This document shows, in pieces, positions 1 to 64,000 of a stretch of DNA of 64,000 bases. The number at the start of each line of letters is the position of its first letter. Position 1 is the first letter of the stretch. A program made the translations under genes and the position numbers. The notes under the pieces were generated by a model. The model made no database searches and was not told where the DNA came from. It was given only the letters and a program-made list of their open reading frames with translations. The DNA is taken from positions 1 through 64,000 of the IMG/VR virus record IMGVR_UViG_3300000301_000012; one strand, written 5' to 3'. Origin of the DNA: a virus.

Positions 1-287
1 GGCATCCAATACAGAATGTCCAAGGCCATAAGCAATTCAGAACAATTAACGTTGTATCTCTGCCATTTCCCACGCTTGTTGATGTAAAACTCTCCGACAA
101 ATCCGCAGTCCGTAGCAAGCACTCGCTCACCAGGTTCCGGCAGCCGGTCATATACGCTCACCCACTTGTTCGGCTGGGTGAGGGTGGACTGTAGGGCTTT
201 CCTTGCCCAGAAATACGCCTTGGCCTGCTCCTCGTTTTCTGGTACAGCAATCACAAAATACTGATACGCTTTTTCGGCCTCAGTCAT
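1..287 (-). CDS. hypothetical phage protein, DUF551-like (first 95 codons; 3' end beyond window edge)
   Basis: ATG at 287-285 lies 9 nt after GGGAGG and the frame stays open to position 1. The translation contains NKWVSVYDRLPEPGERVLA, a DUF551-type motif. It is missing from the ORF track because no stop lies in the window. Confidence 0.5.
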   Translation of the reverse strand, partial: MTEAEKAYQYFVIAVPENEEQAKAYFWARKALQSTLTQPNKWVSVYDRLPEPGERVLATDCGFVGEFYINKRGKWQRYNVNCSELLMALDILYWM

Positions 288-290
288 CTT

Positions 291-452
291 TCAGCGCCTC
301 CCATCTGTTCTCACTTTTACTCCATATTCTTCTTCAATAGCCTTAATATGCATGGGGCATTTTGGATTCGCTTTACATTTAAGACAATGCCCAGTTTCTT
401 CGTACATTTCCTGTCTGGTAAATGCCTCGTCGTAATCACATATCCTTGTCAT
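291..452 (-). CDS. small Cys-rich hypothetical protein (53 aa)
   Basis: ATG at 452-450 and TGA at 293-291. The translation MTRICDYDEAFTRQEMYEETGHCLKCKANPKCPMH is Cys-rich. Its stop sits inside the ribosome-binding region of the next gene. Confidence 0.35.
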   Translation of the reverse strand: MTRICDYDEAFTRQEMYEETGHCLKCKANPKCPMHIKAIEEEYGVKVRTDGRR

Positions 453-1224
453 ATAGCACCTCCAATCTCTCCATCACCATGTCCACGGCCTCATCCGTCA
501 TGGGAGCGCCGCAGGCAGGGCAAAAATGATTTGGGTCTTCCCAACTATAAAGGTCATGTTCACATCTGGAACATTCATACCATGTGCATCCATCATCGTC
601 GGTCATGCCAATCCACTCACCCTTCCACATCTTTTCAACCTGCTCCCTGGTAGTAAAACTTACAGAGACCAAGAGTGAGGGACTAAGAGTTAAAGCGGGC
701 CGAACCCCGCAAGCGCCGCTGTAGCCCCAATTGTTGTAGTTACCATCGGAGCTGACGTACCAGACGTCGTCGGTGTAGCTGGTGCTCGGGGAGCGGCTTG
801 GCGTTTTCCCAGGTGTTGCGAGCCAATAGATCGTGTCAATCCGAGGAATGATGTCGTAGTATTTCCCGTACTGCTCCAGCGTGAGAAGACCGGCGTGGAC
901 TCTTGCCACCCCGTATTCGTGCTGTCCGAGGGTGCACTTGAGGTCAAGCTTCATCGGAAGAATATCCTCATCCAATTTTGCTCCTGCACTGACCAGTCCC
1001 TCGGTATAGCGTCCTTCGAGGTATGCCCTCACCGAGCTGTCCCTGAAGTCATTCGGCGCAACCTTGTAATCCACTTCATCCTCTCGGAAAGGCATCTCGC
1101 AGACCGTTTCAGTCTCCAGAACGAAAATGCCTTTGTCATCACTGTCCAGAACCGTGTACACATGGCCCCAGATTTCAAAATTCTTCCCTACAGCGACATC
1201 GCTAAGCCTCATTTTCCTAGTCAT
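436..1224 (-). CDS. hypothetical protein with C-terminal CxxC...CxxC zinc ribbon
   Basis: 262-aa ORF from the track ending in TGA. The C-terminus reads CSRCEHD...FCPACG. It lies in the GC-richer block. Confidence 0.6.
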   Translation of the reverse strand: MTRKMRLSDVAVGKNFEIWGHVYTVLDSDDKGIFVLETETVCEMPFREDEVDYKVAPNDFRDSSVRAYLEGRYTEGLVSAGAKLDEDILPMKLDLKCTLGQHEYGVARVHAGLLTLEQYGKYYDIIPRIDTIYWLATPGKTPSRSPSTSYTDDVWYVSSDGNYNNWGYSGACGVRPALTLSPSLLVSVSFTTREQVEKMWKGEWIGMTDDDGCTWYECSRCEHDLYSWEDPNHFCPACGAPMTDEAVDMVMERLEVLYDKDM

Positions 1225-1260
1225 AATTATCCCTTCTCCTTAATTCTAGTTTAGCAGAAA

Positions 1261-1623
1261 TCAGCCTTTTTCAACCATCCATGAATCGCGTCCATGTGTC
1301 CTGTGACGATGAGTGAGGGTAGGTGCACAGGTGATTTCCCGCATAGCCTTATTGAGGCCATAGTTAAATCCGGATTCAAACTCGCTCACTGGTGTTGGTA
1401 TATGGTGCAAGCTGATATCATGCAGCACCTGCACGGCATCAATCGGTTCAATATCGTTCAGCTCCTCTACTTCTATCTTATCACAATCTGTATCTGGCTT
1501 AAACCAGCACATTTCATCTAAAAACATGTCATACGCTTTTTCTTTTGCTTCTTCACCGTTATCTGCTTCCACAATATAGCTGTGGATGTTGTGTTGAATA
1601 AAAGATACTCTGAACTTAGCCAT
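1261..1623 (-). CDS. hypothetical protein
   Basis: 120-aa ORF ending in TGA. It overlaps the upstream gene by 8 nt, a typical phage packing arrangement. Confidence 0.5.
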   Translation of the reverse strand: MAKFRVSFIQHNIHSYIVEADNGEEAKEKAYDMFLDEMCWFKPDTDCDKIEVEELNDIEPIDAVQVLHDISLHHIPTPVSEFESGFNYGLNKAMREITCAPTLTHRHRTHGRDSWMVEKG

Positions 1624-1957
1624 CTTTTAGCACCTCCTCCGGCGGGCGGCGGTAGAATTTTCCATTGCTGCCTTTTGCATATAGATGTTTTCCACTCCAA
1701 GTCGTTAGATTACCTTTATAAACTAAAACCCAACTGTTAATCTGGTCCCACCAAACAGGAGTAGTATCCTCCATGTTTTCCAACTTTTCCAACGTCAACG
1801 CCTCGTTCGGCTGGGTGAGGGCGGAGAGGACAAAGTCAAGCGCTTGTACATCTAAATCAAAAACATATGCCCCATTTTCGTCACTGTCTTTCATGTATTC
1901 GCAATAACTTTTTAGCTTCTCAATTTGTGCAATTGCCTCTTCCTTTGTCATTTTCAT
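1616..1957 (-). CDS. hypothetical protein
   Basis: 113-aa ORF ending in TAA, with GGAGATATCAAGCC upstream of the ATG. Confidence 0.5.
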   Translation of the reverse strand: MKMTKEEAIAQIEKLKSYCEYMKDSDENGAYVFDLDVQALDFVLSALTQPNEALTLEKLENMEDTTPVWWDQINSWVLVYKGNLTTWSGKHLYAKGSNGKFYRRPPEEVLKDG

Positions 1958-2021
1958 GGCTTGATATCTCCTTCTATATTATTGTATAGTTAATTACAAT
2001 GGATTCTTATATTTATTAAAT

Positions 2022-2840
2022 TTACTTTTTATAATTTTGCCCAATCTCTAAACAATCATATATAAAATTATCCAAAATTTCTCTAGCATATTCACTTCTA
2101 ACCTTCGACTTTTTTAATTCTTTTTCGGTTCCATATTTCTTTAAAAATAACTGATAAAAAGATTCTAATTGCTCCATAAAATAATCTCTAAAAGTTTTGG
2201 CTTTATCCAATTCAACAGGCAAAGTTTTCAATTCTCTAAGAAAATCAATATAATTATTAGTAACTTTTAAAGAATATTCAAAATCATTTGAGCTATAATA
2301 ACGTTTTAAAAAATCATAAAGTCGAATAATGTGAACTAATTGTTTTGGGTCATATCCATATTTCTCAATAGTTTCTTTCTTTCCTTCCGTCGGTTTGCTA
2401 AAAAGTTTAACTTTACTTAGCGCCATTCCCCTAGAAACATTTGCAAGAGTTAAAGGGCTTCTATTAGCAATTTTATCTCTCTTTTTTAAAAGATTAAAAA
2501 CGGGTTCTGTAAATTTAGGATTATACATATAATAAGGAGTATAAAGAATCTCCAAGAAATTAATATTTCCTTTATAAAAAGAATTACATATTAATCTAAT
2601 ATCTTGAATTAGATTAAGTCCGCCACTCTCATTATCTTTCTCTTTTGAAATCTTTTTCTTATCGAGATACAACTCGCGCTTTGTAGGGAGAATAATAGTC
2701 TTTACATCTACATCACTTTGTTCAGTTTCAATTCCATAGTTTTGGGAGCCATAAAGACCCATATAAACAAAAGGATGGCTATCTTTATAAATATCTTTAT
2801 AAAATAAGCCCATCTCATTTAAAATATTTGTAACCTCCAT
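2022..2840 (-). CDS. Pol-beta-fold nucleotidyltransferase, RlaP-like
   Basis: The translation has GSQNYGIETEQSDVDVK, the GS...D.D motif of the predicted-nucleotidyltransferase (RNA-repair-associated RlaP) family. Stop is TAA. This is the first gene of the AT-rich part. Confidence 0.65.
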   Translation of the reverse strand: MEVTNILNEMGLFYKDIYKDSHPFVYMGLYGSQNYGIETEQSDVDVKTIILPTKRELYLDKKKISKEKDNESGGLNLIQDIRLICNSFYKGNINFLEILYTPYYMYNPKFTEPVFNLLKKRDKIANRSPLTLANVSRGMALSKVKLFSKPTEGKKETIEKYGYDPKQLVHIIRLYDFLKRYYSSNDFEYSLKVTNNYIDFLRELKTLPVELDKAKTFRDYFMEQLESFYQLFLKKYGTEKELKKSKVRSEYAREILDNFIYDCLEIGQNYKK

Positions 2841-2849
2841 ATATTCTCC

Positions 2850-3047
2850 TTACTCAACAAAATAATCAATACTATAAGTATTAATTGTATCTATTTGAAT
2901 AATACTTTCTGGATGTACTATTTGCATAATTTTAGCTTCTGCTTTCTTTTTCGCATTCCAATCTGTGTCAGCTATTACCATTAACATTTTTTCTTCTTCA
3001 GTCGTAGCTGTCTGATAATAAACTTTAATCTTATAAGCTGTTTTCAT
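2850..3047 (-). CDS. hypothetical protein (65 aa)
   Basis: ORF from the track with AGGAGACTAAGAA before the ATG and a TAA stop. Confidence 0.45.
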   Translation of the reverse strand: MKTAYKIKVYYQTATTEEEKMLMVIADTDWNAKKKAEAKIMQIVHPESIIQIDTINTYSIDYFVE

Positions 3048-3102
3048 TTCTTAGTCTCCTTTCCTTTTCTATTTATATTATACTAAAATTTTAAAATAAA
3101 AT

Positions 3103-3132
3103 CAAAAAGGGAGCCGAATTTCTCCAGCTCCC
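3103..3132 (-). terminator. rho-independent terminator (minus strand)
   Basis: Stem GGGAGC (3127-3132 complement) pairs with GCTCCC, followed by TTTTT on the minus strand. Confidence 0.5.
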
Positions 3133-3136
3133 TTAA

Positions 3137-3222
3137 GTATATGTCCGCAAACATATACCCCAATTTTTCTTAAATTGGGGTATATGTCCGTAAACATATA
3201 CCCCAATTTTTCTTAAATTGGG
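3137..3222. repeat. tandem 43-nt direct repeat (2 copies), each unit holding two hairpins
   Basis: The unit gtatatgtccgYaaacatataccccaatttttcttaaattggg occurs at 3137-3179 and 3180-3222 with one mismatch. Each unit folds as GTATATGT/ACATATAC and CCCCAATTT/AAATTGGGG. Confidence 0.8.
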
Positions 3223-3335
3223 TAATGTCATCCCATCAGACATTTATTAAGGCGCAGTAACGTTACGCCACCCTATTTAAATTTTAGAGATTAGTAAAAA
3301 TAGCTTCGCCACGTAAAGGCTCTCTAATGAAGCCG

Positions 3336-3421
3336 CGCCAGAGAGAGGATTCGAACCTCCAAGCCATTTCTGACCGGCACTTTTCAAGAGTGCTGCTCTC
3401 ACCATACTGAGCGACTCTGGC
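3336..3421 (-). tRNA. tRNA-Ser(UGA)
   Basis: Acceptor GCCAGAG/CTCTGGC. Anticodon stem GCACT/AGTGC with loop CUUGAAA. Long variable arm, T-loop TTCGAAT, no encoded CCA. Confidence 0.85.
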
Positions 3422-3429
3422 ATATAAAA

Positions 3430-3504
3430 TGGTACCCACACCCAGAATCGAACTGAGATAGCGGCCTTAGAAGGACCGAGTTCTATCCGTTGAACTATAT
3501 GGGC
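3430..3504 (-). tRNA. tRNA-Arg(UCU)
   Basis: Acceptor GCCCATA/TGTGGGT. Anticodon stem CGGTC/GGCCG with loop CUUCUAA. T-arm CTCAG-TTCGATT-CTGGG, encoded CCA. Confidence 0.85.
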
Positions 3505-3511
3505 ATATAAC

Positions 3512-3598
3512 TAGACATAGTGAAGGAATCGAACCCTCTCAAGTAAAATTTTACAGATTTTCTTTTTAACCAAAAAATTTTTGCTGTTACTATGTCTA
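3512..3598 (-). ncRNA. tRNA-like RNA (GUA anticodon-like loop, canonical T-arm, aberrant D region); member of the ACAGCAAUU-box family
   Basis: A 9-bp terminal stem TAGACATAG/CTATGTCTA is followed by the box TAACAGCAA and the hairpin AAAAT-CUGUAAA-ATTTT. T-arm is GAGGG-TTCGATT-CCTTC. No normal D-arm is present. Confidence 0.45.
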
Positions 3599-3599
3599 T

Positions 3600-3695
3600 T
3601 GGCGCAACCGAGTAGACTCGAACTACCACATCAGATTTCTCCGATTACTCTCAACTTAGCAGGTTGATTCCTTACCCAATTAGGATTACGGCTGC
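3600..3695 (-). tRNA. tRNA-Ser(GCU)
   Basis: Acceptor GCAGCCG/CGGTTGC. Anticodon stem TCAAC/GTTGA with loop CUGCUAA. Long variable arm, T-loop TTCGAGT, encoded CCA. Confidence 0.85.
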
Positions 3696-3702
3696 ATAAA
3701 CT

Positions 3703-3766
3703 AGGCGCACTAACATCATCTACAAATTTATGGCGCAGATTGTTAATAGAATTGCAGTAAGCGCCT
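3703..3766 (-). ncRNA. acceptor-stem-like hairpin spacer with conserved box (family member)
   Basis: Terminal stem AGGCGC(T)/(A)GCGCCT, with the box TTACTGCAATT directly after the 5' arm on the minus strand. Confidence 0.35.
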
Positions 3767-3793
3767 TTTAGATTTATTGGACTTAATTTCAAC

Positions 3794-3867
3794 TGGCAGC
3801 GGTAGATGGTTACGCTCCACCTCCAAAGGTGTCAAAGACCTTTGTACTACTATTATACGATACCGCC
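3794..3867 (-). tRNA. tRNA-Gln(UUG)
   Basis: Acceptor GGCGGTA/TACCGCT (G1-U72) with discriminator G. Anticodon stem AAGGT/ACCTT with loop CUUUGAC. Unusual T-loop AGCGTAA, encoded CCA. Confidence 0.75.
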
Positions 3868-3870
3868 ATA

Positions 3871-3947
3871 TGGACCAGCAGACGAGATTTGAACTCGCAA
3901 CATCCTACTTGGAAGGCAGGTGCTCTAGCCAACTGAACTACTGCTGG
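3871..3947 (-). tRNA. tRNA-Gly(UCC)
   Basis: Acceptor CCAGCAG/CTGCTGG. Anticodon stem CCTGC/GTAGG with loop CUUCCAA. T-arm GCGAG-TTCAAAT-CTCGT, encoded CCA. Confidence 0.8.
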
Positions 3948-3951
3948 ATAT

Positions 3952-4091
3952 TGGTACTAGCGGGTGGAATCGAACCACCGGCAACAGGTTTTGGTGAGTT
4001 AAAAAGGTCTTGCACCTTCATCTTTTTAAAGGTTTTACTTTTAAACTATTAACCCATAAGACCTGCCCCATCACCACTTGGGTACGCTAGT
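3952..4091 (-). tRNA. interrupted tRNA; becomes a perfect 76-nt tRNA-Ile(UAU)-type cloverleaf if the 64-nt insert is removed
   Basis: Acceptor ACTAGCG/CGCTAGT, D-arm CCCA-AGTGGTGA-TGGG, anticodon stem CAGGT/ACCTG, T-arm GGTGG-TTCGATT-CCACC, then A-CCA. The loop halves CUUAU and AA are separated by 3992-4055. Confidence 0.6.
3992..4055 (-). ncRNA. tRNA-shaped insert lacking an anticodon arm, nested in an anticodon loop
   Basis: Reads GGGTTAA-TA-GTTT-AAAAGTA-AAAC-(12 nt)-GAAGG-TGCAAGA-CCTTT-TTAACTC-A-CCA. It has a 7-bp acceptor stem, D-arm, T-arm, discriminator and CCA. Confidence 0.5.
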
Positions 4092-4099
4092 ATATAGAC

Positions 4100-4159
4100 A
4101 AGACACCTTTGTTTCACAAATTGGCCATTTGTTGCAAGAAAAATTGCTGTTAGTGTCTT
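4100..4159 (-). ncRNA. acceptor-stem-like hairpin spacer with conserved box (family member)
   Basis: Terminal stem AAGACAC/GTGTCTT, then box TAACAGCAATT. Inner hairpins are GCAA-TTTTTC-TTGC and ACAAA-TGGCCAA-TTTGT. Confidence 0.4.
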
Positions 4160-4161
4160 AA

Positions 4162-4236
4162 TGGTTGTGACAGAAAGAATCGAACTTTCATGACGGCGTT
4201 ATCAGCACCGCATACTAACCATTGTATTATGTCACA
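4162..4236 (-). tRNA. tRNA-Ile(GAU)
   Basis: Acceptor TGTGACA/TGTCACA. Anticodon stem CGGTG/CGCCG with loop CUGAUAA. T-arm GAAAG-TTCGATT-CTTTC, A-CCA. Confidence 0.85.
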
Positions 4237-4239
4237 ATA

Positions 4240-4313
4240 TGGAGGCCAACCTCAGAATCAAACTGAGAACGAGAGGTTACAAAGCTCTTGTTTTATCATT
4301 AAACTAGTCGGCC
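4240..4313 (-). tRNA. tRNA-Thr(UGU)
   Basis: Acceptor GGCCGAC/GTTGGCC, D-arm GTTT-AATGATA-AAAC, loop UUUGUAA (one C-C mismatch closes the anticodon stem). T-arm CTCAG-TTTGATT-CTGAG, encoded CCA. Confidence 0.75.
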
Positions 4314-4318
4314 ATAAC

Positions 4319-4398
4319 TAGACGCTATTAACTATTAAATTAAATATATAGGGTTATATTTAGACCAAGATATTTAAATAAATTGCCGTAAGCGTCTA
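4319..4398 (-). ncRNA. acceptor-stem-like hairpin spacer with conserved box (family member)
   Basis: Terminal stem TAGACGCT/AGCGTCTA, with the box TTACGGCAATT after the 5' arm on the minus strand. Confidence 0.35.
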
Positions 4399-4409
4399 AT
4401 AAAAATTTC

Positions 4410-4486
4410 AAAGCACAATTAAGTAATATTTATCTTCTTGTCACAAAGTATCTTAAACTTAAAGTTCAAATTGCTGAATGTGCTTT
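4410..4486 (-). ncRNA. acceptor-stem-like hairpin spacer with conserved box (family member)
   Basis: Terminal stem AAAGCACA/TGTGCTTT, followed by the box TTCAGCAATT. Confidence 0.35.
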
Positions 4487-4488
4487 AT

Positions 4489-4564
4489 TGGTGCGCCAGG
4501 CGGTACTCGAAACCGCGGTCCCTTGATTAAAAGTCAAGTGCTTTACCAACTAAGCTACTGGCAC
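4489..4564 (-). tRNA. tRNA-Lys(UUU)
   Basis: Acceptor GTGCCAG/CTGGCGC. Anticodon stem CTTGA/TCAAG with loop CUUUUAA. T-arm GCGGT-TTCGAGT-ACCGC, A-CCA. Confidence 0.85.
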
Positions 4565-4616
4565 AAAATGCGTGTTTTACTTCCCGCCGGAAGATAAATA
4601 TATTTCCCAATCCTAT

Positions 4617-5054
4617 TTAGTTCTCTACGTTAAGCTTCATATTCTCATAAATATCTTTAAACTTCATATCCTCATAAATATCTACAATATTATGAGAATC
4701 TTCCTCTCGTACCCTAGCTACTCGTTCACGTTCCTCCTGATCCATTTCCACTTCCATCAAATTGAAAAAATGTTCCATAAATCGGTGAAGAGCCTTAGTC
4801 CTATCCTTCTCATACTTCAAGGAAGCTCGACGAGCCGCCATAATACGACCGATTTCCTCGTTAAAAACATCACCAGGCGCGCACTTAGCAACACCAACAT
4901 ACTTCTTCTTTAGCTTCAATACTTCGTACAATACAACAGGATTAAAGAGGTAAGGATTTTTAGCTCTCTTCAAAACAAGCTTATATACATCCTTATCACA
5001 ATTGTCAATAGTTGCCTTAACGATACCTGCTTCCTTGTCTACAAAGTACTTCAT
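4617..5054 (-). CDS. hypothetical protein embedded in the tRNA array
   Basis: 145-aa ORF with AAAGGAGTTTAAATT before the ATG and a TAA stop. Confidence 0.6.
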   Translation of the reverse strand: MKYFVDKEAGIVKATIDNCDKDVYKLVLKRAKNPYLFNPVVLYEVLKLKKKYVGVAKCAPGDVFNEEIGRIMAARRASLKYEKDRTKALHRFMEHFFNLMEVEMDQEERERVARVREEDSHNIVDIYEDMKFKDIYENMKLNVEN

Positions 5055-5139
5055 AATTTAAACTCCTTTTCTTTTTTTAAGTTTGTATAACTATTATACT
5101 TATTTTTTGTAGAACTTTCAAATTTTTTCTATCAGATGC

Positions 5140-5222
5140 TGGTGCGTTTGACAGGACTCGAACCTGCAAGCCGAAGCAACAGAACCTAAATCTGTCGAGT
5201 TTACCAATTTCTCCACAAACGC
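5140..5222 (-). tRNA. tRNA-Leu(UAG)
   Basis: Acceptor GCGTTTG/CAAACGC. Anticodon stem ACAGA/TCTGT with loop UUUAGGU. Long variable arm TGCTTCGGCT, T-loop TTCGAGT, A-CCA. Confidence 0.85.
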
Positions 5223-5564
5223 ATATTAAGTGCCTAGCTACCTCGTAAAACTAGGCGGGCTAGTGCTTCTCACCCGTAGGCATTACCCTTACCTTATCGG
5301 TTTACATCCACACTATATCACCACTATTATTTAATGGGTAATTCGCAGCGAGGTTTTTAACGATAATCTTATATTTTCTGGACAACATAAAATTGCGCTA
5401 TTTATTCTTCCAAATTAGCCCTAAAAAGTTTCATCTTAATATGCTTGTTAGGAATCTGCGCCCGTTTTGTTATTCATAGCTTTACTTTTAGTTATAAGTT
5501 CCTAGGTTTTATAACTAAAAGTTACCAATATTCCGAATCCCACGGAATAATATAAGATTATCTT
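5223..5564 (-). ncRNA. unassigned structured non-coding block (about 340 nt)
   Basis: No ORF on either strand. A 13-bp long-range pairing joins GATAATCTTATAT (5549-5561) to ATATAAGATTATC (5362-5374). A 13-bp hairpin spans about 5483-5525. Further pairings are ATTACCC/GGGTAAT and GCCTAG/CTAGGC. Confidence 0.4.
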
Positions 5565-5641
5565 TGGTAGTCACTAACAGACTCGAACTGTTGACCTCCT
5601 CGGTGTAAACGAGGCGTTCTAACCAACTGAACTAAGCGACT
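5565..5641 (-). tRNA. tRNA-Val(UAC)
   Basis: Acceptor AGTCGCT/AGTGACT. Anticodon stem CCTCG/CGAGG with loop UUUACAC. T-arm AACAG-TTCGAGT-CTGTT, A-CCA. Confidence 0.85.
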
Positions 5642-5647
5642 ATATAA

Positions 5648-5676
5648 GTGACTAATTATTTTAATTTGCTAGTCAC
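5648..5676 (-). ncRNA. short hairpin spacer with conserved box remnant (family member)
   Basis: Stem GTGACTA/TAGTCAC with a 15-nt loop that begins GCAAATT on the minus strand. Confidence 0.3.
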
Positions 5677-5746
5677 CAACAAATAGATGTTTGGGACACA
5701 CACAGTGGAGGGCACGGTCAGATTCGAACTGACGACACGCTGGTTA

Positions 5747-6415
5747 TGGCGTCAACTATGAGATTTGAACTCATATCTTTTCCCATTCTATATCAGAGTA
5801 TTTTTGAATATCTTTTCTCTTTGACGGTAAATTATACTTTTTACACCATTTACGAACAGCATTATCTGAAACTTTAAACATTTTTCCAATTGTAGTAAAC
5901 GGAGTATTTCTTATTAAGGATTTTAATTCTTCTCTACTTATTATATTTTTTTCTCTTAAACATTTCTAACATAACCCTGTTTTATTATTTGCAATTTCTT
6001 TTTTACAAGAAGAACAATAATATTGATGTTTTTTTGGATTTTTTAATTCTTCTGCTATATTTTTGTCATAAATTCTTTTTTGCTCAAGATATTCTTTAGT
6101 ATAAAAACCATCATGAACTTCTCTATGACAATTTGCACATAATAAAATACATTTCTAAATTTCTTGTAAATCTTCTTCCAAATTATGACAAATTCCTTTA
6201 GAAGAAATTCCGTACTCTTTTTCTTCAGGTCTTATATGATGAAATTCTAATGCACTTTTGCTTCTATTATAGCCACAAATATTACATTTATCACCACAAA
6301 CCCTTATTAAATTTTCTTTTCTTCTTCGTCTAAAATCAGAAGTTGCCTAACTACTCATAAATTTCACCATCAAACAATAGAATACAAAGAAAAATATTTC
6401 TTATACTAAGCTGAC
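5747..6415 (-). mobile_element. tRNA-shaped shell carrying an HNH endonuclease gene, nested in an anticodon loop
   Basis: The 5' end reads GTCAGCT-TA-GTAT-AAGAA-ATAT and the 3' end ATGAG-TTCAAAT-CTCAT-AGTTGAC-G-CCA. The acceptor stem has 7 bp including one G-U. The ORF replaces the anticodon arm. None of the ACGG...CCGTGCYAA group I core seen in the other three introns is present. Confidence 0.5.
5771..6358 (-). CDS. HNH homing endonuclease (3 in-frame TAG)
   Basis: ATG at 6358 and TGA at 5773-5771. The translation has CGDKCNICGY...EFHHI...CANCHREVH. TAG falls in the context GLC-TAG-KC. Not in the ORF track because TAG breaks it. Confidence 0.8.
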
Positions 6416-6451
6416 ACAGCCAGCTGCTCTGACCAACTGAGCTACGCACCC

Positions 6452-6977
6452 ATATAATGCCCTGGTTGCCAATCCTTCTCTGGTACTCAGACCTCTGGAG
6501 CGGCCGGGCCAGCCGCAAGAGTTTCTTTAATAAGGGAAACTACATAAAGACCTCCCCATCTTTCGTTAGGGACACGCTGAGGTTTAAGACCTCCCCCGTC
6601 TGTCGTTAGGGGTCACGCCGAGATTTTCAGGCACGAGGTACTCAGTACACACCCCGCTATTACGAGCGCCCGATGATGGACGCACTTAGTTTTTTCTCCG
6701 CAGAGAGGATATACTTTAACCCGAACTAGTTCTAGGCCTTTTTACTTCTTTACGCACATAAAAGACCACATAAACAACGCGCCATTTTACGAATTATTTC
6801 CACAGTTTGGGAGCCATACAAAAATAGTAACGAGGGCTTCGTCAGAAAGTTCTTATGCGACAAGAACTTACAATGAACGCTTTGAGTTTTTTCCTCGGAG
6901 TAAACCATCAACTAAATTTCTCGTATACAGAAACTTAATCTATTTTACAATCCTAGAAAAACGTTCCAAAGATTTAA
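6452..6977 (-). ncRNA. large structured non-coding RNA candidate (about 525 nt; ROOL/GOLLD-like context, class unconfirmed)
   Basis: No ORF, and visibly GC-richer than its flanks. It has many hairpins (AAGTTCTT/AAGAACTT, GCGGC/GCCGC, GTTTC/GAAAC). The module CCC(C)TAACGANAGAYGGGG(G)AGGTCTT is duplicated. It sits flush between two tRNA-type ends. Confidence 0.55.
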
Positions 6978-7509
6978 TGGTGGGCCATCTTGGTATCGAA
7001 CCAAGCGAGTCACAATGACAGCGGCTTTTGGAGATAGAATTTAGATTTGAACTAAAAAGTTGCAAGTATTAAATCCTTGGTTATTGGAATTTGGGATAGT
7101 TCTTAAAACTATTCTTGAAAGATTTCCAGATTTACGAATCTCTTCAACGGGAATTACAAAAAGATTCTTCATATCATCAGCACAAAATAATAAATCTACT
7201 GGATGATTTAGTAAATTATCATAAACTTGTCCCTTTGTTCCGCCTTTGTTTACCAATGAAATCTCCTTATTTTTACTAGCTGTAAATTTACATTGTACTG
7301 TTTGAAAAATATCATCTTTTTCTACAACTAAATCATACCATTGTGTATCATTAATTGGTAAACTAACAGTATAACCATTGGAACCAAAATATGCGATAGC
7401 AAGACTTAATCCCGCTCTTCCTTTATCCCTATTATTTAATAATTGCATAACCCTCCTCCATTAGGATTCTACCACAGGCCGCCCCGTCTCCTTAACGGAA
7501 TACTGACCC
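6978..7509 (-). mobile_element. tRNA-shaped shell carrying a PD-(D/E)XK endonuclease gene (free-standing)
   Basis: The 5' end reads GGGTCAG-TA-TTCC-GTTAA-GGAG and the 3' end CTTGG-TTCGATA-CCAAG-ATGGCCC-A-CCA, with 6 of 7 acceptor pairs. The architecture matches 5747-6415. Confidence 0.4.
7041..7448 (-). CDS. PD-(D/E)XK homing-endonuclease-like protein (I-Ssp6803I-like family)
   Basis: 135 aa with GGAGGAGGG before the ATG. The translation KGRAGLSLAIAYFGSNGYTVSLPINDTQWYDLVVEKDDIFQTVQCKF matches the D...(D/E)xK pattern of the small PD-(D/E)XK intron endonucleases. Confidence 0.7.
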   Translation of the reverse strand: MQLLNNRDKGRAGLSLAIAYFGSNGYTVSLPINDTQWYDLVVEKDDIFQTVQCKFTASKNKEISLVNKGGTKGQVYDNLLNHPVDLLFCADDMKNLFVIPVEEIRKSGNLSRIVLRTIPNSNNQGFNTCNFLVQI

Positions 7510-7596
7510 ATATAATGGCGGTTGGAGCTTATTTTAATTCGACGTCCGCCAACTCGAATGAAGGTTGAGTTATTGTCATTATACCTACAATATGAC

Positions 7597-7672
7597 TGGT
7601 CACGCCATCGGGAATCGAACCCGAATTACGGGATTGAAAGCCCCGTTTCCTTACCGTTTAGAAGATGGCGCG
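7597..7672 (-). tRNA. tRNA-Glu(UUC)
   Basis: Acceptor CGCGCCA/TGGCGTG. Anticodon stem CGGGG/TCCCG with loop CUUUCAA. T-arm TCGGG-TTCGATT-CCCGA, A-CCA. Confidence 0.85.
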
Positions 7673-7906
7673 ATAGAAATAGGAGTGACCGCCCTCCTAT
7701 TGGGTCTGTTGTTCCACTCCTATCGGTAGTTTTTAAATGGTGTTACCGACACCGATTTGCGTCAGGAGGAGTATCCTCCCCAATGGAATTTGTTGATACA
7801 ATCATAGAACCATCTCCTTCCAATAAACGCTTTTTAAGACTTAGCGTGGTACGCATTATTAAGAGGCGTGCTAAGTTCATTTCTACAAGAGGAACTTCCC
7901 ACTTGG
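7673..7906 (-). ncRNA. unassigned structured spacer immediately 3' of the suppressor tRNA
   Basis: No credible ORF. Hairpins are AGGAG-TGACCGCC-CTCCT, GGAGGA-GTA-TCCTCC, CGGTA...TACCG and CTTAGC...GCTAAG enclosing GCGT-GGT-ACGC. Confidence 0.35.
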
Positions 7907-7982
7907 TGGCAGCGGTTCTCAGAATCGAACTGAGTCCATCGCTTTTAGAGAGCGAGGCGCTAAACCGTTACGCTAAACCGCA
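7907..7982 (-). tRNA. amber suppressor tRNA(CUA), Gln-like identity features
   Basis: Anticodon stem TCGCT/AGCGA with loop CUCUAAA; the anticodon is complementary to plus-strand tag at 7946-7948. D-arm GCGT-AACGGTTTA-GCGC and T-arm CTCAG-TTCGATT-CTGAG. Acceptor TGCGGTT/AACCGCT has a U1-U72 mismatch, G2-C71 and discriminator G. CCA is followed by a second CCA. Confidence 0.85.
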
Positions 7983-8014
7983 TCATTCAAGTTTTTGAAT
8001 GGAACTTTAACCAT

Positions 8015-8089
8015 TGGGTGCAGAGGAAGGATTCGAACCTTCGATCTCCGACTCATGAGGACGGTGAGATACCACTTCTCTACTCTGCA
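8015..8089 (-). tRNA. tRNA-Met(CAU) (elongator Met or Ile2; not resolvable by eye)
   Basis: Acceptor TGCAGAG/CTCTGCA, loop CUCAUGA, T-arm GAAGG-TTCGAAT-CCTTC, C-CCA. The anticodon stem has one U-U mismatch. Confidence 0.75.
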
Positions 8090-8097
8090 ATATAGAC

Positions 8098-8162
8098 AAG
8101 GCACATAAGTAACAATAATTTCTCACCCAAGAAAAGCTGTTATTAATTGCTGTTTGCGCCTT
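8098..8162 (-). ncRNA. acceptor-stem-like hairpin spacer with conserved box (family member)
   Basis: Terminal stem AAGGCGCA/TGTGCCTT (one G-U pair), followed by the box AACAGCAATT. Confidence 0.35.
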
Positions 8163-8214
8163 TCTTTATCTTACATAAATATTATATAAGATTTTTAAAA
8201 ACTTTTCAAATTTC

Positions 8215-8337
8215 AAGATACCGTTAGAATAATTATTGCCTTACCATTTAGGCGATTTCTAAAATGATTAGAAAGTAAGAATCGAACTTACAATAGATAA
8301 TTTCCAAAAAATAATTATTGGTTGCTGTAGGTATCTT
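8215..8337 (-). ncRNA. circularly permuted, capped tRNA-like RNA on a basal stem (YrlA/Y-RNA-like architecture)
   Basis: The minus strand reads: basal AAGATACC, box TACAGCAA, then ATTAT, CTATT, T-arm GTAAG-TTCGATT-CTTAC. The acceptor TTTCTAA-TCATT-TTAGAAA is closed by a loop. Then come TC, D-arm GCCT-AAATGGTA-AGGC, A, ATAAT and basal GGTATCTT. Confidence 0.55.
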
Positions 8338-8341
8338 TAAC

Positions 8342-8415
8342 TGGCAGAAAACGTCGGTGCTGCCCCGCTATTCCACCTCCCAAAGATGGCGTGTTACTGT
8401 TACACTACGTTCTCT
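8342..8415 (-). tRNA. tRNA-Pro(UGG)
   Basis: Acceptor (A)GAGAAC(G)/(C)GTTTTC(T). Anticodon stem CCATC/GGTGG with loop UUUGGGA. The T-arm is weak and non-canonical (loop GGCAGCA). It abuts tRNA-Ala. Confidence 0.7.
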
Positions 8416-8491
8416 TGGTGGAACTAAGGGGATTCGAACCCCTAACCCTCTGCGTGCAAAGCAGATGCGCTTCCAATTACGCTATAGCCCC
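8416..8491 (-). tRNA. tRNA-Ala(UGC)
   Basis: Acceptor GGGGCTA/TAGTTCC carries the G3-U70 alanine identity pair. Loop UUUGCAC, T-arm AGGGG-TTCGAAT-CCCCT, A-CCA. Confidence 0.9.
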
Positions 8492-8640
8492 ACGTTTAGC
8501 GGCCGTTGCCATCCGCCATTCGTATCCTCTTATGCAGCAACGAACCGAGGAATTATAGGTTTTTATTTGTAAGCTACCTACAAACTTACTGGTAGGAGTG
8601 GCGGGACTCGAACCCGCACGACCACAAGCCAGCTGATTTT

Positions 8641-9387
8641 CATACTACTCTATGTCACCATAGCCGCATTACTGCGTTGTAGTCTGGACTATGTCTTCAC
8701 CATATCTCTCAACTTAGGTGGTTGGTATATAGTCTCTACACATTTATTTGGTGCAGTTCTTTCCACGATAGGAATCTGTTAAAGCGTGACAATTTGGACA
8801 TAATAATTCATAATTTTCTATACTATTATTATGTCTATTGCCATCTTTATGATGTAACTCTAATGGAATTGGATTGCCAAGCCATTCGGTTAAACCGCAA
8901 TGTTCACACTTATGTTCTTTATACCCTTCTTCTAACAACTTTATTCTAACTTTGTTTGATTGAATATCTTTGCTATTTTCAAGATATTGAACTAATGTCA
9001 TTTTTTCTTTAACTTTAGAATAACCTTTTCCACTTTGATTTCCATCATACTTTAAGCCTAATCTCTCTAATACGCTATTAATAGTTTTAGGATTACATCC
9101 TAATTCTCTTGCCATATAAGCTTTAGATCTGTTCTCAGAAATCCATCGTTCAATTTCTGCCTTACGCTCTAAAATATCTGTTCTCATAAGTATCACTCCT
9201 TTTTTTTCTTTCTACTTATAAGTAGAAAAGGAACACACTTATTACAGAATTTTGATGCGTAATCCAAAATTTAGCACGGCGTTCTGTGTTTGCCTTCGCC
9301 GTTTAGCCAACTTCTACTTTCACAATTTCTTGTGAAGCACTCTCTATCCAAAAGATAGCACTTCTTTTTAGGAAGTGAAACACATTA
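8641..9387 (-). mobile_element. group I intron with HNH homing-endonuclease ORF
   Basis: The 5' splice site follows U and the 3' splice site follows G. The core element GGCTAAACGGCG...ACGCCGTGCTAAATT resembles the P4-P6/P7 region of phage group I introns such as T4 td. The insertion site is the classical tRNA-Leu(UAA) position. Confidence 0.7.
8744..9187 (-). CDS. HNH homing endonuclease (intron-encoded)
   Basis: The translation has CEHCGL...LELHHKDGNRHNNSIENYELLCPNCHA. AGGAGTG lies 6 nt before the ATG at 9187. Stop is TAA. Confidence 0.85.
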   Translation of the reverse strand: MRTDILERKAEIERWISENRSKAYMARELGCNPKTINSVLERLGLKYDGNQSGKGYSKVKEKMTLVQYLENSKDIQSNKVRIKLLEEGYKEHKCEHCGLTEWLGNPIPLELHHKDGNRHNNSIENYELLCPNCHALTDSYRGKNCTK

Positions 9388-9587
9388 AAGTCAGCAGCGT
9401 ATACCGATTTCGCCACACTCCCATAGCGTCCCTCTCGTTTCATAGCTCATTGAGCCGATTTTGCAGGCTTGGGACTGCCGATGGCACGATTAACGCTAAA
9501 TGCCGAACTGAGAGAGTGAAAGGAAAGGAAAAATCTCTCTCATTCAACATTAATATTATATCAAAATTTTTAGTTTATTTCAAATTT

Positions 9588-9722
9588 TTAATACTCATCA
9601 TCTAAAAAGTAGAATGGATCATCCTGCTCTTCATTAATCCAGAAAGCGCCGCCTGAAAAGCCATATTCGCCAAAAAAATCATCATACTGAATATCATCGA
9701 ATCCATCAAAGTAATCTCCCAT
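9588..9722 (-). CDS. small acidic hypothetical protein (44 aa)
   Basis: AAAGGAGC lies before the ATG at 9722 and the stop is TAA. The translation begins MGDYFDGFDDIQYDDFFGEYG. Confidence 0.35.
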   Translation of the reverse strand: MGDYFDGFDDIQYDDFFGEYGFSGGAFWINEEQDDPFYFLDDEY

Positions 9723-9768
9723 TTTTAAGCTCCTTTCTTAACTTTCTGTATATATTATACAGAATTTT

Positions 9769-9906
9769 TTATTCATTTTCAAATTTTTTCTTGTGTTTTT
9801 CTTTTCGAGAATATTTCTTTTTATTAGGTATAATCTTCGTAGAAGGATTGAGGCCACTCCAATCCTTACGAATCTTTTTAAAAGTTTCGTAAGTTTTATT
9901 CTCCAT
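9769..9906 (-). CDS. small basic hypothetical protein (45 aa)
   Basis: GGAAGGTGAG lies before the ATG at 9906 and the stop is TAA. Confidence 0.35.
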   Translation of the reverse strand: MENKTYETFKKIRKDWSGLNPSTKIIPNKKKYSRKEKHKKKFENE

Positions 9907-9951
9907 TTCTCTCACCTTCCTTTAATATTATATATAAAAATTAAAGAAAAC

Positions 9952-10269
9952 TCAAATTTTTTCCATCTCTTTTTTATCTTGAGTAATTGCTTCCGCACGT
10001 GTATTAAGAAGTTTAATGAACTGACTTACTTCTTTTGACTTCTTAAAGATGGCGACTGGATATTTATGACCTTTGCCGATAATTTCCGCACCCAATTCAT
10101 CGCGTGCCATACGAAGATATTGTGCATAGCTAAGACCCATTACTCGTGCAGGAATAATATTATAACTTCCTGTTGTATATTTTAAGTTGAAATTGTCAAA
10201 GTTGGCTCTAATTGTATAGTGTTCATTTTGGATAGGATACTCATCAAGATAAAAATATTCTTTTTTCAT
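9952..10269 (-). CDS. hypothetical protein
   Basis: Track ORF trimmed to the ATG that follows GGGAGGAG. Stop is TGA. Confidence 0.55.
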   Translation of the reverse strand: MKKEYFYLDEYPIQNEHYTIRANFDNFNLKYTTGSYNIIPARVMGLSYAQYLRMARDELGAEIIGKGHKYPVAIFKKSKEVSQFIKLLNTRAEAITQDKKEMEKI

Positions 10270-10574
10270 AGAGTCATCTCCTCCCAAAGTTCTTCAATTT
10301 CAATTTCTTCTTTTTGACTTAGTACACATAAGTCGCCATAATTCTCAAGTCCTCTAAACATTTTAAGAACATCTTCAAAAGGAGGAAGTTCATCACGACT
10401 AAATGTTTTCTTGGGTTTATTCTGCGCCGGCTGGTAATTTGGAATAATATACTTTTTTACTGTAGTAGGAGAGGGAGAACCACCCATAGCTCTACTAACA
10501 CCAGCATAAGTTCCAATTTTTAAATAAAGTTCATTAAGTTCAATTATTTGCTCTTGAGTAATTTTACTTGCCAT
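10266..10574 (-). CDS. hypothetical protein (possible HTH)
   Basis: Track ORF trimmed to the ATG that follows AAAGGTGAG. Stop is TGA. Confidence 0.55.
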   Translation of the reverse strand: MASKITQEQIIELNELYLKIGTYAGVSRAMGGSPSPTTVKKYIIPNYQPAQNKPKKTFSRDELPPFEDVLKMFRGLENYGDLCVLSQKEEIEIEELWEEMTL

Positions 10575-10622
10575 TTTTCTCACCTTTCAATAAATATTAT
10601 ATAAAAAATTTAAAAGAAAATC

Positions 10623-10648
10623 AAAAAAGGAGCTTCCGAAGAAGCTCC
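10623..10648 (-). terminator. rho-independent terminator (minus strand)
   Basis: Stem GGAGCTTC-CGAA-GAAGCTCC is followed by TTTTTT on the minus strand, just after the TAA of the vWA gene. Confidence 0.7.
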
Positions 10649-10654
10649 CTTATA

Positions 10655-12130
10655 TTAAACTTTACCAATCCAAACGCAATCATACATAGGATTATTAAGA
10701 GTTTCAATCATAACATCCCAACCAGTCTTACCGTTCAACGCAGCAGTCAGTTCTTTAAAAGAAGAAGGAGAACCGCCACTTACATGGATAAGATCAGGAC
10801 TATTACCCAAGAAAGTATTGCTACGAGCGTAAACATTCCAAAGAACTAGCTTAGGAAGATTAAAACCGTATTTAGCAAATTTCTTCCTCTGAATTTCTAC
10901 GAAATCATCATTAATATTATCTCTTTGAGAAATCCAGTCAATTTCCATATCAGAAATAACGATAATAGCTTTAGGCATTTCATCGTTAGGAATCTTATAG
11001 TCAATACCAGTTCTCAATACTAAATTGAAAGCTTCATTTAAATCAGTATTATATCCAAAATCCGTCCCTTCGGCCTTTACTATTTTTTGATAAATGTCGT
11101 CACTCTCTTTAAGAGTAATAAAATGAGGATTATCAGTAAAAGTCATGTAAAGATTATGGAAATAACCTTTATTTCTTTCAGCAAAATAAACTGCCAAACT
11201 AGTAGACATTGCCATAGGACGTCCAGACATAGAACCAGATACATCAGCCATAACAATATAGTTATTTTCACCTTCGACATAATTAGGAAGTCCATTCCAC
11301 TGAGCCTGGAGTAAATCTCTAGCTTGCATATTACAGCTACTAATTCTATCTGATTTTTCCTTAAGGTCGTAAGGATAAAGGACAGAACTATTGACTTTAG
11401 ATTCGCCAGTCTTTAAACCTGCAACATATTCATTAAATCTATCTTCATCATGTCTACGGAAAGCATCGGAATAATTCTTCATAGCATAAGAAGGAACATT
11501 ATCATAAATAATTTCATCCCAATTATTCGCAGACATATCTCTCTCAACAATTCGAATAGCATGACGCAACCTAGACAGAGCTTTACGATAAGTTCTGCTA
11601 GTCATACCCAACTCACCAATGGCGCGCCGTGCAAGATGAATAGTCTCAGGAGAAGAAGCATTTTCAGAAGGCATCCACTTACCCAGAAGACTTACAGAAT
11701 TGCCCTTAGCGCAATTAACTAGATCTTCTTTAAAGGTTTCCTTAATCAAATCCCACATTACCTTCTCGCATTTTGTTCCAGTAAGAACAAAAAGAGAATC
11801 CCAACGATTAAAATGGGGAATCAACTTAATATTATTCTCTACATATTTAGGCGCAATATTTGCCAAAGTTTTTAGACAAATACGGAAAGTTCTGCGCTCA
11901 CCTAAACCGCCACGAATGTTACCGGCATAAAATAACATCTTAGTAGTCAATTCAGGATTTTCTCTAAAAGAATTTGTAAACATTTCACTAATGTCTTTCA
12001 CACTTCGACTTCTCAAAGCACCGATGACACCAAAAAGAGATAAAACATTACTATCCAAACAGGAATAAGCGTTCATTCCATTTTCAGTAAACTTATCGGT
12101 AGTATTCTTAGCGGCTTGTGCAAAATTCAT
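10655..12130 (-). CDS. DUF2828-type protein with C-terminal vWA domain (Ro60/TROVE-like architecture)
   Basis: 491 aa. The N-terminal region reads TENGMNAY...LFYAGNIRGGLGERRTFR. The C-terminal vWA domain has the MIDAS motif DVSGSMSG. The TROVE-plus-vWA order matches Ro60. Confidence 0.75.
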   Translation of the reverse strand: MNFAQAAKNTTDKFTENGMNAYSCLDSNVLSLFGVIGALRSRSVKDISEMFTNSFRENPELTTKMLFYAGNIRGGLGERRTFRICLKTLANIAPKYVENNIKLIPHFNRWDSLFVLTGTKCEKVMWDLIKETFKEDLVNCAKGNSVSLLGKWMPSENASSPETIHLARRAIGELGMTSRTYRKALSRLRHAIRIVERDMSANNWDEIIYDNVPSYAMKNYSDAFRRHDEDRFNEYVAGLKTGESKVNSSVLYPYDLKEKSDRISSCNMQARDLLQAQWNGLPNYVEGENNYIVMADVSGSMSGRPMAMSTSLAVYFAERNKGYFHNLYMTFTDNPHFITLKESDDIYQKIVKAEGTDFGYNTDLNEAFNLVLRTGIDYKIPNDEMPKAIIVISDMEIDWISQRDNINDDFVEIQRKKFAKYGFNLPKLVLWNVYARSNTFLGNSPDLIHVSGGSPSSFKELTAALNGKTGWDVMIETLNNPMYDCVWIGKV

Positions 12131-12166
12131 TTGACATTTCTCCTTTTACTCAATAAAGTAAAAGCT

Positions 12167-12277
12167 AGACGCAATAGCTCCAAAGAAGGGACTCGAACCC
12201 TTAAATACTGAATTTAACGTTCAGAGCTTTTTCCTTTTAAGCTACTTCGGAAATCTCTCGCTTCGCTGTTCGCGTCT
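12167..12277 (-). ncRNA. stem-enclosed tRNA-like RNA directly upstream of the Ro60-like gene
   Basis: Basal pairing AGACGC (12277-12272 complement) with GCGTCT (12172-12167 complement). The box-like GAACAGCG follows the 5' arm. It encloses the cloverleaf at 12178-12251. Confidence 0.45.
12178..12251 (-). tRNA. tRNA-like cloverleaf with UUA in the anticodon position and G33 (probably not a decoding tRNA)
   Basis: Acceptor TCCGAAG/CTTTGGA and D-arm GCTT-AAAAGGAAA-AAGC. Anticodon stem CTGAA/TTCAG with loop CGUUAAA. T-arm AAGGG-TTCGAGT-CCCTT, no CCA. Confidence 0.5.
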
Positions 12278-12389
12278 TAACTTTTCTGTAATTATTATCT
12301 CAAGATTTTCATTATTTTTCAAATTTTAAAAAGAAAAGAGAAAAGTTGAAACTTTTCTCCTTTTAATTATAATTATTTTTCATTTTATA

Positions 12390-12842
12390 TTAGCCAACTG
12401 TGGTACTTTCTTCAATTATTACATTGCTTTCATCAACTATTTCTTCTGTTTGTGGTAATTGAATTGCTTCAACCGTAGTTGTAGTAGGAGTAGCTACGGT
12501 AGTTGTTTCGGGAATTGTATATTCTACAGTCATATTTTCACTTTTAATCCGAATAACATCAGTTGCATTTTTAACAAGACCAATTAATTCAGATACAGCA
12601 GAACTTCCACCCATAAAAACTAGCGCTGTTAGTATCTATCCCATTATAGATACCTCTGCTATTAAACCTAGTCCAACTAAAATATCCAGTGAAAAACAAA
12701 AAGCACAAGCAAAAGAAAGAATTGCGGAAATTCCAACTGTTATATATTTACTATAAGGAACATTAACCCATAATTCTTTAAGTCTATCTATTATATACCA
12801 AATAATAACGCTCATCGCGCCAACTAAAAATAACATATCCAT
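12390..12842 (-). CDS. holin-like membrane protein (1 in-frame TAG)
   Basis: Track ORFs 12636-12842 and 12390-12614 share a frame and are joined only by TAG at 12638-12636; I checked that no TAA or TGA lies between them. The N-terminal half has two hydrophobic segments. Stop is TAA. Confidence 0.6.
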
Positions 12843-12916
12843 TTATCATTACCTCCTAATAAAAAGTCGTTAATATTATTATAATCTCTAGTAAATTTGC
12901 TTTTACTTAAAAAATA

Positions 12917-12925
12917 TGATATAAT
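12917..12925 (+). promoter_or_regulatory. extended -10 promoter element (TGATATAAT)
   Basis: TGnTATAAT lies about 50 nt upstream of the first plus-strand gene at 12977. Confidence 0.4.
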
Positions 12926-12976
12926 ATAATAAAATGAATAAGTATATTTATTAAATAATTAAAAAGGAAGGATAAT

Positions 12977-13381
12977 ATGGATTATACACAAATAGAAGAA
13001 AAACATAATTTATATGATAGAATTATAACTACAGCAATGATTAATATGTATAGTTTAAGTAAAGAAAAAGAAGAAATAATTCTAAAAAATGTTGATCCTA
13101 ATAATATTAGTCATTTATTTATGATTGAAGTAGCTAAAATTGTTAATTTATATTGGGGATTTAAAATTAAGATTCAAACTTCTTTTTTTAATTTTAGAAA
13201 ACTTAAAAAACAATGTAGATTAAGTAAAAAAAATACAAAAAGAATTTCTCTTAAAAAAGAGAATTATGCAGCTATTAAAATTGAAAAATTCTTAAAAGAT
13301 ATTCAAAAAGCTTACGAAACAAAACCTAGTATCTTTAGGGATATTTATGATGCTTATTATGCCTGTAATGAGGTGATATGA
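12977..13381 (+). CDS. hypothetical protein
   Basis: 134-aa ORF with AAGGAAGG before the ATG and a TGA stop that overlaps the next start. Confidence 0.6.
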   Translation: MDYTQIEEKHNLYDRIITTAMINMYSLSKEKEEIILKNVDPNNISHLFMIEVAKIVNLYWGFKIKIQTSFFNFRKLKKQCRLSKKNTKRISLKKENYAAIKIEKFLKDIQKAYETKPSIFRDIYDAYYACNEVI

Positions 13382-14397
13382 TGGTAACAATTATAATGCC
13401 AGTTCATAACAATAAAGAATTATTTAAATAGGCATTAGAATCTTTATGTCTTTAGACTAAAAAACTTTTTAGAGTTTATATAGTAGATGATAATAGTGAA
13501 GAAGATATTCAAAGTATTGTTTCTTAGTTTAAGAATAAACTGAATATTATTTATAGAAAATTAAATGAAAATGTAGGTCCTGGATTAGCGAGACAAATGG
13601 GTTTAGATGCAATTTATAAGCAAAAAGAATAGAATCCTGATTTAAACTTAGATTATGTAATGTTTATGGATTCAGATGATTTACTTTATCCGCGCGCGGT
13701 GGAAATTTTACATCGTGAAGCTATTGGTCATAATGTAGATATGTTATACTCATAGATTATGAGAGATGAAAAAGGTGGCACAGGTGGGGTTATTGATAAC
13801 GATAATAATACTACTTGGCTTCATGGAAAGATTTATCGAGTTGATTTTTTAAAAGATAATAATATTCGATTTTTAGATAGTATTAAATATAATGAAGATG
13901 CTTATTTTAATTTAGTTGCAGCCTTTTTAGCTAAAAGACGATTTCATGTTCAAGAAGTAACTTATCTTTGGAGAGATAATAAAAAATCAGTTACTAGAAC
14001 TAATTCTCTTTTGTTTAAAAAAGAACATAATGTTGAATATTTAATTTCTCAAGTTGAAGCAACTTTGAAGATTTTAGATAGTGTAAAAGACGCCGAAGGA
14101 TTAATTCCAACTTTATCTAATATTTATTGTAGCTATCAATATGAAAAATATTTATATCATCATAATACTAATTTTATTAATGAGAAAATAATTAAAATTT
14201 TTAATAATCCTAAAATTATTAAAATATTCGATAAAAAACCATTAATTAAAAAATTAGCATTTTCAATTCCTAGTTCAGTAGTAGTATGTGATAGCGTATA
14301 TTTCTTTAGTGAAAACTTTATTGAATGGATGAATAATTTTTAGGATGAAACAATGAATCAATTGGCTTAGAAATTAATTTGGAAAATAGAGGAATAA
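13378..14397 (+). CDS. family 2 glycosyltransferase (7 in-frame TAG)
   Basis: The translation has IIMPVHNN...ALESLCL-TAG-T, DDNSEEDI and FMDSDD motifs. I walked the frame: TAG at 13429, 13453, 13525, 13630, 13753, 14341 and 14368. The first TAA is at 14395, 2 nt before the next ATG. Confidence 0.85.
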
Positions 14398-14399
14398 AT

Positions 14400-14930
14400 A
14401 TGAAAATTATAGTTATTAACGGTTTTCCCGGCGCGGGAAAAGATGAATTTGTTAATTGTTGTAAAAAATTAATTGGAGAACCTTATGTTAGTAATATATC
14501 AACCGTTGATTTTGTAAAATATATAGCTGCTGAATGTGGATGGGATGGGACTAAAACTCCAGAGAATAGAGCTTTTCTTAGTGATTTAAAAGATTTATTG
14601 ACAAACTGGAATGACGTACCTTTTAAAAAGGTTGAAAAGGCGCTTTCTCTTTAGAAAGATGAATGGTCAATTTATGGAGTTTTAGAAAAGGGAATTATTT
14701 TTATTCATTGTAGAGAACCAAAAGAAATTCAAAAACTTTGTACTAGACTTGGCGCCATTGCTATTTTTATTAATCGAAAAGAAGCAAAAGAAAAATCTCA
14801 ATCCAATCATGCAGATACAGAAGTTGAGAATTTTAGATATAACTATTATATTGATAATAATGGAACAATAGATGATTTAATGAAAGAAGCTAAAAATTTC
14901 TTAATTAATTTGAAAATTCTTAAAAAATAA
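14400..14930 (+). CDS. P-loop kinase, dNMP-kinase-like (1 in-frame TAG)
   Basis: The translation starts MKIIVINGFPGAGKDEF. TAG lies at 14652-14654 and the frame continues to TAA at 14928. Confidence 0.7.
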
Positions 14931-14972
14931 GCTATAATTTATATAGAAACTTTAAAGGAAAGGAAAAGATAT

Positions 14973-16079
14973 ATGGAAAATTTAGTTATTGATAATATCG
15001 ACTTTAACGAATTAGAGAGTGAGAAATACTGGAGCTTTCCAAAATCTTATAAGGGCGATGCTAAACATGACACAAAAATGATGATTTTCTCTGGTGATTA
15101 TCTTGGCGCTAGAAAAATGGATGGTGCCTATTATCGTTTCACTAAATCTCTGGATGGAGAAATGAAACTCCAGGGTCGTTCTCGGAGTGTAAGTGGCGAT
15201 TTTCTTAATAAGATTGGTCATGTTCCTCAGCTTATGAACTTTTTTAATGCGCTGCCGCCTGGTACGTGTTTGCTCGGGGAGCTATATTTTCCTCAAAAAG
15301 AAGGTTCTCAAAATGTAACTACCATTATGGGTTGTAAAGAAGATAAGGCTATTGACCGCCAAGAGAAAGGTATGAAACTTCATTATTATATTTTTGATAT
15401 TTGGGCTTGGAATGGACTATCTTTCCTTACAAAGCGCGCGGTCGATAGATTCAATTATCTTATGAATAGGGCGTATGCTTATCAAAGTGAATATGTTGAA
15501 TATGCGAAATATTCTAGTGGAGAAAAACTTTGGGAAAATCTTCAAACTATTTTAGCTAATAACGGTGAAGGAATCGTTATGACAAAGAAAGATTCAATTC
15601 CTCAACCTGGTAAGCGCACAGCTCGAAAGACTTTAAAAGTCAAGAAGGAATTGGAGCAGAGCATTGATTGTTTCTTTACTGGTAAAGCCACCCCTCCTAC
15701 TAAGGAATATACTGGTAAGGAAATTGGTACATGGAAGTATTGGATTGATGAAGTCACTGGAGAGCGACTTGAAGAAGGAGAACATTATAGAGATTATAGT
15801 ATGGGAAAAACTATTATTCCAGTAACTAAACCTTATTATTATAATTGGGCGGGAAGTTTAGAGATTGGAATTTTAAAGGATAACAAAGTTTTTCCGATTG
15901 GTTTTATTAGTGGCGTTTCGGATGAAATTAAGAAGAATTATAAGGATTATTCGATGCGGCCGATTGAAGTTACAGCTATGGAAGTACATCCGACAGGAGG
16001 CTTACGCCATGCAAAATTTATTGGCTTTCGAGATGATTTAACTCTACAAGATTGTACTTATAATAAAATTTTTGGATAA
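14973..16079 (+). CDS. ATP-dependent polynucleotide ligase (DNA ligase most likely; RNA ligase not excluded)
   Basis: Nucleotidyltransferase motifs are present: K-x-D-G (ARKMDGAY), GELYF, EGIVMTKK and LKVKK. Confidence 0.8.
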   Translation: MENLVIDNIDFNELESEKYWSFPKSYKGDAKHDTKMMIFSGDYLGARKMDGAYYRFTKSLDGEMKLQGRSRSVSGDFLNKIGHVPQLMNFFNALPPGTCLLGELYFPQKEGSQNVTTIMGCKEDKAIDRQEKGMKLHYYIFDIWAWNGLSFLTKRAVDRFNYLMNRAYAYQSEYVEYAKYSSGEKLWENLQTILANNGEGIVMTKKDSIPQPGKRTARKTLKVKKELEQSIDCFFTGKATPPTKEYTGKEIGTWKYWIDEVTGERLEEGEHYRDYSMGKTIIPVTKPYYYNWAGSLEIGILKDNKVFPIGFISGVSDEIKKNYKDYSMRPIEVTAMEVHPTGGLRHAKFIGFRDDLTLQDCTYNKIFG

Positions 16080-16080
16080 G

Positions 16081-16110
16081 AAAAAGAGAGGTAGAAATAC
16101 CTCTCTTTCT
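16081..16110. terminator. bidirectional terminator between convergent genes
   Basis: Stem GAGAGGTA-GAAA-TACCTCTC is flanked by an A-run and a T-run. Confidence 0.7.
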
Positions 16111-16119
16111 TTATATATA

Positions 16120-17037
16120 TTAACCCCAAACACCAACTGTTTTAACCCAGGCGCTTCCATCCCAATAATTTAAAGTATGCTCAGAACTATTAATCCATAG
16201 AAGAGAAGTATCTGAAGGAGCTTCAGCCTATATTACGAAACTAGTTGTTTTAGGGGCATCAATCCATTGAGGGCCAGAAGAGCTATAACCAAGAATTTTT
16301 CCATCAGTTCCACCTTCAGGGAGGCCAGATGGTAAATTCTAAGGTTCAGGAATTCCAGAAGAATCAAAGCCTATTACCTAACCAGGTTTACCTGTTATAA
16401 AAGGCATAGCAAAATAACTCCAAGAACTCCACGAGATTCCTGATTCGGAAGATATAATACCATATCGGACATATCCACAACTAGGAGCTAAATCAACCGG
16501 AACCATAGAATAAATATTCTAAATTATCATTGCATATCCTTCAAAACCTGTAGAAGATGGGCCAACAAAATGGCGTACTTCTAAATAAAAAGCTGTAGCT
16601 ATCTCTTTATTAGGAATATTCGAAATTTCTGGATAAGTCGTACCGTTAGACATTCCAACATAAGTTCCAGGCTCAGTTACGTCATTTAAATCTGTAATTT
16701 CTAATTCATGCAATGATTTCATATTTGCATAGTCTAATTGTATGGCGGTATTACTTTTGTCATTCTATGCAATGGCATTTCCATCTTCGTCAAAGCCTAC
16801 TATTTGACCTTGAGTGCCAGTTAACTTATTTTGTTTATTTGTAATAAGATTCCTTAAAATCTCGTCTGTAAATGGAAGCTGAGTATAAGTTTTAGTTCCA
16901 TCGCCAACTTTAGCTCTTAGCTCTCCACTATCAGTGTCTATTAAAATAATTTCACCATTAAGTAAAACAGGATTATTAACTGTCCAATTGACGGCGGTAT
17001 CTCTCTTTAGCTTAATTCTTGCATTAAAATTGCTCAT
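16120..17037 (-). CDS. tail fibre paralogue with shared N-terminal domain (5 in-frame TAG)
   Basis: The frame was walked codon by codon: TAG at 16765, 16519, 16378, 16339 and 16228, and no TAA or TGA until 16122-16120. The N-terminus reads RIKLKRDTAVNWTVNNPVLLNGEI...GDGTKTYTQLPF. Confidence 0.8.
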
Positions 17038-17051
17038 TTATACCACCTCAA

Positions 17052-17984
17052 TCATATATAACTATTATATCCAACTGCAAACACTGAAATATATCCAGAA
17101 ACACCTGTAGTACTGGTAGGTCTAATTAAATAACATTGAGGAACATACCTATCTATATAACTTATAATTGGATTAATCCAAACTAATGCTGATAAGCTAT
17201 TATTAGAAATAAAAGACATCTGAACTTCCGGATTTATACTAGACGAATCCATACCTTTCCAACGATAGGCAGTAGAACTATATGGAGAATTAGAACGATA
17301 CCAACTTCCTAATGCAGTATTTACGTTTACATTAGAAACATTAATCTGTTGCCATTCAAAAATAACACCATTATCAAAGTGCATCCATCCTCCACTAGAA
17401 CTATTAGAACCAGCATCTGCCCAAGTATACATGTCATTTACTTTACTATACATTGCAGAAGACATTAGTCCGCTAGAAGAAGCAGAAGCATTTCCAATAT
17501 AAGAGGTAATATCAGACCAAGTTCCCTAATTAGAATTACTTCTTCTTAAAAATTGTCCGCTGCTACCTGTATTTGTAGGACTGTCCATTTTATCATTTAA
17601 ATCAGAAGTGTTTGCTTTATTATTTAAATTAGACTAAAGATTAGCGATTTCAGAAATAGCATGAGTATGACCCGTATTTGATTTTCCATCTAAGCTAGTT
17701 TGTAGATTAGTTACATCTGAAATAGTATGAATATGCTTATCTGGAACAAATACGCTAGGCTTGCCCTAAATATCATCCCAGTTTACTTCTACAGTAGAAT
17801 CTCCAAATTCAAAATATTGTAAATCGTTAAAATTACTTGTACCATTACCAATCTTTATTTTTAAAGAGCCGTCAGTCATATCAACTAGAACAATTTCTCC
17901 ATTTAGAAGAAGGGGATTATTAGATTCCCAATTTGCCTGAGTATCTCTTTTACTTTTGATTCTTGCGTCATAAATTTGACTCAT
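17052..17984 (-). CDS. tail fibre paralogue with shared N-terminal domain (3 in-frame TAG)
   Basis: GGAGGAATAAAA lies before the ATG at 17984. TAG at 17766, 17634 and 17526; stop is TGA at 17054-17052. The C-terminal domain is similar to that of 53707-54639. Confidence 0.8.
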
Positions 17985-18131
17985 TTTTATTCCTCCGTTA
18001 TTTAAAATAGCGTACCGTTTCATCAACGATATTTTATTTTATTATTTTATTCAATTCTTCTCTAGTAAGCAATCCTTAAAAATAGACAAAAAGCCGTTAT
18101 TTGCATAACGGCTATTGTCCTTTATTCAAAA

Positions 18132-19874
18132 TTACATAGCAGTAGTAGAAGTACCGCAGTCAAATACGATAGTAGCATTTTGAGTTAAGTCGTCCATCTT
18201 ACCAGTAGTAGCGACTTCTGCTAAATCTTCAGCATCTACTTTAGCGTCTAAAGCAGCCTGTAAGCCATTAACATTGGCAATTGTAGGCTGAGCGCGAGTA
18301 ACAGTGATAATACCGTCAGCTTCGCTTACAGCAGTAACAAACTGATTTGCTACAGCAGCATCTTCTTTATCTAAAGCACCAATAGCACTAGTAATTTGAG
18401 TTGTTACATTAGTTGAACCAACTAAAGTTTCTAAAGCATCTAAATCCTGACCTAATTGAGTAACAGTAGAAGCATCAGCCTTACCAGCTAAAGCAGTATC
18501 TAAACCAGCTACTTTATCAGTAGTAATAGCAGGAATATCAGCAGCAGTTAGAGCTTTTCTAGTAACTGCAATTTTACCGTCGGTTTCACTTACGGCAGTA
18601 ACGAACTGATTAGCGACTTCACTGTCAACTACGTCTAATGCACCGATTGCCTCAGTAATATTAGCAGGAGTAGCTTTGCCGGCTAAAGCAGCGTTTAAGC
18701 CGCCAATTTTATCCATAGAGATATTAGCACTAGCAGAAATATCAGCATCGGTAATTGCACCTTTTACTGCGTAGCTAGATTCATCACCTAATAGTCTCCA
18801 TGCTTCACCGTCATAAACATATTCTTTAGCTTGGTAGGTAACTACGTCGCCAGAAGCAGGAGAATATTCAGGTTTCTCATCAATAGTTACACTAGTAGCA
18901 GGGTCTGTGGTAGATTCACCAACATAGTGCATAGCACCAGAAAGTCCAGCAACTGCATTATTAACATCAGTCATAGTAGCAACTTTATTACTTGTAGCAT
19001 TATAAGTAGTATTAAATACTAAAGTATCTTGCTTTCCAGCTAAAGCTGTAGTTAAACCAGTAACTTTCTCTTGACCAATTTCTGGAATATCAGCGGCAAC
19101 TAAAGCTCTTGTAGAAGCAGCAACTAAACCATCGGTCTGAGAAATAGAACTAATAATTTGTCCTTGACCAGCAGAAACAGCAGCTAAATCTAAAGCAGCT
19201 AAGGCACCGCTTGCAGCAGTCTGAGCAGCGGCAACTTTTTCATCTGTATACTTCTTTACACCAGCGATTGTATTAGCAGTAGAAGGATCCTCGGCAGTAC
19301 CTAATAATTCAGTTTTTACACCAGTTGCAGCACCAGCAGCATCATAAGCAGTACTTTGAGTATAAGCCGCGCTACCTAAACCAGCAACAGGAACGTCAGT
19401 GCCATTAAACTTAACAGTACCGTTAGTATCACCAGTAGTTAAAGTAACAGTAGGGGCAACTAAAGCAATCTCACTTACATCAGTCCAATCTGGAGCTCCA
19501 ATTTCTTTGGACTGAAGTTTGAAGCCCATATTGCCATTTTTTACAATTTGATATGTAGTATTGGTATCTTCTACTTCACCAGAAATAAAATCTTCTAGTC
19601 CTTGAATTTCAGAAGCTTGATAGACGGGTTTTGAAGCAGCTTTAGCCCAAGCATAAACATCTGCAGCCTTACCACTTATCCAGTCTAAAGCAGCGAATTT
19701 CTTAATACCATCACCAACTTTTAAAAGATAAGCAGGCTCATTAAGACCAGTACCAGATTCGGCAGGAACTTCAACAACAGCAAGCTCGCCTTTTAAAAGA
19801 ATTGGATTTGTGGCAGTCCAATTGGCATAGGTATCATATTTTAGCTTAATTCTAGTATTAAAATTTGTAGCCAT
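18132..19874 (-). CDS. tail fibre protein (Ala-rich, repeated L-x-x-ALAGK motif)
   Basis: 580-aa uninterrupted ORF with the same N-terminal domain (RIKLKYDTYANWTATNPILLKGEL). The motif GL..ALAGK occurs 4 times. Confidence 0.85.
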   Translation of the reverse strand: MATNFNTRIKLKYDTYANWTATNPILLKGELAVVEVPAESGTGLNEPAYLLKVGDGIKKFAALDWISGKAADVYAWAKAASKPVYQASEIQGLEDFISGEVEDTNTTYQIVKNGNMGFKLQSKEIGAPDWTDVSEIALVAPTVTLTTGDTNGTVKFNGTDVPVAGLGSAAYTQSTAYDAAGAATGVKTELLGTAEDPSTANTIAGVKKYTDEKVAAAQTAASGALAALDLAAVSAGQGQIISSISQTDGLVAASTRALVAADIPEIGQEKVTGLTTALAGKQDTLVFNTTYNATSNKVATMTDVNNAVAGLSGAMHYVGESTTDPATSVTIDEKPEYSPASGDVVTYQAKEYVYDGEAWRLLGDESSYAVKGAITDADISASANISMDKIGGLNAALAGKATPANITEAIGALDVVDSEVANQFVTAVSETDGKIAVTRKALTAADIPAITTDKVAGLDTALAGKADASTVTQLGQDLDALETLVGSTNVTTQITSAIGALDKEDAAVANQFVTAVSEADGIITVTRAQPTIANVNGLQAALDAKVDAEDLAEVATTGKMDDLTQNATIVFDCGTSTTAM

Positions 19875-19890
19875 TTATATACCTCCAAAA

Positions 19891-21246
19891 TTATTCACTC
19901 ACAATAGGAGCAGCATTACCACCATTTAAAATAATTTCTGTTCCAGGAGTTTGTACAACTTTATCTATATTTAAAGTATTAACTGTCATTTTACCAGTGC
20001 CATCGACAGCAACTGTATTTTCTTCTGAACTGCTAACTACAACACCAGCTGCAGCGTCAGTAGCAAAAGGAACAGTTACAACACCTTCATCGGGAACCAA
20101 AGGAGTTGCACCAACTGTTACACCAGTAAGTTTAGCGTCTAATGCTTCAGGCAATCCTGTAATTTTATCTTGACCAATAGCTAATACACTTAAAGTACCA
20201 GTTCCTGCATCAAGGTTAAATTCCTCAGATACATCTTTAATAGTAGCAGAATCAGTTAATTTGGTTATTAATTCATCAGAAACTAAAGATTTGCCTTCTT
20301 CAACATTGACTTTTCCAGCAAGAGCGCCACTTAAACCAGTAACTTTAGACTGGTCAATAGCAACGACACTTAGCTCGCCTTCTTCAGAAAGGTTTAATTC
20401 ACCTTCTTCAACAGTTTTAATATTTGCTAAACCTTGTAGTTTAGTAATATCAGCATCAGGCACTAAAGAACTACCAGCAACTTTATCAACTTTATTTCCT
20501 AAAGCCTCGGTAACTGATGCAGTAGTAGCATAAGCGCTTAGATCAACGAAGCCAGAAAGTACATCCCATTTAAATTCATTTTCACCAACATCAATACAAA
20601 CTACATTTGTACCAGCGGGATATGATTTTCCAGTACCTTCTACGAAGTTTTCAGTTGTAGTGAAAGCGTTATTTACGTTATAAACCTTTCCCTCTTCTGT
20701 AGCAGCTAAAGCAGGTAAAGATTCAAAAGCAATTGTACCAGCAGGTTTATAAGTAGAACTAATAGCAACAGAAATTTTTTCATCTATTTTACCATCAGTT
20801 TCTGTTTTATTATAATAATTAGCAAATTTTCCATCAATTACTGCATCAGCGGCAATATAATCAGCGACTACTTCATCGATAGCGGCCCAAAGATCCGTAG
20901 CTGCTACTGTACTTTCTTCGCCTTTAGTACCAACAGAAGTTTCTAAGTTAGAAACTTTACCCTGAAGTTCAAGAATATCTTCAGTTAAATCTCCAGAGCT
21001 AGTAGTAGCAGCTAATTTTACAAGCGCGCCAGCAGTATTTTGAATCATATATGCTTCAACAGTGGTTTCAACCTCATTGACCAAACTTAAAATTTGACCA
21101 ACATAGGCGACAGGACTGGTTTGAGCATAGTTCTCCATTGCGGCTTTATCATACCAAACTGAATATTCATCAATAGGGAATGGATTACCACGACGAATAC
21201 TTAGAGGTAAAGCCATATAAGCAATCTATTTATTAATTACAGCCAT
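19891..21246 (-). CDS. tail fibre / structural protein (1 in-frame TAG)
   Basis: GGAGGAAAGATAA lies before the ATG at 21246. TAG is codon 7 (21228-21226) and the rest is the 441-aa track ORF. It contains GLSGALAGK and GLPEALDAK repeats. Confidence 0.8.
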
Positions 21247-21266
21247 TTATCTTTCCTCCTTCCCTA

Positions 21267-22325
21267 TTATCCTATTACTACCTTATGGTCTTCAGTAGCA
21301 TCAATAGATGCTGGTTGATAAACGAAAACATCATAAGGAACAGCAGTATAGCCATTTGCACCTTCAACTTGAACCGGAGCTTCTTGCTTTACATAACTAG
21401 AAGTTACATCGGCATTTAAACTAGAAGTAATATTAGCAGCGGTTACTTCAAGACCAGAAGATTGAGGTACAGCAATAATAATTCTTTTTGTATCTGCTTG
21501 AGCCTTAATGCTATTAATAGTCATAGCTGCGGCAGCCTTTCCCCCAGGAGTAAGTGAGCGAATAGTAGCACTATCCAAAGGAGTAGTAGCATTATTTACT
21601 CCATAGAAAATTTGACGATATCCAGTAGCAGCAGCACTTTGACCAGATTTAGAACCAGCTTTAATCTGACCTTCGGCATATTCATTACCTAAATTTGTTA
21701 CGGGGATCGCGCCGGCTCCGTGTTGAGCGGTAGCAATAATTCTTAAATTAGTGCTATCTCCAACCTGTATCTAAGCAAAAGTACCTGTTGCGGTAGTTAA
21801 CTATTCTTCTCCTAACTGAACGGTCCAAGAAGTAGCAGTAATACCAGTATCAGGACCATAAGAATAAGAGCCTTTATTTAGAGTAGCATTATAAGAAACA
21901 GTAATATTACTACCAGCTTCCATAGCTTTCATTTGACTAGAAGAAACAGAAACCGTAGGTTGAGTAACAGTAGGATTCTTTTCTTCTGCGAAAGCATCAG
22001 TTAATAATTGCTCTAAAGTTTTTCCTTCTGCAGGAACAGTAACTTGACCATCACCGCCAGGAGTGTATTTACCGAAAGCATAGGTAAAAGTTAAATCCTG
22101 GTCAAAACTAACATTTCCAGCATCAACTTCTACTATATCCTGACCGCCAGAATAAGGTAATTGGCCCCAAGTAGTAACACCATCGCCATATTTAACGCGA
22201 CCTTTATTTTCTCCATCAGTAGTTAAACAAGCTTCACCCTCAAGAGGAATTAAAGTTTCAGCCACTGATTGCCAATTGGCTTCAGTATCATGTCTAAGTT
22301 GAATCCTTGTTTTTAATTCAGCCAT
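21267..22325 (-). CDS. tail fibre paralogue with shared N-terminal domain (2 in-frame TAG)
   Basis: Track ORFs 21801-22325 and 21267-21578 share a frame. TAG at 21801 and 21771, with no TAA or TGA between them (checked). Confidence 0.8.
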
Positions 22326-22342
22326 TCATTTTTCCTCCATTT

Positions 22343-22906
22343 TTATAATGTTGCGGTTCCACCATCAAGAATTAGATAGAAACCTTCTTTGTTTTTTAAT
22401 CTATCTACTTCTAATGAATTAACTTCAGCAGTTCCATCGGCTAAAATTTTAATCTTATTATCTTCATCACTACTCTTAATAACGCCAAGAGTGTCATTTG
22501 TACCAATTGGAATATTAGCCTTATTATCCTCAATTGGAACATCTACTCCACCAATAGTGATTCCATTTAGCCCGCCGCCCTCACTAGGAGTAGGAGTGTA
22601 CCATTCTAAGTCACCAGAAGCACCTTTTCTAAGAATTTGTCCAGCTTGTGCTTCTGCAAATCCTTTTAATGATAATTTACCAAGTCCATCGACTACAATG
22701 GATACATCATCGGTATCAACATTAATAGAATCACCGCCAATATAAGGCAGCTCTTTCCAAGCTGTTGTACCATTACCGACTTTTAATTTGCCGGTATCCA
22801 TTTCAAAACCTGGTTCTCCCTCTCTTAAAGTAGGATTTATAGTAATCCATTCAGCGGAAGTGGCGCGCCGAAATTTAATTATAGCTTTATAAAGAATTTC
22901 CGCCAT
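22343..22906 (-). CDS. tail fibre paralogue with shared N-terminal domain
   Basis: 187-aa ORF. The N-terminus reads KFRRATSAEWITINPTLREGEPGFEMDTGKLKVGNGTTAWKELPY, which resembles HylP/Mtd-type N-terminal fibre domains. Confidence 0.8.
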   Translation of the reverse strand: MAEILYKAIIKFRRATSAEWITINPTLREGEPGFEMDTGKLKVGNGTTAWKELPYIGGDSINVDTDDVSIVVDGLGKLSLKGFAEAQAGQILRKGASGDLEWYTPTPSEGGGLNGITIGGVDVPIEDNKANIPIGTNDTLGVIKSSDEDNKIKILADGTAEVNSLEVDRLKNKEGFYLILDGGTATL

Positions 22907-22917
22907 AGTATCACCTT

Positions 22918-23271
22918 TTAATATCCATTAATATCTCCACCATCGTAAATTAAAATGGTGTCCTCAAAACCTTCGTCCTAATATCCATGTACATCTCCAC
23001 CATCATATATAATGACGTTATCTGTAGGAGGTTCTGGTTCTGGTTCATCTCCTCCTCCAGACCCACCGGAAGAAGGCTTTTTAATCCACTAATCTTGACC
23101 ATTTAGAAAATAGATTGCGCCAGTATCAATAACATAACAAGTACTTCCCATTGGAACCTTAGTAAGGGTGCCTCGTAAATCTATTTTATCCATATCTTCT
23201 AAAGTGTCGCAGATAAAATGTTGAAATGGAATATTAGGGGTTTTACCAGTTCGTTTTAATATATAAGCCAT
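22918..23271 (-). CDS. small structural protein (2 in-frame TAG)
   Basis: AAGGAGG lies before the ATG at 23271. TAG at 23089 and 22978; stop is TAA at 22920-22918. The C-terminus has a repeated YDGGD(V/I).GY motif. Confidence 0.6.
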
Positions 23272-23341
23272 AGTTCGCCTCCTTTTGCCGATTGTCATTC
23301 ATTTAATAAGTGGATAAGCTATACCCCATCTTTACTTATTT

Positions 23342-23713
23342 ATGGTGAAAAAAATGAGTGGTTATGAAATGCACATAATTCAAATACTACAAAAAGAAAA
23401 AATTAACTTTATAAGAGAGAAAACCTTTCAAGACTTAAAAAATGGAGCTTTACGTTTTGACTTTTATCTTTATGAAAAAAATATTATAATAGAAGTAGAT
23501 GGAGAATACCATTTTAAACCCATCAGAGGGCGCCAGAAATTTTTACTTCAAACAGAATATGATAGAAAGAAAAATAGTTATTGTTTAGCGAACAATATAT
23601 CTTTATATAGAATTCCTTATTGGGAACTAAAAAATATAAAAAATTTTTCAGATATCTTAAATAATAAATTTTTAGTAAAAACTCGCTGGCATAATGACAA
23701 ATTAGTGAAATAA
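23342..23713 (+). CDS. PD-(D/E)XK-fold endonuclease-like protein (DUF559/Vsr-like)
   Basis: The 123-aa translation has FDFYLYEKNIIIEVDGEYHF. Confidence 0.55.
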   Translation: MVKKMSGYEMHIIQILQKEKINFIREKTFQDLKNGALRFDFYLYEKNIIIEVDGEYHFKPIRGRQKFLLQTEYDRKKNSYCLANNISLYRIPYWELKNIKNFSDILNNKFLVKTRWHNDKLVK

Positions 23714-23727
23714 ATGGAGAGAGAAAG

Positions 23728-24282
23728 ATGATAACTTTTCAAACTATTTGTAACTTAATTGTTCTAATTGGCGCGGCAGTTGTTGCTATTTCTAATATTT
23801 TAAAATTTTTTGGAAAACCAGTAAAACTTTTCAAAAAGAAAAAATAGAAATAGCAAGAAGAATATGAAAAACAAATGAAAGATATATTAGATAAATTAAT
23901 TCCTAATTATCTTATAGACCATGATCATGAAACTAGAAAAAAATATTTAGCTGATAGGTAGCAATATTTAATGGATATAAGTAATGAAGTTTATAATAAA
24001 TTTTAGGGAGAAATAGATAAAATAAAAAGCACAAGCGAAAGTAATGAAAAAGTTATAAAATTATTAAAGAAAAATATGGTAGACGTTTTAAGACAAAAAA
24101 TTGAAAATATCTATTATAGATATAAAGACGAACGAACGCTACCAATTTATGTACATGAAAATTTACAGGAGCTTTATAAAGATTATACCGAAGCAGGCGG
24201 TAATCATTATATTGGTAAATTGTATAATCGTATGTCAACTTGGAAAGTACTTGAAGATGATTATATAGATGAGAATGAATAA
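23728..24282 (+). CDS. membrane-anchored hypothetical protein (4 in-frame TAG)
   Basis: ATG at 23728 follows GAGAGAAAG. The N-terminus has a hydrophobic segment. Four TAG codons precede the track ORF 24076-24282 in the same frame. Confidence 0.6.
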
Positions 24283-24313
24283 GAAGTCAAAATTTGACTT
24301 CTTATTCTTTTTT
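24281..24313 (+). terminator. rho-independent terminator
   Basis: Stem AAGAAGTCAAA/TTTGACTTCTT is followed by ATTCTTTTTT. Confidence 0.6.
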
Positions 24314-24342
24314 GTGTATTCTAAAATAAAGGAGATGAATAA

Positions 24343-25431
24343 ATGTATACCCAATTAGACGATATTCAAAAAGAGATAGTAACCTCTAATGCTAAAAATA
24401 TTTTAGTTATTGCTGGAAGCGGAAGTGGAAAAACAAGAGTTTTGACAGAGAGAATTAAATATCTTTTAGATACACAAGAAAATATTGAAGACATTGTTGC
24501 AATTACTTTTACTAACGCGGCCGCGGATGAAATTAAAGAAAGAATTGGTGAACAAGCTAACAATATTTATATTGGAACTATTCATGGTTATGCTAATCAA
24601 TTACTACTGCGCGCGGGAGTAGATACTAGTAAATTAATTAATGATGAACAATTTGATGAATTATTTGAAGAAATTCAAGACCATCCAGAAGCAATAAGAC
24701 ATATTTCTCATCTTTTAGTGGATGAATTTCAAGATATTGATTCAGACCAATATTTCTTTTTATTTGGTATGTTACAACCAGACAATTTCTTTGTTGTTGG
24801 TGATGATAACCAATGTATTTATAGTTTTAGAGGTAGTGATGTAACTTATTTCTTTGATTTGTATAATGATCCACTTGTAACAGTCTATAAGATGGAAAAC
24901 AACTATCGTACAGGATATAATATTCTTTCATTTGCTACAAAATTTCTAAGAACGCTCCAAAGAAAAATTCCAAAAAAAGTTTGTCCTAAGGTAGATTATG
25001 AAGGTACTGTTAAAAAAGTTCATGATGGTGGAATAGTTTCTCGTGATTTTACTCCTATTGCTGAAGAAATAAAAGAACAAAAAGATTACGGCAAATGGTT
25101 TATTTTAACTAGAACTAATAGTCAATTAGATAAAATAAAAAGTTTTTTAGAAGAAAAAAATATTCCTTGTGACACTTTTAAACGTGGTGACTTAACTACT
25201 TCTGATTTTAATAATAAAATGAGAGAAGATACTGTCAAAGTTTTAACTGCTCATTCTGCAAAAGGACTGGAGAATGACCATGTTGTTGTCTACGGAGTTA
25301 TTCCTAGGAATGATGAAGAAAAGCGATTAGCTTATGTTGCTGCTACAAGAGCTAAAAAAGAACTAATTTGGATTTATACAGACCATTTCTCAAAAAAGAA
25401 AAGAACTGAAAAAGTTTATAATTGGGAATAA
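24343..25431 (+). CDS. UvrD/PcrA-like superfamily 1 helicase
   Basis: Walker A motif AGSGSGKT, DEFQD box, and VLTAHSAKGLE...AATRAK near the C-terminus. Confidence 0.85.
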   Translation: MYTQLDDIQKEIVTSNAKNILVIAGSGSGKTRVLTERIKYLLDTQENIEDIVAITFTNAAADEIKERIGEQANNIYIGTIHGYANQLLLRAGVDTSKLINDEQFDELFEEIQDHPEAIRHISHLLVDEFQDIDSDQYFFLFGMLQPDNFFVVGDDNQCIYSFRGSDVTYFFDLYNDPLVTVYKMENNYRTGYNILSFATKFLRTLQRKIPKKVCPKVDYEGTVKKVHDGGIVSRDFTPIAEEIKEQKDYGKWFILTRTNSQLDKIKSFLEEKNIPCDTFKRGDLTTSDFNNKMREDTVKVLTAHSAKGLENDHVVVYGVIPRNDEEKRLAYVAATRAKKELIWIYTDHFSKKKRTEKVYNWE

Positions 25432-25459
25432 GAGGAATTTGATTTTCCTCTTATTTTTT
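25430..25459 (+). terminator. rho-independent terminator
   Basis: Stem AAGAGGAA/TTCCTCTT is followed by ATTTTTT. Confidence 0.6.
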
Positions 25460-25467
25460 GTTATAAT
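25459..25467 (+). promoter_or_regulatory. extended -10 promoter element (TGTTATAAT)
   Basis: TGnTATAAT lies 30 nt upstream of the topoisomerase start. Confidence 0.4.
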
Positions 25468-25496
25468 AATAATATATATGGAAAGGAGGATAAAGT

Positions 25497-26963
25497 GTGA
25501 GTTATAATGCTGATTCAATAAAAATTAAAGATTTTGCTACAGCGTGTAGAGATACTCCATCTATGTATTTAGGTGATGATAGACAGAACGGAATTTTTAA
25601 TGCGTTTCTTGAAATTCTTAATAATGCTTGTGATGAAGCTATTATGAAACGAGGAAATGTCATTACTGTTGATATGGAAGATGATTGTTTACAAATTGAA
25701 GATAGGGGTCGTGGAGTACCTCATGGAGAGAATGCTGACTGTAAGGAAGTTCTAATTGAACTTTTTACCAAAAGCCATTCTAGTGGTAAATTTGATACAA
25801 ATAACTATAAAAAAGTTCGAGGACTTCATGGCGTTGGTTCTAGCGCTGTTTGTGTTTGTTCTAAGACTTTTGAAGTATGGACAAAACGAGATGGATATAC
25901 TTGGTATTTAAAATTTAATGATGGTATTCCTGAAACGGAAGTTGCTCAACAAGGCGCGCCGACCAATGAGACTGGAACCATTATTAAGTTTTCTCCTAAT
26001 AAAAAAGTCTTCCATCTTAATGAAGATGAAAAATGTTTTGATTACAATAGAATAAGAGAAGAATTAGAATTAACTTCATATTTTATTCCTAATGTTACTT
26101 TTGTATTAAAATATAATGGAAGAACCGAAAGGTTCCTTTCTAAAAACGGATTAAAAGACTTTGCTAAAAGTAGAATTAAAAACCCTCTTCATAAGAATTT
26201 TATTTATGGATATAAAGAATTTGATGATGAAGTTGAAGTTGAGGTTTTTGCACAGTGGACCGCTGGAAAAGAAGAGTCTTACGTCTTTTCTAATGGCGCC
26301 TTAAATGCAGAAGGCGGTACTCCAATAACTGGTGCGAAAACCGCTTTTACGAGAACTATTAACTCTTTGTCCAAGGGTGAGTTTGACGCTGATATGATTA
26401 GAAAGGGATTAGTGTATATTATTAATATTCATCATCCCCATCCTATCTATCAGAATCAGATTAAAAATAAAATTCAAAATCCAGAACTTAGAGGATATAC
26501 CCAAACTGTTTTTAGTGAAGCAATTAAAGATTTTGTTTATAAGAATAAAAATGAATTTGAAAAGATTGTTGAAGTTTTAACTAAAGAAAAGAAAGCAGAA
26601 GCTGCGGCAGAACGAGCTAGACGTCAGGTTCTTGAGGCCACTAAGGATATTGAAAAAAATCAGAGAAAGAAAGTTTTTTCTTCTGATAAGTTAAAGGATG
26701 CAGAATTTTTAGGAGAAGACTCTACACTTTTAATTGTAGAGGGTAATTCTGCGGCAGCTTCAATGGCGGTAGCGAGAGATATTAAGAAATATGGTATTCT
26801 TGGTATTAGAGGCAAACTTTTAAATTGTCTTGCCCATCCAGAAGAAAAGATTTTTCAGAACGAAGAAATTAAACTTCTTCTTAGCGCAATGAATATTAAT
26901 CCAGGAAAGTATGATAGTAAAAAACTTAGATATGGAAAAATCGCAATTTGTGTTGATGCGGAT
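25497..26963 (+). CDS. type II topoisomerase ATPase subunit (GyrB/ParE-like), exon 1
   Basis: GTG start after AAAGGAGGA. The GHKL ATPase and Toprim regions are present (LIVEGNSAA). The exon ends within KIAICVDAD, just before the DG of the conserved DxDxDG motif. Confidence 0.85.
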
Positions 26964-28048
26964 AGAACTTAAAGAACTGTCCAAAAATGCTTTACTCTTA
27001 ACCAAGAGGGTCTACATATAAATGTAAGGATGGATTACATATAAATGTAGGCTAACGGTATCAGTGAAATAAGACTTCTCATTGAAACTATAAAGAGATA
27101 ATGGGATATATCCAAAGACGAATAAGCTGACTAAGAAACCCTAAACCTGAAATATGGTGAGATAAAGGGAATACCGTGGGAATCAGAATTAATCCATTCC
27201 TTCTTATTAAAAAGGAGGAATTAAAATGATAGGTATTTATAAAATAACCAAAAAAGAAAATGGCAAATCTTATATAGGACAATCTAACAATATAGAACGA
27301 AGATTTAAAGAACATCGACATAAGACAGATATTCCTATTGAATTAGCAATTCAAAAATATGGAGTAGATGCTTTTGAATACAAAATAATTGAGGAATGTT
27401 CTTTAGATGAGTTAGATGAAAAAGAAAAGTATTGGATAGCATATTATAATACATATAAAGGTTTCGGTTATAATTGTAATGAAGGCGGTGGAAATAACAG
27501 ATGTGAAAATAACGGAAGAACTAAATTAACTAATGAAGAAGTTAGTTATATTAGAGAATGTTATGATTTACATATGCGCCGACGTGAAGTATATAAAAAG
27601 TTTAAAGATAAAATTTCTTTTGGTGCTTTTGCTAGTATTTGGGATGGCTCTACTTGGAAAGAAATTAAGCCAGAAGTATATACCGAAGATAATAAGAAAT
27701 ATTATATGTATGAAGCTACCAATGGCGGAAAATCAGAAAGCGCTTGTTTAACAGATGAAGAAGTTATGAAATGTAGAACACGCTATATGAAAGAAACCGC
27801 AAAACAAATATATGAAGATTATAAAGAAAAAATAACTTATCAAGCTTTTCAAGCTATGTTATGGGGAAGAAGCTATAAAAATTTACCCATATATAGCAAA
27901 AAGAAAAAGGAATGGATTAATAAATGAAGCCTGTAACGACTATCTCCGTGAAGGAGAGTACAATTACTATTGGTACGTGATTGGAAAGAGCATTCTCATT
28001 TAATGAGTAAAATATAGTCTAAGCCATTTGAAAAAATGGAACATCTTG
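26964..28048 (+). mobile_element. group I intron with GIY-YIG ORF in the topoisomerase gene
   Basis: The 5' splice site follows U (gat|a) and the 3' splice site follows G (cttg|agt). Splicing restores in-frame ...VDAD-SDGYHIG.... Core elements are GCTAACGGTAT...ATACCGTGGGAA and TGTAACGACTATC, both shared with the dnaE intron. Confidence 0.7.
27226..27927 (+). CDS. GIY-YIG homing endonuclease
   Basis: The translation begins MIGIYKITKKENGKSYIGQSNNIERRFKEH. AAGGAGGA lies before the ATG. Confidence 0.85.
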   Translation: MIGIYKITKKENGKSYIGQSNNIERRFKEHRHKTDIPIELAIQKYGVDAFEYKIIEECSLDELDEKEKYWIAYYNTYKGFGYNCNEGGGNNRCENNGRTKLTNEEVSYIRECYDLHMRRREVYKKFKDKISFGAFASIWDGSTWKEIKPEVYTEDNKKYYMYEATNGGKSESACLTDEEVMKCRTRYMKETAKQIYEDYKEKITYQAFQAMLWGRSYKNLPIYSKKKKEWINK

Positions 28049-28432
28049 AGTGATGGTTATCATATTGGACTTTTAATTATGGCTGCACTTCGCTATTTGG
28101 CTCCAAAATTTTTAGAAGAAGGTAGACTATGCTGGCTTCGTTCTCCGCTTTATATTGTAAAAAATGGGAAATTAGAAAGTTATTATTTTTCAGATGAAGA
28201 ATTTGAACGGGCTAGAGGAAAAAGAGGCGCGACTGTAACACGAGCAAAAGGTTTGGGTGCATTATCAGAAGAACAAGCGAGAAATTCTATGTTTGGAGAA
28301 AGTCAAAGAATGGATATCATTGAACCTACTCCAGAAGCTATTGCGCTGCTTGAAGATTTAATGGGGGTAGATGTTGAACCGAGAAGAGAATTTATCTTTG
28401 AAAATGTTGATTTTTCGGAGGTTAAAGAGTAA
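28049..28432 (+). CDS. type II topoisomerase ATPase subunit, exon 2
   Basis: The translation SDGYHIGLLIMAALRYLAP...LYIV...KGLG continues the GyrB/ParE C-terminal region, in frame with exon 1. Confidence 0.8.
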   Translation, partial: SDGYHIGLLIMAALRYLAPKFLEEGRLCWLRSPLYIVKNGKLESYYFSDEEFERARGKRGATVTRAKGLGALSEEQARNSMFGESQRMDIIEPTPEAIALLEDLMGVDVEPRREFIFENVDFSEVKE

Positions 28433-28444
28433 AAAGAGGTATAT

Positions 28445-28912
28445 ATGACTGAAATAGAATTTATAAAAGAAAGATTAAAAAAATCGGATTTTCCTAATAT
28501 TTCTTTTGAAAATACACGTATAGAATATACAAATTATATTTTAAAAAGGATGTTTAAAGAACAATATTTAGATAATTTAAGGTATAGAATCGAAACAAAA
28601 AAATTTAGTTTTGATGTAATTCTTGAATATAATCCTAATATACAATTTGATTATTTTACATATCAAAGAGTTCGACACGATGGAACATTACTTTTTGAAT
28701 TTAATGCTATAATTGAGTGTATTAAAAAAGTAATATTAGCTGAAACTTATAATATAAAAATAGGTGAGCCTTATGAAAATTGTACTATTAAATATACTAT
28801 TGGTAATCTTTTAATCTGTAATGAATATGGAGAACAATTTGCTACTAAAGAAAAACCATGGATGCAACAATGTACTACAGTTTTTCTTCCAGTAAAATAT
28901 GAAATTATTTAA
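28445..28912 (+). CDS. hypothetical protein
   Basis: 155-aa ORF preceded by AAGAGG. Confidence 0.6.
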   Translation: MTEIEFIKERLKKSDFPNISFENTRIEYTNYILKRMFKEQYLDNLRYRIETKKFSFDVILEYNPNIQFDYFTYQRVRHDGTLLFEFNAIIECIKKVILAETYNIKIGEPYENCTIKYTIGNLLICNEYGEQFATKEKPWMQQCTTVFLPVKYEII

Positions 28913-28972
28913 AATTTGGAAATAAAATAAAATAGATATATTATAAATATATAAAACAAAAGGAGGAAAAGA

Positions 28973-31321
28973 ATGGAATTAACCCCAATAATTAAAGAAT
29001 CTTTTTCTCAATATGCTGGTGCAGTTCTTCAAAGTCGTGCGCTAGTTGATGTAAGAGACTGCTTAAAACCTTCTGCAAGACAAATTTTTTACTGTTTATA
29101 TACAGATAAATTTATCCATTCAAAACCTTTTAAGAAAACACTAAAGGGTATTGGTTCAGCTATGCGTATGTATATCCATGGAGATAGTTCTTGTGAGGGC
29201 GTTATTATGCGCGCAGGACAACCATTTGCAATGCGTTATCCTCTTGTAGAAGTTGAAGGTTCATATGGAAACTTAATGGAGAGTGGAAACTGGGCTGCAC
29301 CTCGTTATACGGCTTCTCGTCTTTCTGATATTTCTAATTATCTTTTTGAAGATATTGCGAAAGATACTATTAATGAATGGCGAGATAATTATGACGATAC
29401 AGAGCAATATCCAGCTGTATTGCCTTCTAAGGGTTTTTATAATATCGTTAATGGAACAATGGGTATTGGAATTGGAATGAGCAGTTCTATTCCTCAATTT
29501 AATCTAAGAGAAGTAAATGAAGCACTAATTAAACTTCTTTGGAATTCTGATTGTAGTTTTGAAGATATTTATTGCGCGCCAGATTTTTCAACTGGAAGCA
29601 TTCTTCTTAACGAAGAAGAAGTAAAAGAAAGTCTAAAGAATGGAAACGGTAAGTCTTGTAAACTTCGTTCCGTAATTAGTTACGATAACACAGAAAGATG
29701 TTTAATTGTAACTGAGATTCCATATAGTGTATATACTAATACCATTTGTGGAGAACTAGAAAAGATTCTTGAATCAGAAGAAAATCCAGGAATAGATAGA
29801 TTTAATGACTTGACTGGCTCTACTCCGTTAATTAAAATTTATCTATCTCGTAGAACCAATCCAGACAAAGTTTTAAAATATCTATATAAGAATACTTCTC
29901 TCCAGTATTATTATGGAATAAATATGACTATGCTTGAAAATGGTCGTTATCCTAAAGTCTTTACTTGGAAAGAAGCTCTTCAGTCCTATCTAAATCATGA
30001 GATATCTGTATATAGACAGGGTTTTATTTTTGATTTAAATAAAATTAAGAATAGACTTCATATTATTGAAGGATTGTTAAAAGCCATTAATAATATTGAT
30101 GAAGTTATTCGTCTTATTAAAGAGGCAGCAGATTCTAAAAATGCTTCATTAGCTTTACAAAAATTTCTAGGAATTACTGAAATTCAAGCTAAAGCAATTT
30201 TAGATATTAAACTCGCGCGCCTGGCTCGTTTAGAAGTTGATAAACTTATTAATGAACAAAAAGAGCTAGAAGCTGAAAAAGATAGAATCACTTCTATTTT
30301 AATGAACGAAGATTTATTAAAGAAAGAAATTGAAAAAGGTTTGATTGAGGTTGCTAATAAATTTGGCGATGAAAGAAGAACTAAAATTCTTAATGTTGAA
30401 GCAGAAGAGGATGAACCTAAAGAGGTTAAATCTTTAAGTGTAAATTTAACTAATAATAATAATGTTTATATTAACGAAATTTCTTCTCTTTATACCCAGA
30501 GAAAAGGTGGAGTTGGTGTAAAATTTAAATTAGATAATGGAGAATTTATTCTTAATTCTTTTTCTGCACAAACTATTGATACTATTTTATTTTTTACTAA
30601 TTATGGCAATTTCTATAGTTGTAATATTAGTATTTTACCTGTAGATGAAAAAGTGTATATTAATAACTTTGTAAATCTTCGTGAAAATGAAAGAATAGTC
30701 GCAGCTATTTCAATTAATAAAAATAATAACGTTCATAATTTGACTTTTATTACAAAATGTGGTATGATTAAAAAGTCTTCAATAGAAGAATATAATATTA
30801 AAAGACAAGTTGGTGTTAAAGCATTAAACCTCAATGAAGGAGATGAGCTTTGTGATGTTTTAACTACTGATAGTGAAAAAATTGGTATTCTTACTAATTT
30901 AGGACAATTTCTTATGTTTGTACCTAGAGATATTAGTGAAACTGGAAGAGTAACAAAAGGCGTAAAAGCTATCAAACTAAATGATGGAGATTATGTAGTC
31001 AGCGCGCGAGTAGTGCCAAAAACTACGAAAGAAATCATTAGTATTACTCATAAAGGATTATCTAAAAGGTCTAACATAAAAGATTTTTCTATTGGTAGTA
31101 GATATACTAAAGGACAGAAGATTCAAAAATTAAAAGATTCAAAAGATAACTTAGTTGATTTTTTGCCTATTGAAGAAAATTGTAGTATAATTGTAGTATC
31201 AAATAAAACTCAATTAAAGATTGCTACAGATTCTATTAATCTTTTAAGTAAAGATACTTACGGCGCGAAGTCTATAAAAATGGATGAAAAAAATTCAGTC
31301 GTAAAACTTTTAAAATGCTAA
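28973..31321 (+). CDS. type II topoisomerase cleavage subunit (GyrA/ParC-like)
   Basis: 782 aa. The active-site region AAPRYTASRL corresponds to the AAxRYTExR motif. Confidence 0.85.
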   Translation: MELTPIIKESFSQYAGAVLQSRALVDVRDCLKPSARQIFYCLYTDKFIHSKPFKKTLKGIGSAMRMYIHGDSSCEGVIMRAGQPFAMRYPLVEVEGSYGNLMESGNWAAPRYTASRLSDISNYLFEDIAKDTINEWRDNYDDTEQYPAVLPSKGFYNIVNGTMGIGIGMSSSIPQFNLREVNEALIKLLWNSDCSFEDIYCAPDFSTGSILLNEEEVKESLKNGNGKSCKLRSVISYDNTERCLIVTEIPYSVYTNTICGELEKILESEENPGIDRFNDLTGSTPLIKIYLSRRTNPDKVLKYLYKNTSLQYYYGINMTMLENGRYPKVFTWKEALQSYLNHEISVYRQGFIFDLNKIKNRLHIIEGLLKAINNIDEVIRLIKEAADSKNASLALQKFLGITEIQAKAILDIKLARLARLEVDKLINEQKELEAEKDRITSILMNEDLLKKEIEKGLIEVANKFGDERRTKILNVEAEEDEPKEVKSLSVNLTNNNNVYINEISSLYTQRKGGVGVKFKLDNGEFILNSFSAQTIDTILFFTNYGNFYSCNISILPVDEKVYINNFVNLRENERIVAAISINKNNNVHNLTFITKCGMIKKSSIEEYNIKRQVGVKALNLNEGDELCDVLTTDSEKIGILTNLGQFLMFVPRDISETGRVTKGVKAIKLNDGDYVVSARVVPKTTKEIISITHKGLSKRSNIKDFSIGSRYTKGQKIQKLKDSKDNLVDFLPIEENCSIIVVSNKTQLKIATDSINLLSKDTYGAKSIKMDEKNSVVKLLKC

Positions 31322-31339
31322 AAAATATCATCTCAAAAT

Positions 31340-31368
31340 TTGAAAAAAATAGAAAACGATGATATAAT
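31340..31368 (+). promoter_or_regulatory. sigma70-type promoter (TTGAAA - 17 nt - TGATATAAT)
   Basis: A -35 element at 31340-31345 and an extended -10 at 31360-31368 lie upstream of 31457. Confidence 0.5.
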
Positions 31369-31456
31369 ATTTACAGAAAGTTAAGAGAGAAGAAAATAAA
31401 CTTTCTGGCAAAAGCCAAATAAATAAAATTTTAAATTAAAAAGGAGTTAATTAATT

Positions 31457-31711
31457 ATGAAGCTAACTGAAATGTCTAACGCTGTTTTTACTTATGTTAA
31501 GGAGAATAATGGTCGTGTAAGTGTTCCCGAGCTTTGCGATGCTTTGGGCCGTACCCCTCGTTCTGTAAATGCTAATGTAACTGACCTTAGTAAGAAGGGT
31601 CTTGTAACTCGTGAGAAGGTTCCTGGCGAGGGCGAAGACGCTAAGGATATTACTTATGTAGTTATTACTGATGAAGGCCGTACCTTTGTTCCTTCTGACG
31701 ACGAAGAGTAA
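31457..31711 (+). CDS. small winged-helix DNA-binding protein
   Basis: 84 aa. Codon usage is noticeably GC-richer than in neighbouring genes. The C-terminal tail is acidic. Confidence 0.6.
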   Translation: MKLTEMSNAVFTYVKENNGRVSVPELCDALGRTPRSVNANVTDLSKKGLVTREKVPGEGEDAKDITYVVITDEGRTFVPSDDEE

Positions 31712-31735
31712 TTAATTAGTTAATATTATATTAAT

Positions 31736-31767
31736 GGTTATGAGTTCTACTCATAACCTTTATATTT
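31736..31767 (+). terminator. rho-independent terminator
   Basis: Stem GGTTATGAG/CTCATAACC is followed by TTTATATTT. Confidence 0.6.
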
Positions 31768-31810
31768 ATCAAAAAGAACCAAAAATATTATATAAATGAG
31801 GTATTATTAA

Positions 31811-32722
31811 ATGTTGAGACAAGCAGAAAATAGAGTAAAGATTGAAGGAATTTTGAGTGAAATTGATTTGAAGAATGGTTCTTTCAAAAAGAATGGCGTA
31901 GAAATGGAATCTATTGGCGGTATTATTAAGGTAAAGGTAGACTAGACAATTAATGACGAAGCTAAAGCTTTGGAAATTCCTATTCATATGTTTGCTAGTA
32001 AACTAACAACTAAGGGTACTATTAATCCCGCTTATGAGAATATTGAAAGGATTATGAACTCTTATACTAGCATCGCGGCCGCGGGCAGTGAAGACTTGGC
32101 TGATAGAATTAGAATTTCTAATGGTCAGATTCAGATGAATGAGTATTACAATAATAACAAGCAACTAGTTTCATTCCCAAGAATTACTGCTTCTTTTGTT
32201 ACTAAGGTAAAGAAAGAGGAATTTGAACCTTGCGCAGAGTTTGGTGTTACTTTCTACGTTATTTCTAAAGGTTATGAGTTGGATGAAGATGGTATTGAAA
32301 CTAAGAAGTATAAGGTAACGGCTGCGCTTCCTCAGTATGGCGGAAAGGTAGATGTTATTCCTTTCTTTAGTGCTAATGAAAATGTAACTAGTGGTATTTC
32401 TTCTTTCTGGAATGAAGGAGATACTGTTGTAGCCAATGGTCGTTTGAATTTTTCTTCTACGGTTGAGAAAATTGCTAGAAAGGTAGACTTCGGTGAAGCA
32501 CAGTATGATACTCGTACAGTTTCTGTAAGTGAACTTCTGATTACTGGTGGTACCCAAGTCCCTCTTGATGGAGATGCAGCTTATGAGGAAGCTGATATTA
32601 GAGAGGCTTTGGTCGAAAGAAAGAATAGACTTGAAAATCAGAAGGAAAGAGATATTGAGCGTAGAGCTACTAAGACTTCCACTCCTAGCGCTACAGGAGG
32701 TCTTAGCGACCTAGGTTTCTAA
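31811..32722 (+). CDS. single-stranded-DNA-binding-like protein (1 in-frame TAG)
   Basis: ATG at 31811, with TAG at 31943-31945 in frame with track ORF 31970-32722. The acidic C-terminal tail ends in DLGF. Confidence 0.6.
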
Positions 32723-32739
32723 TTGGAGGTAGATAATAT

Positions 32740-33708
32740 ATGGCTATTGATATTTTAAATATTGAACCTACCACAATTAGTAGAGATTTAAAAGGTAAGT
32801 ATATTTGTATTTATGGGCCGGCTAAGGTGGGTAAAACAACATTCGCTTCGCGCGCCCCGAAAAACCTATTGCTTGCTTTTGAAAAAGGATATAATGGTTT
32901 AGCTGGGGTTAAAGCAGTTGATATAAATAAATGGAGCGATTTAAAACTCGTTCTTAAACAGCTTGAAAGAAAAGAAGCCCAGGAAATGTATGATACAGTT
33001 ACTATTGATACTGTTGGTTTAATGTGGCAAATGTGTGAAGATTATATTTGTGTTGCCAATGGAGTTCAAAGTATTTCTGATATTGCCTGGGGTAAAGGAT
33101 ATGCTCTTTGTAAAAAGGAATTTGATTCTACTTTGAGAAAAATTACTAAACTTGGTTATGGTTTAATTATTATTGCTCATGTAGAAAAAAGAGTTGAGAA
33201 GATTGATGATGATAATTCTATTGAAATCTTTTCTCCTAATATTCCTAAGAGAGCATACGATATTGTAAATCAGCTTGTTGATATTATTGGTTTTATCAAT
33301 GTTGAATATGATAAAGAAGGAATTGGACATAGATATTTATATACTAGGTCTAACCCAACTTTCTTAGCGGGAAGTCGATTCCCTCATTTGCCACAAAAAA
33401 TTCCATTTGGTTATACTGAATTAAGTGAAGCACTTAGTAAAGCTATTGAACAAAGTGGAATTGAAGATGGCGCTACAATTGTAGATAAAGATAAGCCAGA
33501 AGAAATAGATGAAAGAACTTTTAATGAAGTAAGAAAAGAGGCAGAAGAAATTTGGACTTCTCTTATTAAAAAGAGTCCTGATAATGCTAAGAAGATAATG
33601 GAATTGGTAGAAGAAGTTTTTGGACACCAAATGAAATTATCTGAAATTACTGAAAGTCAAGTAGATTTATTTAAATTGCTAGTTGATGAAATGAAAGCGT
33701 TAGTGTAA
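32740..33708 (+). CDS. RecA-fold ATPase, Sak4-like (AAA_24 type)
   Basis: Walker A motif IYGPAKVGKTT with the hydrophobic strand LIIIAHV. Confidence 0.75.
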   Translation: MAIDILNIEPTTISRDLKGKYICIYGPAKVGKTTFASRAPKNLLLAFEKGYNGLAGVKAVDINKWSDLKLVLKQLERKEAQEMYDTVTIDTVGLMWQMCEDYICVANGVQSISDIAWGKGYALCKKEFDSTLRKITKLGYGLIIIAHVEKRVEKIDDDNSIEIFSPNIPKRAYDIVNQLVDIIGFINVEYDKEGIGHRYLYTRSNPTFLAGSRFPHLPQKIPFGYTELSEALSKAIEQSGIEDGATIVDKDKPEEIDERTFNEVRKEAEEIWTSLIKKSPDNAKKIMELVEEVFGHQMKLSEITESQVDLFKLLVDEMKALV

Positions 33709-33726
33709 ATAATATAGGTAGAGATA

Positions 33727-33758
33727 GGGATGAATCGTGTAGGTTCATCCCTATTTTG
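33727..33758 (+). terminator. rho-independent terminator
   Basis: Stem AGGGATGAA/TTCATCCCT is followed by ATTTT. Confidence 0.65.
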
Positions 33759-33762
33759 AATT

Positions 33763-33790
33763 TGACTTCTAAATAAAAAAATGTTATAAT
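33763..33790 (+). promoter_or_regulatory. sigma70-type promoter (TTGACT - 16 nt - TGTTATAAT)
   Basis: A -35 element at 33763-33768 and an extended -10 at 33782-33790. Confidence 0.5.
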
Positions 33791-33811
33791 ATTATTAAGG
33801 AGTTGAATAAT

Positions 33812-34378
33812 ATGGCGCGACTTGGAATAGTACATTGTAGAGTTTGTAAAAAACCTATTGATAGAAATAAATTAACGGAAAATATAGATTGGGTAATGCC
33901 ATCAAAAAATTGGTTTTATCATACAGATTGTTATAAAACCTGGTGCGAAGGAAAGAGTAATTATAAAGATATTACTAAAAAAGAAACTCAAGAAGAATAT
34001 TTAGAAAATATAAAATATTACCTTTATAAAGATTTAAAAATTAATGTAAATTTTTCTAAGCTAACTCAACAAATTCAAACTTTCTTAAAAAGAGGGTATA
34101 CTTTAAAAGGAATATTATTTACATTAATTTATTTTTATGATATTCAAAAGGGAAGTATTGATAAAAGCCAAGGCGGTATTGGTATTGTTCCTTATGTTTA
34201 TGAAGATGCTAAACAATACTGGATTGAACAAACAACCAAACAATATGATATTTTAAATATAATTGAAAAACAAATTGAACAACGTAGAGCGCGCGATACT
34301 ATTACCATTAAAAAGAAAGATAAAACTAAAAAAATAGTAAGTCACTTGGAAGAAATAGGTGAGTTAGAAGATGAATGA
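33812..34378 (+). CDS. hypothetical replication-module protein with N-terminal zinc ribbon
   Basis: ATG follows AAGGAG. The translation has CRVCKK...HTDC. It lies immediately upstream of the helicase and overlaps it. Confidence 0.6.
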   Translation: MARLGIVHCRVCKKPIDRNKLTENIDWVMPSKNWFYHTDCYKTWCEGKSNYKDITKKETQEEYLENIKYYLYKDLKINVNFSKLTQQIQTFLKRGYTLKGILFTLIYFYDIQKGSIDKSQGGIGIVPYVYEDAKQYWIEQTTKQYDILNIIEKQIEQRRARDTITIKKKDKTKKIVSHLEEIGELEDE

Positions 34379-35933
34379 AAAGCCCGATGTATTGCAAATA
34401 TTTGGGACTTTAATGAAAAATCCGATTCTTCTTAGTAAAACTGATAAATATACATTGAATCTAACTGATTTTCATAGTAGATTTGAAAAATATATTTTTG
34501 ATGCGATTTCCGTTTTATATCAAAAAGGCGCAAAAAAGATTATGCCTATTGATATAGAAAACTATTTAAGTTCTAATGAAGTTGCAAAAAAATATTATAC
34601 TGCTAATAATGGTAGAGAGTATTTACAAGATGCTATTGAACTAGCTCAAGAAGATAATTTTGATTATTACTATGAGCATTTAAAGAAGATAAATGTACTT
34701 AGAAGTTTTAATAAGATGGGTTTTGACACTTCGGATTTTTATTGCGAAGACCCTTCTAATCCTAAATTTACTGATATAAATAAAAATTTTGAAAAACTTA
34801 CCATTTCTGAAATGGTAGAACAAATAAAAAGAAAACTTCTAAAAATAGAACATGATTTTTTAAAAAATGATGTATCTGAAACTAGAAACGTTTTTTCTGG
34901 ATTAGACGAACTAATTGAAGAATCTTATGAAGGCGCTGATATTGGTATTCCACTTCAAGGCGAACTTTTTAATGAAGTTATGGCTGGCGCAAGAAAAGGA
35001 ACATTTTGTCTAAGAAGTGGTGGCTCTGGCTTAGGTAAAACTAGAAATATGGTAGCCGATGCTTGTTATATTGCTTTTCCGTTAAGATTTAATCCTTATA
35101 CTATGAAATGGGAGCAAAAGGGAAATTCTGAAAAAGTTCTATATATTACAACAGAACAAAATTTTAAAGAGATTCAAAGAATGATTCTTGCTTATTTAAC
35201 TGGAATTAATGAGTCTAAATTTAAATATGGTAATTTTAATAAACTAGAAGAAAAAGTTATTGCTCAAGCTAAAAAAATAATTGAACAATATCAAGATAAT
35301 TTTCAAATTACTAAAATGCCGAATCCTACTAATGAACTAATTAAAAATACTGTTCGTGAGAATTATGTATTATATAATACAGAATATGTATTTTATGACT
35401 ATATTTTTATCGGACCTGCGCTATTAAAAGAGTTTCGAGGTTATTCATTAAGAAGTGATGAATTACTTTTAATTTTATCAACAACTTTAAAAGATTTAGC
35501 TTCTGAATTAAATATTTTTGTTATGTCTGGTACTCAAGTAAGTGCAAAAGCTGATGAAAATAAAGATATAAGAAATGAATCTAGTTTAGCTGGTGGCAGA
35601 GCCACTATTAATAAAGCTGACTATGGTTTTATCATGGCGCGCCCAACTAAAGAAGAACTAGAATTAATTAGACCTTACACTACAAAATATGGTAAAGAAG
35701 CTAACTTAGTATCTGATGTTTTTAAAGTGCGCGCTGGAGAATGGACTCAAGTAAGAATATGGTCTATTTTTGACGCAGGTATTTTAAGGAAAGAAGATTT
35801 ATTTTTAACTAATAGCAGATGCGAAGAAGTAGATATGTCTAACGGTGTTAATTTTAGATATGAAAATTGGGATTCTGACGAATACGGAGAACTAATAAAA
35901 AAATTGAATAAGTTAAATGAGGAGTTAATTTGA
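34371..35933 (+). CDS. dnaB: DnaB-like replicative helicase
   Basis: 520 aa with Walker A motif SGGSGLGKT in the C-terminal RecA-like domain, preceded by an N-terminal helical domain. Confidence 0.8.
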   Translation: MNEKPDVLQIFGTLMKNPILLSKTDKYTLNLTDFHSRFEKYIFDAISVLYQKGAKKIMPIDIENYLSSNEVAKKYYTANNGREYLQDAIELAQEDNFDYYYEHLKKINVLRSFNKMGFDTSDFYCEDPSNPKFTDINKNFEKLTISEMVEQIKRKLLKIEHDFLKNDVSETRNVFSGLDELIEESYEGADIGIPLQGELFNEVMAGARKGTFCLRSGGSGLGKTRNMVADACYIAFPLRFNPYTMKWEQKGNSEKVLYITTEQNFKEIQRMILAYLTGINESKFKYGNFNKLEEKVIAQAKKIIEQYQDNFQITKMPNPTNELIKNTVRENYVLYNTEYVFYDYIFIGPALLKEFRGYSLRSDELLLILSTTLKDLASELNIFVMSGTQVSAKADENKDIRNESSLAGGRATINKADYGFIMARPTKEELELIRPYTTKYGKEANLVSDVFKVRAGEWTQVRIWSIFDAGILRKEDLFLTNSRCEEVDMSNGVNFRYENWDSDEYGELIKKLNKLNEELI

Positions 35934-36985
35934 ATAGTCAATATCAAGAATTAATTAATAATTTAAATGAAGAAAAAATTATTGAATTAATGACTAAACT
36001 TGGGGCTGATAGATATATAGAGAAGGAAGGATATATTATCTTTCCTACTATATGTCATAATATAGATGCTGAAAGCGCGAGCATGAAACTTTATTACTAT
36101 AAAGACAATAAATTTTTTTATTGTTATACTAATTGTGAAGGAATGTCTATTTTTAATTTCTTAAAAGAATATTATGAAACTAGACAATACGAATATGATT
36201 GGTATGAAGATATTGTTCAAATAGTAGAAAAATGCTCAACTTTTTCCCTATTAGATTCTTTTGAACAAACTCAATATATATCTCAAAGAAATGAATATCA
36301 AAATCCTCATAAGAATATTAAATTACCTTCTTATCCCGAAGGAATACTAAATGTTTTTACAAAGTTTTATCCTCCAGAATGGTTAAAGGATAGTATTACC
36401 GAAAAAGCTATGGATAAATTTAATATTCTTTTTTCTATTTCTCAAAATAAAATTATTATTCCTCATTATGATATTGAAAATAATCTAGTAGGAATTAGAG
36501 GGCGCGCGCTGGATGAATGGGAAGTTGAAAATATAGGTAAGTATATGCCAGTTAAAATTGAGAATAAATGGTATTCACATCCGCTGTCAATGAATCTATA
36601 TGGATTAAATAAAAATATAGATAATATAAAAAAAAATAAGATAGTTTATGTTTTTGAAAGTGAAAAATCTATTTTGCAATTAGAAAGTTTTCCTATAGAC
36701 AATTGTTCTGTTGCTGTTTGCGGAAGTAATTTTAATAAATTGCAATTAAACCTTTTGCTAAAAAATTGTTATCCTCAAGAAATTATAATTTGTTTTGATA
36801 AAGAAGAAAAGCCAGGAGAAGATTTATATTTTAATAAGTTATTAAAAATTTGTCAGAAATATAAAAATTATTGTAATTTTTCTTTTATTTACGATAGAGA
36901 AAATTTGTTAGATTTAAAAGATTCTCCTAGTGATAAAGGTTATGAAGTTTTTAATAAATTATTAGACAGGAGAGTTATAGTGTGA
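35930..36985 (+). CDS. DnaG-like primase (CHC2-type zinc finger plus Toprim)
   Basis: The translation has CHN...C.TNC, and Toprim residues in VFESEKS and CFDKEE. It starts at TTG, overlapping the helicase stop. Confidence 0.7.
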   Translation: MNSQYQELINNLNEEKIIELMTKLGADRYIEKEGYIIFPTICHNIDAESASMKLYYYKDNKFFYCYTNCEGMSIFNFLKEYYETRQYEYDWYEDIVQIVEKCSTFSLLDSFEQTQYISQRNEYQNPHKNIKLPSYPEGILNVFTKFYPPEWLKDSITEKAMDKFNILFSISQNKIIIPHYDIENNLVGIRGRALDEWEVENIGKYMPVKIENKWYSHPLSMNLYGLNKNIDNIKKNKIVYVFESEKSILQLESFPIDNCSVAVCGSNFNKLQLNLLLKNCYPQEIIICFDKEEKPGEDLYFNKLLKICQKYKNYCNFSFIYDRENLLDLKDSPSDKGYEVFNKLLDRRVIV

Positions 36986-38703
36986 AAGTAAAATTAGTAA
37001 ATCAAAATTATAAAAACAATTATACTGAAAATTTATTAAGGGAAAGACAAATTGAAGACTTGCAAAGCTATTTATACCCTACTGCAATTGATTTAGAAGA
37101 ACCAACGTGTTTAGACAATGTTGAGAAAGGTTTTTAGCTCCTAAAAAAAGTTCTTGAAGATAATAAAGAAATACTATTAGTAGTGGATAGTGACTGTGAT
37201 GGCTTTACTTCTTCTGCTATTATGTATTTATATATTAAAGACTGGTTTCCAGATGCAAAAATTACTTATGTTTTACATGAAGGAAAACAACATGGACTAC
37301 AAGACCATATTCAGGAAATAACTGAAAAAGAACAATATGGTCTTGTTATTTTACCTGATGCTTCTAGTAATGATGAAGTTTACCATGATAATCTAAAAGA
37401 ATTAAATATTCCTGTTTTAGTATTAGACCATCATATTTTAGAAACAGAAGTAAGTTCAAATGCAGTAATTATTAATAATCAATCTTCTGAAAATTATACT
37501 AATAAAGCGTTAACCGGCGCGGGAGTAGTGTGGCAGTTTTGTAGATATATTGACTCTCAAACTGGGAAAGATTTTGCATGGAAATATATTGACTTAGCGG
37601 CGCTTGGTGTAATTGGCGATATGGGAAGCGTTGCAGAAATTGAAAATAGATTTATTATAGTAAATGGATTATCTTCTATTAAAAATTTCTTTTTTAAAAC
37701 TTTAATTGATAAACAATCTTTTTCAATGGGTGGTAGAATTAATCCTACTACTGTAGCTTTTTATATTGTTCCAATGATTAATGCTATGATTAGAATTGGA
37801 ACGCAAGACGAAAAAGTTAGATTGTTTGAAGCATTTATAGATGGAAAGAAAGAAGTTGAAAGTAACAAGCGTGGAGAAAAAGGACAAAAAACTTTATTGG
37901 CCTTAGAAAGCGCTCGTGAATGCACGAATGCAAAAGCAAAACAGAACAAGATAAAGGATAAAGTTGTTGAAGATTTAGAAATAAAAATTTATAAGTATGG
38001 CTTATTAGATAATAAAATTCTTTTTATAAGACTTGATGACAATGATATTTTTCCTTCTGAATTAAACGGATTAGTTGCTAATCAATTAGCTAATAGGTAT
38101 AATCATCCTACGATTGTCGCGCGCCTCAATGATGAAGGATATATTAGAGGAAGTGCAAGAGGATTAAATAATAGTGAACTTGAAAATTTTAAAGATTTTG
38201 TAATAGATAGCGAATTAGTTGAGTACGCACTTGGCCATGAAAACGCATATGGTTTTAGTATTCTAAATAAGAACTTATCTGAATTTCATAATTATGCTAA
38301 TGAGAAATTAAAAGAAATAGATTTTTCTGAAAACGTTTATAATGTTAATTTCTCACGAATGGCGGCTGACGAAGACTTAGTTAATCTTATTATGGATATT
38401 GGAAAGTATGTAGATATTTGGGGCCAAGGATTACCTGAACCTCTAATTTATATTTCTGATATTAATTTAACTCCAAATGAAATAGAAGTTATAGGTAAGA
38501 ATAAAGATACTGTAAAGTTTTCAAAATTTGGAACAACTTATATTAAATTTCATGCTAAAGATTTAATTGAAGAATTATCACAATATAATAATATAAAAAT
38601 TAATTTGGTTGGAAAAGCTAATATAAATGAATGGATGGGTAGAGAAACTCCTCAAATAATTATTGAAGATTATGAAGTTTTAGATGGAACCTATAGTTTT
38701 TAA
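36982..38703 (+). CDS. RecJ-like DHH-family exonuclease (1 in-frame TAG)
   Basis: GTG at 36982 follows AGGAGAG. A TAG precedes the track ORF at 37183 in the same frame. Motifs VVDSDCDG and LDHH are present. Confidence 0.75.
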
Positions 38704-38711
38704 AGGAGAAA

Positions 38712-39248
38712 GTGATGATTAATAAAGGATATTTAACAGCAAAAACCAATAAAGAATCAGACGAAGTTTATACTCCATCTTACGCAGTAATCCCAATTTT
38801 AAAATATTTGCCAAATAAAACAGGACTAACTATTTGGTGTCCTTTTGATTATAATGATAGCGAATATGTAAAAATTCTTCGTAAACAAGGATATCATGTA
38901 ATAAACAGCCATATAGATTATAATCAAAATTTTTTCTTTTTTGAGCCAGAAGAAAAATATGATATAATTATTTCTAACCCGCCCTTTAGTGTGAAAGATG
39001 ATGTTTTAAAAAGATTATATGAATTAAATAAACCCTATATGATGCTTTTACCAATACCAACATTACAAGGCCAAAAAAGATATAAATATATAAAAGATTG
39101 TCAGGCATTAATTTTTGATAAAAGAATTAATTTTTTTAAAAATAAACAAACAAAAGAAATATTAAAGGGCGTTTCTTTTGGAAGCTTTTATCTTTGTAGA
39201 AAAATATTACCAAAAGATTTGATTTTTGAGGAGTTAATAGTTAAATGA
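38712..39248 (+). CDS. N6-adenine DNA methyltransferase-like protein
   Basis: The translation has IIISNPPFS, the NPPF catalytic motif. Confidence 0.65.
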   Translation: MMINKGYLTAKTNKESDEVYTPSYAVIPILKYLPNKTGLTIWCPFDYNDSEYVKILRKQGYHVINSHIDYNQNFFFFEPEEKYDIIISNPPFSVKDDVLKRLYELNKPYMMLLPIPTLQGQKRYKYIKDCQALIFDKRINFFKNKQTKEILKGVSFGSFYLCRKILPKDLIFEELIVK

Positions 39249-39526
39249 TACAAATAAATATATATTATGATTTAAAAAATAAAGAAAAGGCACAAGAAAT
39301 TTACAATTCTTATAAAGCTTGTTTATCAAATATAATTAAAGAAATAAAAAGTTTAAATTATCAAACTATTTATAATAATTGCTTTAAAATTTCTATGATT
39401 CTTATTAATGAATCAGCTAGAGGATATGCTTGTCATATTGGATATTTTCCTAAAGATATAAACCCAGAAATAAAAAATTCAGTAATATTACCAACAATAA
39501 AAAGTTTTACAAGAAAAGAATTTTAA
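39245..39526 (+). CDS. hypothetical protein
   Basis: 93-aa ORF overlapping the previous stop. Confidence 0.5.
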   Translation: MIQINIYYDLKNKEKAQEIYNSYKACLSNIIKEIKSLNYQTIYNNCFKISMILINESARGYACHIGYFPKDINPEIKNSVILPTIKSFTRKEF

Positions 39527-39590
39527 AACTTGTATTTTTAATAAAAAAGAAGTATAATAATTATATAAAGGGAAAGGAAGGTGATGCCAT

Positions 39591-40936
39591 ATGACAAATC
39601 AGTATCCTGGTAGTTTACATAACCATACTGATTATTCTTAGTTCTAACTTTCGTTTGCGCGATTCAATAAATACGGTTGAATCTTTGGTTAATCGAGCAA
39701 TAGAACTTGGTCATAATGTTTTGGCAATAACCGAACATGAAACAATTAGTTCTGCCATTAAAGCAGAGAAAGTTTATAATAAAGTAAAAAAAGACCATCC
39801 TGATTTTAAATTAATTTTGGGTAATGAGATTTATCTCTGTAGAAATGGATTAAACGCTCAAAATTTTAATAGAGAAAATGACAGATATTATCACTTCATT
39901 CTTTTAGCTAAAGATGCTATTGGACATGAACAAATTAGAGAGATTTCTACCAGAGCTTGGAGCCACTCTTACATGGCGCGCGGTATGATGCGCGTTCCAA
40001 CTTATTATCAAGATTTATATGAAGTTATTGGCAGAAACCCTGGACATGTAATTGGAAGTACAGCTTGCTTAGGTGGCGCTCTACCTACTCAACTTTTAAA
40101 ATATAGAAAAAATCATAGTAAAGATTTATATAAAAAGATTTGTCTTTGGTGTAGACAGTTGAAAGATTTATTTAGAGAAGGTAATTTTTATTTAGAAATG
40201 CAACCCTCTCGAAATGAAGAACAAATTTATGTAAATAAAAATTTAATTAAGCTTTCAGAAGAATTAGATATTCCTTATATTATTACAAACGATTCTCATT
40301 ATCTTAAAAAAGAGGATATTAATATTCATCATGCTTTTCTTAATGCTCAAGGCGGCGACAGAGAAACGGAAAGTTTTTATGCTACTACTTATTTAATGAG
40401 TACAGAAGAAATTTATGAATATATGGAGCAAACTCTAGGGGAAGAGGTTCTTCAAAAAGCTTTTAATAATATTCTTAAAATTAAAGAAAAATGTGAAGAC
40501 TATTCTTTAATGCACCCATTGAGAATTCCATATTTACCCAAACATCCTTCAGAGCCAAATGAAGATTATTATAATGAGTTTGTTAAAGATATTCCTATAA
40601 TGGAATCTTTTAAAAATTCTGAGTATGATAGTGATAGACATTTGTTAAGTGTAGTTTTAAATAAAATAAAAAAAGATTCTCAGTATCAAAATAAGAGAGC
40701 TTATGATGAAATAAATATTTGCTTAAAAAGTGTTTGGGATTCTTCTGAGGCTTCTCGCACAAGATGGTCTGCATATTTAATGAATGTTAGAGATTATATC
40801 GAGATTGCTTGGGAGGACGGAGATACTCTTATTGGTCCTTCTCGTGGGTCTGGCGGTGGATTTATTTTATTAAATATTTTAGGTATTACACAAATTAACC
40901 CACTAAGAGAAAAAACTAAGTTATTTCCTTGGAGGT
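39591..40936 (+). CDS. dnaE: DNA polymerase III alpha (DnaE-type), exon 1, with a frame break near codon 17
   Basis: ATG at 39591 gives MTNQYPGSLHNHTDYS, the PHP HxH motif. That frame then hits TAG (39639) and TAA (39645). The body (NFRLRDSINTVE...AITEHE...) runs in the +1 frame, open from 39595, and ends at the intron. Confidence 0.75.
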
Positions 40937-41863
40937 TAGCTAATGTGGCATAAGCCTCCTCTCTATGGTGACATAGTTAAAATAAACGCTGTGAACGCCT
41001 TTAGCAAGCGGTGTCCGAAAGGGCTAACGGGGAAAATCTTATAAAAATAAAGACAATCCCGTGCCAAGTTACTTTATCATTGGAGAGCCAATAATAAAGT
41101 AAAAGGTGTAACGACTATCCGAAAGGAGTAGGGTGGATTTGCTACCACTCGAAGCGCAGCGGCTCTCATAATATTTAAAGTAGGTGATATTATGGGATAT
41201 ATTTATAAAATTCAAAATAAAATAAATGATAAAATTTATATTGGACAAACAGTAGCTAGTCCACAAAGAAGATGGACTTAGCATAAAAACAATATAAAAA
41301 GAGATTACTTATAGCATATAGCTTTATACAAAGCTATGAATAAATATGGTATCGAAAATTTTACTTTTGAAGTTTTAGAAGAAGTTTCAAATAATTTGCT
41401 CGATGAACGAGAAAAATATTGGATAAAAAATTTTAATAGCTATGGTAAAAATGGTTATAATATGACTCTAGGTGGAAGATGTACTAAACTTTATAATTGG
41501 GATGAACTTGAAATAATTGAGTTATACTATAAAGAGAAATCTGCTAGAAAAGTTGCAAAAATAATTGGATGCGACCATAGTACTGTTGATAAAATTTTAA
41601 ATGCAAATAATATTCCTAGATTTTCTATTGCATAGCAAATTAGTAAAAGAATAGTCCTAGAAAAAGATGATAAATATTTATTTGAAACGACTTCTGATGC
41701 TGCTAAATGGCTAATAGAAACTGGAAAAACAAGAAGTAAAAATTTTCATAGCATAAGATAGCAAATTTCAGAAAAAGCAAGAGTAAATGGAATTTATTTT
41801 GGATTTAAAGTATATTATGAGAGTAAGATATAGTCTACCCCACTAGAAATAGTGGATAAGGTG
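40937..41863 (+). mobile_element. group I intron with GIY-YIG ORF in dnaE
   Basis: The 5' splice site follows U (aggt|t) and the 3' splice site follows G (ggtg|tt). Splicing gives ...LFPWR-F-MNPERVSPLDIDID..., the conserved RF(L/M)NPER motif. The core GCTAACGGGGAA...GACAATCCCGTGCCAAGTT is close to the T4 td intron core. TGTAACGACTATCC is shared with the topoisomerase intron. Confidence 0.75.
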
Positions 41864-41869
41864 TTATGA
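41192..41869 (+). CDS. GIY-YIG homing endonuclease (5 in-frame TAG)
   Basis: The translation reads MGYIYKIQNKINDKIYIGQT...RRWT-TAG-HKNN. Track ORF 41336-41635 is in the same frame. The first non-TAG stop is TGA at 41867. Confidence 0.75.
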
Positions 41870-44517
41870 ATCCTGAGCGAGTTAGTCCTTTGGATATTGA
41901 TATTGATATTGAAGGCTCTAAAAGAGATAAAGTATATAGTGCTTTTCAAAAACATTATGGCGCAAATAGAGTTTCTAAAGTTTTAACTTTAAGAACTGAA
42001 AAATCTAAATCAGCGGTTCTTACTGCCGCGCGCGGACTTGGTATTGATGTTGATATTGCTCAATATTTATCTTCTATGATTACGGCAGATAGAGGATTAT
42101 TAAGAACTTTAAAACAAACTGCTTATGGTGATGAAGATAATAATATTTCAGCTAATAATCAATTTAGGATTGAAATGGAAGAAAATTATCCTGAACTTTG
42201 GGAAGTTGCACAAAGAATTGAAGGTTTAATCTGTGGGGTTGGTTCTCATGCAGGCGGTGTTATTTTTGTAGACGAACCTTTTTATAAAACAACGGCATTG
42301 ATGAAAACTTCTAATGGTGACGTTGTAACTCAATTTGACCTTCATGATGCCGAGGATGTAAGTTTAATAAAAATTGACCTGTTGTCTATTGAGGCTCTTG
42401 ATAAAATCCATATTTGTTTGGATTTACTTTGTGATTATGGATATATTACACGAGAAAAAACTTTAAAAGAAACCTATGAAAAAGTTCTTGGTATTTATAA
42501 TCTTGAACGAGATAATCCTGATATGTGGAAAATGCTTTGGAATCATGAAGTAATGTCATTATTCCAAATGGAAAAACAAAGTGGTATTCAAGGAATTGCA
42601 TTGACTCATCCTTCTTCTGTTGATGATTTAGCAGTTATTAATTCAGTAATGAGATTGATGGCTTCTGAAAAAGGCGCGGAGCAACCGTTGAGCAAATATG
42701 CCAGATATAAAGACAACATAAATCTTTGGTATGATGAAATGATAAATTATGGATTAACTGAAGACGAAATTAATTGGCTTAGAAGCTATTTAGATATTTC
42801 TTTTGGTATTTGTGAAACACAAGAAAAACTAATGTCTATGGTACAAGACGAAAGAATAGGTGGCCATTCTCTTCTTTTTGCTGATAGATTAAGAAAATCT
42901 ATTGCAAAGAAAAAACCAGTAGAATTTTTACAATGTGAAAAAGAGTTTTTTGAAACTATAGAAGAAAAGCATTTATCCAAAAGATTGGCCAATTATGTTT
43001 GGAATGTTATTTTTAAGGTTCAAAGAGGATATTCATTTTGTGCCGCGCATACGCTTGCCTATAGTTTAGTGGGATTACAAGAGTTAAATCTTGCTTTTAA
43101 ATATCCTATTGTTTTTTGGAATTGTGCTTGTTTAATTACAGATAGTGGTGGATTAGAACAAGAGCAAGAGGAAGAAGAAGATATTTATTCCGAAGAAACT
43201 CAATATATTAATTGTATTGAAGAATTTACGGAAGATGAAGAAGAAGACGATGATGATGACGATGAAGAAGAAAAAGATTCTACTAAAAAGAAAAAGAAAG
43301 TAAAAACAGTAAACTTCGGTAAGATAGCTACAGCAATTGGAAAAATGAAAGCAATAGGAATTGAGGTGGCTCCACCTGATATAAATAAATCAGGATATAC
43401 TTTTTCTCCAGAAGTAAAAACTAATACTATTCGTTATGGTCTAAGCGGCATTACTAGAGTTGGGGAAGAAATTATTCAAAATATTCTTTCTAATAGACCA
43501 TACTCTACTTTACAAGATTTTCTTTCTAAAGTAAAAGTTACAAAGCCTCAAATGGTTAATCTAATTAAATCAGGTGCATTTGATAGTTTTGGAGATAGAG
43601 AAGAAGTAATGAAAAAATATATTGCTTCAATTAGTAGTCCCAAAACTAGATTAACATTACAAAATATGAGAATGTTAATTGATAACAACTATATTCCGCC
43701 TCATTTAGATTTTCAAATTAGACTTTTTAATTTTAATAAATATTTAAAGAATTTTAAATATGAAAATAAATATTTGTTGAATGATATTGCTCTTAGCTTC
43801 TTTGATAAAAATTTTGATGTAGATGAATTAATTGTAATGAATAATTCTGAATATCAATATGCTATTCTTCAAACTAAATGGGACAAGATATATAAGAAAG
43901 GTATGGACCCTGTTAGAGACTTTTTAAAAAGCCATCAAGAAGAATTACTTAAAGAAGTAAATGAAGGATTAGTAAAAGAATTGTGGGATAAGTATTGTAG
44001 TGGCAATATTAGTAAATGGGAAATGGATTCAGTTTCTTATTACTCACACGATCATGAACTGAAAAATGTTGATTGCGCCCGCTACAATTTTTCTGATTAT
44101 AGTTATCTTTCTGAAAATCCTGAAATTGACAGAATTATAGAAATCAAAGGGAAAAAGATTCCATTATTTAAATTACATCGTATTATTGGAACTGTTCTTG
44201 ATAAGGATAAAAATAAAAAAACAGTTACTATTTTAACTACTAGTGGAGTAGTTACAGTTAAGATTTACGGTGGAGTATATTCTCATTATGACCGACAAAT
44301 TTCCAGAAAAGACCCAAAGACAGGAAAGAAAAAAGTTATAGAAAAATCTTGGTTTTCAAGAGGTAATAAAATAATTGTAACTGGAATTAGACAAGAGGAT
44401 GGATTCTTAGCTAAAAAATATAAAAATACACCTTATCATTTAGTGGAATTAATTGAAAAAGTAAAAGATGATGGAAGTATTTTAATAAGAAGTGAAAGAA
44501 TTGAGGAAGAAGAATAA
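41864..44517 (+). CDS. dnaE: DNA polymerase III alpha, exon 2
   Basis: The translation has MNPERVSPLDIDIDIEG...GSHAGGVIF...QMEKQSG..., and a C-terminal OB-like region. An acidic E/D insertion lies at about 43141-43290. Confidence 0.85.
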
Positions 44518-45677
44518 TGGGTACTGTAGGTTTATATGATTGTGACTTATCTAATTTTGGATAGATTTTCTTCAATTTAGAGTTGATGAAAATAGCTTCC
44601 TATTTTAAGAATAGCAACTAGATTGTAACTATGTGTCCAAAGATATAGCCAGAATTATATTCTGATTTTTATTATCGAAAAGATTATGATACTGGAGTTT
44701 TTAATAAAAAGATTCTTCCTTATTTAAGTAATGAACATTTTCATTACGGTGGTTTAGCTTTCTCAAATAATAAATACATTCCATTACCAGAGGATATTGA
44801 AGGGTCTATTCCTGACCCTTCTATTTATTCTCGATTTTAGGAATCCTTTGAAAGAAGTTCTTTAGGAAAAATTGGATATAGAAGTTTTATGCGCGGGCCG
44901 CACTTAAGATTATCTACAGATGAAAAGACTATCTCAAATTATCCTTTTGATAAAGTATTATGGTCTACTAAAGGAGTAATAGTGTTTATCCACGATTATG
45001 ATATTGGTAAAATAGAGGATAGTTTGGATACAGTAAAATATTTATTACAATAGAAAAATAAAAATTTAATAAAAGGCGCGCTCGCGACAAAATTTCCCGT
45101 TGTTCTAAAAAAAGAATAGGATTTTATTGAATGGGAAAAAATAATTTGGTCGCCATTATCCGCGCCACTAACTTTTAAAGGATTAATGAATGATGAAGCT
45201 TTTTCGGAAGTAACTTTATTAACAAGATTAGGTCAACGAAAAATAGAGAATATAGATTATTATATAGATTATGGATGTTCCGATGAAGATGATTTTATAA
45301 TAAATCGCTTACCTAAAATTTTTAAATAGGTCACATTTTTACGAATGAATTAGGCAAGAATTTTTCTTAAATATGAGGATAATTTTTTTCAAGATGAAAG
45401 ATGTAGAAAATTAATTGGATTACTTAATGTATTTATAGAAGGAGAACGAACTTTAAATTATGAATAGCACCATGATTTTATAAATACGAATACCTTTGCA
45501 GGTTATTGTAAAAAATTATAGATAGTGCAAGGTAAACCAAAAGTCGTTCCTTTTCTAAGGGAAGATGCAAGAGAAGTATTTCAATTTATTCGAGAAAAAA
45601 ACTACGAACTTTTTAAAGATTTTTATGAATGTAGTACTGTTACTTTAAAAAATGGAGAGTTTAAAAATGACAAGTGA
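44517..45677 (+). CDS. hypothetical early-module protein (10 in-frame TAG)
   Basis: ATG overlaps the dnaE TAA. I walked all 386 codons. TAG lies at 44562, 44619, 44646, 44838, 45051, 45117, 45327, 45351, 45465 and 45519. No TAA or TGA occurs before 45675. Confidence 0.7.
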
Positions 45678-45858
45678 ACAAATTCATAATAAAATTGTAG
45701 AAAACAATAATGAAATAGAAAAAATTTTAACAGCAAATAGATTTACTTTAAATATTAAAATTTAGGAACTGTTAGAAGAAAACAAAAAACTTCAAAAAGA
45801 ATGCAATCATTTATTTGAAAATGGAGTATGTATTTATTGTTTTAAGGAGGCAGATTGA
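45667..45858 (+). CDS. small hypothetical protein (1 in-frame TAG)
   Basis: ATG at 45667, one TAG, and TGA at 45856 overlapping the next ATG. Confidence 0.45.
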
Positions 45859-46055
45859 TGTTTATAGTGTATTCAACAGGATGCCCACAATGTAAAGTTT
45901 TAATTTCCAAACTTAAAGAAAAAACGATTCCTTATGAAATAATTTCTGATATTGATGTAATGTTAGAGAAAGGTATTCAATCTGTTCCTGTTATTGAATA
46001 TGAAGGAAGACTTTATCCCTTTATGGAAGCATTAAAATTAATTAGGGAGTGGTAA
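45858..46055 (+). CDS. glutaredoxin/NrdH-like redoxin
   Basis: 65 aa. The translation has the CPQC active site in MFIVYSTGCPQCKVL. Confidence 0.75.
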   Translation: MFIVYSTGCPQCKVLISKLKEKTIPYEIISDIDVMLEKGIQSVPVIEYEGRLYPFMEALKLIREW

Positions 46056-46060
46056 TTTTA

Positions 46061-47974
46061 ATGAATATAAATATTCGTTTAAATAAGAATTTTACAACTC
46101 AATTTAATAAACTTCAAGAAAAATATGGTGAAGAATTTGCTAAATTACAAGGGCTTTCCGATGATAAATTGAGTTTAACAGATTTTATTAATGGCTTTGT
46201 AGATAGTGATAATGTAGCCAATAGTTCTATTGATGCTAATTCAAATATTGGACAAAAAGATGTTGTTACGCTTATTAGTGAAATGAGTAAGCCTCATAAG
46301 AAGTTATTAGCTTTTAATAAAATTTACTATGAATTAAATAAGAAATATAGCTTTAAAGAAGCTAATAAAATTATTGAAGAATTATGGAATTATAGTTCAT
46401 ACCTTCATGATTTTGATACTTCCACTTTTTATAGTTATTGCTTTGCTTATGATATAAAAGATATTGTAGAACAAGGCCTTTTCTTTATTGAAGGATACAA
46501 TGCAGAACCTCCAAAGCACTTAGATTCTTTTATTCAAATTCTATTAGAAGCTGTATCTTATTTAAGCCGTAGACAAAGTGGCGCAGTTGGATTACCAAAT
46601 CTAATTCCCTATATGTGGTATTTTTGGCATAAAGATGTAGAAGAAGGATATTATACTAAAACTCCTGAAAAATATCGTGACCAACAAATTCAGGCTCTTA
46701 TTTATAGATTGAACCAGCCTTGGATGCGCGCGGACCAATGCGCTTTTACAAACGTTTCTGTTTTTGACCATCCTTATTTTGAAGCTATTTTCGGTGGCGC
46801 GGTTCTTCCAGATGGTAGTTTTATGATTGATTATGAAGAAGAAATTATTCAATTTCAGAAAGATTTTATTAATATTGTTAATAAAATTAGAAAGGATAAT
46901 GTTTTTACTTTCCCTGTTTTAACTGCTTCTCTATTGTACCAAAATGAAAAATTTGTAGATGAAGATTTCGCAAAATGGGCATGTGAAGCTTCAAGAGAAT
47001 GGAATATTTTCAATTTCTTTACTGATTCAAGTGTAAACAGTCTATCTAATTGCTGCCGCCTAAAAAGTAATATTGAAGATTTAGGCTATTTTAATAGTAT
47101 TGGTGGTACAGCTTTAAAAGTTGGTTCAGTTAAAGTTTGTACTCTTAATCTTGCGCGCCTTGCTTATAAGAATCAAGATGAAAAGAGTTATTTAGTTGAA
47201 TTAAAGGATTTAACGGAAGATTGTTTGAAAATATTAGATGTAGTTCGTAGTATTATTAAAAGAAATGTAGAGAAAGGATTGCTTCCTAATTTTACTTATG
47301 GGCTAATTGATTTTGAGCATCTTTATAATACTGTTGGAATCAATGGTATTTATGAAACAATGAAAACTTTTGGATATACTTATAAAGATGAATTTGGGAA
47401 TACTTTCTATAAAGATGAGGCTTATGATTTTGGCAAAAAGATTTTTAAAGTAATTCAAAATACTATTGATAATTTTGCTTTAGATAAAGATTATAAAATC
47501 AATATTGAACAAGTCCCTGCTGAACAGGCTGCGGTAAAATTAATTGAAAGTGATAAACTTCTTTATGGTGATAAAGTAGTTTTAGATTTACCTCTTTACG
47601 GTAATCAATGGATTCCTCTTGGTATTCAAGCAACTATGAAAGAGCGGACCAAAATTTGTGCTGCATTTGATAGTTATTGTAATGGCGGTTCGATTGAACA
47701 TATAAATATTGAGGGGACATTTAGTAATTTTGAACAAGCTTGGGATATGCTTAACTGGGTTGCTCAACAAGGAGTTACTTATTTTGCCTTTAATAGTAAA
47801 GTTTCTCAATGTAAAAATTACCATAGTTTTTATGGTGACGTTTGTCCTGAGTGTCATGAACCCAAAGAATTTGAATATACTAGAACAGTAGGGTTCTATA
47901 CTAGAACGGCTACTTGGTCAAAAGAACGTAAAAATGAATTTCAGTTAAGAAAGTGGGAAAAAATAAATGAATAA
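46061..47974 (+). CDS. nrdD: anaerobic ribonucleoside-triphosphate reductase
   Basis: Class III RNR length and order. The C-terminus has a Cys cluster (CKNYH...CPECH) followed by a glycyl-radical-type segment (TRTVGFYT). Confidence 0.85.
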   Translation: MNINIRLNKNFTTQFNKLQEKYGEEFAKLQGLSDDKLSLTDFINGFVDSDNVANSSIDANSNIGQKDVVTLISEMSKPHKKLLAFNKIYYELNKKYSFKEANKIIEELWNYSSYLHDFDTSTFYSYCFAYDIKDIVEQGLFFIEGYNAEPPKHLDSFIQILLEAVSYLSRRQSGAVGLPNLIPYMWYFWHKDVEEGYYTKTPEKYRDQQIQALIYRLNQPWMRADQCAFTNVSVFDHPYFEAIFGGAVLPDGSFMIDYEEEIIQFQKDFINIVNKIRKDNVFTFPVLTASLLYQNEKFVDEDFAKWACEASREWNIFNFFTDSSVNSLSNCCRLKSNIEDLGYFNSIGGTALKVGSVKVCTLNLARLAYKNQDEKSYLVELKDLTEDCLKILDVVRSIIKRNVEKGLLPNFTYGLIDFEHLYNTVGINGIYETMKTFGYTYKDEFGNTFYKDEAYDFGKKIFKVIQNTIDNFALDKDYKINIEQVPAEQAAVKLIESDKLLYGDKVVLDLPLYGNQWIPLGIQATMKERTKICAAFDSYCNGGSIEHINIEGTFSNFEQAWDMLNWVAQQGVTYFAFNSKVSQCKNYHSFYGDVCPECHEPKEFEYTRTVGFYTRTATWSKERKNEFQLRKWEKINE

Positions 47975-48176
47975 TATTGATATTACCTCTAAAAAACAAA
48001 TCAATAAAATGTTAAAGTCTTTAAAAGAAATTGGAGAAGATGAACCTATTTCTTTTGAATATGTTATGACAGCATTATTTCCTACTGTATTTTTTAATAT
48101 ACAAGAAAAAATGAAAGAACAATATACTAAAGGTTATATTCAAGGATTACAAGAAGGAGGTAATAATGAAAGTTAA
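47967..48176 (+). CDS. hypothetical protein
   Basis: 69-aa ORF that overlaps both neighbouring genes. Confidence 0.45.
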   Translation: MNNIDITSKKQINKMLKSLKEIGEDEPISFEYVMTALFPTVFFNIQEKMKEQYTKGYIQGLQEGGNNES

Positions 48177-48639
48177 AGGAATAGTTTTTGAGGATTTTTT
48201 AAACTATAAGAAGCCTTCTTTATTTATTATTTTCCCTTATTGTAATTTTAAATGTGATAAAGATTGCGGTTTAAAAGTATGTCAAAATAGTTCTTTGGCT
48301 AAAGAAAAAGAAATTGAATATAGTATTGATAAAATTGTTAATAACTATATTGAAAATGATATAACTAAAGCTATTGTATGTGGTGGGCTTGAGCCTATGG
48401 ATTCTTTCGATGATTTAAAAGAATTAGTGGGCGCGCTGCGTATAAAAACTAATGATGATATTGTAATTTATACTGGATACAGAGAAGAAGAAATAGAGGA
48501 TAAAGCAAATGATTTAAAACAATTTGCTAATATTATAATTAAGTTTGGAAGATATATTCCTAATGACAAAGAATATTATAATGATATTTTAGGAATTAAT
48601 CTTGCTAGTAGAAATCAATATGCAAAAAAAATCAGTTAA
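48166..48639 (+). CDS. nrdG: anaerobic RNR activating protein (radical SAM)
   Basis: The translation has a CNFKCDKDC (CxxxCxxC) cluster. The gene lies adjacent to nrdD. Confidence 0.8.
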   Translation: MKVKGIVFEDFLNYKKPSLFIIFPYCNFKCDKDCGLKVCQNSSLAKEKEIEYSIDKIVNNYIENDITKAIVCGGLEPMDSFDDLKELVGALRIKTNDDIVIYTGYREEEIEDKANDLKQFANIIIKFGRYIPNDKEYYNDILGINLASRNQYAKKIS

Positions 48640-48648
48640 GGTGATTGA

Positions 48649-48834
48649 ATGAAAATTCGTTCAAATCCAAATAAAGAACTTGTAAAAGAAATAAGAGAGA
48701 AACTAAAAGAAAACGATGGATACTGTCCTTGTAAAATAGTCAAGAATGAAGATACAAAGTGTATCTGCAAAGAATTTATTGAACAAGGATTAGGTCCATG
48801 TCATTGCGGTTTGTATATTAAAGAGGAAATTTGA
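48649..48834 (+). CDS. small Cys-rich protein, ferredoxin-thioredoxin-reductase catalytic-chain-like
   Basis: The translation has CPCK...CICKEF...GPCHCGLY, which follows the CPC...C.C...CHC pattern. Confidence 0.45.
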   Translation: MKIRSNPNKELVKEIREKLKENDGYCPCKIVKNEDTKCICKEFIEQGLGPCHCGLYIKEEI

Positions 48835-48851
48835 TTTCCTCTTTATTTTTT
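48822..48851 (+). terminator. rho-independent terminator
   Basis: Stem AGAGGAAAT/ATTTCCTCT is followed by TTATTTTTT. Confidence 0.65.
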
Positions 48852-48891
48852 AGTATAATATATATAGAAAATAGAGAGGAGAAATAAATTA

Positions 48892-49158
48892 ATGAAAAAC
48901 AATAATATTAAAAATTATACTAACAATAAAAATTATGAATATGGTTGTTTAATATTTTTAGTAGCATTAGTTGTACTTCTTTTATTTGGATTTATTTATA
49001 GCGCAATTATTATGTGGATTTGGAACGCAGTTATTGTTGTGCTCTTTGGTTTGCCTTTTATTTCTTACTGGCAAGCTTTTGGACTTTACATTTTATGTAA
49101 TATTTTATTTAAAAATACTACAAATGTAAGGAGTGAAGATTTTTATGATAAAAATTGA
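48892..49158 (+). CDS. small membrane protein
   Basis: 88 aa with two long hydrophobic segments. Confidence 0.55.
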   Translation: MKNNNIKNYTNNKNYEYGCLIFLVALVVLLLFGFIYSAIIMWIWNAVIVVLFGLPFISYWQAFGLYILCNILFKNTTNVRSEDFYDKN

Positions 49159-49840
49159 AAATTATGATGTTGTGGGCTGGGAACATGCAATTCGTGGGAT
49201 GCGGAATCCGATGAACTCTTGGGAGAAGAGTGATAGTTTTGAATTCCCTCCTGATGAAGATGGCGTACCAGATATTGGCCCAAATGATTATAAATTAATG
49301 AAAAGTCTTCGAGAAAGTGGGACTGACCATCGTAAGTTTATGAGAATGATTACGGTATATCTTGACATTGTTAGTCCTTTATATTTTCTCAAAGAGCTCG
49401 ATACATATAAAGTTGGAACTGTGGCAAACTCTTGCTCGACGATGCATAAAATTGCGGAGAAGGAATTTACTCTGGAGGATTTCTCACACGAGAAATTGAT
49501 GAGTGTCTACAATGATGATCCGTGTGACGCTCTATTTCTCGATGGGACAAATATCAGAGTTGATGGGGACGATTTGTTAGGGTTGACAATAAATGTTCTT
49601 AATTACTATCGAACACGCTACCTCAAAACCAAAGACAAGAAATACTGGTGGCAAATGATTCAACTCCTTCCTAGTTCCTACAATCAGAGACGGACGGTTA
49701 TGTTAAATTATGAAGTTTTAGCTAATATGTATAAATCTCGAAAAGACCACAAACTTGACGAATGGAGAGATTTTTGTAAGTGGATTAAAACTCTCCCTTA
49801 TAGTGAATTAATTACAGGAGAATATGATAATGGGTATTGA
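49133..49840 (+). CDS. ThyX-like protein (flavin-dependent thymidylate synthase fold, signature motif divergent)
   Basis: The translation RESGTDHRKFMRMITVYLDIVSPLYFLKELDTYKVGTVANSCSTMH aligns by eye with the ThyX core, but TYK...S.S replaces RHR..S....S.R. Confidence 0.45.
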   Translation: MKIFMIKIENYDVVGWEHAIRGMRNPMNSWEKSDSFEFPPDEDGVPDIGPNDYKLMKSLRESGTDHRKFMRMITVYLDIVSPLYFLKELDTYKVGTVANSCSTMHKIAEKEFTLEDFSHEKLMSVYNDDPCDALFLDGTNIRVDGDDLLGLTINVLNYYRTRYLKTKDKKYWWQMIQLLPSSYNQRRTVMLNYEVLANMYKSRKDHKLDEWRDFCKWIKTLPYSELITGEYDNGY

Positions 49841-50684
49841 TAATATTAAAAATATTAACGAAAATCAACAGAATGCTATTGATACATTTGCCCAAATTCT
49901 GGCGCTTCCCGATGAAGAATTTAAAACTTTCTCCCAGCTTTTTCTTGATACTCTTGAAAAAGAATTGACCGACCCCAAGAATATTTCTACTATACAAATT
50001 ATTTTTAAAAATTCTGGGATAGATGTTGAAAATTTTGTAGATAGCGCTGATGATTTATGTGAATCTCTTAAAGAAAAATATGGTAAAGATTTAGGAGAAG
50101 ATAGAATTGATTTCCTTGTAAAGATGGTTATTCTATTTAAAAACGCAGTTCGCGCGAATGGTAATCTTGGAAAGAAAATTGTAATGATTCAAGTAGAAAA
50201 ATGTTCGGAAGATACAAAAATTCCCACCTACGCGAGAGTTGGTGATGCTGGAATGGATATTTACTCTACAGAAGAAGTTACTTTGGCGCCAGGTGAGAAG
50301 AAATTAATTGGAACAGGTATTAAAGTTGCTATTCCTGAAGGATATGAAATTGAAGTAGTTCCTAAAAGTGGTATCGCATTAAGAACTGGTTTAAAAGTTT
50401 CTAATAGTCCTGGTACTATTGATAGTGGATATAGAGATGAAATTAAAGTAATTGTTGAAAACTCAGAGCCTTCAATTAAGGATATTGAATATACTTTTGA
50501 TGATAATAGAAATCCTGTAATTAAAAGCATCCTTCATGGAAAATCTTATACTATTGAAAAAGGTCAAAAAATTGCACAGATTATTCTAAAAGAAGTTCCT
50601 ATGATTAACTTCCAAGAAGTTAAAAATATTAGTGAAATTTCGGGCGACCGAGGTGGAGGCTTTGGCTCAACTGGGCTTAAGTAA
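49824..50684 (+). CDS. dut: dUTPase with N-terminal extension
   Basis: The translation has ARVGDAGMDIYS, GTIDSGYRDEI and C-terminal RGGGFGSTG motifs. Confidence 0.85.
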   Translation: MIMGIDNIKNINENQQNAIDTFAQILALPDEEFKTFSQLFLDTLEKELTDPKNISTIQIIFKNSGIDVENFVDSADDLCESLKEKYGKDLGEDRIDFLVKMVILFKNAVRANGNLGKKIVMIQVEKCSEDTKIPTYARVGDAGMDIYSTEEVTLAPGEKKLIGTGIKVAIPEGYEIEVVPKSGIALRTGLKVSNSPGTIDSGYRDEIKVIVENSEPSIKDIEYTFDDNRNPVIKSILHGKSYTIEKGQKIAQIILKEVPMINFQEVKNISEISGDRGGGFGSTGLK

Positions 50685-50686
50685 AA

Positions 50687-51421
50687 ATGTCTAAAATAAA
50701 AATAGAAGATATAAGAAAGGAACTTCAAGATGATGGATGGAAATTAATTTCTGATACTTATGAAAATTTAGATAGTGAAATGATTTTTTAGTGTCCAGAA
50801 GGACATACAGTATATAGCTCATGGAAAAAATTAAGAACAAAAAAAGAATGTCCTATTTGCAAAGCTAATAATTTTAAAGTCTTAGATTCAAAAGTAATCT
50901 CTAAATCAAAAGGAGTAAAGAGAGTTTTAGCTTTAGATTAGGCGACTCATATTACAGGCTGGGCTATTTTTGATAATCAGAAATTAATTAAATATGGAAA
51001 GTTTAGAACGGATTATTCTAAAGAAGAAGAACGTACCAATACAATAAAACATTGGTTAATTAATATGATTACTACTTGGAATCCTGATGAAGTAGGAATT
51101 GAAGATATACATTTTCAATAGAAAACCGCACAAGGCGCGCCAGTTGGCTTAATGACTTATAAAACTTTAGCTCATTTATAGGGAGTTATTATAGATACAT
51201 TATTTGAGATGAAACAATCTTTTACAATTTGTTCTCCATCTACTTGGCGCGAGCATTGTAAGGTTAAAGGTAAAACTAGCCCAGATAAAAAACGCTCAAT
51301 GCAATTAAAGGTTAAAGAATGGTTTGATATTAGTGTTACAAATGATGAGGCAGATGCAATAGGTATTGGGAAATATGTATCGGATAGCTTAAAAAAATGG
51401 GAAATAGTTAATTGGGAATAA
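50687..51421 (+). CDS. ruvC: RuvC-like Holliday junction resolvase with N-terminal zinc-ribbon extension (4 in-frame TAG)
   Basis: The translation has VLALD-TAG-ATHITGWAIF, GIEDIHFQ-TAG-K and NDEADAIGIG. Track ORF 51209-51421 is in the same frame as the ATG at 50687. Confidence 0.75.
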
Positions 51422-51425
51422 AATG

Positions 51426-51460
51426 AAAAAGAGTGGATAGATATTCTATCCACTCTTTTA
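51426..51460. terminator. bidirectional terminator at the convergence of early and late modules
   Basis: Stem GAGTGGATAG/CTATCCACTC with a 5-nt loop, flanked by an A-run and a T-run. Confidence 0.7.
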
Positions 51461-51461
51461 T

Positions 51462-51749
51462 TTACATTTTTTTCATTTTATTTTCTAAATCTTCGTACCA
51501 TTCTTCCAAACTATCTTTTAAAAATTCTCTTAAAGAATTATTTTCCATTGCTTTGTCAGCTTTGCTAATTTGTTCGAATAGCTGCATTGTCTATGGGAAA
51601 CTAACTGTTATTCTTTCTTTCGCCTAAGCAAATAAAAATTTAGAAACTTCAGGAGATGAATCTTGTAACTCTTTGGCCCAATCTAGCCACATACCAGCGT
51701 CTTTTAAATCATCCATCATTTTTTTATATAATGCTTTATATTTTAACAT
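51462..51749 (-). CDS. hypothetical protein (2 in-frame TAG)
   Basis: GGAGAA lies before the ATG at 51749 and the stop is TAA at 51464-51462. Not in the ORF track because of the TAG codons. Confidence 0.55.
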
Positions 51750-51762
51750 CTTATTTTCTCCA

Positions 51763-52179
51763 TTAACATAGTTTAGTTATAACAACATTAACATTAGAGA
51801 AAGTAGCTGGAACATCAGTATTAATTAAAGTTAAATTAACATTATTATCTATTGCACAACAAGAAGGTTTAACCTAAATTATAGTTGAAAAACTTAGGTT
51901 CTTAATATCGGTTAATGCGGTTGTAGATGCTGCTGTAGTAAGCGCACCAGGAACATTAACTCCATTTTGTTGCAGCTAAACAGTTATATTACCAACCGTA
52001 TCAGTTGCAGCGGCAATTCCATTAAAAGTAACAAAATAAAAACCTGGTTTATTTAGTGCAAAAGTAGCTGAGCCTGCGGCATGAGTAACAGTACATCCCG
52101 TCTATACGAAATTATTATTAAAAGTTAAAGCTTCATTTGTTAAAACTGCAAGACTAGTATTAGTATAACTATTTACCAT
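51763..52179 (-). CDS. hypothetical structural protein, BclA-C-terminal/C1q-like by eye (3 in-frame TAG)
   Basis: The frame was walked: TAG at 52102, 51976 and 51874, with TAA at 51765-51763. GGAGTGATGTAAA lies before the ATG. Confidence 0.55.
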
Positions 52180-52223
52180 TTTACATCACTCCTATGATAC
52201 GGATTTGTACTCTTTAAGAGTGA

Positions 52224-52901
52224 TTAGTTGCAGCAGCAACCATTATTATATCCATAGCCAGTATAAGCAGTAGTATAAGGGCTACAAGTAATGTAAGCAG
52301 GTTTTGCACATGGACGTAGTTCACTAATTAAAGTCTAAGTCTGAGCGTTGTTTTGAAGAGTTAATTGAGCAGATTGCAACTCAGTGCGTAAGTTCTCAAT
52401 CTTATCGTTAGTCATAAAGTCAATAATGCGTTGGAATCCTGCGTTCTAAGAATCGATAATATCTCTAGTATTCATATTGTTATTAGTAACAATATCACAA
52501 GTATTCTTAGCATTTTCATAACGAACTGCATCAATATTACGATTTGTTTCACAGCAACAGTTCTAAGTGGCAAAACGATTTTCAGCAATAGCGGAATTTA
52601 CTCCATTGAAACCTTGAAGAGCAGTTGTGTTTAAATCATAGAATCCACTACAAAGACCATTTTGAACACCCTGAATCTGCCTTTCAATGTTGTTCATTGT
52701 AAATCCATCGTACATTTCTGCTCTAGTAAGGGCACCATTCGCGCCAACTCCACCAAAGCCGCCGAAGCCGCCACCGAAAGCATTAAAAGCCCACATCCAT
52801 ACTAAATATACGAATGGATTATCCCACATTCCATCATTATAGCAATTTCTATTGTTATTTGTCAAAGCCAATACATCGGCTGCTGATAGGCCATTATCCA
52901 T
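52224..52901 (-). CDS. Gly/Cys-rich hypothetical protein (3 in-frame TAG)
   Basis: The track ORF 52563-52901 extends through TAG at 52563, 52446 and 52335 to TAA at 52226-52224 (checked). Confidence 0.65.
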
Positions 52902-52934
52902 TTTACAGGCCTCCTATTTTATTTATTTCTTCGT

Positions 52935-53216
52935 TTAAAACGAAGATTGTTTCAATTGTTCAATAAAGTTTAATCCCGATTGAATATCGTTCTCTGACAT
53001 ACCCTATTGTCGCGCTCTCTAAACCAATTGAGATAATATATTATCATCTATATTTGGTAAATACTAACGAAACTAATTCTAATTAATAGGCATATTCCCA
53101 CTTGGCATCATATTATTCATCATTTGCGCCATTGGATTTCTAGGCATAATACCCATTCCAGGGCCACCTTGGCTCATCATGTTCATCATCATCGAAAAAG
53201 GATTAGATGAGTTCAT
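52935..53216 (-). CDS. Met/Asn-rich hypothetical protein (5 in-frame TAG)
   Basis: ATG at 53216 and TAA at 52937-52935. The translation begins MNSSNPFSMMMNMMSQGGPG. The length is a multiple of 3. Confidence 0.5.
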
Positions 53217-53631
53217 TTATTTTTCCTCCACTATTACTCTTTTTCAATTCACTAATTTCATTCTCAAGATTATTTATTTTTTCTCTTTGTTTTTGAAATT
53301 CTGTAACTAATGCATTAAGGACATCTTGCTAATTACTCGAAGTTGAATTGGAATTTATATTTTGATTTGAATTTGAGTTATTATCATATGGAGTAATTTT
53401 ATATGCCATAAACATAGGATTTCCATTTTGCATTGATTTTAAATATAGAAGTCCTTCTGACAGACATAATGCTACTGATAATCCACCGCTCATAGGTACA
53501 TTTGCTACTTCTAAAGAGTTATTGATAGTGTAAACATTACCTTGTGGCTGAGGAAATAACTATTGTGGTTGATACTGTCCCATTGACTATGCCTATTGAT
53601 TATATGGAAATTGGTAGCTATTATTTGTCAC
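53203..53631 (-). CDS. Gln-rich hypothetical protein with C-terminal coiled coil (4 in-frame TAG)
   Basis: AAGGAGGTG lies 8 nt before the GTG at 53631. Three TAG codons fall inside the run YNQ-TAG-A-TAG-SMGQYQPQ-TAG-LFPQPQ. Confidence 0.55.
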
Positions 53632-53706
53632 TACTTTTCCACCTCCTTTTCGCTCCTATTAATAAGTAAACTATGAGAAATACTATTTTAATAATTTGGT
53701 GTAAAT

Positions 53707-54639
53707 TTATACATTAGTCTATCCTGAGATATAAAAATTTATATATCCTATAACTGAGTTTGCGGTAGATGGCCTAATTAAATACAAAGAAGGAGCATAA
53801 TCTATTCTGTAAGATGCTGTAGGATTTAACCATATCAATGCAGACTAATTGTTAGTTGAATAAAAACTTGCCTAAATATTCGGATATGTATTTCTTTGAA
53901 AAGAATAGGGGTAGCGATATTCTCTTTGACCAATGGGGGAATCAGAACGATACCAATTTTCCCCTAGTGTATAAGATACAGAAGTAGAAACATAAATAGA
54001 GGCCCATAATTCCATAAAACCATCAGACCATATGCGATAGGTCCATACTCCTGAGGTTCCTTCAATTGTTATATAACGATTTATCATATTTAATTTATCA
54101 TAAAGAAATGTAGTCATTAGTCCATCCTAAGAACTAGATACAGTCGGAATAGTATACCAAGTTCCCTAATTAGATGAATCTCTTCTTAGGTACTATCCAC
54201 TAGAACCTAAATTTGTAGGAGAATCCATTTTTTTATTTAAAGTATTATATAATTCAGTAGTCATTAGTCCATTCTAAGAACTAGATACAGTTGGAATAGT
54301 AACCCATGTTCCCTAATTATTTCCTGCTCTTTGCAGATACTATCCACTAGAACCTAAATTTGTAGGAGAATCCATTTTTTCATCTATAGATTCTTTTATT
54401 AAAGTTATTTCACTTTCTAAATTTTCTATATCAATTATTTTATGAGTATGTTCTTCTGGAGGAAAAGTTTCTGGTTTATTCTAAATATTTTCCCAAGAAG
54501 TATCATTTAACGAAACGATTTCTCCATTAATTTTAGTATATAATTTATTAGTAGTTTTATCTATGCCAGGTTCTAATTCTTCTAAATCATTAGATGTTGG
54601 TATTGTTTCTCCACTCTTTAAAATTATTTTATTAGCCAT
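53707..54639 (-). CDS. tail fibre tip-like protein, twin of 17052-17984 (10 in-frame TAG)
   Basis: The frame was walked codon by codon. TAG lies at 54481, 54340, 54313, 54274, 54193, 54166, 54127, 53872, 53845 and 53719, with TAA at 53709-53707. It has an internal duplicated MDSPTNLGSSG-TAG-YL segment. It is exactly 933 nt, the same length as 17052-17984. Confidence 0.8.
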
Positions 54640-55033
54640 CAGAAACCTCCAAAAATTTTAGAAGAGTTTCTAAATCTCCAAATTTTAAATTAACTTCATT
54701 CAATTTTTCAAAATCTTTGTTTTTAATTTTAATTTTTTCTATTTCAACTTCTGTATTATTTAATTCCATAATTGCTTTTTGACATTCTTCAATTTTATCT
54801 TTTATAATAATAAAACTACTCTAATCATTTGACATTTTTATTGTACCATCTTCATTTTTTTCACAATAAAGATTTAAAATTTTATTAAATTCTTCTTGCC
54901 AAAAATTATAATTAGTTTTATTTTTTTCATTTAATAAAGTTAAAGAATAGGCTAATTGAATAGGTATTACCTTTTCCTTTAAATTATTATATACTTCCTA
55001 AAAAACTAAACAATCCTATAAATTAATTTTCAT
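54632..55033 (-). CDS. hypothetical protein (3 in-frame TAG)
   Basis: GGAGGA lies before the ATG at 55033. TAG at 55016, 54998 and 54821; TAA at 54634-54632 (checked). Confidence 0.6.
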
Positions 55034-55096
55034 ATAAAAATCCTCCTTTTACTCCTTTATAATAATTATACCATAGCAATTGTTTTTATGTCAAAT

Positions 55097-58000
55097 TTAC
55101 CAATTGCCGCCAGAAATTATCGCACCATCAATAGTTCTGTTTTTTAAGTCTATTAAAATAGTTTGATTGTTATTTGTATCATAACCAATTAATGTTCCAT
55201 TTTTAACATTAATAACTATATTCATTGCTTCTCCGGCTTCATTAGTTCCAATAAATTTTATTTTATCTCTCATACCAAAATCAGAAACAATAAAAATTTC
55301 ATCTTCATCTTTACTAAAATTATTGGTATTTATACCTACATGATTTGCTCTATGAGATACGGTAGGCGCGTCAGCATAATAAGTATAAATTGATGAATAA
55401 GTAATATTTACACTTAATCCATTAAAATCTTCTAATTCATTAGTTCCTAACCCAGTAGACATAATTAAAACTAATCTTGAATAAAGTTTTTTATTTAGAA
55501 AATTTTCATTTAAAACATCTGTTGCAATTGTAATAGGCTATCCATTATTAGAACCAATAGATTCAAAGTCTGTATTGCTATCGTAATCTATAGAAGTTAT
55601 TCCATAGTTATTACTGGAAGTATTATTAAAATTACCATCTAAACAATACTCTAAAGAGATTCTAGCTTTTTTATTATAACTTTCACCATTTAAAGAAATT
55701 GTTCTTTCAAAATTAGGATACTAAGAATAAGTATAAATCTAACTATTTACAAAGCGCGAGCCGCCTAAATCTGAAATAATGTAAGTAAATTTTAATTTAT
55801 TATCAGTATTGTCTACTTTAGCATCAAAATCAATAGTAGCATTTTGAATACGACAGCCAATTAAATAAGTTTCTGAATATTTATATTCAGATAAATTTCC
55901 CTTACTATCTACCGCCGCAATTGCAAAAATTAAAAATTTGTTCATTGTATAAGAATTAACTGGATATAACATATTAACTTCATTATTATCAATATCTAAT
56001 TCTTCCAGGGAATAAGTTTTTAACATTTCAAAATTTCCAGTAGAATAATTAGCATCAAAAGCTATTGCAGGTTTTGTATCTAATCTTTTTACAAATAATC
56101 TATATCCAATTATATCTTCATTATAATCAGTTGCTTTATTAAATTTTAGAAAAACAGATTCTCCTGGATTAAACATTCTTTCATTGGCAATATTAAAATC
56201 TCCAGAAGTTGTTGTACTTACCATCTTTATTTTATTTGTTGTAGTCTAAGCATTATATTCTATACCTAAACTTATATATTCTCCAGTTACAAATTTAGGA
56301 GACTCAATAAATTTAATCTAAGTATTTTGACTACTGTTTATTGTAGATGTCATTCCAGAATTATCTCTAGCATAAATTCTATATCTAACATTTATAAAAT
56401 TCTAATTCCAAATAGTATCTTCTGGATTATCTTTTAAGGAATTATTTTTAAGCAAGGTATTTATATTATTAGCTTCTACTGTAAAAAATACTGTATCTCC
56501 TTCAGTTGAAGTAGGGTCTACATTAGTTAAAATTGGAATTGTTAATCCTTTTTGTTCTATATAAGCATCAATAGTATAAGTGATAGGATTATCACTAATT
56601 GCACGAACAGAAGAAAATACTAAATTTTGGGTATTAGTATAAGGACGAACAGTAACCATATTATCTTCTTCTGGACCTGTAACACTGAAAACTTCTGTAC
56701 TTAATTCAGGACCATATCCTCTATACAAAATATATTGACTATTAGTTGCGATTGTATCGCTAAATCGTCCTGCCGTATCTGTAACTCTAACGCCAAAACG
56801 ATAATACTGCCCTGGCGTAAAATTAGCCGTTACAGTCTAAGTATTAATTCCACCAGAAGTATTATTTCCATTAATCCCTGATAAAATTGTACTACCCCAT
56901 GAACTTCCATTTGAACTAGCCTAATAAATTACTTGAGTAGAAGTAATATTTGCATTACCACTTTGTATAACTGGATTGGTCCAAGTAATTTTTATACTAT
57001 TTGAAAAATATCCAGGAGCTAATCCTGACTCTGCTGCTTCAACAGAAGAAATTGTAGGAGCAGAGGGTTTGCTTGGAACTTGATATACCTCACTAGTATA
57101 TGTCCAATCAGAATTTCCGTAGTCATTGGTTAAATATGCTCGTGCTTTAATATAATTTCCAGCATAAGTATTACTGAAATTAGATGGAACTTCAATAGCA
57201 ACATATCCAGGAGAAACTTGTGGAACTGTAACTCGTCCAACTGTATAGGAATTTCCTCTATTGTTTAATATTGTAGAATAATTACTACTAAAAGTTAATT
57301 GTACATATGCACTTGTGGGATAATATTCTCCATTATTACTTCCGCTATTTAAATCTACAGTTACTAAATTTGGAATAATTAAAGAAGCATTTGTATTTCC
57401 CTAAATACCATCGACCTAAAGGCCAGTTAATTCTACCTCTGAAGGAGCATACGGAGGATAGGAATTTACAGTTATATATTTACTAACTGTACTACTATAA
57501 GCATAATAACCATTTTTATAATTATAGCAACGAAAAGTATAGTTTCCACTAGATTCTGGTTCATCAGTAACTGTAAAACTGGTTGTAGTATGCCAAGAGC
57601 TACTATCAGGTGTCTAATATTGCAAATAATCTGCGTTATAACCTATTGTAAAAGTAACAGACTAACCTTTAGTAATCTATTCTCTATTTACGCTAACAGA
57701 AGGCCTGCTAGGAGTAGTAGGTCTATTAGAATTTATTTTAAAATAAAAAGCTCTACTCAAATCAGAATGATACTAGGAAACATTAGCTCCACTTGAAACA
57801 GATGAACTTACCTATAACTAAGCTCTAACTGCTAAGTACTATCCTTCATGCCCAGACTCTAATGTTTTTGTAACTTCCGGCCAAGCCTAACCAAGTTTAC
57901 TATCCCAATTTCCCGTGGGAGTACTAGGAGTAGAAGAAGAAGATGAATTAACATACTTTAAAAAGAATTGATAACCAGATACTTCCAAATTCTATCCAGG

Positions 58001-58645
58001 AGAACTTCCACTACAAGAAATAGTAACTGTATCTCCATCATAAACTGTAGAAGGAGATATTTCTATATTAGTAGGAGCTTTACTTTTTGTATAAATGGGA
58101 GTGGGGTCTGATTGCTTTGGTAAAGTTAATGTTACATTACCATTACTATCAACATTAACCCCACTGTGACTAGTTAATCCATGTGAGTCATGAAAATAAG
58201 TACTCGCATAAGGAAGAGTCATATAAGTTAAAAAACTAGATATCTTATGAGAAGTAGGAGGGGGATTACAAAATCCTGCTAAAATTGATATAGTTTTACT
58301 AGAAGTTGATGTATAAGTAAAACTATGTGTAACAGCTGGAAAATTAACCCATCCATTACCAATCTCATAAGGTCCATTTCCCCCATCTTCTCCAGAAGTA
58401 TTCTTATTATGAACCTATTTTTTAATACCATTTATTGTAATATAATCGCTTCCATATGGATTATCTCCTTTTCCATACCAAGTAGGTCCATAATTATCAT
58501 AACGTCTTACAGACATTGTTGTAGTAAAAGTCGCAGTAGTAGTAGTACCACTTGTGCTAAGCGAATATGAGCCTGCAATTTTAAAGCCCATATTTGCCGT
58601 AGCGTCATTATCTCTATACCAAACTTCAACTGAATAATTAGGCAT
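55097..58645 (-). CDS. large structural / host-recognition protein, 1182 codons (20 in-frame TAG)
   Basis: AAAGGAGTG lies before the ATG at 58645. Five track ORFs share this frame. I walked every gap: 20 TAG and no TAA or TGA until TAA at 55099-55097. Confidence 0.85.
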
Positions 58646-58658
58646 TTAATCACTCCTT

Positions 58659-61600
58659 TTACTCCTAAACATATAAATCGTATCCAATTAATTGACCATT
58701 ATCATTTCGAATAGCTCGATATTCAATTATATCTTGTAATAATAAATTTTCATTAAAATAAACATTAGTATTAAATCTTGACTAATTACGATTAAAAGTA
58801 ACTGTTGTAATATCAGTCGCAGTTGAATCAATAATATTAATACCATTATTATAATTTAAATACATCTAATAATCTAGTCCAGAAATAGTAGAAGGTAAAC
58901 CATTATTAGTAAAACCTATTCTATTTGGCTAAATAACAAGAAGATTACTAATATCTTCCGTCTAATTATAAATTAATGCTATTGGCATTATAACTGTAGA
59001 ATCATTTCTAACTGTAAAATTTGAACCTACATATAAATTTGAATTTAAAGTTAACCCCTAATCGGTTAAACTCATTCTCTAAATGCCATTATTAGTAAAA
59101 TTAATACCATAAGCAACATCTTGAATATTTAGCGCAGCATTTGTGTAATCTCCATTACTATCTTTAGCATATCCTGTTATTGTTGCTGTTTTTATTTCAG
59201 CCGCGGTTATAGTTGCATCAGTAATAATTGTACCCTAGAAATAACCGCTACCAGCGTAAAGATTTCCATAAGTATCAACTCTAAAACGAGCATTTTCAAT
59301 ATCTTCTACTGAATCACTATCTGCACCAGCCCATAATAGAATATTTCCTCGTCTATCAGCAGGAAAATTAGAATTTTTTTCCATAGCTTCTGATTCAGTG
59401 TTTATACCAGAAGAATAATTTATTCCATTCGCTATCATAGAACCCTTTAAAAGAACATTATCAGCATATAATCCATATTTGCCAGATAAACTACCGTATG
59501 TTTCTGGAATATTAGGAATCTAACCTAAAATAACTCTAGGAATAATATTTACATTTCCTTCTAAATCATAAGTTGAGGCTGATTCAATTTGAAGTTCAAA
59601 AAGAGATAAGGCATTTCCAGTAACTAAATTAGAATTTTTAGAGCTATTAATTCCAATTCCAATATCTCCTGTTTTACCAAAATCTACAAAAGGTAATCCT
59701 ATAAAATTATAATTTGTTAAATTAGAACTATTTAATAGTTCAATTTCCGCACCATCTTCTCCATTTAGCTCTCCAGTTGTATCATCAATTTCAAAAATAC
59801 CTTCAGCGAAAGCTATTTCAAACATACTTTCTGTTAAAGCATTTCCATATCCAATTTTACAGTAGTCCCCTGTTGAAAAGCCATTTCGATTTTCAATAGT
59901 AATAAAAACATTTCCATTTTCTTCTTTTCTAACAGTTTTAATTATTGAACTAGGGCGAACTATTAAAATACCACCTACAGCCTAAATATTAGAATATTCT
60001 AATACAGAAGATTTAATAGAACCTCTAGCTATAATATTATTAAAAATAGCTGAATCAGAATTTATATTCCATCCTGAATTAGTATTATAATTTGCAGATT
60101 GAATAGATTCTGCTACTCCATTTAAAATAATTCCCGTTGTTTCACTACCTAATCTTAATATTCCATCAGATGTAACTACAAAACTATTTATTAGTTCATT
60201 TAAAGAATTAATCTAATTTATTAATAAGAAAGCATTAGATGGAATTTTATTAGTTTCTTTTAATTCAGAATCTAAACTATTTACACTACTTGGATTAAAA
60301 ATCCAAGTATTATTTCCTAATCTTATATAATTTTTAATAGTTGCATAATCTCCTAAAGTAATAGTATTAGCAACTATTTCACCAGAGCTAGAAATAAAGA
60401 AACCTGAATTACTATCTGAGGTATAATTATTTATATAAATACCCTAATACTAATTTTGAATTTCTATAGTAGGATTTTCATACCAATTTGAAGTTGAAGG
60501 ATTTACTAAATTATTAAGATTTACACTTATATATTCTTCTTCCTACAAAATATAATAATTTTTATTTATATTTAATGTTGTATCCTAAGATAAAGTATAA
60601 TCTTCACCATTAAATTCATAGTAATTACTTAAAGATGGATTAATTAAAGTAGAAAAATCTACTTGAATATATTCTTCTTCAAATAAAGTATAGTATTTTT
60701 TTTCAAAATCAATTGAAGTATCTTTAGAAAGAATATAATTTGAAGTATCAATTTGTTCAATAATGTCTCTACCATCTATAATAATATTACCTACCAATAA
60801 CTAGCCATCAATATTTAAATTTCCTAAAGTTCCATTAACAGCATTTACTGTACCATTAAAAGTACCATCAGTAGCATTTACTGTACCATTGAAGGTACCA
60901 TTATTAGCATAAATAGTCCCTTCTATAATTAAATCTCCATTATCATCAGCATATAAAACTCTTTCTTCATTATTATTTAAGATAGATAATCCACCATTCT
61001 AAATTGTAAGTCCATCAATATTAAATTCTAATTTAGTATTTTGAATTGCTGCATTTATACCTGCCGCGTTTAATTCAAAAATTGCCATATCCTCTGTAGA
61101 ACCAAATCTAATTTCAATAGGAGAAACTACTAAAATTTGCTCAGTATTAGGCTAAAACGCTTTAAATCTAATTACAGTTTCCTATGTTCTAATAATATCT
61201 CTAATTTTTTGCCATTTCTTGTCTTCAATTTCACTTGTCGCAGAACAATAATCCTATATATTAAAAATATATCTATTCTCATTTTCAATAGTATCTTGAA
61301 CTATATAATACCCTATATAATCATTCATACTCAACCATTCATTTTCATTATTGTCATAAACTTCAAAAATGGCATCATACTAATTAAAACCCATATTTAA
61401 ACTATTATTATCATAGTATAAACTAAGTGATATTATTAACTAAGAAGGAGAAAATATTGTATTTATCTCCTAGGTTTCAGAATTAATTTCCTTAAATTTT
61501 AATATTCTTTCTTGATTAAAATTTACGATGTATCTTCTTTGAGAAATCGCAGAACCATCCTCGCCCTTAACTTTATTCCAAGTATAAGCAGATTTATCAG

Positions 61601-64000
61601 TCGGCGCAGTCTCAGAGGGACCAGTATAAATTCCCATATAAATATTAGGAGTATCACTAAAATCAGTACCATCAGGATAAGCAGAATATTTAATATGAAC
61701 ATAAGTCTATTCTCCAGATTCTCCTGGCTTACCTTGCGCGCCGTCTGCAACAGTGTTAATAGTTAAGTAAGAAGTATAATTTTCTCCATCTGTTCCACTT
61801 ACAACTAAGCGAATAAAATATGTTCCGTTAGTATTAAATTTATCTTTATGAGCTTCATAATTAAATATATACTAACTTCCAGATCCAGATAAGATTTCCC
61901 ACTAATCAAAATCATTACTACCAGACCAAGTATAAGCAGTATCTCCTGCTACTTGAACATTACTTAAACGAGCAGTTAAAGTCAAAGACTCTGGACTTGC
62001 CACTCCATCTTTAAGTTTAAAAAATTCTCCTTCTAGCGATTGAATTGTAACATTCTTTCCAATCTACCCAATATTATTAATATCTTCGATTGTCATATTA
62101 CCAATTTTACCGCCAGTAGCATAGATAGTACCAGTTAATTCTACTCTATCAGCTTTTAATAAACCATTATCATATATAGCAACAGTTTCAATATTTTCCT
62201 GGTCTTTTACAGAGAAAATTTTAGAATAATCTTTTAAGCTATCATCAGTTGTAATTTCTCCATCTTCAGTATAGCTTTCAATTACACCAATCTAAGCTCT
62301 ATAACGATAAGTGTCTGATATATCTGGACCAATAAATAATTTCTACTTTAAGAATAATTGACCATCATCATCAGTAACCATTACTGGCGCGCCGTCACTA
62401 TCTGAAAATCTTATACCAAATAAATCTTGACCTAATCGACCAATCTTTATTCTTTCAGTTCCTTGTCCATCAATAACCTAAATATCATTTTCAGAATCAA
62501 TAGTTATATATCCCTATTCATCTGGCGCAACATTTCCATAATTACTCTTCAAGAAGAAGCCATCCCAAGTAAAGCCAAAATCAGCATTATTTCTAATTTC
62601 TTCTTCGCTTTCTGGAGTAAAATCCTAATTTCCTCGCATACCATAGATACCATACTGGTCAAAACGAACAAATTCTCCAAAATTAAAAAATTCTGCTTCT
62701 CCTTGGTCATTTCTCGTAAATCTATAGGCATTGATACCTCTTTCATCCCATCTAAAGGCACTAAAAGAACCACTTAAAATATGAATTCGAGAAGCATCAA
62801 TTTGTCCAGAAGTTATATGATTAGCATTTATACCATTACCAGTAATACCAGCATTCCAAGTATCTCCACCATTTGTGCTTAAAAAGATACCACCACTAAC
62901 CAATCTAACAATTTCATTTGGTTTAGATAAACTAGTAATAATCATACCATTATCGTTCCAAACAACACTTTGGTCCTTAGCATTACTAATGATTAAAGAG
63001 TTATTTGCAAAGCTATTCTAAAGAGTTTGAACTTTTATTTCTCCATTTGTATTTATAATATCGGATACCTTTCCATACTCACCACTTTTATACTCAATAG
63101 ATTGAGTAGTTGCAGTAATACGTTGAAATAAATCTTCAAACTGAGTTTTATAATTCTAAACAGTAATTTTATTTGATTCTGGAGAATCAAGACTATAGCT
63201 AATCTCAGAAATAACGATTTCTTCTTTATATGGAGTTTTCATACCATTTTTAACTACCCAGCCAAAAAATTCAGTATCTTCCATATAAGTAATATCGCCT
63301 AAGGCAAAATGATAATTTTCAAAACCAGGCATTTCACTTATTTCTAAAACATTTATTGTATAACTTATCTAAGGCGAGGCAGAAGTATATAACAAAGCTT
63401 CAGCATCAAGATAATATAAATTATCATCAATATAATCTTCGGAAATCCAAGAACCTTCCTAAATAAAACGAGAATATTTTTTATAAAATATTTTATTTAA
63501 TTCATTTTTCTATTCTGCAATACTATCAAGATAATTTTCAATATTTTCTAATTTTCCTTGATATTCTTGTAAATTAGCTTCAGCCTAAGACCATAAAGCA
63601 TTAAATCTATCAGTCTATCCAGATAAAGTTTTTATAGCAGTTATATATTCTCTAACCTTATCATTTACTAACCATTTTGCAGCTTCTGAATTATTATTAG
63701 TAAAATCTTCATAAGCAAAACCAGTATAAGCCTTTAGCTCATTTTTATTAGTAGTTAAACTTGCTTCGGCTTCTTGTGCTGCTACTTCATAAGTTTGTAC
63801 TTGAGCTTCAAGATTTGTAATGGTATTTTCAATTTCAGACTATTGTTCAATATAAGAATCTCTATCTTTATTTAGATTTCTTAATTTAACATAATATCCT
63901 AAATATCCACCAGCATCTAGGTATAAATCATTACTGACCTAAGTGTAATCTAGTAAGCCCTGTTGAATATAATGTTTAAAATTATATAGGAAATTTTCTT
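58659..64000 (-). CDS. giant tail-associated host-specificity protein (Tal/PblB-like), at least 1780 codons, start beyond window (41 in-frame TAG)
   Basis: The frame ending at TAA 58661-58659 has no TAA or TGA up to the window edge (every codon outside the track ORFs walked). The segment GGIFLSTNGGDTWNAGITGNGINANHITSGQIDASRI is typical of siphovirus tail-tip/antireceptor proteins. Confidence 0.8.

What the first reader, a model, noticed from the sequence alone, without database searches (positions are those of the whole stretch)
55097..64000. TAG is read as a sense codon: giant late ORFs are open only if amber is translated
On the minus strand, the frame that ends at TAA 58661-58659 runs at least 1780 codons to the window edge. 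It has 41 TAG and not one TAA or TGA. The adjacent 1182-codon ORF (55097-58645) has 20 TAG and no TAA or TGA. I walked these frames codon by codon. In DNA this AT-rich, thousands of codons free of TAA and TGA cannot occur by chance. About 30 other genes in the window also need TAG read-through, and every gene end I checked is TAA or TGA. This matches the stop-codon recoding described for some gut phages (genetic code 15). Standard-code gene callers will shatter this genome, as the supplied ORF track shows.
Basis: seen in the sequence. Interest (0 to 1): 0.8.

Follow-up and report, generated by a model that had tools for sequence, protein, structure and literature searches.

The report
Phage reads amber stop as glutamine

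Summary
The minus-strand frame ending at TAA 58661-58659 runs 1780 codons to the window edge, with 41 TAG and no other TAA/TGA. ORF 55097-58645 has 20 TAG and none. By base composition, chance is about 1e-56.

- A standard-code relative carries both genes as single uninterrupted ORFs aligned end to end.
- dN/dS against a sister strain is 0.14-0.19 over the full frames.
- TAG sites align best with Gln.
- Among strains 96-98% identical, 34 of 42 changes at TAG sites are to or from CAA/CAG.
- A CTA-anticodon tRNA with a tRNA-Gln-like acceptor stem sits at 7907-7982.
- No ORF needs TAG as its stop.

TAG supplies half of the Gln-type codons in the tail block. It is absent from the replication enzymes.

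The two ORFs are the tail-tip protein (Tal, 2473 aa in full) and a downstream tail protein of an SPbeta-like siphovirus.

This matches code-15 recoding as described by Borges et al. and others, so it is a new member of a known kind. Public gene calls for this phage already read through TAG. The early-to-late code switch is inferred, not shown.

The parts
58659..63998 (-). C-terminal 1779 codons of the tail-tip protein (Tal-like; 2473 aa in sister strains). It has 41 in-frame TAG and ends in TAA. The N-terminus lies beyond the window edge.
   Evidence: aa 178-422 about 29% identical to Bacillus phage 'tail endopeptidase'; 43% identity over the full length to a code-11 ORF in L063. P0001, 2473 aa, 91% identity; relatives carry PF06605; the gene follows TMP and Dit; dN/dS 0.14.
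55097..58645 (-). 1182-aa tail/baseplate-associated protein just downstream of Tal, with 20 in-frame TAG, ATG start and TAA stop. Function beyond 'tail module' is unknown.
   Evidence: no Pfam or PHROG hit; 33% identity over 1210 columns to a 1159-codon code-11 ORF in L063; called as a 1182-aa product in public assemblies; dN/dS 0.19.
51462..55033 (-). Seven further genes of the same minus-strand late block (g63-g69), with 28 in-frame TAG in total. They include a BclA_C-like protein (51763-52179) and a fibre-like protein (53707-54639, 10 TAG).
   Evidence: 13 of the 15 TAG sites in g63-g67 are Gln in the standard-code relative L001.
7907..7982 (-). tRNA with anticodon CTA, an amber suppressor (ARAGORN labels it 'Pyl' by default). 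It has a U1·U72 mismatch, G73 and an encoded CCA.
   Evidence: Rfam tRNA, 54.6 bits; cloverleaf; 12 of 15 acceptor and discriminator positions match the phage tRNA-Gln(TTG), against at most 7 of 15 for any other tRNA; a CTA tRNA is present at this locus in all 8 sister strains.
3794..3867 (-). The phage's own tRNA-Gln(TTG). Its acceptor stem and discriminator nearly match those of the suppressor.
3335..8491 (-). Array of 14 tRNA genes, including the suppressor, interspersed with homing-endonuclease-type ORFs.
16120..23298 (-). Second minus-strand block of tail-fibre-like genes that share an N-terminal fibre motif (g25-g31). It holds 13 in-frame TAG, and two of its genes have none.
24343..50684 (+). 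Replication and nucleotide-metabolism module: helicase, topoisomerase II, Sak4, DnaB, primase, RecJ, YorL-type DNA polymerase, NrdD/NrdG and dUTPase. These enzymes have no in-frame TAG. The TAGs inside this span all lie in g41, g50, g52 and g53.
40933..41863 (+). A 931-bp insertion that splits the DNA polymerase gene. It is a group I intron carrying a GIY-YIG homing endonuclease (ORF 41192-41869) with 5 in-frame TAG.
   Evidence: PHROG homing endonuclease, E = 1e-29; the insertion is absent from six sister strains; the polymerase is a single ORF in L001; two collinear partial Intron_gpI hits at 41027-41117 and 41765-41854.
44517..45677 (+). 386-aa gene of unknown function right after the polymerase. 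It has 10 in-frame TAG, the densest recoding outside the tail block.
   Evidence: no family hit; full-length TAG-free homologues in 37 relatives.
50687..51421 (+). RuvC-like Holliday junction resolvase with 4 in-frame TAG. Two of these sit at columns that are Gln in all 18 relatives.
13378..14397 (+). GT2-type glycosyltransferase with 7 in-frame TAG.
   Evidence: called as a 338-aa Glycos_transf_2 product in sister strains.
51427..51459 (.). Bidirectional terminator-like hairpin of 15 pairs. It lies between the converging plus-strand replication block and the minus-strand tail block.

Best explanation
The window is roughly half of a ~120-125 kb SPbeta-like siphovirus genome in which TAG is a glutamine codon (translation table 15), not a stop.

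SHOWN
- The two giant ORFs are real single genes, Tal and the next tail protein. They are under purifying selection along their whole length, and a standard-code relative carries them without interruption.
- TAG behaves as a Gln codon in alignments and in strain-level polymorphism.
- TAG is never needed as a terminator. TAA and TGA end every ORF.
- The phage carries its own CTA-anticodon tRNA with a tRNA-Gln-type acceptor stem.
- TAG is concentrated in tail and fibre genes, an intron homing endonuclease, a resolvase and a few unknowns. It is absent from the replication enzymes.

INFERRED (following Borges et al.)
- A host enzyme then charges the accumulating suppressor tRNA with Gln. The enzyme would be GlnRS or the GluRS/GatCAB route.
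- The charged suppressor out-competes RF1 at UAG, so TAG-containing late proteins can only be made from then on.
- Proteins with 41-110 TAG codons need about 98-99% or better decoding per site. Reassignment late in infection must therefore be nearly complete. Some further means of silencing RF1 may exist, but none was seen in this window.
For: Counts and chance.

Coding coverage: 65% under code 11 against 91% with TAG as sense in the window. In the tail module of a sister strain the figures are 37% and 99%.

End-to-end homologues open under code 11.

Purifying selection across the frames: dN/dS 0.19 and 0.14.

Gln identity:
- With TAG masked as X, Gln is the commonest partner at 39 TAG sites across 62 related loci. 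Its log-likelihood exceeds the next residue by 194 over all cells, or 30 when normalised per site.
- Columns g41:45, g62:85 and g62:165 are Gln in every relative aligned there (15, 18 and 18).
- Against the standard-code sister, 29 of 81 aligned TAG sites are Gln (36%). Ordinary CAA/CAG sites are conserved at 49%, and the Gln background is 3.6%.
- Among six strains 96-98% identical, 235 of 243 window TAGs are kept, and 34 of 42 changes involving TAG are to or from CAA/CAG.
- The base following TAG is distributed like that following CAA/CAG (p = 0.34).

Suppressor tRNA. A CTA tRNA is present in all 8 strains and in another recoded relative, L087.

Early/late bias: TAG against CAA+CAG is 89:89 in the tail block and 25:254 in the replication block (Fisher p = 8e-23).

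Not an assembly artefact: the same TAGs recur in independent assemblies from several samples.

Literature describing the same pattern: Borges et al., bioRxiv 10.1101/2021.08.26.457843; Peters et al., PMC9523058 (proteomic proof of TAG = Gln in crAss-like phages; abstract); Babkin et al., PMC10607447.
Against: - There is no protein-level evidence for this phage.
- In the very divergent g70 pair (33% identity), none of the 16 aligned TAG sites is Gln in the relative; they are T, N and S. The Gln call therefore rests on g71 and the better-conserved genes.
- Outside the acceptor stem, the suppressor is no closer to tRNA-Gln than to other tRNAs.
- One sister strain (L077) carries a CTA tRNA with a different acceptor stem and A73, so its charging identity is open.
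- No RF2, glutaminyl-tRNA synthetase or anti-RF1 function was found in the window or in the ~30 kb of flanks seen in sister strains. How RF1 is beaten at 41-110 sites per protein is unexplained.
- The early/late split is not clean. g33, g41, g52 and g53 lie in or next to the replication block and carry TAG, while two fibre-like genes (18132-19874 and 22343-22906) have none.
- The host and its genetic code are unknown. The only bacterial hit was a distant one in an uncultured Bacilli MAG.
Confidence: 0.93

Rival explanations
1. TAG is an ordinary stop here. On this view the long frames are decayed pseudogenes or strings of short separate genes.
For: A standard gene caller would report only short ORFs, with a median of about 30 codons between TAGs.
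Against: - 1779 and 1182 codons free of TAA/TGA have a chance probability of about 1e-56.
- The frames align end to end with single code-11 ORFs in a relative.
- dN/dS is 0.14-0.19 across the whole frames.
- TAGs are conserved in independent assemblies.
- No ORF in the window needs TAG as its terminator.
Confidence: 0.01
2. TAG is sense but encodes something other than glutamine, for example pyrrolysine (ARAGORN's label), Glu, Lys or Trp.
For: - ARAGORN names the CTA tRNA 'Pyl'.
- Glu is the second commonest partner of TAG sites.
- At g52:35 relatives have Glu in 34 of 37 cases.
- Strain L077 has a CTA tRNA with a different acceptor stem.
Against: - Log-likelihood favours Gln over Lys and Glu by about 190 units and by 55 against the sister genome.
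- Strain-level changes are TAG<->CAA/CAG in 34 of 42 cases.
- The tRNA has an ordinary cloverleaf with a GG-containing D-loop, not the tRNA-Pyl shape.
- Its acceptor stem matches the phage tRNA-Gln.
- No pyl genes turned up among the proteins scanned.
Confidence: 0.03
3. TAG is a leaky stop. On this view low-level read-through makes a little full-length protein and truncated products predominate, so this is attenuation rather than reassignment.
For: Host RF1 is presumably present, and no RF1 antagonist or RF2 gene was seen in the window.
Against: At 90% read-through per site, full-length yield would be 1.3% for the 41 TAGs in the window part of Tal. It would be effectively zero for the 110-TAG tape measure of a sister strain, yet these are stoichiometric virion parts. 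The sequence context of TAG matches that of ordinary Gln codons.
Confidence: 0.03
4. TAG = Gln is correct, but the enrichment in late genes is not a timing device. It would reflect only where TAG<->CAG drift is tolerated once a suppressor exists, with highly expressed or early-needed genes purged of TAG.
For: - The partition is imperfect: some replication-block genes have TAG and some fibre genes have none.
- TAG and CAA/CAG interconvert freely between strains.
- The standard-code sister uses no TAG stops at all, which fits codon loss followed by neutral capture.
Against: The bias is very strong (odds ratio 10, p = 8e-23). It recurs in unrelated recoded phage clades, including in intron homing endonucleases (Borges et al.).
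Confidence: 0.3

Closest known systems
TAG-recoded (code 15) gut phages of Firmicutes-type hosts described by Borges et al. 2021/2022 (clades such as Agate and Sapphire, ~127-154 kb)
   Same: - Low GC content and in-frame TAG read as Gln.
- A phage-encoded CTA suppressor tRNA.
- Structural genes recoded while replication genes stay in standard code.
- Recoded modules scattered in several blocks.
- A recoded group I intron homing endonuclease inside an early gene.
- Very close standard-code relatives that already avoid the recoded stop codon.
   Different: Clade membership could not be tested because the terminase used for their tree is outside the window. No RF2 gene was seen here, whereas they report RF2 in two TAG-recoded Agate phages.
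crAss-like phages (Crassvirales) using code 15, with metaproteomic proof (Yutin et al. PMC7886860; Peters et al. PMC9523058)
   Same: The same reassignment (TAG to Gln), suppressor tRNAs, and late genes recoded.
   Different: This is an unrelated phage lineage. The window encodes an SPbeta YorL-type DNA polymerase (41% identity) and a siphovirus tube-TMP-Dit-Tal tail module. crAss-like phages are podovirus-like and infect Bacteroidota. No proteomic evidence exists for this phage.
phAss-1 / proposed 'Phassvirus' group (Babkin et al. 2023, PMC10607447)
   Same: A siphovirus-type gut phage of about 135 kb with a large tRNA set, CTA suppressor tRNAs, TAG = Gln in about 28% of ORFs including giant tail genes, no dedicated aminoacyl-tRNA synthetase, and non-recoded relatives.
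   Different: It is not a close relative. No GenBank phage record matched the window by megablast. The best tblastn hits of the polymerase and Tal were Bacillus phages, not phAss-1.
Bacillus phage SPbeta and relatives (standard code)
   Same: YorL-type polymerase at 41% identity over 98% of its length, a YomU-type tail tube in a sister strain, a genome size class of about 120-135 kb, and many homing endonucleases and introns.
   Different: SPbeta uses the standard code. The window phage is only distantly related, and its host is unknown.
E. coli supE (glnV) amber suppressor tRNA
   Same: A tRNA-Gln-type body with a CUA anticodon that a host enzyme charges with Gln (own knowledge; Borges et al. 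make the same argument).
   Different: supE gives partial suppression in a cell that still uses UAG stops. Here UAG is never a stop, and decoding must be nearly complete.

Membership tests
Stop-codon-recoded phage, genetic code 15 (TAG to Gln) | Conserved genes are interrupted by in-frame TAG only, never by TAA or TGA. | tested here: met
   142 in-frame TAG in 25 of 67 ORFs, with no internal TAA/TGA.
Stop-codon-recoded phage, genetic code 15 (TAG to Gln) | Coding density rises markedly when genes are called with TAG as sense, and not with TGA as sense. | tested here: met
   65% (code 11), 91% (TAG sense), 69% (TGA sense); 37% against 99% in the tail module of a sister strain.
Stop-codon-recoded phage, genetic code 15 (TAG to Gln) | TAG positions align with glutamine in homologues from standard-code genomes. 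| tested here: met
   Gln is the best-fitting residue by a wide margin, and there are invariant-Gln columns. In the most divergent gene (g70) no aligned site is Gln.
Stop-codon-recoded phage, genetic code 15 (TAG to Gln) | TAG is not used as a terminator. | tested here: met
   stops are TAA 49 and TGA 21. TAG positions are uniform along the genes.
Stop-codon-recoded phage, genetic code 15 (TAG to Gln) | A phage-encoded suppressor tRNA with anticodon CTA (common in this kind of phage, though not universal). | tested here: met
Stop-codon-recoded phage, genetic code 15 (TAG to Gln) | Recoded codons are concentrated in structural, lysis and other late genes, while early genes are compatible with the standard code. 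| tested here: met
   (p = 8e-23). Lysis genes were not identified in the window.
Stop-codon-recoded phage, genetic code 15 (TAG to Gln) | Peptides show Gln inserted at UAG. | not testable with these tools
   No proteomic data are available. This has been done for crAss-like phages only (PMC9523058).
Agate (or another named) clade of Borges et al. | Placement within the clade on the large-terminase tree with at least 95% bootstrap support. | not testable with these tools
Pyrrolysine decoding of UAG | A tRNA-Pyl architecture (short D-loop without GG, 6-bp anticodon stem, 3-nt variable loop) together with pylS/pylBCD genes. | tested here: not met
   the tRNA has an ordinary cloverleaf with a GG D-loop. 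No Pyl genes were found among the scanned proteins. Alignments favour Gln.
Crassvirales (crAss-like phages) | crAss-type gene complement and podovirus-like tail. | tested here: not met
   SPbeta YorL-type polymerase, YomU tube, a 2864-aa tape measure, Dit and Tal, which together make a siphovirus module.

The most novel reading that the evidence does not exclude
Decoding of 41-110 UAG codons per protein needs near-total reassignment. This phage may therefore carry an as yet unrecognised way of neutralising host RF1 or boosting suppression.

Two candidates seen here are unexplained:
- A conserved tRNA-like RNA with a UUA 'anticodon' but a purine at position 33, placed just upstream of a DUF2828/DUF7788 protein (12177-12251 and 10655-12130).
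- Turnover of three different CTA-tRNA alleles at one locus among strains that are 96-98% identical. This leaves open that the amino acid inserted at UAG differs between strains.
Probability: 0.08. Interest if true: 0.65.

Novelty: new member of a known kind. Interest (0 to 1): 0.25.

Why it matters
In practical terms, any standard-code annotation of this genome is wrong. Tal, the next tail protein and about 23 further genes would be shattered, so table 15 or a code-aware caller must be used. Public gene calls for sister strains already do this.

In biological terms, it adds an SPbeta-like lineage to the list of amber-recoded phages. It also comes with a useful comparison set:
- A standard-code sister genome with 80% polymerase identity that has no in-frame TAG and no TAG stops in the ~32 kb examined.
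- Many near-identical recoded strains.

That set makes the order of events in a code change directly traceable: loss of TAG stops, gain of a suppressor, then spread of TAG into late genes. It does not change what is known about the phenomenon.

Tried and rejected
- Pfam and PHROG scans of the two giant proteins found nothing. A PDB sequence search of the Tal fragment also found nothing.
- Megablast of 55097-64000 and of 24000-48000 against GenBank phages gave no match.
- An IMG/VR pattern search with the 1182-aa protein found no relative. The relative was reached instead by walking from the polymerase.
- An exact-match search for the suppressor tRNA in IMG/VR gave no hit.
- Exact-product look-ups failed for the polymerase fragment, g19 and g14.
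- The genome-contig scan with the polymerase gave only a distant hit (41%) in an uncultured Bacilli MAG, so there is no host call.
- I tested the idea that the TTA-anticodon tRNA is an ochre suppressor and consider it unlikely. It has G or A instead of U at position 33, and TAA terminates 49 of the 70 complete ORFs.
- I tested the idea that it is a Y-RNA-like partner of a Ro-like protein without result. There was no PDB sequence hit for g19. The AlphaFold single-sequence model was unusable (pLDDT 39.7), so no fold search was run. The minimum-free-energy fold was only weakly better than shuffles (z = -1.8). The one distant homologue locus, L065, has no tRNA-like gene. The literature search for DUF2828 was uninformative.
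- I looked for a +4 context bias at TAG as a sign of selection for suppression and found none.
- No Rfam intron hit explains the split topoisomerase gene.

Full report
OBSERVATION

On the minus strand, the frame that terminates with TAA at 58661-58659 is open for 1780 codons up to the window edge. It contains 41 TAG and no other TAA or TGA. The adjacent ORF 55097-58645 begins with ATG and ends with TAA, with 20 TAG and no internal TAA/TGA. The window is 31.7% G+C.

With the local base composition, a codon is TAA or TGA with probability 0.07, so 1779 such codons in a row have a probability of about 1e-56. The two other frames of the same stretch hold 96 and 241 TAA+TGA. The longest TAA/TGA-free run in 200 shuffles of the window was 209 codons. 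Read with code 11, the two ORFs fall into 42 and 21 pieces with a median of about 30 codons.

Across the window, stop-to-stop ORFs of at least 100 aa cover 65% under code 11, 91% if TAG is sense and 69% if TGA is sense. I called 71 ORFs with TAA/TGA as the only stops, and four of them merely overlap tRNA genes. Of the remaining 67, 25 carry in-frame TAG (142 in all). Every complete ORF ends in TAA (49) or TGA (21). TAGs are spread evenly along the genes rather than piling up near 3' ends.

ARE THE LONG FRAMES REAL GENES?

The DNA polymerase in the window (39973-40953 plus 41866-44517) is of the Bacillus phage SPbeta YorL type, with 41% identity over 98% of its length. It led to 62 related IMG/VR loci. 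The closest is contig 3300045988_143646 (112.9 kb), with a polymerase 80% identical. Walking along that contig (locus L063) gave the counterparts of both giant ORFs.

The first is an ORF of at least 1651 codons that aligns to all 1779 residues of the window frame at 43% identity (E = 0). The second is a 1159-codon ORF that aligns to the 1182-aa protein at 33% identity (E = 1e-174). Both are open under the standard code, with no TAG at all. Over 6367 aligned residues, this relative has no in-frame TAG where the window has 31.

The same phage species, 96-98% identical in nucleotides, occurs in many independent ENA and Logan assemblies. Against one of them (L072), dN/dS over the whole frames is 0.19 and 0.14. 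The sequence downstream of every TAG is therefore under protein-level selection. Assembly error and pseudogenes are excluded.

WHAT DOES TAG ENCODE?

I masked TAG as X in both query and subject and aligned the window proteins to code-15 ORFs of the 62 loci. Thirty-nine TAG sites had partners. Gln was the commonest partner (127 of 559 cells). I took each amino acid's substitution spectrum from the same alignments. On that basis Gln fits best by 194 log-likelihood units over Lys and Glu, or by 30 when each site counts once. Three sites are Gln in every relative aligned there: g41:45 (15 relatives), g62:85 (18) and g62:165 (18).

Against the standard-code sister alone, 29 of 81 aligned TAG sites are Gln (36%). 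Ordinary CAA/CAG codons are conserved as Gln at 49%, and the Gln background is 3.6%. There is one caveat. In the very divergent 1182-aa protein, none of the 16 aligned TAG sites is Gln in the relative.

The cleanest evidence comes from six near-identical strains. There, 235 of 243 window TAGs are retained, and 34 of the 42 codon changes that involve TAG are to or from CAA or CAG. The nucleotide following TAG is distributed like that following CAA/CAG.

THE DECODING APPARATUS

All 15 tRNA-like genes lie on the minus strand between 3335 and 12251. The one at 7907-7982 has anticodon CTA. ARAGORN prints 'Pyl' for any CTA anticodon, but this tRNA has an ordinary cloverleaf with a GG D-loop and scores 54.6 bits on the Rfam tRNA model.

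Its acceptor stem has a U1·U72 mismatch, then G2-C71, and the discriminator is G73. This matches the phage's own tRNA-Gln(TTG) at 12 of 15 positions and no other tRNA at more than 7. A weak 1-72 pair with G73 is the classical tRNA-Gln signature (own knowledge). Outside the acceptor stem the two tRNAs are not especially alike.

A CTA tRNA sits directly after tRNA-Met in all eight sister strains examined, and it comes in three different alleles. Another recoded relative, L087, also carries a CTA tRNA with an unpaired U1 and G73. I saw no release factor, glutaminyl-tRNA synthetase or similar gene in the window or in the roughly 30 kb of flanks seen in sister strains.

WHICH GENES ARE RECODED?

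In a sister strain the gene order is YomU-type tube, a 2864-aa tape measure, Dit (Sipho_tail), a 2473-aa protein, then the 1182-aa protein. The window's truncated giant ORF is therefore the C-terminal 1779 residues of the tail-tip protein (Tal). Its closest full-length relative is P0001 at 91% identity. Many family members carry the prophage tail endopeptidase domain PF06605, and residues 178-422 resemble Bacillus phage 'tail endopeptidases'. In that strain the tape measure has 110 TAG and Tal has 53, with no TAA/TGA.

In the window, TAG supplies 50% of Gln-type codons in the tail block 51462-64000. In the plus-strand replication block it supplies 9% (Fisher p = 8e-23), and all 25 of those TAGs lie in six genes. 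The helicase, topoisomerase II, Sak4, DnaB, primase, RecJ, polymerase, NrdD/G and dUTPase have none.

The recoded genes outside the tail blocks are:
- a GIY-YIG homing endonuclease inside a group I intron in the polymerase gene (5 TAG);
- an unknown 386-aa protein (10 TAG);
- a RuvC resolvase (4 TAG);
- a glycosyltransferase (7 TAG);
- an HNH endonuclease (3 TAG);
- a few small or membrane proteins.

HOW IT MOST LIKELY WORKS

Shown: TAG is a Gln sense codon and never a stop. The phage supplies a matching tRNA. The codon is concentrated in late-type genes.

Inferred, following the model of Borges et al.: TAG-free genes and the tRNA array are expressed under the host's standard code. A host enzyme charges the suppressor with Gln. 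Only then can TAG-bearing proteins be completed.

A simple yield calculation shows that this cannot be ordinary leaky suppression. At 90% read-through per site, the window part of Tal would be finished 1.3% of the time and a 110-TAG tape measure essentially never. At 99% the yields are 66% and 33%. How RF1 is out-competed to that degree is not explained by anything I found.

COMPARISON WITH WHAT IS KNOWN

This is the phenomenon first noted in metagenomes and crAss-like phages. Borges et al. surveyed it systematically and describe the same features:
- TAG to Gln, with suppressor tRNAs in about 40% of such genomes;
- recoded structural and lysis genes with standard-code replication genes;
- recoded modules scattered in large Firmicutes-type phages;
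- a recoded group I intron endonuclease within an early gene;
- very close standard-code relatives that avoid the stop codon concerned.

All of these are seen here. The last one shows in the sister genome, which in the ~32 kb examined uses TAA 31 times, TGA 7 times and TAG never as a stop. Within the wider clade, recoding is patchy. L002, L059, L040, L044, L045, L054, L055, L058, L086, L087 and L094 are recoded, and most others are not.

Peters et al. proved TAG = Gln by metaproteomics in crAss-like phages (PMC9523058). Babkin et al. described a comparable ~135-kb siphovirus group (PMC10607447). The window phage is none of these. No GenBank phage matches it by megablast, and its nearest characterised relatives are SPbeta-like. 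Whether it belongs to a named Borges clade such as Agate could not be tested, because the terminase is outside the window.

The public protein collection already holds the 1182-aa and 2473-aa products, which means they were called with TAG read through.

VERDICT

This is a new member of a known kind, an amber-to-glutamine recoded SPbeta-like phage. Its value is practical (correct annotation) and comparative (a ready-made pair of standard-code and recoded sister genomes plus many strains). Interest is low to moderate.

Noticed in passing
window 12177-12251 (-), with 10655-12130 (-): ARAGORN calls a 'tRNA-Stop' with anticodon TTA (Rfam tRNA, 54 bits). Position 33 is G in the window and G or A in seven sister strains, never the universal U. 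No CCA is encoded. The sequence is bracketed by complementary AGACGC/GCGTCT and lies about 45 nt upstream of a 491-aa DUF2828+DUF7788 protein (PHROG 850, 'RNA-binding protein'). It is conserved in 7 of 7 strains. It is probably not an ochre suppressor, since TAA ends 49 ORFs. It may be a tRNA-like or Y-RNA-like partner of the neighbouring protein, but that idea is untested.
   Followed up: partly
L073-L080, locus corresponding to window 7907-7982: Strains of the same phage species carry three different CTA-anticodon tRNAs at the same position after tRNA-Met. Type A is the window's allele. Type B (L074, L078) has the same acceptor stem but different D, anticodon and T arms. Type C (L077) has a different acceptor stem and A73. 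The suppressor function is kept while the gene is replaced. The tRNA array as a whole varies between strains, with 15-18 tRNAs and differing homing endonucleases.
   Followed up: partly
window 40933-41863 (+): The DNA polymerase gene is split by a 931-bp insertion that six sister strains and the sister genome L001 lack. Two collinear partial Rfam Intron_gpI hits (41027-41117 at 32.5 bits; 41765-41854 at 21.6 bits) flank a GIY-YIG homing endonuclease ORF with 5 TAG. This is a group I intron with a recoded endonuclease. Another strain (L067) has an intein-type insertion in the same polymerase (1604-aa product).
   Followed up: yes
window 25563-28432 (+): The topoisomerase II large subunit is split into 25563-26972 and 28079-28432 by a second GIY-YIG homing endonuclease (27226-27927, no TAG). 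No group I intron signal was found there with Rfam.
   Followed up: partly
L001 + L063 (IMG/VR 3300045988_143646, contig 46588-78901): The closest relative (polymerase 80% identical, tail genes 33-78%) uses the standard code. In the ~32 kb seen, it also has no gene that stops at TAG (TAA 31, TGA 7). TAG therefore looks unassigned there, which fits the 'stop-codon loss before capture' route.
   Followed up: partly
window 1-2000: The first 2 kb are 47% G+C against 31.7% for the window. The genes there (436-1224 DUF6273-like, 1261-1957) are present in only some sister strains (L075, L076). This is a variable accessory region, possibly acquired recently.
   Followed up: no
window 2022-2840 (-), 10655-12130 (-), 14973-16079 (+): Genes that look like RNA or nucleic-acid repair functions surround the tRNA array. 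They are an RlaP-like nucleotidyltransferase (PF10127), the DUF2828/DUF7788 protein and an ATP-dependent ligase. Sister strains add a PNK-like 6PF2K/AAA_33 gene beyond the window start. This may be a tRNA-repair set countering host anticodon nucleases.
   Followed up: no
window 16120-22906 (-): This is an array of five or more paralogous fibre-like genes that share one N-terminal motif (PHROG 19976/6049) with different C-termini. They carry unequal TAG loads of 0-5.
   Followed up: no
window 3995-4055 (-) and 8346-8414 (-): Two extra weak Rfam tRNA hits (40.9 and 29.6 bits) that ARAGORN did not call. They may be degenerate or truncated tRNA genes in the array.
   Followed up: no
window 44517-45677 (+): A 386-aa protein of unknown function directly after the polymerase has 10 TAG, the highest density outside the tail block. 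It has TAG-free homologues in 37 related loci and no Pfam or PHROG match. It is a candidate for a product whose early expression is harmful.
   Followed up: partly
window 55065-55094 (-) and 52836-52865 (-): Two perfect sigma-70 consensus matches with the extended TG (TTGACA-18-TATAAT). The first sits in the short gap between the 1182-aa gene and the next tail gene, and the second inside the late block. The total number of promoter-like sites does not exceed that in shuffles.
   Followed up: no
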